Source of the DNA: Myxococcales bacterium
GTDB lineage: Bacteria > Myxococcota_A > UBA9042 > JABWCM01 > BTVJ01
Direction: 5' to 3'
DNA: 50,377 nucleotides
NCBI GenBank assembly: GCA_045863395.1
Contig: BTVJ01000052.1
Span: 1-50,377, forward strand
Shown: positions 1 to 50,377 of the stretch, piece by piece
How the letters are laid out: every line of letters starts with the position of its first letter
Position numbering within the stretch: position 1 is the first letter of the stretch
Program-made: the position numbers and the translations under genes
The notes under the pieces: generated by a model
Databases searched by the model: none
What the model saw: only the letters and a program-made list of their open reading frames with translations
What the model was told of the DNA's origin: nothing

Positions 1-154
1 CGTCCTCCGCGCCCCCGCCCGCGTCCCCCGGGCCCCCGCCCGCGTCCCCCGGGCCCCCGCCCGCGTCCCCCGGGCCACCGCCCGCGTCCTCCGGGCCACC
101 GCCCGCGTCCTCCGGGCCACCGCCCGCGTCCTCCGGGCCACCGCCCGCGTCCTC
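1..154 (-). repeat. 21-bp coding tandem repeat, about 7 copies, encoding DAGGGP(E/G)
   Basis: GCGTCC recurs at 21, 42, 63, 84, 105, 126 and 147 (period 21). Confidence 0.95.
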
Positions 155-2569
155 TGCGCAGGCCACGACATACTGGCAGCCGCCCAAGCACAGATCGGTG
201 GTGCATGGGTCGCCGTCGTCGCAGTCCGCATCACTGGTGCACTCTGTGGGGCATTGGTCGTCCGCCCCGTCCGTCAGCCCGTCGCAGTCGTTGTCCTGTC
301 CATCCCAGCACGCCGCTCCCGCCTCCGGCCCCGCCTCGAGCGCCTCGCACTCCTGGGGCTCCCCGCCGAGGCAGGTCGCCGTCGTCGCGCAGGCCCCGAC
401 GCCGCACGCCTCCCCGGCCCAGTCCTCGTCCACGAGCCCGTCGCAGTCGTCGTCCACCCCGTCGCACGTAGCGTCATCATCGGCCAACTGCTGGCACTCG
501 CACCCGGTCGCCGGGTCCCCGTCGGCGTCGAACCACTCGTCGGTGCACACCATGAGGCACCTGCCGCCGACACACGCCCCTTGGGCGTTCGGCCCCACGC
601 AGGCGATGCCGCACCCCCCGCAGTTGTACAGGTCGTCCTGCATGGACGCCGTCTCCACCTCGCAGCCCGTCGCCGGGGTGCCGTCGCAGTCCTCCCAGCC
701 GTCCTCGCACCCCACGACCACGCAGTCCCAGTTCTCGCACCCGGACGCCGCCTGGGGGAGCGCGCACACCACCCCGCAGCCGCCGCAGTTGTCTGGATCC
801 GTCGCCGGGTCCTGGAGCGGGTTCGGGATGAGCGGGCACAGGTCCTCGCAGTCGCCCACCAGGTCACCGTCCGTGTCGGGCACGTCCGGCAGGGTCCCCA
901 TGGCCTCCTCCGCGGCGTCCGGGCACCCGTCTCCGTCCGTGTCACCGTCATAGAGGGTCGTGACCTCGTTGCTCTCCACCACCTTGGTGCTCACGCCAAG
1001 CTGATATGACAGGGATCCCGCGTGGATCCACGCCCCCGGCGCGGGCAGCGACACGGTCAGCGCCAGCGCCTCGCCGTCGCCGACGGCCACGTTCCCGAGC
1101 GCCCACCGCACCGAGTGGGTGGCCTCGCTCCACACCCCGCCGTTGGCCTCCACGAGTGTGACCCCGGCCGGGAGCGTCACCGCGGCCTCCGCCTGGAGCA
1201 GGGGGAGCGGCCCGTAGTTGACCACCCACAGCTCCAGATCCACCACCGGGGTCGTGGTCCAGGCCGGCCCCTGCAGCGTGACCGACACGTTGGGCTGCCC
1301 CTCGGCCACTGCGCAGTCCGCCTCGAACAGGGAGTTCAGGAACAGCCGCGTGCCCTGCGACTTCGGGTTCTTGGAGATGGGCAGCGCAACCTCGTACTTG
1401 TGGCCTCCCAGGTAGCTCACCTTGCCCTTGGTGGTGTTGCAGGGCGTCACGGGAGGAAGCGGCGGCAGATCCCCGGCTCCGGCTCCTGGCGTCACGACGA
1501 CGACGGTGCTCCCCATGGGGCACGCGCCGTCGATGTACCCGGTCATCCACACGTCCCGCTTGCCGACCGGAGTGCCCGCCTCGGTGATCATGACCACGTC
1601 CTTGTCCAGATAGGAGTCTCCGGCCGGAAGCGAGTACGAGGGCTCGCTCCCCCCGACGATCCCGAAGGCGCCGTCCATCTGAGCGTAGGCGTAGTCGTCG
1701 TGCAGGTGCTGGACCTTGGACGGGGTCCCGTCGATCACGTACCCGTTGGGGGTCAGGAAGCGACCGAACTGGTTGTTCTCGATGGCGTTGACCGCCTGGC
1801 ACTCGGCGAACAGGTGGGTCGGGTGCTCCAGGAACGACCGCATCTCGGCGATCACCTCGTCCACGGCGTCCTTGACCCCCCAGTGCATGGTCATGAGCTG
1901 GCAGTAGACCGGGTTGCCCGCGCCGTCGAAGAGCGCCCCGTCCGCGTGGCTGGCCGTCGTCCCTGCCACCTGCGCCACGTTGAGCACGTCGGGCCAGCCG
2001 GCGTAGCTCCCGAGCTTCTTCGCCGGCCACGCCTTGCCGGTGGAGTCGGGGATGCCCGCCGCGTTCAGATACCCGAACGCGATGTCCTCGTTGCCGTCGG
2101 CGAACACCGCGATGCTCGGCGCCGCGATGAGCGCGCGGCGCACGTGGCCTACGAAGGGCTCCGTCGCCACGTGCACCGCCGTCACGTGTGCCGCGAGCCA
2201 CGCGTCGATCAGGGGCGCGGCCTCGCTCGCGTCCGCGGCGGCCACCACGAAGGGCCCGCCTCGGTAGCCGTGGGCCGTGATCGCCTGGCCGCTCTTCCAG
2301 TCGGCGGCGCTGGCCGTGAAGTCCGCGTCTCCCTTGGCCTTGCCTGGGGCGATGACCCAGCTCACGGGGACATTGGCTCGAAGCAGCGTGTAGACGAGCC
2401 CGAAGGCCTTCAGCATCCCATGGTCCTGCCAGGTGGTGTCCATGGGGATGATCAGGGAGCCTGCGTCGAAGGGGGTCTGGGCGCGGGCGGGCGCCGCTCC
2501 GACGAGGCTCAGCAGGACGAGCGCGATCATGCGTCGCGCCCCTCTGGTGAGGCTGCGGTGGTTCGTCAT
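1..2569 (-). CDS. Large secreted Cys-rich surface protein (3' end runs off the window): N-terminal class I glutamine-amidotransferase-like domain, DUF11-like domain, Cys-rich and MopE-like repeats, DAGGGP linker
   Basis: Absent from the ORF track because its stop lies outside the window. Manual translation starts at ATG 2569 (AGGAG RBS upstream): MTNHRSLTRGARRMIALVLLSLVGAAPARAQ signal, then SLIIPMDTTWQDHGMLKAFGLVY, FAECQAVNAIE, DPDNCGGCG, CDGVDDDCDGLVDE, CWDGQDNDCDGLTD. The same frame reads the terminal repeats as D-A-G-G-G-P-(E/G). Confidence 0.85.
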   Translation of the reverse strand, partial: MTNHRSLTRGARRMIALVLLSLVGAAPARAQTPFDAGSLIIPMDTTWQDHGMLKAFGLVYTLLRANVPVSWVIAPGKAKGDADFTASAADWKSGQAITAHGYRGGPFVVAAADASEAAPLIDAWLAAHVTAVHVATEPFVGHVRRALIAAPSIAVFADGNEDIAFGYLNAAGIPDSTGKAWPAKKLGSYAGWPDVLNVAQVAGTTASHADGALFDGAGNPVYCQLMTMHWGVKDAVDEVIAEMRSFLEHPTHLFAECQAVNAIENNQFGRFLTPNGYVIDGTPSKVQHLHDDYAYAQMDGAFGIVGGSEPSYSLPAGDSYLDKDVVMITEAGTPVGKRDVWMTGYIDGACPMGSTVVVVTPGAGAGDLPPLPPVTPCNTTKGKVSYLGGHKYEVALPISKNPKSQGTRLFLNSLFEADCAVAEGQPNVSVTLQGPAWTTTPVVDLELWVVNYGPLPLLQAEAAVTLPAGVTLVEANGGVWSEATHSVRWALGNVAVGDGEALALTVSLPAPGAWIHAGSLSYQLGVSTKVVESNEVTTLYDGDTDGDGCPDAAEEAMGTLPDVPDTDGDLVGDCEDLCPLIPNPLQDPATDPDNCGGCGVVCALPQAASGCENWDCVVVGCEDGWEDCDGTPATGCEVETASMQDDLYNCGGCGIACVGPNAQGACVGGRCLMVCTDEWFDADGDPATGCECQQLADDDATCDGVDDDCDGLVDEDWAGEACGVGACATTATCLGGEPQECEALEAGPEAGAACWDGQDNDCDGLTDGADDQCPTECTSDADCDDGDPCTTDLCLGGCQYVVACAEDAGGGPEDAGGGPEDAGGGPEDAGGGPGDAGGGPGDAGGGPGDAGGGAED

Positions 2570-2753
2570 GTGCAGCTCCTGTGTGGGGGCGCGTCGCGGT
2601 GCGCCACAGAGAGCTTACGACGCGAAGGGCGTCAGGGTGCAACCGCGTCGAGCTCCCGGTCACACCCCGTCGCTGCCCCGCGGCCCCTCCTTCTTGCGTC
2701 CTCGGCGGCTCACCGTGCGGTCCGGCACCCTCCCTACCCCCTCTCCGTAGCGG

Positions 2754-3749
2754 TTACATGCTGCGGACGGCGCGGGGGCGCTCGTCGCGCGATCGGGCGC
2801 GCAGATCATAGGCGCGCTCGGCGTAACCGATGTCGTCGACCCAGAGCCGTCGGGCGACCCGCTCCATGAACCAGCGCACCGCTGGCGCCACCGGGAGCAC
2901 CCGCGCGAAGCCCGCCCTCTCCGACGTGGCCAGGGTCGCCTCCACGATGGCGGTGCGGCCGCTCCCCATGGGGGTCGCGTGGGTCTCCACCACCGATCCG
3001 ACGCCGTCGCCGTCCACGATGGTCATGACGACCGTCCTGGGGTCGGGGCAGTGGAAGGTGCAGTCCACCTCCACGCACACGGGGCCCACGACACGGAACG
3101 ACACGCGCAGCCGCAACACGGTATCGCTGGCCTCCGTGACCACCAGGCGGTCGAAGGCGTACGGGTGGAACCATGCCCCGTGCCATGGATCCAGGCGGTT
3201 GGCGATGACGTCGCGTGGCTCGCAGGCGGCCTCCATGCGGATCACCCCGTCGATGGCCAGGCTCGGCCGCGGCGCGAGGATGGGCGCCTCCGTCGGAGCC
3301 TCTCCGTCGTCGAGGCGGACCCACACCAGCACTCCGTCGTCGTGGGCGACCGTGGGGCGCCAGGTCCCCCGCCCCTCTCTCCCGAGCGCCAGGCCGTGCC
3401 ACGGGCACACGACCCGGCCCTCGCAGACCCTCGCCCCGCCCAGGCGGGCCCCCATGTGGGGGCAGGCGTCCGGGGCGACGAGCACCTCGCCCCGGTCCCT
3501 CCAGAGGACCAGCTCCTGTCCCGCGACGACATAGGATCGCGCGTCCCCTCGGATCGCCCGAGAGGCATCCACCACGTACCACCCGCCGGACGGCAGTCGT
3601 GCGGCGTGTCGCAGGGACCGCTCGATGCGCCAGGGGCTCGCCTGCGCCCAGTCTGGTCCCTCCAGGGCCGCGTGCGCGGGGCCAGCCGGGCGGCGCCCCA
3701 GGAAGAGGCGCTTCTCTCGCGCCGAGACCTCGAACCATGGTGTCTTCAT
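2754..3749 (-). CDS. Rieske [2Fe-2S] / DUF5914 protein (CrtV-like, carotenoid cluster)
   Basis: Start MKTPWF at ATG 3749 overlaps the crtU stop (ATGA). Rieske motifs CPHMGA and CPWHGL; NRLDPWHGAWFHPY; RLWVDDIGYAERAY. Confidence 0.85.
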   Translation of the reverse strand: MKTPWFEVSAREKRLFLGRRPAGPAHAALEGPDWAQASPWRIERSLRHAARLPSGGWYVVDASRAIRGDARSYVVAGQELVLWRDRGEVLVAPDACPHMGARLGGARVCEGRVVCPWHGLALGREGRGTWRPTVAHDDGVLVWVRLDDGEAPTEAPILAPRPSLAIDGVIRMEAACEPRDVIANRLDPWHGAWFHPYAFDRLVVTEASDTVLRLRVSFRVVGPVCVEVDCTFHCPDPRTVVMTIVDGDGVGSVVETHATPMGSGRTAIVEATLATSERAGFARVLPVAPAVRWFMERVARRLWVDDIGYAERAYDLRARSRDERPRAVRSM

Positions 3750-5242
3750 TGAGCGTCTCCGAGATTGATTCCAGCGAGCAGGCCCCGGCTCGGGATGGAT
3801 CGCAGCGCGTGCCCCCGCACGCCCCAGCGCGAGAGCAGGTGGTTTGCGGCCAGGCGGCCCGACGCGACGGCGCCCTCCATGAGCGCGCCGGGGAAGGGCA
3901 GCTTGACGAAGTCGCCTGCGAGGGCGACGCCAGGGATGGGAGTCGCGGGGCCGGGCCGGTGCGCCGCCGCGCCGGGCGCGAAGGAGGGGCAGTCCCGGGC
4001 CATGAGGAGGCGCTCGTCGACCACGCCTGCGCCAGCGAGCTCGGGATAGAGGCGCGTGGCCTGGGCCCACAGGTCGTCGCGAACGGCGCCCGCGCCGACC
4101 CCCTCGGGGACGGCGTAGGCGTGCAGCTCCACCACGGAGCCCCCCGTCCGGGTCGCCCACGTCCGGGCCTCCTCCTGGAAGCGGTCGAAGAGGGAGACGT
4201 TGTCCAGCAGCCCCAGGCCCGCCGTGCCGGCGAAGGGGGCCCGGTCGGGCCGCGCCCTCTTGTCGAGCCACAGGCGCCAGACCGCGAAGGGCAGCGTGAC
4301 CCCCAGCGACGCGATCTGGCGCCGCCAGCCGGTGTGGTCCAGGTCCGGTGAGGCGTCCACGATGGACTGGAGCGCCGGCACCGTCACCGCCAGGACCACG
4401 GCGTCCGCCTCCAGGGCCCCGACCCGCCACCGCGCAGAAGCCCGCTCTACACGGCTCACCCTCTCCCCCAAGCGGACCGCCACGCCCAGGCCACGGAGCA
4501 GCCTCCCGACCGCATCCCACAAGGACGAGAATGGCTGTGGGAGGACGTCGAAGAGGAGCCCCTCCGGGTTGCCCGTGAAGTAGAAGTGGAACATGCGCAG
4601 GAGCTCCGCTGCGCTCATCCCCCCTTCCGGGTTGAAGAAGGAGTGCGCGAAGACCTCGAACAGCATCTGGCGGGCGCGGCGCGGCAGGTGGAGCGCGTCC
4701 AGGTACTCCGTCGCCGTGACGTGGTCCCACGCGCCAGGGGTCCGATCCGGGTCCCAGGCGAGCATCTCCAGAGCGGTCCCCGGGGCTGAGCGGGCGAGAT
4801 CCCGCAGCCCCACGGTGGGCGTCCGCCAGAGCAGCGCCGGGAGGCCGAGCAGCGGGTGCTGCGGGAGCCCGGCGAAGGACTCATGGCCGTCCGGACCGTA
4901 GAGGGGGTAGTCCGCGAGCGGGACCAGGCCCGCCACCCCCGCGCGACGAAGGAAGTCCCGGAGGTTGTAGTACTGGCGGAAGAAGGCGTGGAAGCCCCGC
5001 TCCATGTGGAAGGGCGTCCCGTCGCCGAGCCGGTCGGGCCACGCGCGGACCCGGCCGCCCAGCTCCGCCTTGGCCTCCAGCAGCGTGACCGAGACTCCCC
5101 GCTCCGCCAGCGCAACGGCGGCGGCGCACCCGGCCAGGCCCCCGCCGACGACCACCGCGGACCGGGGCACGGGCACCCGGGGCAGCCCCCCTGGCGCTGG
5201 GTGCAGCTCGGGGCGGAGCAAGAGACGCGTGAGCTTCGTCAT
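3746..5242 (-). CDS. crtU: FAD-dependent carotenoid phi-ring synthase / isorenieratene synthase-like oxidoreductase
   Basis: VVVGGGLAGCAAA FAD-binding motif, ERGFHAFFRQYYNLR, FAHSFFNPE..MSAAELLRMFHFYF, GGSVVELHAYA, ALMEGAVASG. These are typical of actinobacterial CrtU, and the gene is flanked by a methyltransferase and DUF5914. Confidence 0.8.
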   Translation of the reverse strand: MTKLTRLLLRPELHPAPGGLPRVPVPRSAVVVGGGLAGCAAAVALAERGVSVTLLEAKAELGGRVRAWPDRLGDGTPFHMERGFHAFFRQYYNLRDFLRRAGVAGLVPLADYPLYGPDGHESFAGLPQHPLLGLPALLWRTPTVGLRDLARSAPGTALEMLAWDPDRTPGAWDHVTATEYLDALHLPRRARQMLFEVFAHSFFNPEGGMSAAELLRMFHFYFTGNPEGLLFDVLPQPFSSLWDAVGRLLRGLGVAVRLGERVSRVERASARWRVGALEADAVVLAVTVPALQSIVDASPDLDHTGWRRQIASLGVTLPFAVWRLWLDKRARPDRAPFAGTAGLGLLDNVSLFDRFQEEARTWATRTGGSVVELHAYAVPEGVGAGAVRDDLWAQATRLYPELAGAGVVDERLLMARDCPSFAPGAAAHRPGPATPIPGVALAGDFVKLPFPGALMEGAVASGRLAANHLLSRWGVRGHALRSIPSRGLLAGINLGDAQ

Positions 5243-5964
5243 GCCGCCCTCCGCGCCACGAAGGAGTGCACGATGCCTCGCTGCCAGCCGTCCATGGGCA
5301 GCACCTGCAGGTCGGTGAACCCGGCCTGCCGCAGTCGCCGCTCGAAGCCCGCCGCCGAGTCGAAGCGGAGCACGCTCTCTCTCAGGTAGCGCCAGATGTC
5401 CGCCGTCCCGGCCGCGAGCAGACCCGCCGGGATGATGATCGAGCGGGTGACCGCCTCCCACACGAGGCGGGAGCGCACCGACCCGTCCAGCGCGTACTCG
5501 TGGAAGCAGGCGCGACCCCCAGAAGCCAGCACGGCCCGCACGCCGGCGAGCGCCTCGTCCGGGTCGGGCATGTTGCGGATCCCGTAGGCCATCAGCACCC
5601 CGTCGTAGGGGCCCGTGATCCCGGCGTCGTGCAGGCGCATGGCGTCCCCTCGGACGTAGCGCACGCCCGGGCGGGCCCGGCGTCGCCGCGCGATGTCCAG
5701 CATCCCCTCGGAGGCATCCACCGCGTCGATGCTCGCGTGGGGGATGGCCCGCACGAGCGCATCCGTAGACAGGCCCGTCCCGCAGCACAGGTCCAGGACC
5801 CGGGAGCCCGGCGGCAGCCCCAGCCGCTCGGCGCTCCACCGCAGGTGCTTGCGGTAGCCGGGGTTGAGGCCGGTGAGCAGGTCGTAGGAGGAGGCGACCC
5901 GGTCGAAGTCCTCCGGTACGCGCGCCTTGCGCTCGTCGAATGCTTGGGTCATGGGGTCCATCAC
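5239..5964 (-). CDS. Class I SAM-dependent methyltransferase, UbiE/CrtT-like
   Basis: VLDLCCGTGLST motif I; FDRVASSYDLLTGLNPGY; PMDGWQRGIVHSF; its stop overlaps the crtU start. Confidence 0.85.
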   Translation of the reverse strand: MMDPMTQAFDERKARVPEDFDRVASSYDLLTGLNPGYRKHLRWSAERLGLPPGSRVLDLCCGTGLSTDALVRAIPHASIDAVDASEGMLDIARRRRARPGVRYVRGDAMRLHDAGITGPYDGVLMAYGIRNMPDPDEALAGVRAVLASGGRACFHEYALDGSVRSRLVWEAVTRSIIIPAGLLAAGTADIWRYLRESVLRFDSAAGFERRLRQAGFTDLQVLPMDGWQRGIVHSFVARRAA

Positions 5965-6428
5965 GGGATGCGCACGTGGATGAGGATGCGATCGGCCGGG
6001 TGCCGGAAGGCCGCGTCGTCGAAGGAAGGGGGCCCCAGCGTGCGGACGTTGTTCGACGCCCCCACCGCCTCGGTGGGGATGCCGAGGACGTTGGTGTCGA
6101 GCGCGCCGTCGCCGTCCGCGTCGTGCAGCACGGAGACGGCGTAGGTCCCCGGCGGCAGCGCCCGGAAGGTCACGCGCGCCCGCAGCTTCTTCGGCGAGAC
6201 GCGGGTCTTCTGCCCGGCGAGGGCCTTCGTCTGATCGCCGGGGAACCCGTCGGCGCTCTGGAACAGCGCCACGTAGACGACCCCGTCCGCCGAGGGGAAG
6301 CCGTCCATGTTCACGACCAGGTCCCGGGGCTCGTCCGCCATGACGGCCGGGGGCAGCAGGGCCATGGCCAGCAGGGTGAGCAGTCCGACGGTCCAGTCCC
6401 GTCTGGTGCCTCCGGGCCCTCCCATCAC
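5961..6428 (-). CDS. DUF2141 family exported protein
   Basis: Signal peptide, then GTYAVSVLHDADGDGALDTNVLGIPTEAVGASNN and PPSFDDAAF; GTGA overlap with the upstream gene. Confidence 0.85.
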   Translation of the reverse strand: MMGGPGGTRRDWTVGLLTLLAMALLPPAVMADEPRDLVVNMDGFPSADGVVYVALFQSADGFPGDQTKALAGQKTRVSPKKLRARVTFRALPPGTYAVSVLHDADGDGALDTNVLGIPTEAVGASNNVRTLGPPSFDDAAFRHPADRILIHVRIP

Positions 6429-7669
6429 GCGCCCTCCCAGCGGATGCGCCTGGCGCCGAGGAGCCCGAAGGCCAGCCCGAAGGCCACCAGCGCGGCGGCG
6501 GGTCCGAGCGCGGCCTCCAGCCCGAGGCCCCGCCACGTCACCGCGGCGAGGCCCTGGGTCGCCCAGGTCGTGGGCACGACCACGGCCGCGTCCTGCACCC
6601 AGGCCGGCATGAGGAACGTGGGCATGGTCGCGCCTCCCAGGAAGCTCATCACGAGGACCACCAGGGTCCCCATGGTGGTGATCTGCACCGATGTCCGCCC
6701 AAGGCCCGCGAGCAGCAGCGAGAAGCCGGCCACCGTGACCGCCTGCGCCACCAACAGTGCGGCGAAGCCCAGGCGGGACCCCCGGACCTCCAGCCCGAAG
6801 CCGAGCGCCCCCACGGAGAGCACCACCGCCGACACGGCGAGCGCCAGCAGCGCCGTGGAGAGCGCGGCTCCGAGCAGCAGCGCGCGCGTCGGGGCTGCGA
6901 GGCGTAGCCGCAGCGCGGTCCCGCGCTGCCGCTCGTCGAGCAGCCCCTTGGCGCGCTCCAGGGCCAGGAACAGCAGGAACATGGTCAACATTCCAACAAA
7001 GTTATGCGTCCACTGACTGAAACCTTGTGCAATCCCTCTATCACCAGCGACCTCCACGGTCAAGGCCGTCGGGTCGCGGAGGCGCGCGAGGAGCCCGAGC
7101 TGGGCCCCTTCGGCGGTCACCGCCTCGGCGGCGTCCAGGAGGCGGGCGACCGCGGGCGTCGGGTTGGTGGCCCGCACGGCCGAGAGCAGCGCCACCACGT
7201 CGTCGCGTCTGGCGAGGCCGGCGCCCAGCAGGCGCGCCACGGCGCGCGTGATCGAGCCGCGCGCCAGCTCTGCCTCGTAGGGGCGCGACGGGTCGTGGAG
7301 CAGACGCAGCCCGGGCGCATCGGCAGGTGCGGCGAGCCCAGCGAGCCCGAGCAGTCGCCCGGCGCCCGCGGGGACCACCAGCGCGACGGGAGCAGCCCCC
7401 CGGCGGAGGCGATCACGGGCCATCTCCTCCGTGACCTCGTCGACGTGAACCGTCGGATCGGCCCGGAGCGTCGCGACGAGCTCCCGAGCGGCGGCCCCCC
7501 CGTCCTCGTCGACGACGAGCAGATCCAGGCGCCCGGCCTCAGGGGGGCGGAAGAGCACGGAGAAGAGGATCGCCAAGAGGATGGGCGTGACCACGGTCAG
7601 CAGCACCCCGCCCCGATCCGCGAGGAACAGCCGCACGTCCTTCCACACGAGCCACCCGATGCGTCCCAC
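6425..7669 (-). CDS. ABC-2 type transporter permease
   Basis: GTG start 7669 with GGAGG RBS; KDVRLFLADRGGVLL, VVDED, LLDERQRGTALRL, MSFLGGATMPTFLMPAWVQ...PTTWA. Confidence 0.85.
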   Translation of the reverse strand: MGRIGWLVWKDVRLFLADRGGVLLTVVTPILLAILFSVLFRPPEAGRLDLLVVDEDGGAAARELVATLRADPTVHVDEVTEEMARDRLRRGAAPVALVVPAGAGRLLGLAGLAAPADAPGLRLLHDPSRPYEAELARGSITRAVARLLGAGLARRDDVVALLSAVRATNPTPAVARLLDAAEAVTAEGAQLGLLARLRDPTALTVEVAGDRGIAQGFSQWTHNFVGMLTMFLLFLALERAKGLLDERQRGTALRLRLAAPTRALLLGAALSTALLALAVSAVVLSVGALGFGLEVRGSRLGFAALLVAQAVTVAGFSLLLAGLGRTSVQITTMGTLVVLVMSFLGGATMPTFLMPAWVQDAAVVVPTTWATQGLAAVTWRGLGLEAALGPAAALVAFGLAFGLLGARRIRWEGA

Positions 7670-7866
7670 GGCGCCTCCCTCGGCGGCGCGCACTGGCGCC
7701 CCGCGGGAGCATACGGCGTCGGGAGGGCAAAGGGGAACACTGCGCGGTGACCCGAGCCAGGGCGGCTCACCGTCGGCCCTCCAGCCGGGGACCGGGCCTG
7801 TCACCTACGTGCCGCGAATCAGAGCTTGGTGTGGAGATTCACCACGCCCCCGGGGCAGGGCCCCTG

Positions 7867-9027
7867 TCAGTGCTCGACGAGGAAGTTGGCGCGACTCGAG
7901 ACGCGGAGCTGCACGTGGCCCTTGCCCGCGGGGGCCGTCCCGACGCCGGAGCGCTCGATCCACGACGGTGGGCAGTCGTGGGCGACGCAGATCATGTAGG
8001 CCTCCAGGGGCGGGAGCTCCTTCACGATGGCCGGGGGGATCGTGAAGCTCCCCGTGTCTGGCGCATCGCAGACGACCCGCGCGAGATACGGGCAGCCGTG
8101 GCACTGGTTCGGGGCGTTGATCACGATGCGGACCACGTCGCCCGCTCCAGGCTCCCACGTGAGCGTCGCGCCCGTCGTGTCCGAGAGCTTCAGAGTGCCG
8201 TCCGGGATCGACGTGGCCATGGAGGAGACCCCCTGCGCCACGAGCTCGAAGGGCGGAAGATCCGCCCCGGCGGCGGTCGCCGTGACGGTGGTGGTCGCAT
8301 CGAAGAGGTCCGCGGGCAGGATGTCCGTATAGGTGTAGCCGCCCCCGTAGTCCACGAGCTCGATCGAACCCGGCTTGAGGCCCGCGACCACGAGCTTCCC
8401 TGCAGAGGCGCCCGCTGCCCAGTCCTTGCACGTTCCGCCGCTGGAGCAGGCCTGGCCCCACATGCACGGCGGGTCGCAGAAGCCCGGCTCGAAGCGTGAC
8501 ACCACGCACCCGCCCTGCTCCAGCACCGGCTCCAGGAAGCTGAACGGGGCGTCCTCGGTGAACTGTCCGAGGATCGTGCTGTAGGCGGGCACCTCTCCGT
8601 AGGTCCAGGACTGCTCCAGGATCTCCAGGGTCCCGAGCAGCGGTCCCTGGGGCTCCGGGCCGACGTCGGCGTCCTCGCCAGGGCCCCCGGTGTCCACGGG
8701 AGACCCGCCGTCGGCGGTGTCAGCCAGCGCATCCTCGGGAGGGAGCACGTCGGTGGAGCCCGCGTCCCCCGGTCCGGCGTCCAGCCCTGCGTCCCCCGAT
8801 CCCGCGTCCCCCGGCGCGCCGTCCGGGCTCTCTGCCGTATCGCCCAGTGCGTCGCCTGCCCCGGGTCCCGTATCTCCCCCCGCGCCCGTGTCGCTCGGCC
8901 CCGCTGCGTCTCCACCGACTCCTGCGTCGCCGGCACCGCCAGCGTCGCTCGTGGTGCCGTCGTCCGAGGCACAGCCGGCCCAGAGGACGACCACCGCTGC
9001 CATCAACGTCACTCTCCAATCCTTCAT
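7867..9027 (-). CDS. Hypothetical lipoprotein with long D-A-G low-complexity linker and Cys-containing beta domain
   Basis: Lipobox LWAGC; DAG/GD-rich linker; GGAGG RBS; typical GC3 bias. Confidence 0.75.
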   Translation of the reverse strand: MKDWRVTLMAAVVVLWAGCASDDGTTSDAGGAGDAGVGGDAAGPSDTGAGGDTGPGAGDALGDTAESPDGAPGDAGSGDAGLDAGPGDAGSTDVLPPEDALADTADGGSPVDTGGPGEDADVGPEPQGPLLGTLEILEQSWTYGEVPAYSTILGQFTEDAPFSFLEPVLEQGGCVVSRFEPGFCDPPCMWGQACSSGGTCKDWAAGASAGKLVVAGLKPGSIELVDYGGGYTYTDILPADLFDATTTVTATAAGADLPPFELVAQGVSSMATSIPDGTLKLSDTTGATLTWEPGAGDVVRIVINAPNQCHGCPYLARVVCDAPDTGSFTIPPAIVKELPPLEAYMICVAHDCPPSWIERSGVGTAPAGKGHVQLRVSSRANFLVEH

Positions 9028-9093
9028 CTCCGTCACCTCCAGTGGACGGGTGGCCTTGGCAAGATCGGGGCCAACTCGCGCGGTGGATCCTCG

Positions 9094-11586
9094 TCAGGGC
9101 GCGTACACCATGGCCGCCGTCGCGACCACCGCGCCGTCCGTCACCTCCAGACGCAGGAGCTGACCAGCCCGCCCCGCAAGAATGCTCGGCCCGGCGAGCT
9201 CCGCCACCCCAGCGCCCCTCCCGACGGGCACCTCCTGCGTCCACAGCACGTCGTCGCCCGCCGCCAGGCGCAGGGTCAGGGTTCGAGGCCCCTCGTCGTT
9301 GACCACCCGCGCCTCGACCTGGCCTCCAACCAAGCGCAGCGCCGCCGCCACGGGCGCGTTTGCGGCGGCGACGATGGCGCGGGACCGCTCCACGGCGGCC
9401 GAAGGAACCCGCTCCGGCGCGGGCGTCGAGAAGGGGTAGCCGTTCTCGGGTCGCTCCCAGGACAGCACCCCCAGGAAGCCCGCCCCCTGCGCCCACTGCC
9501 ACCGGGCCTCGAAGACCTGCGAGGCAAGCCAGTGCGCGGCGACGAGGGCCCCCACGCTGGCCGGGTCCTTGGGATCGCCCTCCACTGCCGGCCGATCCCC
9601 CAGGAAGTGGGCCTTGGCGAACGCGATCAGCTCGGCGTCGGGGCCGGGCGCCACCTCCGCGACGCACGCAGGGACGCGCGGGAGCGACACGCCGTTCTCC
9701 CGCAGGCACCACAGCGCCGCGTAGAACTGGCGGAGCGTCAGGGACGTTCCGTTCGGGGCCTCGAGCCACCCCTCGATCTCGGCGCGCAGGGCGACGAGCG
9801 GGGGAGGTGACGCCGGCTCCAGGGTGTCCTCGAGGGCCGCCAGGTAGGCGAAGTGCTTCGTCCAGCCGTTGCCCAGCTCGCTCCACAGGACCGGGAGCGG
9901 CCCCTCCGCCAGGCCCTCGACCCGCGCGGGCAGGTCCCCGTACCCGTCCCAGGGCTGCCACCAGGACCCGAAGTAGGCGTGGCGGTCTGCAAGCGCTTCG
10001 TCCAGCGACCACGCGGGGTCTGGCGGAAACACCGCGGTGCCCCCACAGCCGGAGCACCCGATGACCACGAGGTGGGGAGCGATCTCCTGCGCCACTCCCA
10101 TCAGCGAGCCGATCAGGCTCCGGCACCAGGCGAGCTCGGCGGCGTTGGTCTCCCCGATCTCCGCCTCGTTGTGGATGGCGATGATGGCCACGGCCGGCTC
10201 TGCGGCCACCCGCCACAGGAACTCGGTGAACTCCCTCGTGATGTCGAACTTGGTGCCAACCCCCACGGACGTGTTCCAGTGCAGCGGGAAGTCCTGGTAC
10301 AGCAGGAAGCCGGCCGCCCGCGCCGCCCTGAGGAAGGCCGGGTCCGGCACGTGGTGGGCCGGGCGCAGCCACTGGGCGCCCACCGCTCGTGCCTCCCCGA
10401 GCAGCGCCGCGTACCGAGGCAGCAGCTCCTCTACCGACGCGTAGGTCATGGGCGCATACGGCCCGCTGAAGGGCGCGAGGCGGAGCCCGTGGTAGGTCGC
10501 CGCCCCCCGGGCGAAGTGGCGCTCCTCGTTGACCTCCAGAGAGGAGCCCACCAGCCGCACGCGCCGGTTGACGAGGGGAGTGGTGCGCACGTCGGACACC
10601 CGCCCCTCGTGCCGGAGCGTGACCTCCACCGTCGCCTCCTCGGTGCCACCCACCGGCACGTCAGCCAGCCCCTCCACGACCACCTCCACCAGGAGCCGCG
10701 CCCGCCCGTCCCCGTCCAGTGTGGCCTGGCGCGACTCGGTCAGCAGCGTCCCGCCCGACGGCGCGGTGAGTGTGATGTCCGCGGTGACCTTCGCGCCCTC
10801 CAGCTCGTAGCTCCCCTCCGCCTCCAGGCCGACACGCACGCGCGTCGCCGAGCCCTCGCGGGAGACGGGCGCCGCGTACAGGTGGGGCAGGCTCACCGGC
10901 CCCACGAGGCGGAGCCGGACGCTGCCCGGGAGCCCCACGGGGTTGACTCCCCACCCACCCTCGTCGGCGCCCTGAACGGTGCGGTGGCGGAAGCGCTCCA
11001 TGCCACCCCAGTGGTCGACGTCGTGGACGAAGTCCTGGACGAGCACCTCGATCCTCCCGGGGGAACCCCAGGGCACCGGGGCGGAGAAGGACCCGATGTA
11101 GCCCCGGTGGCGGCCCAGCTCGACCCCGTCCAGCAGCACGACGCTCTGGTAGTCCGCGGACTCGAGCTCCACGATCACCTGCGTGCCTGGTGGTGGCGCG
11201 CACGCCCACTCGACCGGCCACGTCAGGTCCCGCTCGTAGGCGACCTGCCCGGCAAGCTGGGCCTTCGGGAAGCGGTCGTAGGGGAGCAGCCACCCGGGCA
11301 CCGCGACCGACCCGAGGGCGTGTGGCTCCGCGCTGTCGAAGTAGTCGACCCCCTCTTCTTGTCGGTAGGTGGCGCTCCAGAGCCCATCGAGGCTCACGGT
11401 CCGCGGGACGCCAGCGGGGCACGGGTCCGCGGCACCAGCGTCAGCGTCGCCCGGCACCTGGGCTGGTGCGTCCGGCGTGCCTCCGTCCAGCGCGGCGGCG
11501 TCGGTGGGCTGCGGGTCCTCGATGACGCCCCGCCCTCCACACGACCCACACACGACCACCGCCGCCACGCACCAATGCAGCCTCAT
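9094..11586 (-). CDS. Glycoside hydrolase family 2-like lipoprotein
   Basis: Lipobox [42 protein letters not shown]; acid/base IHNE; nucleophile WSELG. Confidence 0.75.
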
Positions 11587-11658
11587 GCGCCACCTCTGCC
11601 CCTGGGACCCGCCCTGCATAGGGACCCACGATACCACACGCACGCGCGAGCAGCGCCG

Positions 11659-11688
11659 TTGACACGGCGCCCCCGCGCTGGGTATCGT
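11659..11688 (+). promoter_or_regulatory. Candidate sigma70 promoter TTGACA-N18-TATCGT, with the -35 box inside an inverted repeat
   Basis: TTGACA at 11659-11664, TATCGT at 11683-11688; GCGCCGT-TGAC-ACGGCGC at 11653-11670. Confidence 0.5.
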
Positions 11689-11847
11689 CGACGTATTCAG
11701 ACAGTGACTGCCCTCGCGGAGCACCTTCCGGGCGCGCCGCCAGGCGTCGAGGCCCCGCGGTGGGGCCCGCCCGCTTCGGTCCCCGCAGCCGAAGCCGACT
11801 CAACTGCCACCCCACCCATCGTTGATGGTGGGGAGTGGAGCGATAGC

Positions 11848-13719
<1,872 letters not shown>

Positions 13720-13838
13720 ATCTCATTACGGGGGCTCCGTTCGGGGTCCCCGTTCGGGGTCCCCGTTCTGGCCCTCCTCGCCTCCCCTGCCTATCATGTC
13801 GCCAGCGGGCGCGCTCCTGCGCTCGGAGGAGGTGGCCC

Positions 13839-14612
13839 ATGCTCGCCGAGGTCGCGGGGTGGACCCTGACAGCGCGCGCCGCCTGGGCGCTGGCGAGCGC
13901 GCTGGGCGCCTGGAGCTGCCCGGCGGGGGACGTGAGCGCTGGGTCATCGGACGAGGCAGCCATGGAGACCGCCCGACACACCATGGTGCGGGAGCAGATC
14001 GCCGCGCGGGGCGTGCGTGACGAGCGGGTGCTCGCCGCCATGCGCGCGGTCCCGCGCCACCGGTTCATGCCCGAGGACGTGCGCCAGTACGCCTACGACG
14101 ACGGGCCGCTCCCCATCGGGTATGACCAGACCATCAGCCAGCCCTTCATCGTGGCGCTCATGACGGAGCTGGCACGGGTTGGCCCCGACGCCAAGGTGCT
14201 GGAGGTGGGCACCGGGTCGGGTTACCAGGCGGCGGTGCTCGCAAAGATCGTGAAGGAGGTCTACACGATCGAGATCGTCGGTCCGCTCGCCGAGCGGTCC
14301 CGCGCGACCCTGGCGGAGCTGGGCTTCACCAACGTCCACGTGCGTCATGGGGACGGGTACGCAGGCTGGCCGGACGAGGCGCCCTTTGACGCCATCCTGG
14401 TCACGGCGGCGCCGCCGACCATCCCCGAGCCGCTCATCCGGCAGCTCAAGCAGGGGGGGCGCATGGTGGTCCCGGTCGGGGAGGGCGTCCAGGATCTGCG
14501 CGTGGTCGAGCGCTCCGGCGACGGGGTCATCCAGCGCAGCGTGATCCCCGTGCGCTTCGTGCCCATGACTGGCGCCGTGCGGGGAGATCCCCCACCGGCG
14601 CCTCCCCGCTGA
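13839..14612 (+). CDS. pcm: Protein-L-isoaspartate O-methyltransferase with N-terminal hydrophobic extension
   Basis: QTISQP, VLEVGTGSGYQAAVL, APFDAILVTAA, VRFVPM. Confidence 0.92.
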   Translation: MLAEVAGWTLTARAAWALASALGAWSCPAGDVSAGSSDEAAMETARHTMVREQIAARGVRDERVLAAMRAVPRHRFMPEDVRQYAYDDGPLPIGYDQTISQPFIVALMTELARVGPDAKVLEVGTGSGYQAAVLAKIVKEVYTIEIVGPLAERSRATLAELGFTNVHVRHGDGYAGWPDEAPFDAILVTAAPPTIPEPLIRQLKQGGRMVVPVGEGVQDLRVVERSGDGVIQRSVIPVRFVPMTGAVRGDPPPAPPR

Positions 14613-14652
14613 CCTCCTCCGCAGCACCCACCACTTCCCCGCCTGGAGAGAC

Positions 14653-15939
14653 ATGCAGTCCGCACCCGAGCGCCCCTTGGGCACGGTCGCCGCCACGGCG
14701 CTGGTCGTCGCCAGCATGATCGGCACCGGCATCTTCACGACGTCGGGCTATCTGTCCGGGCTCCTCGGCAGCCCCCTCGCGGTGCTCGCCGTGTGGGTGG
14801 TCGGCGGGCTGCTCGCCCTCTGCGGCGCCGCCGTCTACGCGGAGCTGGGCGCCATGATGCCACGGGCCGGCGGCGAGTACGTCTACCTCTCCCGCGCCTT
14901 CGGGCCGGCCACCGGCTTCCTGTCTGGCTGGATCTCCCTCGTCGTCGGCTTCGCCGCGCCCATCGCCGCCAGCGCCTACGCGTTCGGGGCCTACGTGCAC
15001 GCCGTCGCCCCGGCGGTCCCGCCCGTCTGGGCAGCGGTCGCCCTGGTCGCCGCGATGACGGCCCTGCACATGGTGGACGTGACCTGGGGGGCCCGGGTCC
15101 AGACCGCGCTGTCGGCCTTCAAGGTGCTGATCATCGTCGCCTTCGTGACGGCCGCGGCGCTGGTGGGAGACGGCGACACGGCAAACCTGGTGGAGCCTCC
15201 CTTGACGGGTGGCGCCGAGGAGCTCGCCGTGGCCTTGGTGCTGGTCTCCTTCGCCTACTCGGGGTGGAACGCGGCCGCCTACGTGGCCGGGGAGCTGCGG
15301 GAGCCCGCGCGCTCACTCCCGCGCTCGCTCCTCCTCGGCACTGGCGCCGTGCTGGCCCTCTACGTGGCGCTCAACCTGGCCTTCTTCTACGGCGCCGGCT
15401 CCGTCGCGCTCGCGGCCAGCCCCGAGGACGTCGGCGACGTGGCGGCGCGGGCGCTGTTCGGTGATGCGGGCGCCGGCTTCTCCGTGGCCATCGCGCTGGC
15501 GCTGGTCTCGTCGGTGAGCGCCATGGTGTTTGCCGGACCTCGCGTGTACCTGGCCATGGCCCAGGACGGCCTGCTCTTCGGGGCGCTCGCCCGGCGGAAC
15601 GTCCGCGGCGCCCCGTGGGCCAGCGTGGCGCTGCAGGGCGCCCTGGCCACCGCGTTGATCCTCACGACGACCTTCGAGGACCTCCTGACCTGGATCGGCT
15701 TCACCCTCAGCGTCTTCGCGGCCCTGACGGTCCTCGGGGCCTTCGTGCTGCGCCTGCGGGACCCGGCCGCCCGCCCCTACCGGGCGATGGGGTGGCCGCT
15801 GACGCCGCTGCTCTTCCTGGGCCTCTCCGTCTGGATGGTGATCTTCTCGGTGCGCGCCCGCCCCGAGATCGCCCTGGCCGGTGGCGCGACCCTGGCCGCG
15901 GGCCTGATCGTCTACCTCGTCCGGCGCCGGCTGTGGTAG
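14653..15939 (+). CDS. APC family amino acid permease
   Basis: MIGTGIF, YAELGAMMPRAGGEYVYL, FAYSGWN; about 12 hydrophobic segments. Confidence 0.9.
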   Translation: MQSAPERPLGTVAATALVVASMIGTGIFTTSGYLSGLLGSPLAVLAVWVVGGLLALCGAAVYAELGAMMPRAGGEYVYLSRAFGPATGFLSGWISLVVGFAAPIAASAYAFGAYVHAVAPAVPPVWAAVALVAAMTALHMVDVTWGARVQTALSAFKVLIIVAFVTAAALVGDGDTANLVEPPLTGGAEELAVALVLVSFAYSGWNAAAYVAGELREPARSLPRSLLLGTGAVLALYVALNLAFFYGAGSVALAASPEDVGDVAARALFGDAGAGFSVAIALALVSSVSAMVFAGPRVYLAMAQDGLLFGALARRNVRGAPWASVALQGALATALILTTTFEDLLTWIGFTLSVFAALTVLGAFVLRLRDPAARPYRAMGWPLTPLLFLGLSVWMVIFSVRARPEIALAGGATLAAGLIVYLVRRRLW

Positions 15940-16039
15940 GGGGCCGCTGGAGTCCCGGCGCGAGCTCCCCAGGTCGCCACTCCCCCCAGGTTGTCTTCCT
16001 CCTGGCCGGCGAGGCTGCCTGAGCCCAGGGCAGCAGAGA

Positions 16040-17377
16040 CTACTCCTGCGCCATCTGGCGCCCGATTGCCAGCTCCAGCGCCGCGCGGGCGACGAGGTGT
16101 GCCCGCACCGCCTCGGCGTGGCTGTGGCGGGCCTTGGTGTACGCGGCGAGACCCTCCAGGAGGTCCCGCGCCTCGCCCGTGCCCGCGCTGTAGGCGACCT
16201 CGGCGAAGGTCATCCACTTGCGGGTCGCCTGAGCTCCCTCCGCGGCCAGCTCCGCGCTGCGGCGAGTCTCCGTCACCTGCTGCCACGCGCGGCGCACCTC
16301 CAGGGGAATGCCCGTCTCCGCGACTCGCGCCTGGGCCGCCACCTGCTCCGCGGTGGCGCGGGCGCCGCCGGCCTTGGCAGTCGCCAGCGCGGGGTCGAAG
16401 TCCCAGCTCAGGCCCAAGGCCACGCCGCCCGTGATCCCGTTCCAGGGGTCGGCCAGGTAGGGGTTGGTCGTGTCCTCGCGGGTCGGGGTCCAGTCCATGC
16501 GCACCTGCGCCGCCGCGAAGAGCACGGGGTGCATGGCCCGCAGCTCCGCCTGCTCCCACCAGCGGGCTGCGACGAGGCCGTCCGCCGCCTGGTCGAGCTC
16601 TGGCCGCCCTGTTCGCGCTCTGGCAACGAGAGTCACCAGGTCCTCCGTCTCGTCGGGAGGCAGCGGCGGGAGGCGGTCCTCGGCCAGAGCAGGCGGATGC
16701 TCGAGCCCCATGAGGTGCGCCAGGGCCCACCACGCCAGCTCCGCGCCGCCCTCCGCCTCGATGCGTGCACGCTGGAGCTCGACGCTGGCCGCTCGCAGGC
16801 GCTGCCGGTCCGCCTGGGTCACCTGGCCCGTGCCCTGCTGGTACAGCTCATCCGCGCGCTGCTCCGCGCGGTGCAGCACCTCCAGCGCCGCGTCCAGTGT
16901 GGGGAGCAGCGTCAGCGCGAACAGACGTGCATAGTAGAGCTCGCGCACCTGAAAGGCGACGCGGAGGCGCGCCTCCAGGGCCCGCGCGCGCTCCACGCGG
17001 ATCCGCCCGCTCGCCGCCTCCTCCGCGGCCGCCGTCCGGCCGAAGGTCCACAGGGGCTGCACGACGCGCGCCTCCACGTGGAGGGTGGTGCCCCAGTCCT
17101 CGATGCTCTTCCACCGCGTGGTCACCGCGCGGTCGAGGCCCGTGCCCTCCACCGTGTAGTTCGGGGCGACCCAGAGCAGCGCACCGATCTTGGGCGCGTA
17201 GACGGACCCCACCTCGTCGAGGCGCGCGTCCCACTCCCGCACCCTGGCATCGGCCAGCTCCACCGCAGCGCTCTCGCCCACCGCAATGCGCACGCAGTCG
17301 TCTACGTCCAGGGGGGCCTCGCGGCCCCTCGCTCCGACACACAGCAGCCCGAGGACCAACGCAGCCGCGGGCCTCAT
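16040..17377 (-). CDS. TolC family outer membrane efflux protein
   Basis: Signal peptide; QPLWTFG, VRELYY, RPEL, LGLSWDF, AEVAYSAGTG, ARAALELAIG; ATGA overlap with the upstream gene. Confidence 0.85.
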   Translation of the reverse strand: MRPAAALVLGLLCVGARGREAPLDVDDCVRIAVGESAAVELADARVREWDARLDEVGSVYAPKIGALLWVAPNYTVEGTGLDRAVTTRWKSIEDWGTTLHVEARVVQPLWTFGRTAAAEEAASGRIRVERARALEARLRVAFQVRELYYARLFALTLLPTLDAALEVLHRAEQRADELYQQGTGQVTQADRQRLRAASVELQRARIEAEGGAELAWWALAHLMGLEHPPALAEDRLPPLPPDETEDLVTLVARARTGRPELDQAADGLVAARWWEQAELRAMHPVLFAAAQVRMDWTPTREDTTNPYLADPWNGITGGVALGLSWDFDPALATAKAGGARATAEQVAAQARVAETGIPLEVRRAWQQVTETRRSAELAAEGAQATRKWMTFAEVAYSAGTGEARDLLEGLAAYTKARHSHAEAVRAHLVARAALELAIGRQMAQE

Positions 17378-18000
17378 GGAGCCGCCCCGTGGCGTGCGCG
17401 CTCCTCGTCGAGGCGCCTCTCCAATCGCGAGATGAGGGCCGCGGCCCCCTCTCTCTCCAGGATGCGTCCGAACTGGTTCCGGTAGTCCGCCACCAGCGAG
17501 TCGCCGTCGAAGCTCACGTCCACCAGGAGCAGGGGGCCGTCGCCCCGCGTCCGCCAGTGGAAGATGACGTCCGTGTCGAGGTCCTTGCGGGGCACGCGCG
17601 CTGCCATGTGGACGTCTGCGCCGCCAGCCGTCTCCACCTCCCGCAGCGTCCAGGTCGCCTCGCGGAAGAAGCCCCCCGCGTTGGACCAGGCCACGGTGCG
17701 GATCAGCTCCGTGAAGACCTCCCGGTAGCGACGGAGCTGGGGCGCGTCGAGCTTCCCCTCGTGGGGCGCCATGGGGTCGCCCACCAGGCGGTCGAAGTCG
17801 AAGTACCCGTCGAGGGCCGCCAGGGCGAACTGGTTCTGGCGCTGCTCCTCGGGCGTCAGCGGCGCTCCCTCCGAGCGGTGCACGGCCTTGAAGGTCTCGA
17901 TGAGGCCCTCGGTGCGTGCGATGGAGCCCCCCGGGGGGGCCGCCGCGACGAGCGCGCCGAGCAGGGCGCCGAGCATGGGTTCTACGAGGCTGCCCATCAC
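17374..18000 (-). CDS. MlaC/Ttg2D (HpnM-like) periplasmic lipid-binding protein
   Basis: Signal peptide; LDGYFDFDRL, YREVFTELI, LVDVSFDGDSLVADYRNQFGRILEREGAAALISRL (MlaC C-terminal signature). Confidence 0.82.
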   Translation of the reverse strand: MMGSLVEPMLGALLGALVAAAPPGGSIARTEGLIETFKAVHRSEGAPLTPEEQRQNQFALAALDGYFDFDRLVGDPMAPHEGKLDAPQLRRYREVFTELIRTVAWSNAGGFFREATWTLREVETAGGADVHMAARVPRKDLDTDVIFHWRTRGDGPLLLVDVSFDGDSLVADYRNQFGRILEREGAAALISRLERRLDEERARHGAAP

Positions 18001-20852
18001 CCACCTCCCAGGGCGCCGCCTACGAGACGCAGGCACAGGAGGAGCGTCCCCGCCAGCAGCCCCGCGAGCAGGTCGTCTCCCATGACGCCGACGCCACCGT
18101 GCACGCGCGCGTCCACCACGCGGATCGGGCCAGGCTTCAGGATGTCGAACGCCCGGAACAGGACGAAGGCCGCGATGACCCAGAGCGGGGTCCACGGCAC
18201 GAAGGCGAGCGCCAGGAGGCAGCCGAAGAGCTCGTCGAGGACCACCTCCTGGGGGTCGTTGCCCCCACCGCTCCGCCGCATGTACCGATCGATGACCAGG
18301 ACCGCCGCCACCGAGCCGGCGCCGATGACCCCCGCCCACACCCACCATGAGGAGCCGTGCAGCAGCGCCGCCACCGGCAGCGCCATCACGGCCCCGAAGG
18401 TGCCGGGCGCCCGCGGCGACAGGCCGAGCAGACCGACGGTGGAGATGCCCTGGACGATGCGCTGGCCGCGTGGCCCCCTGTGCTTCAGCGCCTCCAGCAG
18501 GGCGGGCAGCACCACGAGGCACACGATGAGGTTGACGGCCAGCCCGAGGAGGATCAGCCGGGCGATGGAGGTCAGCCCCTCGTGGTCGGCGACCAGCAGG
18601 GCCGCGAAGCCGAGGCCGGTCGTCAGGAGCGAGCCCGTGATGCCGCGGCCGGTCTCGTCGATGATCGCCGGCACGGCCACCCCGGCCCGGTGACGCACCA
18701 GCACGTGGAGGCCGCCGTCGAGGCTCATGCCGACCAGCGCCGGCAGCATGACCACGTTGAGATAGTTGAGCTCGGCGCCGCAGAGCGGCATGAGCCCGAA
18801 GGTCGCCATCAGCGTGACGACCGCTGGTGCGAGGCCCAGCAGCGCGAAGCGAAGGCTCCCGAGGAGCAGCCACATGACCGCGAGGCTCACCGCGATGGTC
18901 CCGAGCAGCAGGCGAGGCGCCTCGGACTCCACGATGTCGAGGACGTCGGCGAGGATCATGCTCTCTCCAGCGACCTGGGCGCCGTCCACGCCCCTCACCG
19001 CGCCGCGCACCTCACGCGCAAGCCGGCGCACGGCGGCCCCGTCGCTCTGGTCCACGCTGGCGAAGAGCAGCACGAAGGCGCGGTCCAAGGTGCCGTCCGG
19101 GCGCTGGAACTGGCGGAGCACCTCTGACGGGAGCCCATCGACGGTGAAGGGCCTGGCGCGGGCCTGGACCCGCAGGTCCTCCAGGCGTTCCCGATCCTCG
19201 GGCGCCAACCACCGGGGCTTCACCCTGTCGAGGGCCCGCGTCAGCCGGTCCAGCTCCGCGCGCTTCTGCTCCTGGTCCGGGGGCACCAGGTCCGTGACGG
19301 TGGTGGCGAAGTCCACGGTGGCGGCCCCCGACTGCGCGAGCTTCCGCGCGATCCTGCGGGCGTCGGCCTCCGAGCCCGTCATCACCACCATGGGCGTCTG
19401 GGAGTAGCCGAGCAGGCGGTTCACCTCCTCGTCCAGGCGGAAGGACGGGAGCCCCCGCGACTGGAGCGCCGTGAAGTTCTGGTCGAAGTGGAGCGCGCCC
19501 TGGTTTGCCATGAGCAGGGCAAGGCCCAGCGCCCCGGCCCAGAAGAGGGCCGGTGACCACCGGGGCATGGCGCGGGCCAGGGAGGACGCGGGCCGGGCGC
19601 GCAGGGAGACCGCCCTGCCGAAGAGTGACAGCAGGGCCGGCAGGCAGAGCCCGTAGGCGGCGACGATGGCGAGGGTGCCGAACGCCGTCAGCACGCCGAA
19701 CTCCCGGAAGGCGCGGAAGGCCGAGAACGCGAGGCTCGCCAGGGCCGCCGCGGTGGTCAGGGACGCGAGCAGCACCCCGCGACCGGTGGTGCGGAAGGCC
19801 GTTGCGATGGCCTCTGCGCTCGGCGCGCCGCGAGTCCGCTCCAGCTCGTAGCGTGTGAGCAGGTGGATGCCGTGGTCGATGCCCAGGCCGAGCAGGATGA
19901 CCCCCGCAAACGCCGTCAGGATGTTGAGCTGCCCGAAGGCAAAGCCCGCAAGCCCGAACATCCACACCAGGCCCGTCGCCAGGGGGGCGATGACCAACGC
20001 CACGGCGCGGAGGCGGCGGAAGTGCACGGCGAGGTAGGCGAGCATCAGCGCCAGCGCCAGCGTCGACGAGATCCCTAGGTCCTTGGACAGCTCCTCCTGC
20101 TGGTCGAGGCGCTTCGGGAAGCGCCCGGTGAGGCCGACGCGCGCGCCGGGGCCGTAGGCGGCCATGTCTAGGCTCGTGACCAGCGCGCGCGCGGGCTCCA
20201 CCACCTCGCGCGTGAGCGCCAGGTCCGAGGCGCGCCCCTCGGGTCGCGCCATGACGGCGACCATGCCGTCGCCGGTGTAGAGGTCGTGGCGGCCAATGCG
20301 CCGGATCCACTGGCTGCCCGGCGCCTCGATCTCGTCGCGCTGCTCCAAGGCGAGCGGGGGCGGCGCGTCCTCCAGATCCACGAACATCGGGTTCTGCTTG
20401 CGGCGCTCCCAGGCGATGCGGGCCTCGACGCGGTCCGTGAGGTCTCGCAGGTCTGCGAGGGGGAGGTAGTAGAGCGCCCGGTCCCGGAAGAACGCGACCG
20501 GTCGGCGTGAGTCGACCCAGCGGATGTGCGGCAGCTCGGCCAGGCGCCGCGCCACGTCGTCCGCGAAGGCGTGCTGGCGGCCCGGGTCCACGTGGGTGCC
20601 GACGACCGTGACCGTGCCCACGCCCCCGAAGCGATCCTCCATGGCGCGGAGCGCGGTGACGCTCTCGTGGGACTCGGGCAGCGCGCTGGTCAGGTCCGTG
20701 TCGAGGCGCAGGCGGGACGCCCCGACCAGCGCGACTGCGACCAGCGCGGCGGCTACCGCCAGGATCGCCCACGGGTGCCGGTGCCCGCGGGCGGCGAGCG
20801 CCGACAGCCAACCGTCCACGCGCGGGAGGAAGCCGGTGTCCGCGGTGCCCAT
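17997..20852 (-). CDS. MMPL/RND lipid transporter fused to a C-terminal PgpA (phosphatidylglycerophosphatase A-like) domain
   Basis: MMPL TM4 GLGIDHGIHLL and TM10 GMSLDGGLHV. The last ~150 aa carry PgpA motifs GLSPRAPGTFG, DPQEVVLDE, FRAFDILKPGPI, GGVGVMGDDLLAG in the same frame. Confidence 0.88.
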   Translation of the reverse strand: MGTADTGFLPRVDGWLSALAARGHRHPWAILAVAAALVAVALVGASRLRLDTDLTSALPESHESVTALRAMEDRFGGVGTVTVVGTHVDPGRQHAFADDVARRLAELPHIRWVDSRRPVAFFRDRALYYLPLADLRDLTDRVEARIAWERRKQNPMFVDLEDAPPPLALEQRDEIEAPGSQWIRRIGRHDLYTGDGMVAVMARPEGRASDLALTREVVEPARALVTSLDMAAYGPGARVGLTGRFPKRLDQQEELSKDLGISSTLALALMLAYLAVHFRRLRAVALVIAPLATGLVWMFGLAGFAFGQLNILTAFAGVILLGLGIDHGIHLLTRYELERTRGAPSAEAIATAFRTTGRGVLLASLTTAAALASLAFSAFRAFREFGVLTAFGTLAIVAAYGLCLPALLSLFGRAVSLRARPASSLARAMPRWSPALFWAGALGLALLMANQGALHFDQNFTALQSRGLPSFRLDEEVNRLLGYSQTPMVVMTGSEADARRIARKLAQSGAATVDFATTVTDLVPPDQEQKRAELDRLTRALDRVKPRWLAPEDRERLEDLRVQARARPFTVDGLPSEVLRQFQRPDGTLDRAFVLLFASVDQSDGAAVRRLAREVRGAVRGVDGAQVAGESMILADVLDIVESEAPRLLLGTIAVSLAVMWLLLGSLRFALLGLAPAVVTLMATFGLMPLCGAELNYLNVVMLPALVGMSLDGGLHVLVRHRAGVAVPAIIDETGRGITGSLLTTGLGFAALLVADHEGLTSIARLILLGLAVNLIVCLVVLPALLEALKHRGPRGQRIVQGISTVGLLGLSPRAPGTFGAVMALPVAALLHGSSWWVWAGVIGAGSVAAVLVIDRYMRRSGGGNDPQEVVLDELFGCLLALAFVPWTPLWVIAAFVLFRAFDILKPGPIRVVDARVHGGVGVMGDDLLAGLLAGTLLLCLRLVGGALGGG

Positions 20853-20862
20853 GGCCGCTCCT

Positions 20863-22068
20863 TCAGGGGTGCCGGGTCGGCGCCGTCACGAGCGGGGCGC
20901 CCAGCGGCAGCCAGCTCTTGCGCAGCGGAACGCTCCACGTGATCGCGATGGCCGCCCGCGCCAGCGGCCACGCCACGACCAAGGGCACGCCCGGCAGCGC
21001 CGTCAACAGCCCCACTCCTCCCCCCGCCAGCAGGGCCGTGGAGAGCGAGAGCTGCGTGAAGCGCCGCTCGGCCAGGGCGCCGTGGTTGATCGTGAACTCG
21101 GCCACGGCCCCGAAGGCCACCCCGACCATGGTCGCCAGGCTCCCGGCGAGCCCGAAGCCCGTGACCAGCGCCGCGACCAGCAGCGCATCGGAGGCGAGGC
21201 CGAAGGCCATGGACGTCACGGCGCGCGCGCGTCGCCCTGGTCGCGGCAGCAGGTGCCCCTTCTGGCCCAGCGCCCTCAGCCCGAACAGCAGGCGATGGGC
21301 TGCCGTGAAGTTCGTCGACGCCGCGAGCAGCACGATGCCCGCGATGGCGAGTCGGTGGGGCGGGTGGGGGTCCGCCGGGGAGACCAGCGCCTCGACGATC
21401 GGGGACAGGGCGACCGCCGCCCCCAGGTACACGATGCGCTCGGTGCGCTGCATGAGGCCCACGTCCTTCATGGCCAGGTGCAGCCCCTCCGCCCGGGCGC
21501 GGATGTACGGCACCAGCATGGAGCCGACCAGGGCCAGGAGAACGGCGAGGAGGACCCAGCTCTCCCGGTAGTACCAGGCGAGGCCGGCGAGCACGGCGGC
21601 GTCGCTGATCCGATCCAGCACGGAGTCCAGCAGCGCGCCGCGGGAGCCTGCCTGGCCCGTCGCGCGGGCGATGCGCCCGTCGAGGAAGTCACAGATGCCC
21701 GCGAGGACGAACAGCCACCCTCCCAGCGCGAAGCGCCCCGCCGCGAGGGACACGCCGGAGCCCGCGGCGAGGAGCACGGAGAGCATGGTCACCACGTTGG
21801 CGGGGATCCCGACGCGCAGGGCCCCGTCGACGAGCGGCCGCACGAGCCACACGAAGTACTGGCGCACCCACATGCCGACCAGCACGCTGGACCCGCGGGA
21901 CTCCACCTCCGCGTCCCGGAAGCGCCCCCGCAGGTGACAGCGCACCGCGTAGACGGCCATCCCGCCCAAGAACCAGAGCAGCAGCAGCACCGCGGGCGCG
22001 ACGGCCGTGACGACACGGTCGGCGGGCGTCAGCTCGCCGCGCACCATGCGCAGGAACCACTCGGTCAT
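20863..22068 (-). CDS. CDP-alcohol phosphatidyltransferase (PI-phosphate synthase-like) with C-terminal GtrA-like domain
   Basis: Signature DFLDGRIAR...GALLDSVLDRISD; YIRARAEGL and GLMQRTER as in PIP synthases; C-terminal four-TM GtrA-like segment (GAVAEFTINH...TWSVPLRK). Confidence 0.85.
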   Translation of the reverse strand: MTEWFLRMVRGELTPADRVVTAVAPAVLLLLWFLGGMAVYAVRCHLRGRFRDAEVESRGSSVLVGMWVRQYFVWLVRPLVDGALRVGIPANVVTMLSVLLAAGSGVSLAAGRFALGGWLFVLAGICDFLDGRIARATGQAGSRGALLDSVLDRISDAAVLAGLAWYYRESWVLLAVLLALVGSMLVPYIRARAEGLHLAMKDVGLMQRTERIVYLGAAVALSPIVEALVSPADPHPPHRLAIAGIVLLAASTNFTAAHRLLFGLRALGQKGHLLPRPGRRARAVTSMAFGLASDALLVAALVTGFGLAGSLATMVGVAFGAVAEFTINHGALAERRFTQLSLSTALLAGGGVGLLTALPGVPLVVAWPLARAAIAITWSVPLRKSWLPLGAPLVTAPTRHP

Positions 22069-23015
22069 GTGGAGCCCTCCTCTGCGGGGGTGAGCGCCGC
22101 GTGAGGCCCGTGGGAGACAAGGGCGTGGCCGGCGATGGACACCCCCCAGGCGACCAGCCCGGTCACGACGCCCATCACCACGTCGAGCACGTAGTGGTGG
22201 CCGAGGTACACGGCGGCGAAGGACACGACGGCGGCGAAGACGGCGGCGAACCACACCAGGCCCCGGCTGACCCCGATGACCGCGCAGAGCGCGATGACGG
22301 TGTAGGCGACGTGCAGCGAGGGCATGGCGCCGAAGACGTTGGCGCTGCGCGCGTAGTAGGACGCGAAGTACGTGGTGCCGAGCAGCGCGTCGAAGCGCGC
22401 GGCGCCGGCGGCGCTCTGGGCCGCGTCCAGCACGGCGGGGCCGAGGCCGTGCTCCTCGACGTACCAGGGGGGCGCCGCGGGCCAGACCAGCCACGTGACC
22501 GTCCCGATGGCGTGCATCACGAGGAAGGCCCACGCGAGGCGCGAGGTGCGATCCCGGTGGCGCCCGCCATGAAGGAAGAACAGCCAGATCCCGAGGACGG
22601 GGGGCCACGCCACGTAGGTCGCGTAGGACAAGCCGGTGACCAGGTCCAGTGCGGGCGTGTTGTGTTCGCCGAACCAGGCGGCGAGGGTCTGCGGACCGTC
22701 GGGTCCCGGGGCGGAGAACAGCGCCACCTCTGCGTGGTAGAGGTCGGCGATGTGGATGGGACCTCGCAGGGGCTCCAGGTAGTGGAAGGCCTCGTAGGTC
22801 ATGCCGCCGAACGCGAAGGGGGCGGCCAACATGCTGAAGCGCCGCGCCGTCGGCCCCGCCCAGGCGGTCACGACGAACAGCAGATCCAGGGCCAGGTGCT
22901 CGAACCGGGCGCCGAAGGTCAGCTCCGTCAGCAGCAGGTGCCCGGGGAACAGGATGGAGGCCGCCCACCGCCACCAGAGGCCCGCCTCGGGCGTCCCGGA
23001 CTCTGGCCGCTGCAT
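22065..23015 (-). CDS. Aur1/Ipt1-like inositol phosphotransferase (IPC synthase-like, PAP2 superfamily)
   Basis: PAAPPWY, FGAMPSLH and YLGHHYVLD match the conserved domains of fungal Aur1; GGAGG RBS before ATG 23015. Confidence 0.85.
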   Translation of the reverse strand: MQRPESGTPEAGLWWRWAASILFPGHLLLTELTFGARFEHLALDLLFVVTAWAGPTARRFSMLAAPFAFGGMTYEAFHYLEPLRGPIHIADLYHAEVALFSAPGPDGPQTLAAWFGEHNTPALDLVTGLSYATYVAWPPVLGIWLFFLHGGRHRDRTSRLAWAFLVMHAIGTVTWLVWPAAPPWYVEEHGLGPAVLDAAQSAAGAARFDALLGTTYFASYYARSANVFGAMPSLHVAYTVIALCAVIGVSRGLVWFAAVFAAVVSFAAVYLGHHYVLDVVMGVVTGLVAWGVSIAGHALVSHGPHAALTPAEEGST

Positions 23016-23061
23016 GGCCACCCTCCGCGCCGTTCCCTGTGACGCGACGCGTCACCGCTTC

Positions 23062-23089
23062 GATGTAGGCGGATCGGGCGCGGGGGCAA
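23062..23089 (-). promoter_or_regulatory. Candidate promoter of the lipid operon (TTGCCC-N16-TACATC)
   Basis: Motif about 45 bp upstream of ATG 23015; weak match only. Confidence 0.3.
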
Positions 23090-23237
23090 GGGCCCGGTGC
23101 GCTACCCCCAGGCGGTCGTGGACCCGTCGTCCACGGGCCGCCGAGCGCGTGGTGCCAGGGCGCCGCACCGTCTCGTCGGTTACGGCAGCGCACCACTCGG
23201 CGCGTGAACCCCCGGGGCGCCGGGCGTCGCTGGTCGG

Positions 23238-24458
23238 GTGCGAACCGTCACCCAACTGGCCCTCGCGGGGCTCTTGTGCCTGCTCCCCTCGCTTGCTCGC
23301 GCCGAGCTCGGGGTCTCCGCCGAGCTGGACCCCGACCGGGTCGAGGTGGCGCTGCTCCCCGGGGTCACGGTCAGCACGGAGACCGGCTTCGGCTTCGGCG
23401 TGCTCGGCGCGGTGGCCGGCTTCGAGCCCGGGTACACCCCCTACCGCTGGCGCCTTCAGGCGTCGGTGCAGCTCAGCGTGCGTGAGGGGCCCGACGGCGA
23501 CGTGGAGTGGCCCGTGCAGAGCTACTGGCTCCTCTTCGACCTGCCGGAGCTCGGCGCGCGCTGGCTCCGGCTCAGCGGGAAGGTGGGGTACAGGCAGCAC
23601 GCGGCGCTGGGGTGGTACGGCATCGGCAACGGGTCCAGTGACTCACCCCCTGCCCACGCCGACGGGGGGCGGTGGTTTCGCTACGAGCGCCTGTTCCCGG
23701 AGGCCACGGTCATGCTGCGCGCGCGGCTTGGCGGCGAGCTGTCCGTCTTCGGGGGGGCGACCTTCTCCTACAGCCAGGTGACCGTCGGCGAAGGGCGCCT
23801 CGCCATGGACCTGGACGACGACCCGCGTTCCCTGCTGGTCGGTGCCCGTCCCCATGGAGACGCGTGCCTCCGGGTGGGGCTGATCTACGACTCCCGGGAC
23901 CACGAGACGTCGCCGACCCGCGGCATGCTCCACGAGGTGGCCCTGGAGGCCGGCGCGGGGCTCGGCGAGTCCTTCGCCTATGGGCGCCTCCACGCCCAGG
24001 CGCGCTTCTTCGTGCCCATCGCGGGGCGGCGCCTGGTCGTGGCGGCGCGCCTCCTCGCCGACGTGATGGTCGGCGAGCCGCCCTTCTACGAGCTGTCGCG
24101 GATGGGCGGCTCCAACCCCGTCGACGGGCCGGCCGGGGCGCACGGGATCCGCGGCGTGCCGGCGCAGCGCTACGCCGGGGAGGTCAAGCTCGTGGGCAAC
24201 GTGGAGCTGCGCAGCCACATCGTGGGCTTCGAGGTGGGAGAGCAGCGCTTCACGGTCGGGGTCGCGGCCTTCGCGGACGCGGGGCGGGTGTTCGCGGAGC
24301 TCACGGAGGCCCACCCGGGCCTGGACGGGGGCGACCTGAAGCTCGGCCTCGGCGGGGGGCTGCGCCTCGGGTGGGGCGAGACCTTCGTCGGGCGCATCGA
24401 CGCCGCGTGGTCTCCGGACGGCGTGGGCTTCTACGCCCTGGCCGGGCACCCGTTCTGA
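23238..24458 (+). CDS. Omp85/BamA-TamA superfamily outer membrane beta-barrel (no obvious POTRA domain)
   Basis: Signal peptide; YDSRD..SPTRG, GIRGVPAQRY, GNVELR, FADAGRV, GGGLRL; C-terminal Phe. Confidence 0.85.
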   Translation: MRTVTQLALAGLLCLLPSLARAELGVSAELDPDRVEVALLPGVTVSTETGFGFGVLGAVAGFEPGYTPYRWRLQASVQLSVREGPDGDVEWPVQSYWLLFDLPELGARWLRLSGKVGYRQHAALGWYGIGNGSSDSPPAHADGGRWFRYERLFPEATVMLRARLGGELSVFGGATFSYSQVTVGEGRLAMDLDDDPRSLLVGARPHGDACLRVGLIYDSRDHETSPTRGMLHEVALEAGAGLGESFAYGRLHAQARFFVPIAGRRLVVAARLLADVMVGEPPFYELSRMGGSNPVDGPAGAHGIRGVPAQRYAGEVKLVGNVELRSHIVGFEVGEQRFTVGVAAFADAGRVFAELTEAHPGLDGGDLKLGLGGGLRLGWGETFVGRIDAAWSPDGVGFYALAGHPF

Positions 24459-25387
24459 TGGCGCGCCTCCTCGTGCTGTGCCTGCTGTTCGGGGCGTGCG
24501 GGGGCCTCTCTCCCATCCGCGGCCCCTTCGACGCCGCTCTGGACGTGGTCGACCGGCCGCCCGCCAGCGACGGCCGCCGCGTCTCGGTGGACGGCGCCTG
24601 CAACGGGCACGCGGCCCTGTGCGAGCGGCGCTACGACCAGGTGGCCTTCGCGGCGACCCACAACGCCATGTCCAGCGCCGACGAGGGGTGGTTTCAGCCC
24701 AACCAGCAGCATGCGCTGAGGCGGCAGCTCGACGACGGCGTGCGCGCCCTCCTGCTCGATACCCACTACTCTGGGGGGCGCGTCTCCCTCTGCCACGGCG
24801 TCTGCGCTGCCGGGCGTTCGCCGTTGAGCGACGCCCTGGCGGTCATCGCTGGGTTCCTGCGCGACAACCCGCGGGAGGTCGTCACGCTGATCTTCGAGGC
24901 CCATGTGTCTGCGGCGGACACGGCGGCGGAGATCGCCCGCGCGGGCCTGCTCCCGGCCGTCTACACGCACCGCGGCGCGTGGCCGACCCTCGGGGAGATG
25001 ATCGCCACGGGCCGCCGCCTCGTGATCTTCACCGAGCGGGGAGGAGGCGCGCCCCGGTGGTACCACGACCTGTGGGTCCACGCCTGGGAGACTCCCTACC
25101 GCTTCGGAGGCTCAGGAGACTTCACCTGCGGGAAGAACCGGGGCACCGAGGGGGCCCCGCTGTTCCTGCTCAATCACTTCGTCACCCCGGTCTTTCCGAG
25201 CCTGTCCGCCTCGCGCGAGGTCAACCAGTGGGCCGTCCTGGGCGCACGGGCGCGGGAGTGTCAGCGCCGCTCCGGGCGCCTCCCCAACTTCGTCGCGGTG
25301 GACTTCTACGCCACCGGCGACCTGCTCGCGGTGGTGGACGCGCTCAACGGGGTCGCCACGATGGGCTCCGCGGGCGCCGCTCCCTGA
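24458..25387 (+). CDS. PI-specific phospholipase C-like phosphodiesterase lipoprotein
   Basis: Lipobox LFGAC; CNGHAALC, THNA, NQ..QLDDGVRALLLDTH, LCHG, NPREVVTLIFE, LLNHF, PNFVAVDFY; TGATG overlap with the Omp85 gene. Confidence 0.82.
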   Translation: MARLLVLCLLFGACGGLSPIRGPFDAALDVVDRPPASDGRRVSVDGACNGHAALCERRYDQVAFAATHNAMSSADEGWFQPNQQHALRRQLDDGVRALLLDTHYSGGRVSLCHGVCAAGRSPLSDALAVIAGFLRDNPREVVTLIFEAHVSAADTAAEIARAGLLPAVYTHRGAWPTLGEMIATGRRLVIFTERGGGAPRWYHDLWVHAWETPYRFGGSGDFTCGKNRGTEGAPLFLLNHFVTPVFPSLSASREVNQWAVLGARARECQRRSGRLPNFVAVDFYATGDLLAVVDALNGVATMGSAGAAP

Positions 25388-25498
25388 TCGGGTCCTCACG
25401 CGGTGCCGGCCCTCGGGCCGGCCCCACGTGCTCCCGCCTGGACCCCGCTCGCCCCACCGTGCGACACTCGCCCCCGGCCCGCGGGGGACGAGGCGGTC

Positions 25499-25948
25499 AT
25501 GGTGCTGGAGCTTGCCTCCCTGGTGGTCGTCGGCCTGGCCGGGACCGTGCTCTGGGTCCTGAACCCGGAGGCGGCGGCGATCTTCTACGGGGCAGAGCTC
25601 GAGTGGAGCCCGCCGGTGGTCGGGCTCGTCCTCGGCGCCTCCCAGGCGCTCTCATACGGCGTCATCTTTGGCTTCGGCGAGGTGCTCGTTCGCCGCTGGA
25701 GCTGGCTCGCGCGCAAGGTGGAGTCGACGCGCGCCCGGTACGCCTCCCACCTGGAGAGAAACTACCTGCTGATGAGCTTCTCGGGGGCGGTCACGGGACT
25801 CCCCCCCATCATCGCCCTGACGATCCTGGCGGGCGGCTTCGGGGTGCCGCTCCGCCACTTCCTCCCCGTCTGTGCCGCAGGCCGAGTGATCCGCTTCACG
25901 GTCCTCGCCGCCGTGGGCAGTGGGCTCTTGGAGTGGTGGCGAGGGTGA
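25499..25948 (+). CDS. DedA/VTT (YqaA-like) membrane protein
   Basis: Hydrophobic; NPEA, GLPP..LAGGFGVPLRHF...GRVIRF. Confidence 0.75.
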   Translation: MVLELASLVVVGLAGTVLWVLNPEAAAIFYGAELEWSPPVVGLVLGASQALSYGVIFGFGEVLVRRWSWLARKVESTRARYASHLERNYLLMSFSGAVTGLPPIIALTILAGGFGVPLRHFLPVCAAGRVIRFTVLAAVGSGLLEWWRG

Positions 25949-25950
25949 GG

Positions 25951-27435
25951 CTACCGCTCGAACAGCTCGCCCACCGGCACGACCCGCACGTCCAGCGGCG
26001 CCAGCGCGCGCCCCTGGATCACCGCGTCCGCCCGACGGACCCGCTCGGGCACGTCGGCCTCGTAGGTGATGGGGCTCTGTGCGTCCGATCGTAGCGCCTC
26101 CGCCAGCGCGGCGGCCTTGTCGCTCACGATCACTGCCTCCCAGCCATCGACGTGCAGGTGCTTGCGCATGGCGGCGTTGACCTCGGCTGGTGTCAGCTCC
26201 CGGAGCCGCGCCTCCAGGTGGTCGAGCCACGGCGGCGTGCCGTGGAAGCGGCTGTCCATGAGGAAGCCGAGGCGCCGTGAGCCGGTCTGCGCCCAGAGCT
26301 TGGAGTAGCCAGTCAGGAAGTCCCGGGTCGCGTCCAGCTCCTCCTGGGAGATCCCTCGCTTGACCGCTTCGTCCACGAAGTGCAGCGCCGCGCGCAGGGC
26401 GAAGTGGGCGTTCTTCGGGGCGACGGGCCGGACCCAGATGGAGAACATCCCCCGGCTGCGCGGGCGATTGGGCGTCGGGTGGGAGGTCGCCGGAGGGTCC
26501 GCCCAGTGCTCGACGTAGGTGTAGTCGCCGTAGTTGAGGCCGCGCTCGCCGCGCAGCTCCCGCATGAGGATGCCGTGGAAGGTCCGGTGCTCTCCGAGCC
26601 AGCTACTGGCGACCAGCAACGGTACGAAGTCGGGGTCGCTCCGTGTGACGCCGAGCGGGTGCGCGACGTGGATGCCCACCGACGCCGTCGCCTTGTCGAT
26701 GATCGTCACGCGACGCCCGGACACCGCAGGGCCGGGCGGCAGCGAGGGCCGCGGCTCCCCGGCCGGGAGCCCCGCCAGCGCCACGGCCAGTCGCTGAGGG
26801 TAGCCCTCCGGGTAGCCCCCCGCGACGCCGATCATCAGGCGGCGCTGAACGAAGTGAACGTGGTGAAAGCCCCTCACGTCGTCGGCGGTGATGGCCCGGA
26901 GGCCCGCCACGGTGCCCTCGGGGGGCTTCTCGTAGGGGTGCCCCCGGAAGACCACCCCTTGGATCGCCTCCAGGCCCAGCAGCTCGTCGCTGCCGCTGCG
27001 CAGGCCCGTGGTCAGCGCCGACAGCAGCCGCTCCCGGTTGCGCTCCAGGTCCTCGGCCATGAATCCCGGCTGGGTGACCGCCTCCACCAGCAGCTCCGTG
27101 AAGGCGTCGAGCTTGTCCTTGTGCACCTCTCCCGAGACCACGGTCACCTCGCGATCCGTGGCCACCTGGAGTGACGCCGCCATGGGGTAGAGGGCCTCGG
27201 TGAGCTCCTTGTAGGGCCGCTTCTTCGTGCCCGCGGCGCCCACCATGAGCCCGGTGAGCGCGGCGAGGCCCTCTTTGCCGGTCGGGTCGTCCACGGAGCC
27301 GGCGCTGAGCATGAGCCGCACGGAGACGAGGGGCGAGGCCGGCTGGTGCAGCTCGACCACCTCGGCCAGCGGCTCCAGGCGGGCGTGGGCGACGGCAGGC
27401 GCGACCAGGAGCAGTGTCAGGAGTGCGTATCTCAT
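25951..27435 (-). CDS. M16 peptidase family, non-catalytic subunit
   Basis: Signal peptide; AGSVDDPTGKEGLAALT without HxxEH; LRGERGLNYG R/Y motif. Confidence 0.88.
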   Translation of the reverse strand: MRYALLTLLLVAPAVAHARLEPLAEVVELHQPASPLVSVRLMLSAGSVDDPTGKEGLAALTGLMVGAAGTKKRPYKELTEALYPMAASLQVATDREVTVVSGEVHKDKLDAFTELLVEAVTQPGFMAEDLERNRERLLSALTTGLRSGSDELLGLEAIQGVVFRGHPYEKPPEGTVAGLRAITADDVRGFHHVHFVQRRLMIGVAGGYPEGYPQRLAVALAGLPAGEPRPSLPPGPAVSGRRVTIIDKATASVGIHVAHPLGVTRSDPDFVPLLVASSWLGEHRTFHGILMRELRGERGLNYGDYTYVEHWADPPATSHPTPNRPRSRGMFSIWVRPVAPKNAHFALRAALHFVDEAVKRGISQEELDATRDFLTGYSKLWAQTGSRRLGFLMDSRFHGTPPWLDHLEARLRELTPAEVNAAMRKHLHVDGWEAVIVSDKAAALAEALRSDAQSPITYEADVPERVRRADAVIQGRALAPLDVRVVPVGELFER

Positions 27436-28769
27436 GGCGTCGCTCCTGGAGTCGGCCGGGTGGCCAGGGTGACGGCGGTGCGGTTCTTCGCGGTGAACAC
27501 CTCCCGCGCCACCCGCTGGATGTCCTCCGGGGTGACCTCCGCGTAGCGGTCGTACAGTGCGTTGACCGCGTGAGCGCTGCCCGTGCGCCCGATTGAGTCG
27601 GACACGATCATCGCCACGTCGGCGGGGCTGTCGAGCCTGCGGGCCAGAGCGTAGCGCAGGTGCGAGCGGGTGCGCTCCAGGCGATCCGCATCGACCGGAG
27701 CCGCCTTGAGCGCCTCGATATGGCGCAGCACGGCCTTCTGCACCTCGGGCACGAGCTCGTCCTTGCGGGCCTGGGCGGAGATCATGAACAGGGAGGGGTC
27801 GCGCCGAGTGGGCGGCGAGCCAGAGATCCAGTCCACCCACTGCTTGTCGACGACCAGCTCCTGGTAGAGCGGTGCCGAGGGGCTGAACAGGAGCTGGTCG
27901 ATGATCCCGAGGGCCGCCGTGTCTGCCGACTCGGTCGTGAACGCTGGGGCGCGGTAGCCCTCCAGCAGGTAGGGGCGCGTGGGGAGCGGCCACTCCAGGT
28001 GGTCACGGGCGCCGGCCTCGGCGGGCGGCTCGGGCGTGACCGCCGGTGCCTCGTAGCCCCGCTCCCAAGGCGCCCAGAACCGCTCTGCGAGCGCAAAGGC
28101 CGCGTCGGGGGTGACGTCCCCCACGATGAGCAGCGCGGCGTTCTCGGGCCGGTAGAACCGGCGGAAGAAGCCCAGGCTGTACTCGAAGTAGCCCGGCATG
28201 GCCTTGATATCGGCGAGGAAGCCCATGGTCGTGTGGCGGTAGGTGTGGCGCGTGAAGGCGAGCTCCCGGAGCCGCTCGTGCATGGCCCGCATGGGGTTCG
28301 ACGCGTTCTTGTTGTACTCGCCGAGCACCGCCAACGCCTCGGTCTTGAACACCTCCTCGTCGTAGCGGAGGTTGCGGAAGCGGTCAGACTCCAGATCCAT
28401 CATGGCCTCCAGATGCCGGGACGGGGCCACGATGAAGTAGTTGGTGTAGTCGTCGGTGGTGTAGGCGTTGGAGTCTGCGCCCATGCGCTTGAGGGCGTCG
28501 TTGTAGGCCTCCGTCGAGAAGCGGGGAGTCCCCCGGAACATCATGTGCTCGAAGAAGTGGGCGAAGCCGCTGTGGCCGGGCTCCACCTCGTCTCGCGAGC
28601 CGGTACGCACCACCGTGTGGAAGGCGACCACCCCGGGGCTGTCGAAGGGGACGACGACGACCTGCAGGCCGTTGTCGAGGACGCGCTCGTGGACGGGGAA
28701 GGGGATGGCAGGCGCAGCGCTCGCCGGAGCCACGAGGGCGATGAGCAGCAGGGCGAAGAGTCGGGTCAT
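27432..28769 (-). CDS. M16 (pitrilysin/insulinase) zinc peptidase, catalytic subunit
   Basis: Signal peptide; GFAHFFEHMMFRGT; NAYTTDD. Confidence 0.92.
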   Translation of the reverse strand: MTRLFALLLIALVAPASAAPAIPFPVHERVLDNGLQVVVVPFDSPGVVAFHTVVRTGSRDEVEPGHSGFAHFFEHMMFRGTPRFSTEAYNDALKRMGADSNAYTTDDYTNYFIVAPSRHLEAMMDLESDRFRNLRYDEEVFKTEALAVLGEYNKNASNPMRAMHERLRELAFTRHTYRHTTMGFLADIKAMPGYFEYSLGFFRRFYRPENAALLIVGDVTPDAAFALAERFWAPWERGYEAPAVTPEPPAEAGARDHLEWPLPTRPYLLEGYRAPAFTTESADTAALGIIDQLLFSPSAPLYQELVVDKQWVDWISGSPPTRRDPSLFMISAQARKDELVPEVQKAVLRHIEALKAAPVDADRLERTRSHLRYALARRLDSPADVAMIVSDSIGRTGSAHAVNALYDRYAEVTPEDIQRVAREVFTAKNRTAVTLATRPTPGATP

Positions 28770-28853
28770 CGAGGGCGCTCCTGGTACACGGGCAGGGCTG
28801 CACAACCCGTTGCAGGACCCTACCATTCCGCGGGTCCAGCCGGAGGTGGCGGC

Positions 28854-29705
28854 CTACCCGCGCATGGAGCACGCCGCCGCCAGCGCTGCCGGGGCGCTCA
28901 GGGTGCCTCCGCGAGAGCCCTCGCGCAAGGCGCGACGCAGCCCGGCCGGCGTCAGCTCCGGGTAGCGCTGCGCGATCAGCGCGGCCACGCCCGACACGAC
29001 CGCCGCCGCCATGGACGTGCCCGATGCGACCTCATAGGCATCCGGCTCGAACGGGCGCGCGGCGAGCACGCGGGTCCCCGGCGCAAGGACGCAGACGTCG
29101 GGCGATGTGGCGAGGGCGGCTGCGGAGGGGCGGTCGGGGACGCCGCGCTGGTCCACGGCGCCCGCGAGCAGCGCGCCGGGCCACGACGCGGCAGCGCTCG
29201 CCCCCTGGGCGGCGGCGACGACGAGCACGCCCCGGTCCTCCAGAGCAGAGAGCAGCGGGCCGACTTCGGGATGCGGCGTCATGGCCAACGAGATGTTGAG
29301 GACCCGAAGCGTGTGCCGCTGCTCCAGCATCCAGGAGAGGCCCGCGAGGGTCAGATGCGTCCAGACCGTGTCGTCGGAGAGGGTCACGGCGGCGGCAGCC
29401 ATGCGCGCCCCGGGCGCGACTCCCACGGGCCAGCGGACGTGGCGGCCCAAGGCGAGACTCGCGACGCGGGTCCCGTGCCCCGAACGGTCCCAGGGGGCGC
29501 CGTCCGCGCCGTCCACGGCGTCCCGGAAGCCACCGGGCAGGTGCGCTGAGCCCAGACACTCGTGGCCTGTCTCGACCCCAGAGTCCAGGAACCCGATGGT
29601 CACCCCCGAGCCAGTCAGACCCGCCCCCCAGAGCACTGGCGCGCCGACGGCCTCCGCCTGCCACGCACGGGAGATGTTGCCTCGTGACAGTGTCACATGG
29701 GACAT
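28854..29705 (-). CDS. S8 subtilisin-family serine peptidase (no signal or prodomain; start uncertain, 29705 or 29735)
   Basis: Triad motifs FLDSG, GHGTRVA, SGTSMA; GVAPGA. Confidence 0.75.
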   Translation of the reverse strand: MSHVTLSRGNISRAWQAEAVGAPVLWGAGLTGSGVTIGFLDSGVETGHECLGSAHLPGGFRDAVDGADGAPWDRSGHGTRVASLALGRHVRWPVGVAPGARMAAAAVTLSDDTVWTHLTLAGLSWMLEQRHTLRVLNISLAMTPHPEVGPLLSALEDRGVLVVAAAQGASAAASWPGALLAGAVDQRGVPDRPSAAALATSPDVCVLAPGTRVLAARPFEPDAYEVASGTSMAAAVVSGVAALIAQRYPELTPAGLRRALREGSRGGTLSAPAALAAACSMRG

Positions 29706-29831
29706 GACACAGGTGCATTGCTGCTCACTCGCCATGTTTTTCCATTGTCGTGGGCGCCGAGTTGATCTACGGTCAGCGAGTCCGAGTCGACGCGTTGCAC
29801 TTCCTCCAATAGTCTCACCAGGAGGCACCCC

Positions 29832-30638
29832 ATGGCCAACAGACCCATCCTCGACGGCGCCGTCCAAGTGTATCAGGTCCAAGGAGGTACCAGGAAGCTC
29901 GTGGGAGTCGGCTTCGGCGAGCCGTCCACGGACACGGACCGGTGGTTCATCCACACGGGCACGGCGCCGACCATGACCTCGACCAACGCCACCCGCACCA
30001 CCTTCGAGCCCCTCGCCGGGCAGGACCTCAACAACCGCTGGACCCTCTCCACCTGGACGACGAAGTCCAACCCGGCGAGCAGCCACGACTCCGGCGACGA
30101 CTCCACCGTCGCCCACAACCCGGCTCCCTACCTGCGGCACCGGGCGTCGAACTTCAAGTACATCAAGAGCGCCGTGGACTCCATGGCGGGCATCCCCACC
30201 GAGTCCACGTTGATCTCCCGCATCCCCGTTCCCTTCGACGAGGACGGCGAGCAGCCGTCGGGCAGATCGGCTCAGGTGGACCCGGGCTTCTACCGGGTGT
30301 TCCCCATCGACCAGTACGGCGTGGTGATCCCGAACTCGACGGCCATCGCCCGGGTGTTCGTGCCCAGCGTCGATCCTGACGGGGCGCCGGAGGGGATCAC
30401 CCAGGACCCCCACTCGCTGGACATCTGGTTCATCAAGGACCGCGGCACCTTCCCCGCGCCGCCCGACGGCTACGGGTACATGATGGAGATCGACTCGACC
30501 TCCGGGGCGCCCACGTCCACCACGTCCCTCGCCGACGTGCTGACCTGGGTGCGCAACCTGAGCGGGTATGGCACTGCCTCCGCCACCTGCATCGTGGTCT
30601 CGACGGCCTACTACAACACACGTCCCGCCACGCCCTGA
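29832..30638 (+). CDS. Hypothetical protein
   Basis: GGAGG RBS at 29821; strong GC3 codon bias; no family recognised. Confidence 0.8.
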   Translation: MANRPILDGAVQVYQVQGGTRKLVGVGFGEPSTDTDRWFIHTGTAPTMTSTNATRTTFEPLAGQDLNNRWTLSTWTTKSNPASSHDSGDDSTVAHNPAPYLRHRASNFKYIKSAVDSMAGIPTESTLISRIPVPFDEDGEQPSGRSAQVDPGFYRVFPIDQYGVVIPNSTAIARVFVPSVDPDGAPEGITQDPHSLDIWFIKDRGTFPAPPDGYGYMMEIDSTSGAPTSTTSLADVLTWVRNLSGYGTASATCIVVSTAYYNTRPATP

Positions 30639-30774
30639 TCACCGCTGCCGCGGCCCGGGGGCCCATCTGCCGTGCGGTTGGTTCCCCCCCGTCGGTTGCC
30701 TGCACGCCCCCCGATGCGTCACCATGCCCGCCGGCCCCAGGGGCCCGTGACCACCATGAAGAGAGGAGACCGAC

Positions 30775-31458
30775 ATGAGAGTCCAGTTGGCGCTGGTGTT
30801 GCTGCTCGCAGTGGGGTGCAAAGGGGGCGACGCGAAGGGGGCTGATCCTCCGGCGGGCGCGAAGGTGGGAGCGGCCACCGCGGGCGCACCCGCGGAGGGG
30901 AGCGCGTCCGCTGCCGGTCCCGTCGCGGTCGGCCAGGAGGCGCCGGACTTCACGCTCGACGACCTGGACGGCAAGCCGGTCCGTCTGCGCGACCACCGCG
31001 GCAAGGTCGTGGTCGTCGAGTGGTACAACCCCGACTGCCCCTTCGTGAAGCAGGCGCACGGTGAGGACGGCACCCTCAAGGGAATGGCGCAGCGCAACGC
31101 AGAGAAGGGCGTCGTGTGGCTGGCCGTCAACTCCGGCGCCCCCGGGAAGCAGGGAGCGGGCGCCGAGCGCAACCGGGCCTCGGTGGAGGAGTATGGCATC
31201 TCCTACCCCGTCCTGCTGGACGAGGCGGGCACGACCGGGCGCGCCTACGGGGCGACCGCCACGCCGCACATGTTCGTGATTGATCCGGCGGGAAAGCTGG
31301 TCTACGCAGGCGCGCTCGACAACAAGCCCCTGGGCAAGGTCAAGGGCGACGCCTACGTCGCCTACACCCAGGACGCCATCGACGCCGCCCTGGCGGGTCG
31401 GCCGGCCCCGACCCCCACCACCCAGGCCTGGGGTTGCTCGGTCAAGTACGCGGACTGA
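30775..31458 (+). CDS. Redoxin/AhpC-TSA thioredoxin-like lipoprotein
   Basis: Lipobox AVGC; APDFTLDDLDGK, EWYNPDCPFV, YGATATPHMFVID, GCSVK. Confidence 0.88.
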   Translation: MRVQLALVLLLAVGCKGGDAKGADPPAGAKVGAATAGAPAEGSASAAGPVAVGQEAPDFTLDDLDGKPVRLRDHRGKVVVVEWYNPDCPFVKQAHGEDGTLKGMAQRNAEKGVVWLAVNSGAPGKQGAGAERNRASVEEYGISYPVLLDEAGTTGRAYGATATPHMFVIDPAGKLVYAGALDNKPLGKVKGDAYVAYTQDAIDAALAGRPAPTPTTQAWGCSVKYAD

Positions 31459-31484
31459 CGCCTGCGGCCGACCCCCAATGCGGG

Positions 31485-33053
31485 TTACCCGGCCGCGAGG
31501 GCGGCGTCCAGCTTTGCCAGCGACCGCTCCCCGCCGAGCAGCGCCAGCAGGGTGCCGAGGCGCGGGCCGCTGGGCGAGCCGGTGAGCGCGTGGTACAGGA
31601 CGGAGAACCACTGGCGGAGCTGGAGCCCGTGGGCCTTCCCCACCTCGTAGCTCAGGGTCTGGAGCGCCTCCGCGTCCTCGAAGCCCAAGGTGACCAGCTC
31701 GGAGCGCAGCGCAGCGACGGCCGCCCGCTGGCCCTCGTCCAGGGCCAGCGCCGTGGCCGCGCGCCGCTTCGGCTCCAGCACCTCCCGGTCGTAGGCCAGG
31801 GCGTAGCCGACCAGCTCCCGCGCGAAGGCGGCGTCCCGCGGGTCCACCGAGACCCGCGAGGCCTCCAGGTAGCCGTAGACCGCGTCGGCGTCGCCGATGC
31901 CCAGCGCGCCGACCAGGCTGACGAGCAGCGAGAAGTCGAAGTCGCTGTGCCAGGTCCAGGCGTGGTTGCGCTGCGCCGCCTGCGTGGTCTCGCGCATCAT
32001 GCGGACGACCTCGCCCGGCTCCTGGGCCTCGGCGCGCATGGCCGCGAGCAGCTCGTCGACGGACTTGGGGACGATCTCGAGCCCGATGCGCCGCGCCTTG
32101 CGGGGCGGCTTCGTCAGGAACGCGAGGATCGCGTCGTCGGGGGCGTAGGAGCGCCAGGTCTCCAGGGACACGCCGTTGCCGATCTTCTTGGAGATCTTGC
32201 GCCCCTCCTCGTCCAGGAACATCTCGTAGAAGGTGCCCGCGGGGGGGCGAGACCCCAGCAGGCGTACGATCTTCGCGCTGATGTCCGCCGACTCGATGAG
32301 GTCCTTGCCGTACATCTCGTAGTCGACGCCGAGCGTCCACCACCGGAGCGCCCAGTCGATCTTCCAGCCGACCTTGACCCGCCCCCCGGTGACCGGCGTG
32401 GTGGCGGTGTGCCCGCAGCCAGACGCGCCCCCGAAGGGTGTGTTGCAGGCGTAGGAGAGCGCCCCCGCCGCCGGGTCCACCGAGGTCACCGTGGTCGTGT
32501 AGCGCCCACAGGCCTCACAGATGGGCAGGAACGGGCTCCAGGCCACGCGGGTCTCGGGCTGGAGCGTGGGCAGCACCACGTCTTTGACCTGCGCCTCCAC
32601 CGACAAGAGCCGCTGCAGGCCCTCGTCGAAGGTGCCGCTTGCATAGCACTCGCTGGAGGTCATGAACTCCGTGTCGACGCCCATGGCGTGCACGAACTCC
32701 CGGAGCTTGCCGATCATGTGGGCGCTGTAGCTCGCCGCACGGCCGTACGGGTCCGGGATGCGAGACAGCGGCTTGCCCAGGTGCTCCCGCAGCATCTCAC
32801 GGTTCGGGACGTTCTCGGGGACGCTGCGCAGCCCGTCCATGTCGTCGGAGAAAGCGACGAGGCGGGTCGGGACCTCGGGGTGATCCTGCGCGAAGGCCCA
32901 CCGCACGAAGGCGGTGCGCGCAACCTCCGCGAAGGTGCCCAGGTGCGGCAGCCCGGACGGGCCGTACCCCGTCTCGAACAGCACGGGGCGGTCGGCGCGG
33001 CCCCCCACGTGCTTCATTGCCAGCGCTGCTTCGTCGTGCCACCACTCTGCCAT
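31485..33053 (-). CDS. lysS: Lysine--tRNA ligase, class I
   Basis: ETGYGPSGLPHLGTF (HIGH-like), SDDMDGLR, KVGWKIDW, YGKDL, KISKKIGNG (KMSKS-like), GPRLG. Confidence 0.93.
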   Translation of the reverse strand: MAEWWHDEAALAMKHVGGRADRPVLFETGYGPSGLPHLGTFAEVARTAFVRWAFAQDHPEVPTRLVAFSDDMDGLRSVPENVPNREMLREHLGKPLSRIPDPYGRAASYSAHMIGKLREFVHAMGVDTEFMTSSECYASGTFDEGLQRLLSVEAQVKDVVLPTLQPETRVAWSPFLPICEACGRYTTTVTSVDPAAGALSYACNTPFGGASGCGHTATTPVTGGRVKVGWKIDWALRWWTLGVDYEMYGKDLIESADISAKIVRLLGSRPPAGTFYEMFLDEEGRKISKKIGNGVSLETWRSYAPDDAILAFLTKPPRKARRIGLEIVPKSVDELLAAMRAEAQEPGEVVRMMRETTQAAQRNHAWTWHSDFDFSLLVSLVGALGIGDADAVYGYLEASRVSVDPRDAAFARELVGYALAYDREVLEPKRRAATALALDEGQRAAVAALRSELVTLGFEDAEALQTLSYEVGKAHGLQLRQWFSVLYHALTGSPSGPRLGTLLALLGGERSLAKLDAALAAG

Positions 33054-33078
33054 GATGCCTCCTCGGTCAGGGGTCACG

Positions 33079-33108
33079 TGGTTACCCCAGGCAGGCAGGG
33101 CGCGTCAA
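33079..33108 (-). promoter_or_regulatory. Candidate lysS promoter (TTGACG-N18-TAACCA)
   Basis: Motif 25-55 bp upstream of the start; the -10 box is imperfect. Confidence 0.35.
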
Positions 33109-33307
33109 GGGGCGGTCGCGGGACATGGATCGCGCCGTGCCACCGGCTGGCATGAATCGGCCATTGACCGGCGCCGGGACATGAGCCACTCTCCCGGTCA
33201 CTGGTGACACCGCGGAATTCAGGCCCCAGGCGTGGTGGGGATCCGCGTCTGATCGCCCCCTCGGCCGCGAGAAGGCGTCCGGCGGCCCCAACAAGCAGGA
33301 GCAACCC

Positions 33308-35671
33308 TTGAGTGACATACGGAGAACCCTCGCGCTGCTCATCGTCGCGGGCTGCGCCGGCTCGGAGGAGCCGGCCGCGACGGGCGGGGACACGGCGTCC
33401 GGTGAAGAGTGCTACACGTTGACCGACGGCCGCTGCGTGGAGGAGACCTTCAGGAACCCGGCCGTCCTGGCGCCCAACGCCGAAGGGGTCTACGAGCTGG
33501 AGCTCGCGCCCACGGAGGTGCTCATCGACGGCAAGCGCCAGTGCGTCCGCGCATACAACGGGCTGTTCCCCGCGCCCACCATCGACACCCCGGCGCAGGC
33601 GGGGGGCAAGGCCCGCCAGGTGCGCGTGAACATCCGCAACAAGTTCACCAAGGCCGACATGCAGTCGCTCAGCCATGCCGGGTGTACGTGCACCGACGGG
33701 AGCGGCAAGTCTTGCACTCCGTCGGGCGGCCATGGGTCCCACGCAGACTGCACGTGCACGACCTCATCCGGGGGGGAGTGCCACCTGTTCGACTTCAACC
33801 TGACGAACCTGCACGCTCATGGATCGCACGTGCGGCCCGACTACTCCGTCGGGGGCGGATGCGAAGAGAAGGACGGGCTCAAGTGCCGGGTGTGCAACGG
33901 TAATGGGGCGGACGGCCCCCGCGAGTGCTTCTTCGCCGACGACGTGATCAGCCAGGTGAAGCACGGCACGGGCCACCAGCACCGGTGGGACATCGACGAG
34001 GACGGGGTCCACCACGAGGGCCTGCACTGGTATCACCCGCACATCCACGGCAGCACCGCCATCCAGGTGGCCTCGGGGGCGACCGGCGCGTGGATCGTCC
34101 GGGGTCCGGTGGACTCCCTCCCCGGCATCGAGAAGGCCAAGGAGCGGGTGTTCGTGATCATGACGCCGCCCATCGACTACGAGCCCCTCCCGGACGGCCA
34201 GGCCTGCGACGAGGACCACATCACGTTCAACGACTTCGTCACTCTCGGGGACACGTCCAAGAAGCAACACAACCTGCTCAACGGCCTCCGCCAGCCGCGG
34301 CTGATCATGCCGCCGGGCCAGATCGAGCGGTGGCGCTTCCTGCACGGGGCCTTCCTCGACGAGATGACCATCGCCGTCTTCAAGGGCAAGGACACGGACT
34401 GCAAGAATCTCGACTTCGCCGCAGGCCCCGTGGCCCTGACGCAGATCGGTCGTGACGGGCTCACCCTCCCGAAGCCCCCCGACGGCGCAGACTGGCCCTT
34501 TGCGCCCCCGTACATGTTCCTGTCGCCGGGGTATCGAATCGACGCGCTGCTCGACGGCAGCAAGCTGAAGGACGGAGACACCCTCTGCATGATGTCGGGC
34601 CGCTTCCTCCAGGCGGACACCACGGGCACCACCGATATCGCCGTGGGTCTGACGAAGGCCCCGACCGTGGACGAGATCCTCCAGCTCACGACCAACGGCG
34701 ATCTCATCGCCATCGTCAACGTGACGGCGAGCGCTGGGACGCCGACCGAGACGGAGATGCCCGACCTGGAGGAGGTCGCCAAGCACACCCCGAGCATGAA
34801 GCTCCAGGGCGGCACGGTGGACGCGCTCGAGCGGTGTGCGGAGGTCCAGGCCATCACGGACCCGGCCAAGATCGACCAGGTCTCCGCCATGTGGATGATC
34901 TTCGCCAAGAACGAGGGCCTCGACGACTGCTCCTGCCCCGACCACAACCTCAACTGCAAGAACTTCGAGTCCATCGACCGGGAGCGCTACCCCCTGGACC
35001 GGGTGTTCACCCTCGGGGCGGTCGACCACTGGCGCCTGCTCGCCGGCTTCGACGGGCACCCGTTCCACATCCACATCAACCCGTTCCTCGTGTGCCCGCT
35101 GCCGCCCGCCGGCAGTCAGGATCACAACACCAAGTCGCGTCTGTTCGAGCCGCCGTTTGCCCACTGGCGCGACACGTACCTGGTGAATCTGGACCGGACG
35201 GTGGATCTGCTGACCGAGTATCGTGGCTTCGGCGGCACCTACGTCTACCACTGCCACAAGCTGAATCACGAGGACCACGGCATGATGGAGCTCGTGCGAA
35301 TCTGCGACCCGGCGAAGGAGTCCTGTGACACACTCTGCTCCGGCGGGAAGTGCGCCTGGAACGTCTGCGCCGCCGGAGACACGGACTGCGAGCGGGCGCT
35401 GGCCGGGACGGAGTGCTTCCTGGACCCGTCCCGTTGCCCGGAGGCGATCCTCCGCTGCACCCCCTGCCAGGGAGACTCCATGTCGTGTCCGCCCGACGCA
35501 TTCTGTGCCGAGACGCCGAGCCCTGACGGGGTTCAGCGCTGCGTCCCTGGGTGTACGGAGGACTCACACTGTCCCCCCACGGCCGCGTGCAAGGGCGGCG
35601 AGTGTGTCCCCGCGCCCTGCGCCCCGCCGTGCGGGCCCGGCAAGGCCTGCGTCCACGGGGCCTGCGAGTAG
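33308..35671 (+). CDS. Multicopper oxidase lipoprotein with Cys-rich insertions
   Basis: Lipobox VAGC; Cu motifs NLHAHG, WYHPHIHG, HPFHIH, YHCHKLNHEDHGMM; TTG start with AGGAG RBS. Confidence 0.9.
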   Translation: MSDIRRTLALLIVAGCAGSEEPAATGGDTASGEECYTLTDGRCVEETFRNPAVLAPNAEGVYELELAPTEVLIDGKRQCVRAYNGLFPAPTIDTPAQAGGKARQVRVNIRNKFTKADMQSLSHAGCTCTDGSGKSCTPSGGHGSHADCTCTTSSGGECHLFDFNLTNLHAHGSHVRPDYSVGGGCEEKDGLKCRVCNGNGADGPRECFFADDVISQVKHGTGHQHRWDIDEDGVHHEGLHWYHPHIHGSTAIQVASGATGAWIVRGPVDSLPGIEKAKERVFVIMTPPIDYEPLPDGQACDEDHITFNDFVTLGDTSKKQHNLLNGLRQPRLIMPPGQIERWRFLHGAFLDEMTIAVFKGKDTDCKNLDFAAGPVALTQIGRDGLTLPKPPDGADWPFAPPYMFLSPGYRIDALLDGSKLKDGDTLCMMSGRFLQADTTGTTDIAVGLTKAPTVDEILQLTTNGDLIAIVNVTASAGTPTETEMPDLEEVAKHTPSMKLQGGTVDALERCAEVQAITDPAKIDQVSAMWMIFAKNEGLDDCSCPDHNLNCKNFESIDRERYPLDRVFTLGAVDHWRLLAGFDGHPFHIHINPFLVCPLPPAGSQDHNTKSRLFEPPFAHWRDTYLVNLDRTVDLLTEYRGFGGTYVYHCHKLNHEDHGMMELVRICDPAKESCDTLCSGGKCAWNVCAAGDTDCERALAGTECFLDPSRCPEAILRCTPCQGDSMSCPPDAFCAETPSPDGVQRCVPGCTEDSHCPPTAACKGGECVPAPCAPPCGPGKACVHGACE

Positions 35672-35672
35672 G

Positions 35673-36560
35673 TCACGCCCGCGGGCCCGCCATGCTCCGC
35701 ACCACGTCGACCACCGCCCTGACCCGCGGGATGTCCGCGAGCACCTCGGGCACGACCAGGAGCAGGCTCCGCGATCGCCCGATGACATCGGCGAGGACTG
35801 GCACCAGCGGCGCCTCGTCCAGGACCCCGGGGGGTAGCCTCGCGTCGGGGACGTAGGCGATGCCGGCGCCGCGGGCCGCCATGAGCCGGAGCAGGTGGAC
35901 GTCCGCCGTGACGTAGCGCGGGCTCACCGGCACGAGCTGTCCGTCGAGGGTGGGCAGGAGCTCCGGTGCGCCCTCGGGGCTCGACCACACGAGCAGGTCG
36001 TGAGCGGCCAGCCCGGCCGGGGTGGTGGGATTCCCCCGCTGGTCCAGGTACTCCGGGCTCGCCACCAGCCACTCTCGCGTCTTCGCCAGCTCCAGCACCT
36101 CGACGCCCTGGGTGGGGACGGCCGCGTCGAAGGTCACCGCGACGTGGGCGTCGCCCGCGAGGTGATCCACGGGTCGCGCGCTGAGCTGGAGGTCGAAGCG
36201 CAGTCCGGGCCAGAGCCGCATCATCGTGTGGGCGACGGCGGCGAGGGCGGGAGTCGGGAGCCCCACCGGGGCCACGACGCGCAGCTCACCCGTGGGCACC
36301 GCGTTGAGCTCGCGGATGGAGCCGAGCAGCACACGCGCCTGCTCGAGCACCGCCCGCCCGCGCTTCGCGAGGAGCTGTCCGGTCCAGGTGGGCTCCGCGC
36401 CCTGGCGGGTCCGGTGGATGAGCGGCGCGCCGACGGACGCCTCCAGCTCCTCCAGGTGGCGCCTGACCGTGGCCCGCGCCACCTTGAGCCGCGCCGCGGC
36501 CCCCTGCACGCTCCCCGTCTCGACCACCGCCAGGAACGTCGTGATCGCCTCCAGGTCCAT
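35673..36560 (-). CDS. LysR family transcriptional regulator
   Basis: MDLEAITTFLAVVETGSVQGAAARL HTH; LIHRTRQ; PTGELRV; VASPEYL. Confidence 0.9.
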   Translation of the reverse strand: MDLEAITTFLAVVETGSVQGAAARLKVARATVRRHLEELEASVGAPLIHRTRQGAEPTWTGQLLAKRGRAVLEQARVLLGSIRELNAVPTGELRVVAPVGLPTPALAAVAHTMMRLWPGLRFDLQLSARPVDHLAGDAHVAVTFDAAVPTQGVEVLELAKTREWLVASPEYLDQRGNPTTPAGLAAHDLLVWSSPEGAPELLPTLDGQLVPVSPRYVTADVHLLRLMAARGAGIAYVPDARLPPGVLDEAPLVPVLADVIGRSRSLLLVVPEVLADIPRVRAVVDVVRSMAGPRA

Positions 36561-36577
36561 GGCGCGACCCTCCGTGG

Positions 36578-37792
36578 CTAGGCCAGCACGTCCTTGAACA
36601 TGAACACCACCTGCATGACCCCGGCCCCCATGCCGAGCACCGCGCCGGCGAGGATCAGCTTCCACTCGTCCTGCTGGAAGGCGGGCCGCAGCACCCCCTC
36701 GAAGCTCTCCGGGTCCAGCTCCACCATCTGGGTGATGAGCGCGTTCTTGATGTCCACGGCCTTGCTGGCGAAGACGTGGAGAACGCCGCCCTTGCGCGGC
36801 AGCTCGTCCTCCACCCGCTTGAGCACGTCGGCCTGGAGGTCCGTCGCCACGTCCGGCCCCAACATCATGGCCATCGGGTGTTTGCGGTACTTGTCGATGA
36901 GCTCCCGCACCCGCGCGCCGACGATGGCGAGCAGGCGCTCCCGCGCGGGGCCGCTGGTCATGGTGGTGACGATGTTGTCCGGGCTGAGCACGTCGGCGGC
37001 GACCATGGTCGCGAACTCGTGGCTCACCTCGCGCTGGCGCTTGTGGAAGAGCCCCTGGATGATCAGGCGGCCCACCCGGCGCGGGTACCGGGGCTCGAAG
37101 ATCAGCTTGAGGGCGAGCCAGTTGGTCAGGTAGCCCACGAAGAAGCCGGCGAGCGGGAGCATCCACCACGCGGGCCATACCACCCACACCGCCATCTGGA
37201 GGATCCCGAAGGCGAAGCCGAACCAGATGCCGGACCGGGCGATGAACGTGAACTCCTTGCTCCCGACGCGCAGGAACATCTCGCTGATCAGGCGCCTGTC
37301 CCGGCGCACCGCGTCCACCGTCACCTTCTGGAGGTCGAGCACCTCGTCGATTCGCTCCTGGAGGTCGCCCAACATGCGGGCGGCGGCCTCCTCCACCTCG
37401 GCGCGCACCATGGCCCGCACCTGCCCCTGCGCCGCCGGGGCGAGAGCAGCCCACATGGCGGGGGCGCGCTTGTCCGCGACCTCGGTGATCACCTCGTCGG
37501 TGATGCGGTCGATGACCTCGGTCAGCTCCCGCACGAAGCTCTTTGGGTCGAACCCAGAGAGCAGTGCCGGAAGGCTGAGCAGCCGCTCCGCGATGAGCTT
37601 GGAGGCGAAGCCGGCCATGCGGATCGCGTTGGCTGGGATGATGCCCTGCCACCCGAGGAAGGGGCGAATTCCAATGAAGTCGATTGGATAGAACATCATC
37701 TTGATGGCGAGCACGTTCGTGAACCACCCGACGAACGCGCTCACGAAGGGGATGAGCAGCACCATCCAGTGCTGCGACAGGAAGTCCATCAT
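36578..37792 (-). CDS. DUF445 family membrane protein
   Basis: VGWFTNVLAIKMMFYP, WQGIIP, VGYLTNWLALKLIFEP, FEGVLRPAFQQDEWKLI. Confidence 0.85.
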   Translation of the reverse strand: MMDFLSQHWMVLLIPFVSAFVGWFTNVLAIKMMFYPIDFIGIRPFLGWQGIIPANAIRMAGFASKLIAERLLSLPALLSGFDPKSFVRELTEVIDRITDEVITEVADKRAPAMWAALAPAAQGQVRAMVRAEVEEAAARMLGDLQERIDEVLDLQKVTVDAVRRDRRLISEMFLRVGSKEFTFIARSGIWFGFAFGILQMAVWVVWPAWWMLPLAGFFVGYLTNWLALKLIFEPRYPRRVGRLIIQGLFHKRQREVSHEFATMVAADVLSPDNIVTTMTSGPARERLLAIVGARVRELIDKYRKHPMAMMLGPDVATDLQADVLKRVEDELPRKGGVLHVFASKAVDIKNALITQMVELDPESFEGVLRPAFQQDEWKLILAGAVLGMGAGVMQVVFMFKDVLA

Positions 37793-38009
37793 TCGCTGTG
37801 CTCCAAGGGTGGGCCCACGGCGGGCCCGGGCGGCAGATGGTAGCAGGACCGGGCCGGAGCGCAACCAGGGACGGATGCGTGAGCAGCGCGCGATCTGGCG
37901 TGCGCGGGAGAAATCGCAAGGAAACAGGAACATGCGGGAGCGTGGTTGGCGGAGGGGGCCACAGCGCGTTAGCGTGCCCCTCCTCAACCCTCACCCATCG
38001 AGGTGCACC

Positions 38010-38777
38010 ATGTCCGACATCCTTGGATCCTTTCAATGGTACGAGCTGATGACCACCGACACCGAGGCTGCCAAGGCCTTCTACACGGAGGTCGTCGGCT
38101 GGCGGACCCAGCCCTTCGAGGCGGGCGGCATGCCCTACACCATGGTAGTGGCCGGAGAGGAGCCCATCGGCGGCCTGTGCACCCTGCCCGAGGAGGCCAA
38201 GGCCATGGGCGCTCCCCCCCACTGGCTGGCCTACGTGGGCACGCCCGACGTGGACGCCACTCTGGCGACGGCCCAGGAGCTGGGCGCCCGCGTGTACTTC
38301 GGCCCCATGGACGTCCCGACCGTCGGCCGCGTCGCGATCATCGCCGACCCCCACGGCGCGGTGATCGGCCTCTACACGCCCGAGAGCGGGGGAATGGACC
38401 ACGGCGAGGGGCTGGGCAAGATGGCCTGGCACGAGCTGATGACCGGCGACGTGGACGCGGCCCTCGGCTTCTACGGCACCCTGTTCGGGTGGGAGAAGAC
38501 CGAGTCCATGGACATGGGCCCCGAGCACGGCGTCTACCAGATGTACGGCAAGGGCGGGAAGACCCACGGCGGCATCATGCGCGCCCCGCAGGGCTTCAAC
38601 CCCGCGTGGCTGTACTACGTGACGGTCGAGGACATGGCCGCGACCCTCGACCGGGTCAAGTCCCACGGCGGGAGCGTGGCCAACGGGCCCATGGAGGTGC
38701 CCGGAGGCGGGCTCGCCGCCCAGTGCGTGGACCCGCAGGGGGCGTTCTTCGCGCTGTTCTCCGCTCCGAAGGGCTGA
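38010..38777 (+). CDS. VOC/glyoxalase family protein, two-domain
   Basis: Duplicated W(Y/H)ELMT.D and DP.GA motifs. Confidence 0.9.
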   Translation: MSDILGSFQWYELMTTDTEAAKAFYTEVVGWRTQPFEAGGMPYTMVVAGEEPIGGLCTLPEEAKAMGAPPHWLAYVGTPDVDATLATAQELGARVYFGPMDVPTVGRVAIIADPHGAVIGLYTPESGGMDHGEGLGKMAWHELMTGDVDAALGFYGTLFGWEKTESMDMGPEHGVYQMYGKGGKTHGGIMRAPQGFNPAWLYYVTVEDMAATLDRVKSHGGSVANGPMEVPGGGLAAQCVDPQGAFFALFSAPKG

Positions 38778-38782
38778 GGCGG

Positions 38783-39343
38783 TCAGAAGTAGAAGTTGAA
38801 GCCCGCGCCCCCCGAGAAGCCGCCGTCACCGATGCCCAGGTTGAAGCCCTGGTTACCGGCGGCCAGCGGGTTCCCGTCCTCACCGATGATGGTCAGCGTG
38901 ATCCCGACATGCCCGTAGAGGGAGAAGTGCTCGCTCAGGAAGTACTCGCCCTCGATGGGGATGTCGAACTGCACGCCGAAGATCGTGTCCGCCGCTCCGG
39001 GATCCCTGATGCCCATGTTGAAGCGCAGCCCGAAGTTCAGGTTGGCGTCGTCGGCCCGCGCGATGGCGTAGAGCGCCTGGAGCGCGATGACGACGGTGCT
39101 CTGCACGTCGCTCTCGTTGTTGTTCTTCGGGTCGTCCTTGTCGGGGAAGAAGAAGTTCATGCCGAAGATGGTCCCGAGCTTCAGGTTCCCGATCCAGTAG
39201 TTGAGCCCGAGGCCCGTGACCCCCGACGTGAGGCTCTGGCTCAGCCCGACACCGAACTTCCCGTTCATGTCCTTTGCGGACGCGGGCGTGGACAGGCCCA
39301 GTGCCGCGCAGAGCGCCACGGTGAGCGCCAGCTTCCTGATCAT
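38783..39343 (-). CDS. Small outer membrane beta-barrel protein
   Basis: Signal peptide; alternating amphipathic strands; ends AGFNFYF. Confidence 0.8.
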   Translation of the reverse strand: MIRKLALTVALCAALGLSTPASAKDMNGKFGVGLSQSLTSGVTGLGLNYWIGNLKLGTIFGMNFFFPDKDDPKNNNESDVQSTVVIALQALYAIARADDANLNFGLRFNMGIRDPGAADTIFGVQFDIPIEGEYFLSEHFSLYGHVGITLTIIGEDGNPLAAGNQGFNLGIGDGGFSGGAGFNFYF

Positions 39344-39431
39344 GGAGTCCTCCTTTGCCGCTGTGCGGCGTCAGTGGAGCTCGACCATAGCGCCGGACCG
39401 AACGAGGGTCGAGTTTTCGGCGCAGACACGC

Positions 39432-40880
39432 TCACAGATACGGCGTAAACAGGCGCGCAACGCCGTCCCGCAGGCGCACGGGGAGGCTCCGGCCGTCCAC
39501 CTCCGCCAGCGACAGCTCGTGGGCGCGCCCCAGCTTGTCGCGCACGAGGGCGCCCAGCTCGTCTGCCAGGCCCTCGTCGTAGATCTCCACGTTGAGCTCG
39601 AAGTTGAGCCGCAGGCTGCGCGCGTCCCAGTTGGCCGAGCCGATGAGCACCCAGGCGTCGTCCACGATCATCAGCTTCGAGTGGTCGAAGGGACCGCCGA
39701 CCAGGTGGACGTGGACCCCGCTCTCCAGCACCCGCCAGAGCTGCGCCATGGAGGCCCACTTGACCAGCGCCAGGTTGTTGTTGAGGGGCAGCAGCACGTC
39801 CACGCGCACCCCGCGGAGGGCCGCGATGCTGAGCGCCGTGATGGTCGCCGAGTCCGGCAGGAAGTAGGGCGTCAGGATCTGGATGGACCGCCTGGCGCAC
39901 GCGATGGCGCCGAGCAGGGCCACCCGCAGCTTGTCGAAGTCTTCGTCCGGGCCGTCGCTGATCGCTCTCGCGGGGGCGTGGCCGCAAGGCGAGAGCGGGG
40001 GAAACCACGCGTCTCCCTCCAGAGCCTCTTTTGTCGTGAAGCGCCAGTCCTCGGCGAAGACCTCCTGGAGCTGGGCGACGACCGGGCCGTCCAGCCGGAA
40101 GTGCAGGTCCGCGACCGGGTGGGCGGGCGCGAGGCGCAGCAGGTGGCCCTCGCGGATGTTCATGCCTCCGGTGAAGCCGACGGCGCCGTCCACGATGAGG
40201 ATCTTCCGGTGGTTGCGCAGGTTGAGGTACGGCAGCCGCCAGGGCAGGACCGTCGGCAGGAAGCGGGCCACGGGGACGCCGGCGCGGCGCAGCGTCTTCT
40301 CCATGGGCGGGAGCGAGTAGCGGGCACCGACCGCGTCGATGAGCACGCGCACCTCTACGCCGCGCTCCACGGCGCCGCGCAGGGCGTCGCGAAAGAGGGC
40401 GCCTGCGCGGTCATGGTCGAAGATGTAGGTGCTCAGCGAGATGGTCCGCCGCGCCCCCTCGATGGCCGCGAGCATCGCCGGGTAGGCGGCGTCTCCGTCG
40501 ATGAGTGCGGTGACCCGGTTGCCCGGCACCATGGGTCGGGTGGAGATGGTGTTCACGAGCTGCAGGAGCGCCGAGAGGTGGACCCGGTCCGGCATGAGCG
40601 CCGCCTCCAGGGAGCCTGGCGCGACGAGCTGGGCCACGGGCCCGGGCGCGCGGTGGAGCATCTCCCCGCGGAGCAGCGCCGCGCGCCTCTTGATGCGGTT
40701 GATCCCGAGGAAGACGTACAGCAGCGCGCCGACGACGGGCGCCACCCAGATGAGCCCCACCCACCCGATGGCGGCGCGGGAGTCACGCTTGTAGAGGACG
40801 GCGTGCCCCGACGCCAGCACCGACACCACCAGCACGGTGATCCAGGTGAGCTGCGGCCAGATGTCCGCCAGCGCGTCCAT
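39432..40880 (-). CDS. cls: Cardiolipin synthase (PLD superfamily)
   Basis: N-terminal TM pair; two HKD motifs RNHRKILIVD and HSKLMIVD; GSANWDARSLRLNFE. Confidence 0.9.
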   Translation of the reverse strand: MDALADIWPQLTWITVLVVSVLASGHAVLYKRDSRAAIGWVGLIWVAPVVGALLYVFLGINRIKRRAALLRGEMLHRAPGPVAQLVAPGSLEAALMPDRVHLSALLQLVNTISTRPMVPGNRVTALIDGDAAYPAMLAAIEGARRTISLSTYIFDHDRAGALFRDALRGAVERGVEVRVLIDAVGARYSLPPMEKTLRRAGVPVARFLPTVLPWRLPYLNLRNHRKILIVDGAVGFTGGMNIREGHLLRLAPAHPVADLHFRLDGPVVAQLQEVFAEDWRFTTKEALEGDAWFPPLSPCGHAPARAISDGPDEDFDKLRVALLGAIACARRSIQILTPYFLPDSATITALSIAALRGVRVDVLLPLNNNLALVKWASMAQLWRVLESGVHVHLVGGPFDHSKLMIVDDAWVLIGSANWDARSLRLNFELNVEIYDEGLADELGALVRDKLGRAHELSLAEVDGRSLPVRLRDGVARLFTPYL

Positions 40881-40985
40881 GGCCTCAGTGGAGCACAATT
40901 GGAGCGGGACGTCGACAATCGCCGCGCAGTGTGTCGCTGTCACGGCGAGGAGGCCGTCGATGCGTCCAACGCCCGCTGACCCCCG

Positions 40986-41672
40986 TCAGCGGATGGTGGA
41001 GCACACCGCGCCGCTCGCCCCGCACGCGGCCTCGTAGGCGCGGGAGAGCCAGAGGAGCAGCGCCTGGCCCGCCTCGTCGGGGCTGCGACCGAAGGCGACG
41101 ACCCCGTCCTCGTGCCCCCCCATGGCGAACACCCCGAGCGACGGCAGGTGGGTCGTGCAGTACAGGCGAGCGACCTCCTCGGCCATCTGCGGGGTGCCGT
41201 AGGGCACCGAGGGATCGGTGACCGGCAGACCCAGGGAGGCGGCCGCCCCCCATAGAGCGGGCGAGTGGCCGTGAAAGACGAACCGGATGTGCGGCCCCTG
41301 GTCGTACAGCGCGCCGTGGGTCATGGACTCCGACGACGGCTGGGTGGGACCCTCGCTGTTCACCCGGTTGCGGCGCCAGTCATAGGTGCGCACGAGGCAC
41401 AGGTCATCGAGGCCGGCGCAGGGCAGCCCGCCCGTCTGGGTGCCGGTGATCAGGAAGGAGCGCGCACCGCGCGGGGCCGCCGGGGCCCCGACCCGCGCGC
41501 TCACGTTGCCGAAGCCCGCCCCGTCGTAGGCGGCGGGGATGCGGCCCACGAGGCCGAGCTTCACGAGGATCTCGCGCCAGGCGGCGAGCCGGCACGCGAG
41601 GGGCCCGTATGTGCGGGCGCACAGGGCGGTGGTGCGGTGTACCGCCTCGAACTTGACCACGCCCTCGATCAT
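40986..41672 (-). CDS. Class II aldolase/adducin family protein
   Basis: GFGNVSAR, PSSESMTHGALY, VFHGH, PYGTP, MGGHEDG. Confidence 0.88.
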   Translation of the reverse strand: MIEGVVKFEAVHRTTALCARTYGPLACRLAAWREILVKLGLVGRIPAAYDGAGFGNVSARVGAPAAPRGARSFLITGTQTGGLPCAGLDDLCLVRTYDWRRNRVNSEGPTQPSSESMTHGALYDQGPHIRFVFHGHSPALWGAAASLGLPVTDPSVPYGTPQMAEEVARLYCTTHLPSLGVFAMGGHEDGVVAFGRSPDEAGQALLLWLSRAYEAACGASGAVCSTIR

Positions 41673-41690
41673 GCGCGCCTCCTGGCGGTG

Positions 41691-41719
41691 GGTGTACCGC
41701 AGGGGGGCGGGGAGGGCAA
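41691..41719 (-). promoter_or_regulatory. Candidate promoter (TTGCCC-N17-TACACC) of the aldolase gene
   Basis: Lies in the intergenic gap immediately upstream of the RBS. Confidence 0.35.
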
Positions 41720-41735
41720 GCCTGCGATCAGTGGG

Positions 41736-43133
41736 CTACAGGCTGCGGGGCCGTCGTCTTCGGATCATCGCCGCCAGCAGCAGCCAGAGCGCGCCGGCGG
41801 GGGCGGCCCCGGTCGTGGAGCAGCCGCCGTCCGAGCCGCCCGTCGATCCCCCGGTGCCTGGTTCACTCGTGTCGTCGCTGGGCCCCGCGTCGGCTCCCAC
41901 GGTGGAGTCCCCCCCGGCATCGGGCCCCGCCGCGGTGTCGCCCGAGGGCCCCGCGTCGCCCGAGGGCCCTGCGTCGTCCGAGGGCCCTGCGTCGTCCGAG
42001 GGCCCCGCGTCGTCCGAGGGCCCCGCGTCGTCCGAGGGCCCCGCGTCGCTCTCCACCGGGACGCACGCGTTCTTGCACGGGTCGGTCGTGTCCACCTGGC
42101 AGACCAGTCCCGCGTCGCAGTCGCCGTCGCTCTCGCACATGACGAGGCCGAGGCCCTTGCACTCGCCGCCGACGCAGACGGCGCACGCGCCGCAGTCCGC
42201 GTCCTCCGTGCACTCCGGCGCGGGGACGCATTGGTTCTTGCACGGGTCGGTCGCGTTCTTTTGACACGCCATGCCTGCGTCGCAGTCGCCGTCGTTCTCG
42301 CAGACGACGAGCCCGAGGCCCTTGCACTCACCGCCGACGCAGACGGCGCAGGCGCCGCAGTCGCCGTCCTCCGTGCACTCGGGCGCCGGGTCGGCGCAGT
42401 GGTTCTTGCAGGGGGCCGCCGCGTTGGTCACGCACACCTGGTCGCCGGGGCAGTGTGTGTCGTCGGTGCACTCCACGAGGCCCCCGGGGATGCACTGGCC
42501 GTTCACGCAGCCGCTGCACACGGGGCAGTCCTCCGAGGTCGCGCACTCGGCGTCCTTCTTGATGCACTGGCTTGCGCACGGCGCCGTGGCGTTCACGAGG
42601 CACTTCTCGTCCTCGGCGCAGTCCGCGTCGGACGTGCAGACGGGCACGCCGAGCCCCTTGCAGATGCCGAAGACGCACACCGTGCACAGGGGGCAGTCCG
42701 CGTCCGTCACGCACGGGTCGTCCGTCACCTCGAAGGAGAGGATGATCATGCCCGGCGGAGCCATCAGCTCATAGCTCCCGGGCACCATGACGCTGGAGAA
42801 GGCGTAGAGGGGGTCAGGGCTGCACGCAACGGAGAGCGGGGAGAACACGCCCGCCATGGCGACCCCGTTCTGGTTCAGGATCATCTGCGCGGTGTCCAGG
42901 GGCTCCGGGGAGCAGTTGACGGGCCCGCCCGGGGGTGAGCAGCACACCTCGCAGCTCCCCGCGACGGTCAGAGGGGCGGCTGCCGGCCACGTGTGGGGGT
43001 CGGGCGGCGAGGTGCAGTCGTCGAACATCAGCTCTGCGCTGCACTGGATCATGCACGTGGCCTGCGCCGAGGGCGTGGCCAGGAGGATCGGGGCCGCGAC
43101 GAGGGCGACGAGGGCGGGGATGAGTCGGGACAT
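41736..43133 (-). CDS. Cys-rich repeat surface protein with MYXO-CTERM sorting signal
   Basis: Signal peptide; four ~55-aa Cys repeats; DAGPSD linker; C-terminal GGCSTTGAAPAGALWLLLAAMIRRRR. Confidence 0.88.
   Translation of the reverse strand: MSRLIPALVALVAAPILLATPSAQATCMIQCSAELMFDDCTSPPDPHTWPAAAPLTVAGSCEVCCSPPGGPVNCSPEPLDTAQMILNQNGVAMAGVFSPLSVACSPDPLYAFSSVMVPGSYELMAPPGMIILSFEVTDDPCVTDADCPLCTVCVFGICKGLGVPVCTSDADCAEDEKCLVNATAPCASQCIKKDAECATSEDCPVCSGCVNGQCIPGGLVECTDDTHCPGDQVCVTNAAAPCKNHCADPAPECTEDGDCGACAVCVGGECKGLGLVVCENDGDCDAGMACQKNATDPCKNQCVPAPECTEDADCGACAVCVGGECKGLGLVMCESDGDCDAGLVCQVDTTDPCKNACVPVESDAGPSDDAGPSDDAGPSDDAGPSDDAGPSGDAGPSGDTAAGPDAGGDSTVGADAGPSDDTSEPGTGGSTGGSDGGCSTTGAAPAGALWLLLAAMIRRRRPRSL
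41942..42049 (-). repeat. 18-bp coding tandem repeat, 6 copies, encoding DAGPS(D/G)
   Basis: CCGAGGGCCCYGCGTCGY repeated six times. Confidence 0.95.
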
Positions 43134-43342
43134 GGTTTGCTCCACGGGTGGGCGGATGGAGGGCTCGACCGGGACCGATCATGCCACGGCGAGGCAGGGG
43201 GGTCCAGCGCGCCGCGTCCTCGCGTGCTCCGGGCGGTCCGGGCGGAAGCGGCGTGGTCCCGGTCGCGGTCTGGCGCTACACCCGGGACACCCGGTGCTCT
43301 GATCGCGAGCTTCTGCTATGGTCCGCCGGCGGAGGTGAGCGG

Positions 43343-44878
43343 GTGTCGCGTGACCGGGCGCTGATCGGGGCAGCAGTTGGCGTCGTGCTGGCGCACTGTG
43401 CCACGGGGGCGCTGTTCGTGGGCGGCTCGGCCGGCGCATGGCGGGGCTTCCCCCTCGACGACGCGTGGATCCACCTGGTCTACGCCCGAGGCATCGCACA
43501 CCACGGGGGGCCCTACTACAACGATGGCGTGCTTGAGGCCGGGTTCACGAGCCCCCTGTGGATGCTCGCCCTGGGCCTGGTCGAGCTGGTCGGGCGGGTC
43601 GGGGCTCCGGTGGTCGCGCTGGTCAAAGGCCTGGGCGTCGGGTGCGCCGCCGCCGCGAGCCTCGGTGTGCTCGCCCTCGCGCGGCGCCTCGGTGCCTCGT
43701 TGGGGGGTGCCCTGTTCGGGGCACTGACCCTTGCGCTGAGCCCCTCCTTCGCCTTCGCGCAGGTCTCCGGCATGGAGGTGCCCCTCGCCGGCGCCTGCGC
43801 CGTCTGGGCCATGGAGCGCCTCGCTGCGGGTCGACTGTGGCACGCCGGCGGGCTCCTCGCCGCGGCCGCCGTCTCGCGCCCCGAGCTCGGTGTCCTCGTC
43901 GCCCTGGTCGCGCTCGCCCACCTGCGGCGACCACGGCTGCTGATCCCGCTCGTCGCGCCCTCCGCCGTCGCTGCGCTCCTGTGGTCCGCGTACTGCCTGG
44001 CGGTCACCGGCCACCCGCTGCCCAACACCTTCTACGCCAAGGCCCACGGCGGAGGGCTCGACAGCGCCTGGCACGTGCTCTCGGGCCCCGTCATGGACAT
44101 GCCGCTCTTCGCGTCCATCACCGGGGCCGTCCTGTGGGGCGGCGGCATCGTCGCACTGTGTGTGCGCCACCGCCTGCTCGGGGGCCTCGTCGCGGGCGCA
44201 CCGTTGGTCTTCGTCGTCGCGGTGGGGCTCTCGCGCAGCATGCCCCCCCACGCCGGCGCGTACTTCTACTGGTTGCGGTGGGCGCTCCCGGTGGAGCCGC
44301 TGCTGATCGTTCCCGCCGCGGTGGGCCTCGGCGCCCTCTGGGCCCACGCGGTGGGGTCACCGGCGGTGCGGCGGCTGATCGCGGCCCTGCTGGTGGGTGG
44401 AGTCGTCGCCTCCGTGCCGGGCCCCCTCACCGACCGCGTCGAGCAGTACGCCGCCAACTGCACGAACATCGAGGAGGTGCAGGTCGCCATGGGCCGCTGG
44501 GTGGCCGCGAACGTGGCGCCGCACGAGGGGGTCATGGTCAACGACGCGGGCGCCATCCGCTACTTCGGTGGGCGCCGCACCGTGGACCTCATCGGGCTCA
44601 ACACCCACGAGCTGCTCTTCGGCGTGCCGCGCACCCTCCGCGACCTGGCCCGGCGCAACACCAAGGGCATGCTGGAGCTCATGGCCCACGTGGGCGGGGA
44701 CGTCCTGATCGTCTTCCCCTCCTGGGCCGCGCCCCTCTTCCAGTCGCACACTTTCCAGCGCCTCTTCACGCCGGTGCACGTGCTCCGCAGCGAGCGCTAC
44801 ACCGTGAGCCCCGGTCGCCAGGAGCTGATGGTGGCGCTGCGCCGCACGGCTGTGGACGTTGCCCCCGCGACGCAGTGA
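43343..44878 (+). CDS. GT-C-like polytopic membrane glycosyltransferase
   Basis: DDAWIHLVYAR, GFTSPLW, SGMEVPL, RPE, PNTFYAK, DAGAIRYF, DLIGLN; GGAGG RBS. Confidence 0.72.
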   Translation: MSRDRALIGAAVGVVLAHCATGALFVGGSAGAWRGFPLDDAWIHLVYARGIAHHGGPYYNDGVLEAGFTSPLWMLALGLVELVGRVGAPVVALVKGLGVGCAAAASLGVLALARRLGASLGGALFGALTLALSPSFAFAQVSGMEVPLAGACAVWAMERLAAGRLWHAGGLLAAAAVSRPELGVLVALVALAHLRRPRLLIPLVAPSAVAALLWSAYCLAVTGHPLPNTFYAKAHGGGLDSAWHVLSGPVMDMPLFASITGAVLWGGGIVALCVRHRLLGGLVAGAPLVFVVAVGLSRSMPPHAGAYFYWLRWALPVEPLLIVPAAVGLGALWAHAVGSPAVRRLIAALLVGGVVASVPGPLTDRVEQYAANCTNIEEVQVAMGRWVAANVAPHEGVMVNDAGAIRYFGGRRTVDLIGLNTHELLFGVPRTLRDLARRNTKGMLELMAHVGGDVLIVFPSWAAPLFQSHTFQRLFTPVHVLRSERYTVSPGRQELMVALRRTAVDVAPATQ

Positions 44879-44906
44879 CGGTAGCGTGTGCGGCCGGAGG
44901 TGGCGC

Positions 44907-45539
44907 GTGCGGACGCTCGTGATGGACTTCGACGGGACCATGGTGACCGAGGACGTGGGCGACGCCCTGTGCGAGCGCCTCGCAGACCCGTCGTGGCGCG
45001 TGTGGGACCAGGCATGGGAGCGGGGCGAGATGCCGCTCCACGAGGCGCAGGAGCGCATGTGGGCGACGCTGCACGCGACGCCCGAGCAGCTCGGCGCCGC
45101 GGTAGACGCCATCGCACGTCGGCGCCACGGGCTCGATGCGTTCCTCGCAGATGCTCGGCGTGGCTTCGACCGCCTGGTGCTCGCCTCGGGCGGCTTCGAC
45201 TGGTACATCGAGCGCACCCTGGGGGAGACGCTGTCCCTCTTCGACGAGATCTGGTGCAACACGTTGGTGCCCGCTGAGGGGGGCGTGCAGGTCGGCTTTC
45301 CGCACCTGTCGTCGCTGGGCTGCGGGCTCTGCGCCGTGTGCAAGGGCATCGTGTGCGGGCGGCAGCAAGGCCAGGTCTCCTTCGTCGGTGACGGCACGTC
45401 GGACCGTTGCGCGGTGGGGCGGGCCCACCGCATGGCTGCGGTGCGGGGCTCCCGCCTGGCGGCGGGCTGTCGCGCCGCGGGGGTTGGTGCCATCGAGTTC
45501 GACTCCTTCGACGACCTGCGGCCATGGCTGACCCCGTGA
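44907..45539 (+). CDS. HAD-IB phosphatase, MtnX-like
   Basis: DFDGTM motif I, ASGGFDWYI, CGLCAVCK, VGDGTSD. Confidence 0.82.
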   Translation: MRTLVMDFDGTMVTEDVGDALCERLADPSWRVWDQAWERGEMPLHEAQERMWATLHATPEQLGAAVDAIARRRHGLDAFLADARRGFDRLVLASGGFDWYIERTLGETLSLFDEIWCNTLVPAEGGVQVGFPHLSSLGCGLCAVCKGIVCGRQQGQVSFVGDGTSDRCAVGRAHRMAAVRGSRLAAGCRAAGVGAIEFDSFDDLRPWLTP

Positions 45540-48500
45540 GCTGGCAGTTCTGGATCGACCGGGGCGGCACCTTCACGGACATCGTGGCCCGACGCCCCGA
45601 TGGCTCGCGCGTGGTGCACAAGCTGCTCTCGGATGCGCCGGAGCGGTACGCCGACGCGGCGGAGCAGGGGATTCGCGATGTGCTGGGTCTTGGGGATGGA
45701 GAGGCGCTGCCTGCCCTGGACGTCGTCAAGATGGGGACGACGGTCGCGACCAACGCGCTCCTGGAGCGCAAAGGCGAGCGCGTGCTGTTGCTCGTGGACC
45801 GTGGTCTCGAAGACCTGCTGCGAATCGGCACCCAGGCCCGTCCCGATCTATTTGCGCGGGAGATTCGACTCCCAGAGCCCCTCGCCGAGGTGACCGTCGG
45901 GATCGGAGGGCGCACCCTGGCCGACGGGTCCGGTGAGCCACTGGATGAGGGAGAGGTGAGAGCCGCGCTGGAGTCTGCCTTCGTGTGCGGCATCCGCAGC
46001 GTGGCGGTTGCGCTCGTTCACGCATGGAGATATCCCCAGAAGGAGTCTCGCATCGTTGAGCTGGCGCGGGAGGTGGGGTTCACCCAGGTGAGCGCGAGCC
46101 ACGCGGTGAGTCCGGTGCCGCGCCTGGTCCCGAGGGCGGAGACCGCGGTGGTCGACGCCTGGCTGACGCCCGTGCTTCAGCGGCGCGTCGCGGCCCTCCA
46201 AGCGGCGCTCCATGGGACTCGCCTGCTCTTCATGCAGTCGAACGGCGGCCTCGTGGACGCCCGCGCCTTCCGGGGAAAGGACGCCATCCTGTCCGGGCCC
46301 GCGGGCGGAGTCGTCGGGGCGGTGCGGACGGCGGCCGCGGCAGGATTTCACCGCATCGTCGCCTTCGACATGGGGGGGACCTCCACGGACGTCTCCCACC
46401 ATGCCGGCGAACTCGAGCGCACCTGGGAGACCGAGATCGCTGGCGTCCGGCTCCGCACGCCCATGCTCGCGATCCACACGGTCGCCGCCGGGGGCGGGTC
46501 GATCTGCAGCTTCCTCGACGGCCGCTTCTCCGTGGGCCCAGACTCCGCCGGCGCCGTCCCGGGCCCGGCGTGCTACCGGCGCGGCGGTCCACTGACCATC
46601 ACCGACTGTAACGTGGCGCTCGGCAAGATCTGGATCGACGCCTTCCCGGCGGTCTTCGGCCCGGCGGGGGACCAGCCCCTCGACGTGGGCGCGGCACGGG
46701 AGCGTCTGGGGGAGCTCGCCGCACGGGTCACGGAGTCCACGGGGCGGCCCCACTCGCCGGAGCAGGTCGCCGAAGGCCTCGTGGCGGTGGCGGTCGAGAC
46801 CATGGCGCGGGCCATCCGCCGCATCTCCATCGAGCGGGGTCACGACCTGGCGGGGGCGGCCCTGTGCTGCTTCGGGGGCGCGGGTGGCCAGCACGCCTGC
46901 CTCGTGGCCGACGCGTTGGGCATGGACACCGTGCTGATCCACCCCCTGGCGGGCGTGCTGTCTGCCCTCGGGATGGGGTTGGCCGTGCAGCGGGAGCTGC
47001 GGGAGCGCGCGGTGGAGCGCCCGTTGACCCGGGAGGCCATGGGGGACCTCCGCGCCGTCCTGGATGGGTTGGTGGAGGATGCCACCATGGCGCTGGCGGC
47101 TCAGGGGGTCGAAGGGAGCCGGGCCGAGCGCCGCGCCCACCTTCGCCGAGGCGGGACGGACACGGCGCTGGTCGTGCCCTGGGGGAGCTACGAGGCGCTG
47201 GTCTCTGCGTTCCGTGCGCTGCACCACCAGCGCTACGGCGTGGTGCCCGAGGACGGGGAGGTGGTTGTGGAGGGCCTCTCCGTGGAGGTGGTGGGGGGCG
47301 AGGAGCCCGTTGATGCCCCGTGGGTGGAGGGCTCGGATGCAGGTGGGGATCCGCTGCTTGGTAGCGCCCCCCTCTTCACGGGTGGGGCCTTGCACGACGC
47401 GCCTGTCTTGAGGCGAGCCCGCCTCCCGGTGGGGTGGGTCGTGAGGGGCCCGGCGGTGGTGGTGGAGGCGACGGCGACCACGGTGGTGGAGCCCGGGTGG
47501 GTGGCGACGGTGACGGAGCGGCGCGACCTGGTGCTGCGGCGCGAGAGTCCGCTCCGGAGCCGCGCCACCACCGAGGCGGACCCCACCCTGCTCGCGGTGT
47601 TCAACCACCGCTTCATGTCCGTGGCGGAGCAGATGGGGGTCACCCTGGAGCACAACGCCTGGTCCGTGAACATCAAGGAGCGGCGCGACTACTCGTGCGC
47701 GGTCTTCGATGGAGCGGGAAACCTGGTGGCGAATGCACCGCACATCCCCGTCCATCTGGGCTCCATGGGCGACGCGGTGGCCGAGGTCCTGCGGGCGACG
47801 GGGGGGCAGGTCAGCGTTGGTGACGCCTGGATGCTGAACGACCCCTACCACGGGGGGACCCACCTTCCCGACATCACGGTGGTCTCGCCGGTCTTTGCGG
47901 AGGGGCGGCCCCTGTTCTTCGTCGCCTCCCGGGGCCACCACGCGGATGTGGGGGGACGCACGCCGGGGAGCATGCCCCCCGACAGCCGGACCATCGACGA
48001 GGAGGGGCTCCGGGTCGCGTGCTTTCCGCTGGTGTCGGCGGGGCGCTTCGACGAGGCGGGGCTTCGCGCGCTGCTCGGTGGGGGCCCCTGGCCGGTCCGC
48101 AACCCGGACCAGAACGTCGCGGACCTGCGCGCCCAGCTCGCGGCCAACGAGAAGGGGGCGAGGGCGCTGCGGGACCTGGTCGACACCTACGGGCTCCCGG
48201 TGGTGTTGGCGTACATGGGGCACGTGCGGGACAACGCCGCCGAGTCGGTGCGCCGCCTGGTGGGGCAGCTTCGCGAGGGCTCTCTGACCCTGGAGACGGA
48301 CGACGGCGACCGGGTCTGCGTGCGCGTGGCACCGGGCCCTGGGCAGACAGTCCTGGTCGATCTGCGGGGGACCTCGCCCCAGTCGGGGGGCAACGCCAAC
48401 GCCCCCTTGGCCGTATGCCGCGCCGTCGTGCTGTACGTGTTCCGCCTGCTCGTGGATGCGGACATCCCCCTCAACGCGGGCTGTCTCCTGCCCATCACGC

Positions 48501-49096
48501 TGCGTGTGGCCAGAGGGTCTCTCCTCGACCCGGTGTATCCTGCGGCCGTGGTGGCGGGAAACGTGGAGACCTCTCAGGTCCTCGCCGATGCCCTGCTCGG
48601 GGCGCTGGGCGCCATGGCCGGCTGCCAGGGCACCATGAACAACCTGACGTTCGGCGACGGCGAGAGACAGTACTACGAGACGCTCTGCGGCGGCGCGGGC
48701 GCTGGTCCGGGCTTCCACGGCGCCTCGGGGGTCCACACCCACATGACCAACTCGCGTCTGACGGACCCGGAGATTCTGGAGATGCGCCACCCGGTGGTCG
48801 TCGAGGCCTTCGGCCTCCGGCGCGGCAGCGGCGGGGACGGTCGGTGGCGGGGCGGCGACGGCGTGATCCGGAGACTGCGATTCCTGGCGCCGCAGGAGGT
48901 CGCCATCCTGTCGGGGCGCAGACGCGTTCCGCCTCATGGGCTCCTGGGCGGGGGGCCGGGAGCCCCTGGCCGAAACCGTCTCCTGCGGGTCGGAGGGGTT
49001 GTCGACGACCTCGGCGGGCGGGCCCATGTGCATGTCGGCGCTGGCGACGTCCTGGTCATCGAGACGCCCGGAGGCGGGGGGTGGGGGACTCCATGA
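45524..49096 (+). CDS. oplA: ATP-dependent 5-oxoprolinase (fused hydantoinase A/B)
   Basis: [68 protein letters not shown]. Confidence 0.92.
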
Positions 49097-49181
49097 CGGC
49101 AAGTGAGGTACGAACCGACCTGTGCAGACTGCCGCTGGTGCTGCCTCTGCCGCCCTCCAACCCCACGAGGCTGAACCGCAG

Positions 49182-49892
49182 ATGAGCCTGCAACACATCA
49201 CCGACGAGCTGATCGGCCGCCTGGACGGGCTCTCCTTCGGTCCGCCCGTCACCCACGTCTACAACCCGCTGGTCTATGCACGAGCCCCCTGGGACGCCTA
49301 CTGCCAGAGGTATGGGGGCGGCAAGCGGGAGGTCCTGATGGTCGGGCTGAATCCCGGACCGTTCGGCATGGCCCAGGTCGGAGTCCCCTTTGGCGAGGTG
49401 AGCGTGGTCCGTGATTGGTTGCGTGTCGAGGCCCAGGTGGGCAAGCCCCCGGTCGAGCACCCGAAGCGGCCCATTCAGGGGTTTGCGTGCCCCCGCGCCG
49501 AGGTCTCCGGGGCTCGGCTGTGGGGATGGGCCCGCGACCGCTTCGGCACACCGGAGGCATTCTTCCGCCGGTTCTTCGTCGCCAACTGGTGTCCCCTCGT
49601 GTTCATGGTCGAGAGCGGCGCCAACCTCACGCCTGACAAGCTGGCGAGCAAGGAGCGCGAGCCCCTCTTCGTCGCCTGCGACGAGGCCCTGAGGCACACA
49701 ATCGAGCACCTCGACGCCCGCTTCGTGATTGGGATCGGCAAGTTCGCCGAGGCCCGCATCAGAGCCGTACTCGGAGAGACGTCTGGCCGGACCGTCGGCT
49801 GCGCGCCTCACCCGAGCCCAGCGAGCCCGATCGCCAACCGCGGCTGGGCCGAGCTGATGGACCGATCCCTGGCGACGCTGGGAGTGGGCTGA
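49182..49892 (+). CDS. SMUG1-type (family 3) uracil-DNA glycosylase
   Basis: VYNPLVYA, GLNPGPFGMAQVGVPFG, EVSGARLWG, HPSPASP. Confidence 0.92.
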   Translation: MSLQHITDELIGRLDGLSFGPPVTHVYNPLVYARAPWDAYCQRYGGGKREVLMVGLNPGPFGMAQVGVPFGEVSVVRDWLRVEAQVGKPPVEHPKRPIQGFACPRAEVSGARLWGWARDRFGTPEAFFRRFFVANWCPLVFMVESGANLTPDKLASKEREPLFVACDEALRHTIEHLDARFVIGIGKFAEARIRAVLGETSGRTVGCAPHPSPASPIANRGWAELMDRSLATLGVG

Positions 49893-50272
49893 CATCGCCG
49901 ATTCGGGGAAGGGGTCGGCACATGGCGCTGGCCCGACTCATCCCTGGGTTGCTGCCACCCGGTCTCCCAGAGGCGATTGGAGAATTGGAGAATGCCATCA
50001 GGAGATCCCGAGACGTTGGCGCAGCTCGCGGGCGCCTCGCCCGGAGCAGCGTCGCAGTAGCCCGTGCGGCTGCACGTGGAGCCCGGCGATGGGAGCCAAG
50101 AGCGGCCCGGGAGCAGGCACGCCCGGGGGGCTCAACCCGAGGCGGCGCGGTCTGTTGCCAGGTGCCTGCGGAGGGGGCTGGCATCAGCGGTCCTGCGGAT
50201 GGTGGGGCGGGCCGAGGCCGCTGTCCCGGCGGGGGCCCACCGTGCCGCCAGGGTGCGAGCGGTGGCTCAAGG

Positions 50273-50377
50273 TCACGCCGCCTGATCGAGCGAGCGGAGC
50301 CGGAGCGCGGCGGTGATCAGCACCTCGGCGCTCGCGCCCGCACCCACGTGGGTGCGAGCGGCGGCCAGCGCCTGGCG
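50273..50377 (-). CDS. 3' end of a gene entering from the right; RuvA-C-terminal-like tail, possibly of an HNH/DUF222-type protein
   Basis: Translation RQALAAARTHVGAGASAEVLITAALRLRSLDQAA followed by a stop. Confidence 0.45.
   Translation of the reverse strand, partial: RQALAAARTHVGAGASAEVLITAALRLRSLDQAA

Follow-up and report, generated by a model that had tools for sequence, protein, structure and literature searches.

Known systems

The Bacteroides thetaiotaomicron cluster BT_1522-BT_1526, as described in PMC9246714, combines an Aur1-like PI-DHC synthase, the PIP synthase motif, a GtrA-like protein and a PgpA-type PIP phosphatase, and all of these recur in the operon that we describe here. 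HpnN (5KHN)/HpnM and BstABC (PMC10942540) share with it an HAE3/MMPL fold, a periplasmic lipid-binding partner and adjoining synthesis genes for the presumed cargo, and HpnN is called an exporter in PMC10942540 and PMC8277102. For sphingolipids, transport is termed "a mystery" in a 2026 preprint, where an MmpL route in Myxococcus is a guess; that route was proposed from a gene beside Myxococcus xanthus spt (bioRxiv 10.64898/2026.04.12.717747).

Little is established about how sphingolipids, PI and other non-LPS lipids get to the Gram-negative outer membrane. The present operon is a candidate pathway in which synthesis enzymes are physically fused to the pump. On balance, we favor a reading in which it makes PI and an inositol-phospho-amino-lipid and probably hands both to the outer membrane. 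No published account of this cluster was found in the literature searched, which comprised main texts and a minority of subscription papers.

Operon organization

The window is the whole 50,377-nucleotide stretch of contig BTVJ01000052.1 that was analyzed, from a Myxococcales bacterium (genome G000). Positions 16040..23015 hold five closely packed genes:

22065..23015, minus strand: Aur1/BT_1522-like PAP2_3 phosphotransferase, 316 aa (PAP2_3, 81.9 bits)
20863..22068, minus strand: PIP synthase-GtrA-like fusion, 401 aa (CDP-OH_P_transf, 59.3 bits; GtrA, 17.9 bits)
17997..20852, minus strand: HpnN-like (HAE3/MMPL) RND transporter-PgpA fusion, 951 aa (MMPL, 128.4 bits; PgpA, 115.3 bits)
17374..17997, minus strand: MlaC/Ttg2D-like periplasmic lipid carrier, 207 aa (Pfam MlaC, 52.7 bits)
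16040..17377, minus strand: outer-membrane protein with a TolC fold, from a distinct subfamily, 445 aa (OEP, 91.3 bits)

The ORF coordinates and Pfam matches to all five proteins agree with the preliminary description, which had named five co-directional genes in this order and had placed MIPS and SPT, correctly, outside the window. PAP2_3, CDP-OH_P_transf, MMPL, PgpA, MlaC and OEP models were all matched, and GtrA fell below its Pfam cut-off of 26.1 bits. The Aur1-like/PIP synthase-GtrA and MlaC-like/TolC-like junctions are ATGA overlaps, a 10-bp gap precedes MMPL-PgpA, and the MMPL-PgpA/MlaC-like junction is a one-base TGATG overlap, or GTGA if translation starts at the GTG at 18000. Metatranscriptome contigs sample each of the five genes in part and span three of the junctions, but at low, flat coverage to which DNA carry-over may contribute, so we do not take them to prove co-transcription. 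A scan of the operon returned no promoter-like sites and two terminator-like sites against 1.1 expected. We weighed the divergent Omp85 and PI-PLC-like genes as possible members of the system and rejected them, as neither has a match in 77 related loci.

Synthesis of inositol lipids

The PIP synthase domain occupies approximately residues 1-270 of its fusion and scores 135.9 bits on the NCBIfam archaetidylinositol-P synthase model, 109.4 on PIPSynth and 106.4 on the BT1523 model. These scores stay under each equivalog cut-off (170-350) and exceed that for PgsA by 70-100 bits, the same search giving 32.8 for pgsA and 28.4 for pssA. The best PDB matches are PI(P) synthases (6h5a, 6h53 and 6wm5; E 1e-18 to 1e-20). 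The CDP-AP motif DX2DGX2AR...GX3DX3D, which PMC9246714 gives for PIP synthase, is intact at residues 127-152 (DFLDGRIAR...G...D...D). The C-terminal GtrA-like membrane domain belongs to a recurrent set of homologous C-terminal pieces, and a stand-alone relative (L055:6024) reaches 68.3 bits. MIPS lies elsewhere in the genome (G000:C4:206029, 120.9 bits); in relatives, it adjoins the cluster. As judged from sequence, the inositol reading of the synthesis genes holds, and the operon very probably performs PI synthesis.

The Aur1-like protein has intact His/His/Asp motifs (PSLH at 232 and HHYVLD at 273) that are conserved in relatives. It scores 175 bits on the PI-dihydroceramide synthase model NF052609 and does not reach the cut-off of 480; among 45 genomes, none outside Bacteroides reached it. 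It is predicted to transfer the phosphoinositol head group of PI to a ceramide-like acceptor. A search for ino1 and SPT found MIPS and no stand-alone SPT in this genome. Bacterial ceramide-synthase-like GNAT genes were likewise not found in G000, G025, G035 and G024, and a TLC ceramide-synthase search produced no match anywhere, controls included. Contig C2 of G000, unlinked to the window, encodes FAAL and, after it, a single protein that joins polyketide synthase and oxoamine synthase domains (KS-AT-KR-DH-oxoamine synthase). We tentatively propose that this cluster builds the acceptor, a suggestion that could quite easily prove wrong, and the ceramide step in this genome is uncertain. The preliminary description had the operon making PIP, PI and inositol-phosphoceramide. 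The first two are borne out by the family scores and MIPS, with the CDP-AP grouping with PIP synthases; the third is weaker than claimed, because neither a stand-alone SPT nor a bCerS-like GNAT was found, only the FAAL and PKS-oxoamine-synthase cluster. Taken more broadly, the operon likely supplies genes for myxobacterial ceramide phosphoinositol.

Transport genes

The MMPL part of the 951-aa fusion covers approximately residues 8-790, with acidic residues present in TM4 and TM10, and a PgpA-type lipid phosphatase follows at approximately 800-945 with intact motifs (DPQEVVLDE, FRAFDILKP and DDLLAG). The fusion is real: 12 of the 77 related loci show it again. Its AlphaFold model has a pLDDT of 81.8, and the best Foldseek match of the MMPL is HpnN 5KHN (E 9.5e-26), an HAE3 RND fold. 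Scores on sequence models fall short of the cut-offs, with 274 bits on TIGR03480 HpnN (752) and 149 on NF052374 (1100). BLAST found no other PgpA in the genome, and the fused domain could also serve phosphatidylglycerol synthesis. Across the 77 loci, PIP synthase occurs with PgpA in 14, with a dual-specificity phosphatase in 11 and with both in none; the dual-specificity phosphatase takes the place of PgpA, and the two are mutually exclusive. We consider it likely that this MMPL handles inositol lipids.

The MlaC-like protein scores 25.5 bits on the HpnM model (cut-off 160), and a profile of its subfamily matches MlaC structures (best E 1.5e-16). Its operon neighbors are MMPL and TolC, not MlaA/MlaFEDB. 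An MMPL-MlaC complex model, in which at least 95% of contacts agree between runs and the partner pLDDT is 81, scores 0.47 versus 0.00 for the best control, and this supports the pairing weakly: 116 of 157 solved pairs passed the mark, as did 2 of 215 mismatched ones, and scores of 0.60 or less include only 18 of the passing solved pairs and both passing mismatches. The TolC-like model (pLDDT 88.9) matches TolC/OMF folds at TM ~0.75 with 15-16% identity, and orthologues in relatives are 39-50% identical. No periplasmic adaptor gene is present in the operon or among the 45 of 72 listed flanking genes that were scanned in relatives.

In the pathway that we propose, the unlinked MIPS would make inositol-phosphate, which the PIP synthase, by analogy with BT_1523, would join to CDP-DAG. 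The PgpA domain at the MMPL C-terminus, by analogy with BT_1525, would then remove phosphate to give PI. The GtrA-like domain may aid lipid flipping; the Bacteroides BT_1524 knockout had no lipid phenotype. The Aur1-like enzyme would place phosphoinositol on a ceramide-like acceptor, perhaps from the FAAL-PKS-oxoamine-synthase cluster. The HpnN-like MMPL, driven by protons, would extract the lipid from the inner membrane and load the MlaC-like carrier, which would deliver it to the TolC-fold protein as outer-membrane acceptor with no periplasmic adaptor. Family and gene context are what point to lipid export, and they make pump, carrier and outer-membrane channel a probable three-part outward route. 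Whether MlaC and TolC deliver inositol lipids to the outer membrane is, in our judgment, evenly balanced.

Recurrence and alternative readings

A search for the MMPL subfamily found 188 relatives, of which 77 loci were kept; PIP synthase is present in 36, MIPS in 20, Aur1-like genes in 16 and PgpA in 15; these counts include related genomes, which are not independent, and many loci truncated at contig ends. Among genomes sampled evenly from the phylum, an MMPL adjoins PIP synthase in 10 of 13 non-self PIP-synthase genomes (E<=1e-30), and inositol genes adjoin the MMPL in 10 of 13 genomes that have this subfamily (E<=1e-90). Many branches across the MMPL tree show the link, distant clades (G031, G021, G042 and G043) among them. 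Recurrent neighbors further include type I phosphodiesterases, in 10 loci, and a beta-barrel protein that is Svf1/CrtC-like, in 18. MlaC and TolC occur together in 22 of the 77 loci, alongside PIP synthase, MIPS or Aur1 in 11, and all five genes are found together in 2; the pair is a separable add-on to the MMPL. In three genomic respects, nothing tells against the preliminary description: the CDP-AP is closer to PIP synthases than to PgsA or PssA, the genome encodes MIPS, and MMPL genes adjoin synthesis genes in many lineages. Its claim that the operon encodes an outward inositol-lipid route draws support from MMPL synteny and loses some from MlaC and TolC, which also accompany the MMPL where no PIP synthase was found.

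This last observation bears on the strongest alternative, that PI is made here and MMPL-MlaC-TolC is a general envelope-lipid exporter (of bulk phospholipid, sphingolipid or another lipid), often beside lipid-synthesis genes and with no inositol preference. The trio occurs with no PIP synthase found in at least six genomes. Among the genomes behind the 10 trio loci that lack inositol genes, four (G003, G189, G194 and G195) show no PIP synthase anywhere, and the enzyme was not found in G033 or G159 either, the latter also without MIPS. Since several trio genomes show no PIP synthase, the trio is not inositol-specific. In Corallococcus coralloides (L184), SPT-like and GNAT genes are flanked by paralogous MMPL, MlaC and TolC, with the MMPL 31% identical, and contig C96 of G000 has a second TolC-MlaC pair. 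Against a general exporter stand the PgpA-MMPL fusions and the MMPL neighbors found in each of several different PIP-synthase clades. When the MMPL locus lacks PIP synthase (34 genomes, 11 of them without one elsewhere too), the enzyme is still encoded at E<=1e-30 in 21 of the 34, compared with 13 of the 140 genomes sampled from the phylum. We regard the general exporter as a less likely account that retains some weight.

The trio might instead work inward and, much as Mla does with phospholipids, take up or recycle inositol lipids or ceramides of outer-membrane or prey origin and feed the synthesis enzymes. Canonical MlaC proteins are retrograde. The recurrent phosphodiesterases and beta-barrel proteins would suit uptake, as would hosts that include Myxococcota and Bdellovibrionota records, and in G000, where no ceramide synthase was found, a scavenged acceptor would fit the Aur1-like enzyme. 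Inward transport is nonetheless improbable: HpnN, the nearest relative with a solved structure, has been described as an exporter, and de novo MIPS is usually linked.

The sole clear cyclase in the genome, on a different contig, is oxidosqualene-type (744 versus 242 bits), its assignment as a squalene-hopene cyclase was rejected on these scores, and hopanoid synthesis genes were seen neither as neighbors nor in the host. An MMPL-MlaC pair that simply carries triterpenoids (sterols) as HpnN/HpnM or BstA do, and sits in the inositol operon by chance, would match the best models and folds (HpnN, BstA) and the oxidosqualene cyclase cluster, but is very improbable because the scores lie far under both cut-offs, two other MMPLs of the genome score higher on the HpnN model (466 and 413 bits, the former a candidate sterol MMPL that adjoins squalene epoxidase), and the recurrent neighbor families tested in Pfam include no triterpenoid gene.

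An outer membrane apparently without LPS

LpxC, LpxB, WaaA and LptD were not found in this genome, and the operon points to a diderm class of which 48 other genomes were searched for LpxC, with 1 yielding it. The host therefore seems to lack LPS, the usual outer-membrane lipid, and its outer membrane would need other lipids. We reject the idea that the module generally compensates for lost LPS: LpxC is present in 38 of 47 carriers of the MMPL subfamily outside the class, and only 8 of 40 relatives yielded a subfamily member. A subfamily this frequent among LpxC-positive genomes is not a mere substitute for LPS. An adaptor-less, proton-driven anterograde MMPL-MlaC-TolC route, with the TolC-fold protein as lipid acceptor, might build an outer leaflet of inositol (sphingo)lipids in an apparently lipid-A-less class, with the long-chain base made by the fused PKS-oxoamine synthase and not by SPT; in this complete form, we think the model unlikely.

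Comparison with known systems

MIPS is clustered in the BT_1522-BT_1526 system and in relatives of this operon, whereas that of G000 is unlinked. In the present operon, the GtrA-like domain shares a polypeptide with the synthase, as PgpA does with an RND transporter, and a search of this genome found no canonical SPT or ceramide synthase. A transport module is attached, while the word "transport" never occurs in the main text of PMC9246714. For the ceramide-like acceptor, Pseudomonas SgaAB (PMC12134224) similarly has a PKS and an alpha-oxoamine synthase in place of the SPT route; on contig C2, the two are fused, and FAAL precedes them.

Compared with HpnN/HpnM and BstABC, the transport proteins have ~20% identity and fall under the family cut-offs, the neighbors are inositol-lipid genes, and the MMPL bears a phosphatase domain. 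In place of BstC, the partner in the outer membrane has a TolC fold. AcrAB-TolC tripartite pumps likewise pair an RND inner-membrane protein with a TolC-fold outer-membrane protein in one operon; in the present case, an adaptor gene was not found, a MlaC-like shuttle gene lies between the two, and the RND protein is of the HpnN type. The MmpL hypothesis for Myxococcus xanthus concerns the spt locus and, in the available portion of the preprint, mentions no inositol genes, MlaC or TolC; the MMPL at the equivalent place in Corallococcus is the 31%-identical paralogue. Orthologous MMPL/inositol clusters are present in cultured Corallococcus, Pyxidicoccus and Citreicoccus, which opens the MMPL step to knockouts. 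The synthesis part is thus far known, being Bacteroides-like, and the coupled HpnN-like/MlaC/TolC export is the new, putative part.

The Five-Gene Operon

The preliminary description proposed five co-directional genes that would couple inositol-lipid synthesis to outer-membrane export. This operon is real, and its reading is borne out in part. An ORF check of the window places the genes as claimed on the minus strand (23015 to 16040), with junctions, in order, of ATGA, 10 bp, TGATG (or GTGA) and ATGA. The source assembly (8.8 Mb) is 97.4% complete. Pfam and NCBIfam assign the operon families below, and the catalytic motifs of the proteins are intact.

Gene 1, minus strand, first from 23015: PAP2_3/Aur1-like
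Gene 2, minus strand: CDP-alcohol phosphotransferase (CDP-AP) with a weak GtrA domain
Gene 3, minus strand: MMPL and PgpA
Gene 4, minus strand: MlaC
Gene 5, minus strand, last, ending at 16040: OEP/TolC
23238-25948, plus strand: Omp85-family barrel, PI-PLC-X-like lipoprotein and VTT/DedA-like protein, a three-gene run divergent from the operon

None of the three divergent genes occurs near the cluster across 77 related loci; the PI-PLC-X-like lipoprotein has two paralogues elsewhere in the source genome.

Predicted Inositol Lipid Synthesis

The CDP-AP scores 135.9, 109.4 and 106.4 bits on NCBIfam inositol-phosphate synthase models versus 32.8 on PgsA, and its closest solved structures are PI(P) synthases, which places it with the PIP synthases (PIPS) as had been proposed. 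MIPS is present on contig C4 of the genome. Together with locus gene content, these observations make PI synthesis by the operon a well-supported prediction. PMC9246714 agrees with the Bacteroides roles cited earlier: BT_1522 is a PI-dihydroceramide synthase, BT_1523 PIP synthase, BT_1525 a PgpA-type PIP phosphatase and BT_1526 MIPS, while BT_1524 is GtrA-like and without lipid phenotype. Ceramide phosphoinositol of Myxococcus xanthus is likewise cited there. Elsewhere in the source genome (contig C6, ~89900-93000; L212), an NTP transferase flanked by two CDP-alcohol phosphotransferases resembles a CDP-head-group lipid pathway.

A GTDB scan with an MMPL-subfamily alignment identified 188 relatives; the 77 loci it returned were used to build HMMs, with which their genes were counted. 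PIPS occurs in 36/77, MIPS in 20/77, Aur1-like genes in 16/77 and PgpA in 15/77 (12 of the 15 fused to MMPL). The Myxococcaceae order is MIPS, Aur1-like, PIPS-GtrA, Svf1/CrtC-like, dual-specificity phosphatase, sometimes a fatty-acid hydroxylase, and two MMPLs. PgpA and the dual-specificity phosphatase accompany PIPS in 14 and 11 loci, respectively, and never co-occur (0/77), which fits two alternative PIP phosphatases.

Truncated contigs and closely related genomes are among the 77 loci, so 140 further genomes, sampled evenly across the phylum, were added. PIPS (E<=1e-30) is found in 13/140; MMPL adjoins it in 10 of these 13, one has no MMPL within 16 kb, and two were viewed over ~3.6 kb only. 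Operon-type MMPL (E<=1e-90) also occurs in 13 genomes, with inositol genes alongside in 10, so the proposed synteny of MMPL with inositol synthesis genes recurs elsewhere. MIPS by itself is much commoner (90/141 genomes) and is therefore not diagnostic. Inositol-linked MMPLs are scattered over many branches, including distant clades, of a 122-row tree made by a quick method and containing some long branches. Among 34 genomes with a PIPS-free MMPL locus, PIPS lies elsewhere in 23 (21 at E<=1e-30) and was not found in 11.

Several variants accompany these loci. An oxidoreductase and an aminotransferase are added to MIPS-MMPL(-PIPS) clusters in L122, L123 (genomes G031, G021) and L124 (G026), and this gene content suggests amino-inositol lipids. 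Within inositol clusters at L091:4905-6665 and L095:5282-6922, PgpA is joined to a degenerate MMPL-like membrane protein without periplasmic domains. The unannotated, beta-rich Svf1/CrtC-like protein is found in 18/77 MMPL loci, frequently immediately upstream, and is possibly an alternative periplasmic lipid carrier (L053:8763, L056:5912, L060:8651, L103:4797, L107:8680 and source contig C2:168353; Atlas score 0.96, recognition below threshold).

Transport Genes

MlaC and TolC follow MMPL in 22/77 loci; PIPS, MIPS or Aur1 accompanies them in 11 of these, and the complete five-gene set is present in 2/77. G031 and G021 have the same MlaC-TolC pair, divergent from a run of MIPS, an MMPL of a distant clade, PIPS, GtrA and PgpA. 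In Corallococcus coralloides (G173:C1:4552000-4560500, L184), paralogous TolC, MlaC and MMPL surround SPT-like and GNAT genes, TolC-MlaC being convergent on the GNAT-SPT pair and MMPL divergent; this is a second such set, at the sphingolipid locus of a cultured strain. PIPS was not found in six genomes bearing the MMPL/MlaC/TolC trio (G003, G033, G159, G189, G194, G195), nor MIPS in G159, which counts against inositol specificity of the trio. Of the claimed coupling, MMPL recurs beside inositol genes, but MlaC and TolC join PIPS, MIPS or Aur1 in only 11/77 loci. The best-fitting interpretation is that inositol and sphingolipid loci have recruited the trio as a lipid-export module. A second TolC-MlaC pair of the source genome lies close to a contig end (C96:24464-26706, L206), with no MMPL in view.

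In predicted structures, the MMPL fold resembles HpnN and that of the last gene resembles TolC. The modelled MMPL-MlaC pair scores 0.47 versus 0.00 for the best control; at <=0.60, most passes are wrong unless the pairing was already likely. Runs share at least 95% of contacts and partner pLDDT is 81. The pair-model mark is reached by 116/157 solved and 2/215 mismatched pairs. The model hints weakly at an MMPL-MlaC pairing. Neither the operon nor the 45 flanking genes scanned, out of 72, yielded a periplasmic adaptor gene.

An unlikely alternative is that the operon MMPL and MlaC carry sterols. The source genome has a sterol pathway (contigs C26, ~83900-90800, L205, and C65, ~10700-15000, L208), with an oxidosqualene cyclase, CYP51-like P450, ERG24-like reductase, SdmB-like SDR, Rieske protein and squalene epoxidase. 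However, its squalene epoxidase is adjoined by a separate MMPL, more HpnN/BstA-like than that of the operon, which weakens this alternative.

Searches of the source genome for LpxC, LpxB, the N-terminal domain of WaaA and LptD were negative, whereas control genomes were positive. LpxC was found in 0/25 same-class sample genomes and 1/23 further ones (1/48 other class members searched), and by gene content the class apparently comprises diderms without lipid A. The module is not generally tied to LPS loss, because 38/47 carriers outside the class have LpxC.

Possible Ceramide Synthesis

Inositol-phosphoceramide had also been proposed as a product. Fifteen class I/II aminotransferase matches occur in the source genome. 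Eight were classified, and two of these are of the oxoamine-synthase family: one is a glycine C-acetyltransferase, while the other forms the C-terminal domain of a 2286-aa PKS (KS-AT-KR-DH). The latter fusion lies in an operon with an SDR and a FAAL (C2:264668-274501, L172), a candidate alternative sphingoid-base synthase. In 45 hand-picked genomes, Aur1-like genes occur in 24. A GNAT like that adjoining the Corallococcus SPT, taken from its gene position to be bCerS-like, is found in 20/24 genomes with Aur1-like genes versus 4/21 without, so the Aur1-like family would generally track ceramide synthesis. The GNAT was not found in the source genome or in Aur1-like-bearing G025, G035 and G024, all four of the source genome's class, and the proposed product is uncertain here. 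SPT-like genes (>390 bits, below the 640 cut-off) occur in 14/45 and PKS-oxoamine-synthase fusions in 10/45, never together (0/45). In G167, two bCerS-like genes adjoin a FAAL-ACP-PKS cluster. PKS-derived sphingolipids are described for Pseudomonas SgaAB (PMC12134224).

Proposed Pathway and Comparison with Known Systems

PIP and subsequently PI would be made at the inner membrane, the GtrA-like domain may flip lipid, and the Aur1-like enzyme would transfer the head group to a putative acceptor. MMPL could then extract the lipid and MlaC shuttle it in a putatively outward direction, and the lipid might insert either by way of the TolC-fold protein or next to it. Coupling of inositol-lipid synthesis with MMPL-MlaC-TolC was not found in the available main texts; the nearest precedent is a discussion proposal of MmpL beside spt in M. 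xanthus (bioRxiv 10.64898/2026.04.12.717747).

The synthesis half of the operon is a further member of the Bacteroides-type pathway. Its transport half would work like HpnN/HpnM (hopanoid transport) or BstABC (sterol transport), yet it falls short of their membership scores and has a TolC partner, with no adaptor found.

Follow-up and report, generated by a model that had tools for sequence, protein, structure and literature searches.

A myxobacterial MMPL-family transporter fused to a PgpA-family phosphatase in a candidate inositol-lipid operon

The window, a stretch of 50,377 nucleotides from a Myxococcales bacterium, contains a reading frame in which an MMPL/RND transporter runs into a PgpA-family lipid phosphatase. 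This raises the questions of whether the junction is genuine, which lipid phosphate the appended enzyme removes and whether removal is tied to export. We consider it reasonably likely (probability about 0.6) that the product is a bifunctional inner-membrane protein in an operon for making and exporting inositol lipids. In the literature searched, partly by title and the beginning of the abstract, we found no description of an MMPL–PgpA fusion or of an RND-linked system for inositol-lipid export.

The fusion gene is real

The gene and its parts are arranged as follows.

17997..20852, minus strand: MMPL–PgpA fusion gene (P0001), one open reading frame of 951 amino acids
18483..20852, minus strand: transporter body, HpnN-like MMPL/RND, residues 1–790 (Pfam PF03176)
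19875..19877, minus strand: D326 in TM4, aligned to HpnN D344
19539..19565, minus strand: TM7 motif PRWSPALFW, residues 430–438
18459..18488, minus strand: basic linker LKHRGPRGQR, residues 789–798
18030..18446, minus strand: PgpA-family phosphatase domain, residues 803–941 (PF04608)
18231..18257, minus strand: DPQEVVLDE, with D866, D873 and E874 equivalent to Escherichia coli PgpA D86, D93 and E94
18132..18158, minus strand: FRAFDILKP, with R900 equivalent to E. coli PgpA R121, and with D903 and K906
18060..18077, minus strand: DDLLAG, with D926 and D927

The frame, for which the sequence-only reading gave no strand, has no internal stops, and AlphaFold models the whole protein with a pLDDT of 93.1 and a pTM of 0.89. 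The transporter body has the two-repeat, 12-helix fold, two periplasmic domains and TM4 aspartate of MMPL/RND proteins, and matches PF03176 in two stretches (128 bits). At position 326 all 39 fused homologues have D, and all 36 unfused ones have D or E; its HpnN counterpart, D344, is the conserved RND proton-relay aspartate (PMC10466384). PF04608 is matched with 115 bits (cut-off 28) over profile positions 2–140 of 141, the whole domain. The acidic motifs named in the sequence-only reading are all present (DPQEVVLDE at 866–874, FDILKP at 902–907 and DDLLAG at 926–931), and D866, D873, E874, R900, D926 and D927 are kept in 39 of 39 fused homologues. Mutation of the catalytic residues D86, D93 and E94 abolishes the activity of E. 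coli PgpA (PMC13148334). By sequence, the PgpA domain matched no solved structure (best single match E = 0.3). The span from P783 to T805 varies from 20 to 41 residues among 39 fused homologues, and the linker is presumably cytoplasmic. The acidic motifs sit in lysine- and arginine-rich loops, and from this and the helix count of the model the catalytic site would lie on the cytoplasmic side; the active site of E. coli PgpA is cytoplasmic (PMC11629553 and PMC13148334).

A stop codon lost, or contigs misjoined, in this one genome could produce such a frame, and a distant locus (L156) does have the two genes adjacent and in the same frame with a single stop between them. This artefact is already refuted by the unchanged junction in other runs, by fused homologues and by congruent trees, and its probability is close to nil. 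The region 18450–18500 is bridged, without stop or frameshift, by assembled contigs (rather than raw reads) from four of four runs, which come from four studies, exclude small-share runs and include none suspected to be where the window came from (X6, 18216–19432; X8, 17300–18570; X12, 17300–18789; and the RNA-library run X15, 18354–18527). Over 18351–20294 these runs' contigs have no insertions, deletions or listed substitutions, and the third-position G+C content is 0.86–1.00 in all 19 full 50-codon blocks, including the junction. When residues 740–951 were used as the query and the best 8,000 candidates were scored, all 21 matching homologues of 523–1,665 amino acids (43–94% identity) had both PF03176 and PF04608. 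Finally, of 17 well-supported splits in the tree of the PgpA domain, 16 are also found in that of the MMPL part (Mantel rho 0.55, reached in 0 of 999 shuffles). The in-frame fusion proposed earlier is thus real, and a lost stop or assembly error is excluded. Relatives do not always encode the domains separately, the outcome that would have told against the proposal, but many lack the fusion: a fused PgpA was not detected at 50 of the 75 subfamily loci.

Parts of the gene are covered by RNA-library contigs, from which neither transcription nor a single transcript follows. A scan for promoters and terminators gave no signal exceeding that of shuffled sequence.

A putative inositol-lipid operon and the candidate substrate

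The fusion gene is flanked by the following genes.

22065..23021, minus strand: AUR1/BT_1522-like inositol-phosphate transferase (PAP2_3, PF14378), first gene of the operon
20863..22068, minus strand: PIP-synthase-like CDP-alcohol phosphotransferase whose C-terminal part is GtrA-like
17374..17997, minus strand: MlaC/HpnM-like periplasmic lipid carrier (PF05494; TIGR03481 weak), its start overlapping the stop of the fusion gene
16040..17377, minus strand: TolC-like outer membrane efflux protein (PF02321), its start overlapping the stop of the MlaC-like gene

The AUR1-like gene scores 175 bits against NF052609, below the cut-off of 480, and matches yeast AUR1 with E = 1.5e-13. The PIP-synthase-like protein has mycobacterial PIP synthase (6h5a) as its best structure (E = 1.7e-20) and shares 48% identity over its length with a protein of locus L046 that carries Pfam GtrA; it is the equivalent of BT_1523 plus BT_1524. 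Bacteroides thetaiotaomicron BT_1522–1526 (PMC9246714) therefore shares with this genome an AUR1-like gene, PIP synthase, GtrA, a PgpA-family phosphatase and MIPS, the first four in the same order. The arrangement here differs in that PgpA is fused to the MMPL transporter and GtrA to PIP synthase, in that MlaC-like and TolC-like genes follow the fusion gene, and in that MIPS is unlinked (C4:205783-207150).

Across the subfamily, in counts in which kin are not independent here or elsewhere, the 25 fused loci contain a CDP-alcohol transferase of this kind in 23 cases, the AUR1-like gene in 12, MIPS in 11, and MlaC-like and TolC-like genes in 9 each. The AUR1-like gene occurs at 15 of 75 loci, each of which also has a PgpA, and at none of 27 well-flanked loci without PgpA. 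Unfused loci adjoin the transferase in 26 of 50 cases and MIPS in 14 of 50, and the transferase is missing at 13 of the 27 well-flanked ones. Locus L166 has AUR1-like, MMPL and transferase genes together, with PgpA unlinked. Divergent Omp85, PI-PLC-like and VTT genes were rejected as parts of the system (they recur in one, one and no related loci, respectively), as was the NTP-transferase bypass of PMC9246714 as an account of the unfused loci, with matches in four loci and few explained.

Knockout of BT_1525 leads to accumulation of PIP-DAG and loss of PI-DAG and PI-DHC, with other glycerophospholipids unaffected (PMC9246714). The PgpA domain here occurs with the same partners, PIP synthase, AUR1-like gene, GtrA and unlinked MIPS. 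Because the operon amounts to the BT_1522–1526 module with an exporter added, a PIP phosphatase of the BT_1525 kind is the most likely identity of the domain, and PIP was also the substrate proposed from sequence alone; this assignment rests on gene context, and BT_1525 was not included in the PgpA trees. The further proposal that PIP-ceramide is a substrate found no support: PIP-DHC appears nowhere in PMC9246714, and it is PIP-DAG that builds up in the BT_1525 knockout, where PI-DHC is lost. No serine palmitoyltransferase reaches the curated cut-off in this genome (among 8 of 15 PF00155 matches tested) or in five other fusion genomes, so ceramide as an acceptor is putative.

Alternatively, the domain could make phosphatidylglycerol, as a PGP phosphatase, ordinary or with two uses, whose gene was joined to the one next to it. 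The genome has PgsA (C3:98227), and the fusion's domain is its only PF04608 match, which favours this alternative; no YqeG/Gep4-type phosphatase was found, and the other candidate phosphatases are one further PAP2 and three DSP matches. The domain is 38% identical to E. coli PgpA over 121 residues with D86, D93, E94 and R121 shared, and PMC8791184, in which BT1525 could not be deleted, predicts it to be a PGP phosphatase. Yet 89 of 107 genomes of the class have no PgpA match, which indicates that PgpA is not the housekeeping enzyme of the class. MIPS is present in 16 of the 18 genomes that do have PgpA, versus 42 of the other 89. The neighbours are inositol-lipid genes, and at no locus did a gene match the genome's own PgsA at E < 1e-10. 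The domain also scores 82 bits against the E. coli-type equivalog PRK11068, under the cut-off of 226. E. coli PgpA is a stand-alone protein encoded in the thiL operon and places outside the fused clade. We give the PGP explanation little credence and favour PIP.

A TM7 motif that tracks the fusion

The most fusion-specific of 769 alignment columns are W438 and P434, both in the TM7 motif. Of the proteins that are fused or degenerate, 40 of 44 have this motif, versus 0 of 51 unfused ones, and in held-out proteins the counts are 7 of 11 versus 2 of 41; independent contrasts, few in number, all point the same way (4 of 4, p = 0.125). Whole or recognisable, it also precedes an intact PgpA in proteins of 691, 613, 546, 344, 257, 237, 224 and 214 amino acids. 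Because the motif tracks the fusion and survives in these eroded remnants, the comparison suggests that it is a putative docking site for the phosphatase domain. The 237-residue remnant folds as a two-helix hairpin followed by PgpA at low confidence (pLDDT about 57–68, pTM 0.67). A two-chain prediction of body (8–790) and PgpA domain (797–949) scored 0.00 and weighs neither way.

The trees suggest a single old fusion with repeated loss since, with support for one origin varying by tree (92; 39; 92/85). The fusion persists at about 40% divergence, the phosphatase has become detached on repeated occasions, retaining no more than a helical remnant, and catalytically dead tails occur in the L048 second copy, L093, P0149 and P0191, some on intact transporters. 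In L107, L116 and L122–L124, long ‘PgpA’ frames turned out to overlap other genes (low upstream third-position G+C) and were rejected as fusions. The family offers a natural series of adjacent genes, full fusions, dead tails, eroded remnants and unfused transporters in which the benefit of enzyme–transporter fusion can be probed, with the TM7 motif as a precise target for mutation.

Coupling, cargo and known transporters

In the reading that we prefer, inositol phosphate would be made by MIPS and then used by the neighbouring PIP synthase, on the cytoplasmic leaflet, to form PIP-DAG. Removal of the phosphate would fall to the fused PgpA domain, whose docking at TM7/TM12 would leave the acidic site exposed to the cytoplasm; this step would yield PI, which may reach the outer leaflet via the GtrA-like part or the transporter. 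There the AUR1-like enzyme could place inositol phosphate on ceramide or another acceptor, and the proton-driven MMPL protein would pass on PI, or what the AUR1-like enzyme makes, by way of the MlaC-like carrier and TolC-like protein to the outer membrane. Fusion would set the last cytoplasmic step beside the exporter and fix the enzyme-to-transporter ratio, with no obligatory gate. The data themselves show the fusion, the intact catalytic and proton-relay residues, the operon, the co-inheritance and the correlation of the motif, whereas substrate, topology, docking, cargo and the order of steps are inferences.

The sequence-only reading had instead coupled phosphate removal to export so that only matured lipid is loaded. 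Physical integration is supported by the motif that tracks the fusion; the obligatory gate is weakened. Strict channelling, in which the phosphatase hands fresh PI straight to the transporter for flipping and export, is compatible with the position of that motif in TM7, given that PMC10466384 places lipid between TM7 and TM8 of MmpL3, with the fixed domain arrangement that the whole-model pTM allows and with the long maintenance of the fusion. The predicted cytoplasmic site, however, fits poorly with loading of MmpL3 from the outer leaflet after flipping, as described in PMC10466384, and with lipid entry at TM1 of HpnN (bioRxiv 352443), and the two-thirds of loci without a fused PgpA, the split-off phosphatases and the dead tails all argue against it; we regard it as unlikely. 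A further reading, doubtful but worth stating, gives the RND transporter a maturation enzyme of its own: PgpA docked at TM7 beside the TM7/TM8 lipid groove would feed new PI directly into proton-driven flipping and export through MMPL protein, MlaC-like carrier and TolC-like channel, which would supply the myxobacterial outer membrane with inositol lipids or with inositol sphingolipids, and dead tails on intact transporters would act as PIP sensors that tune export. Lastly, the phosphatase might act on PIP while the transporter moves another lipid, a sterol or general phospholipid, the fusion merely tying two co-regulated genes. The closest characterised relatives do carry hopanoids and sterols, an unlinked gene of this genome scores best as an oxidosqualene cyclase, making sterol possible, and the transferase is absent from nearly half of the well-flanked unfused loci. 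A full-length cyclase domain, however, occurs in only one of five other fusion genomes, the recurrent neighbour clusters contain no cyclase, the protein scores well under the HpnN and BstA cut-offs, and unfused members still adjoin transferase and MIPS genes. This separate-cargo account also seems improbable to us, and we retain the inositol-lipid reading.

If that reading holds, MMPL protein, MlaC-like carrier and TolC-like channel would deliver inositol lipids to the outer membrane, a candidate route for a step that PMC9246714, whose main text does not contain the word ‘transport’, does not cover. MMPL cargo would extend past hopanoids, sterols and mycobacterial lipids, and the PgpA fold would have a second, independent candidate case as a PIP phosphatase. 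In myxobacteria and relatives, an exporter is joined to an enzyme that probably completes inositol-lipid synthesis.

Among known transporters, HpnN (PDB 5KHN) is the best solved relative by both sequence and fold. The two share the 12-helix MMPL/HAE-3 fold (Foldseek E = 1e-24), equivalent residues at D326/D344 and T744/T745 (T818/T819 in HpnN), and an HpnM/MlaC-like partner. Identity to HpnN and to the sterol transporter BstA (PMC10942540) is about 20%, with scores of 274 against 752 (TIGR03480) and 149 against 1,100 (NF052374) for HpnN and 146 against 1,400 (NF045600) for BstA. Unlike both, the fusion has an extra five-helix phosphatase domain and adjoins inositol-lipid rather than triterpenoid genes, with no hopanoid synthesis genes among the recurrent neighbours of subfamily loci; in place of BstB/BstC-type neighbours it has MlaC-like and TolC-like genes. 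MmpL3, the trehalose monomycolate exporter, is likewise an MMPL protein with a TM4 aspartate and a lipid exporter, but is 13–15% identical to the fusion's transporter, has no fused enzyme and works in another type of envelope.

The fused transporter–phosphatase gene

The fusion is encoded in a single frame:

17997–20852, minus strand: MMPL–PgpA fusion gene, 951-codon frame with the PgpA part at its 3′ end

Pfam places MMPL within the first 790 residues of the product and a complete PgpA domain at residues 803–941 (115 bits against a cut-off of 28), and the linker and three acidic motifs described in the sequence-only reading are present as written there. G+C at third codon positions is 0.86–1.00 with no drop across the MMPL/PgpA junction, which is bridged without any change by assembled contigs in four of four runs from four studies. 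Residues 740–951, compared with proteins of 523–1,665 amino acids, gave 21 matches, all 21 with both domains (43–94% identity), and when 1.84 billion cluster representatives were compared by a word-free HMMER search, the PgpA part recurred in 20 of the best 150 matches. This is a real fusion, and an old one.

The transporter and phosphatase halves both look functional. D866, D873, E874 and R900 align with D86, D93, E94 and R121 of Escherichia coli PgpA, alanine mutants of which are reported to have lost or greatly reduced activity (PMC13148334); all four residues of the fusion, and likewise its D903, K906, D926 and D927, show no variation in the alignment of fused proteins (39 of 39). The transporter part retains D326, the aligned counterpart of HpnN D344, an aspartate described as common to MmpL3 and AcrB (PMC10466384), and its T744/T745 align with HpnN T818/T819. 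HpnN structures are the top fold matches to an AlphaFold model built with 75 sequences (pLDDT 93.1, pTM 0.89).

Among 769 transporter columns, W438 and P434, at the start of TM7, best separate fused from unfused proteins (frequencies of 0.93 versus 0.04 and 0.88 versus 0.02, respectively). Of the fused or degenerate proteins, 40 of 44 carry the combined motif, against 0 of 51 unfused ones. Held-out representatives, which share under 80% identity with that first set, carry it in 7 of 11 fused and 2 of 41 unfused cases (Fisher P = 7.5e-5); independent pairs all point in the same direction (four of four), too few for significance (P = 0.125). Proteins of 214–344 amino acids retain the TM7 helix, a second helix and a basic linker before PgpA. 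From these patterns we infer that the phosphatase may sit on a surface formed by TM7 and TM12.

Occurrence and history among relatives

Scanning species-representative genomes yielded 79 loci, most of them from records whose titles name Myxococcota or Deltaproteobacteria; locus counts cover 75 of them (L033–L107), excluding the four most distant (L108–L111). The locus, class and phylum sets overlap, and related genomes are not independent in the counts. The matched gene carries a fused PgpA at 25 of the 75 loci and not at the remaining 50, among which contig ends truncate two, one has a degenerate tail and in one the gene is broken. At the 25 fused loci, many of which are incomplete, we found the transferase at 23, AUR1-like genes at 12, MIPS at 11, and MlaC-like and TolC-like genes at 9 each. 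Wherever an AUR1-like gene occurs (15 loci), PgpA is present too, and the 27 well-flanked loci that lack PgpA have no AUR1-like gene; one exception, L166 (outside the 75-locus count), has its PgpA elsewhere in the genome. Within the class of the window's organism, PgpA is confined to 18 of 107 genomes, and MIPS is found in 16 of these versus 42 of the other 89. In a stricter first look at a phylum sample of 401 genomes, at least seven of the matches listed run stop-free to the model end.

In the MMPL tree, unfused and fused transporters are interleaved, with eight changes of state. In the PgpA trees, fused domains and remnants group together, separate from the E. coli enzyme and the majority of stand-alone copies. 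A quick tree supported this group at 92, a rerun at 39 and a 79-row bootstrap tree, from which near-duplicates, fragments and degenerate rows were removed, at 92/85. The MMPL tree also recovers 16 of the 17 PgpA splits that are well supported among 41 fused proteins. Decay has gone in both directions: in L115, L125, L074 and L082, PgpA is intact and what remains of the transporter has no periplasmic domains (L074 and L082 also have a second, intact MMPL alongside), and in L048 (second copy), L093 and the proteins P0149 and P0191 the transporter persists with a tail in which the acidic residues are missing. A single old fusion followed by repeated loss fits best, short of proof. In another genome (L156 of G109, 7973–11825), transferase, MMPL and PgpA are consecutive; a single stop separates MMPL from PgpA, which share a frame and both fall outside the fused clades. 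This is possibly an earlier, pre-fusion state.

Other arrangements were also seen. Two divergent unfused MMPL paralogues stand back to back at L056, L057, L076 and L106, three of the four having two CDP-alcohol transferases plus a dual-specificity phosphatase nearby and three a PhoD-like gene; another phosphatase may be in place of PgpA there. At L066, L068, L074, L075, L082 and L085, a type I phosphodiesterase/nucleotide pyrophosphatase gene adjoins the unfused MMPL. A second inositol-lipid module at L116, L119 and L120 comprises MIPS, a Gfo/Idh oxidoreductase, a class III aminotransferase, a transferase and a stand-alone PgpA, with a distant MMPL also present at L116 and L120, and is possibly an amino-inositol lipid pathway.

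Operon, cargo and proposed route

The fusion belongs to an operon of five minus-strand genes, overlapping or closely spaced, which also includes:

22065–23021, minus strand: AUR1-like PAP2_3 gene, best structure match yeast AUR1
Between the AUR1-like gene and the fusion, minus strand: CDP-alcohol transferase with a GtrA-like tail, closest to mycobacterial PIP synthase
After the fusion, minus strand: MlaC/HpnM-like gene, then TolC-like gene (profile matches)

The MIPS gene of the genome is on a separate contig, away from the operon. A second TolC-like and MlaC/HpnM-like pair lies on contig C96 (L128, 9612–11707), with no MMPL within the 12.6 kb examined. Next to the operon and divergent from it, 23238–25948 (plus strand) encodes Omp85-family, PI-PLC-X-like secreted and VTT/DedA-like proteins, each with paralogues elsewhere in the genome and seldom present in related loci. 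The window also encodes a protein bearing type 1 (spondin-like) and type 3 thrombospondin repeats (11851–13719, plus), a class I lysyl-tRNA synthetase (PF01921; 31488–33077, minus), a cardiolipin-synthase-like phospholipase D protein (39435–40943, minus) and methyltransferase, flavin oxidoreductase and Rieske/DUF5914 genes (2757–5964, minus), a group that we take to resemble a carotenoid-modifying cluster.

All acidic motifs are predicted to be cytoplasmic, both from a helix count that starts where TM12 ends in the cytoplasm and from the bias of the loops towards K and R; the same is predicted for E. coli PgpA (PMC11629553). Lipid is described as bound between TM7 and TM8 of MmpL3, after the flip (PMC10466384), and entry into HpnN has been proposed at TM1 (bioRxiv 352443). 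Most likely, PIP would be made on the inside and dephosphorylated by the fused PgpA domain; the product would then be flipped and, with or without conversion by the AUR1-like enzyme, exported. By analogy with PgpB, AUR1-type enzymes would face outward. The sequence-only reading had phosphate removal from PIP or PIP-ceramide physically coupled to export, with only the matured lipid loaded; we retain its chemistry, drop PIP-ceramide and replace obligatory coupling with local coupling.

Deletion of BT_1525, the PgpA-family PIP-DAG phosphatase of Bacteroides thetaiotaomicron, is reported to abolish PI-DAG and PI-DHC and to cause PIP-DAG to accumulate, leaving other glycerophospholipids unaffected (PMC9246714, which also cites ceramide phosphoinositol of Myxococcus xanthus). 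A second study reports that BT1525 could not be deleted and predicts PGP activity (PMC8791184); PGP as the substrate is still a live alternative here because the genome has PgsA, and so is a sterol cargo because it has an oxidosqualene-cyclase-like gene. Serine palmitoyltransferase (SPT) gave no match above cut-off among 8 of the 15 PF00155 matches of the genome or in five other fusion genomes. On contig C2 (L154, 3687–12502), an NAD-dependent reductase is followed by a fatty acyl-AMP ligase and a 2,286-amino-acid PKS with KS, AT, ACP, KR, DH and, last, an oxoamine-synthase-like domain; frames of 2,165–2,236 amino acids with such a domain are also present in the genomes G048 and G060. This ligase and PKS could be a long-chain-base source, a candidate where a clear SPT is absent.

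The individual parts are already known; of the MMPL–PgpA architecture and its inositol-lipid link we found no description in the open-licence papers searched. Characterized members are given as HpnN, BstA and the mycobacterial MmpLs (PMC10942540, PMC11713862, PMC8277102). The profile scores of the fusion are far below the cut-offs of both the HpnN and BstA families; the transporter is therefore HpnN/BstA-like in its working and a member of neither. Together with the unlinked MIPS gene, its operon repeats the BT_1522–1526 inositol-lipid cluster of B. thetaiotaomicron.
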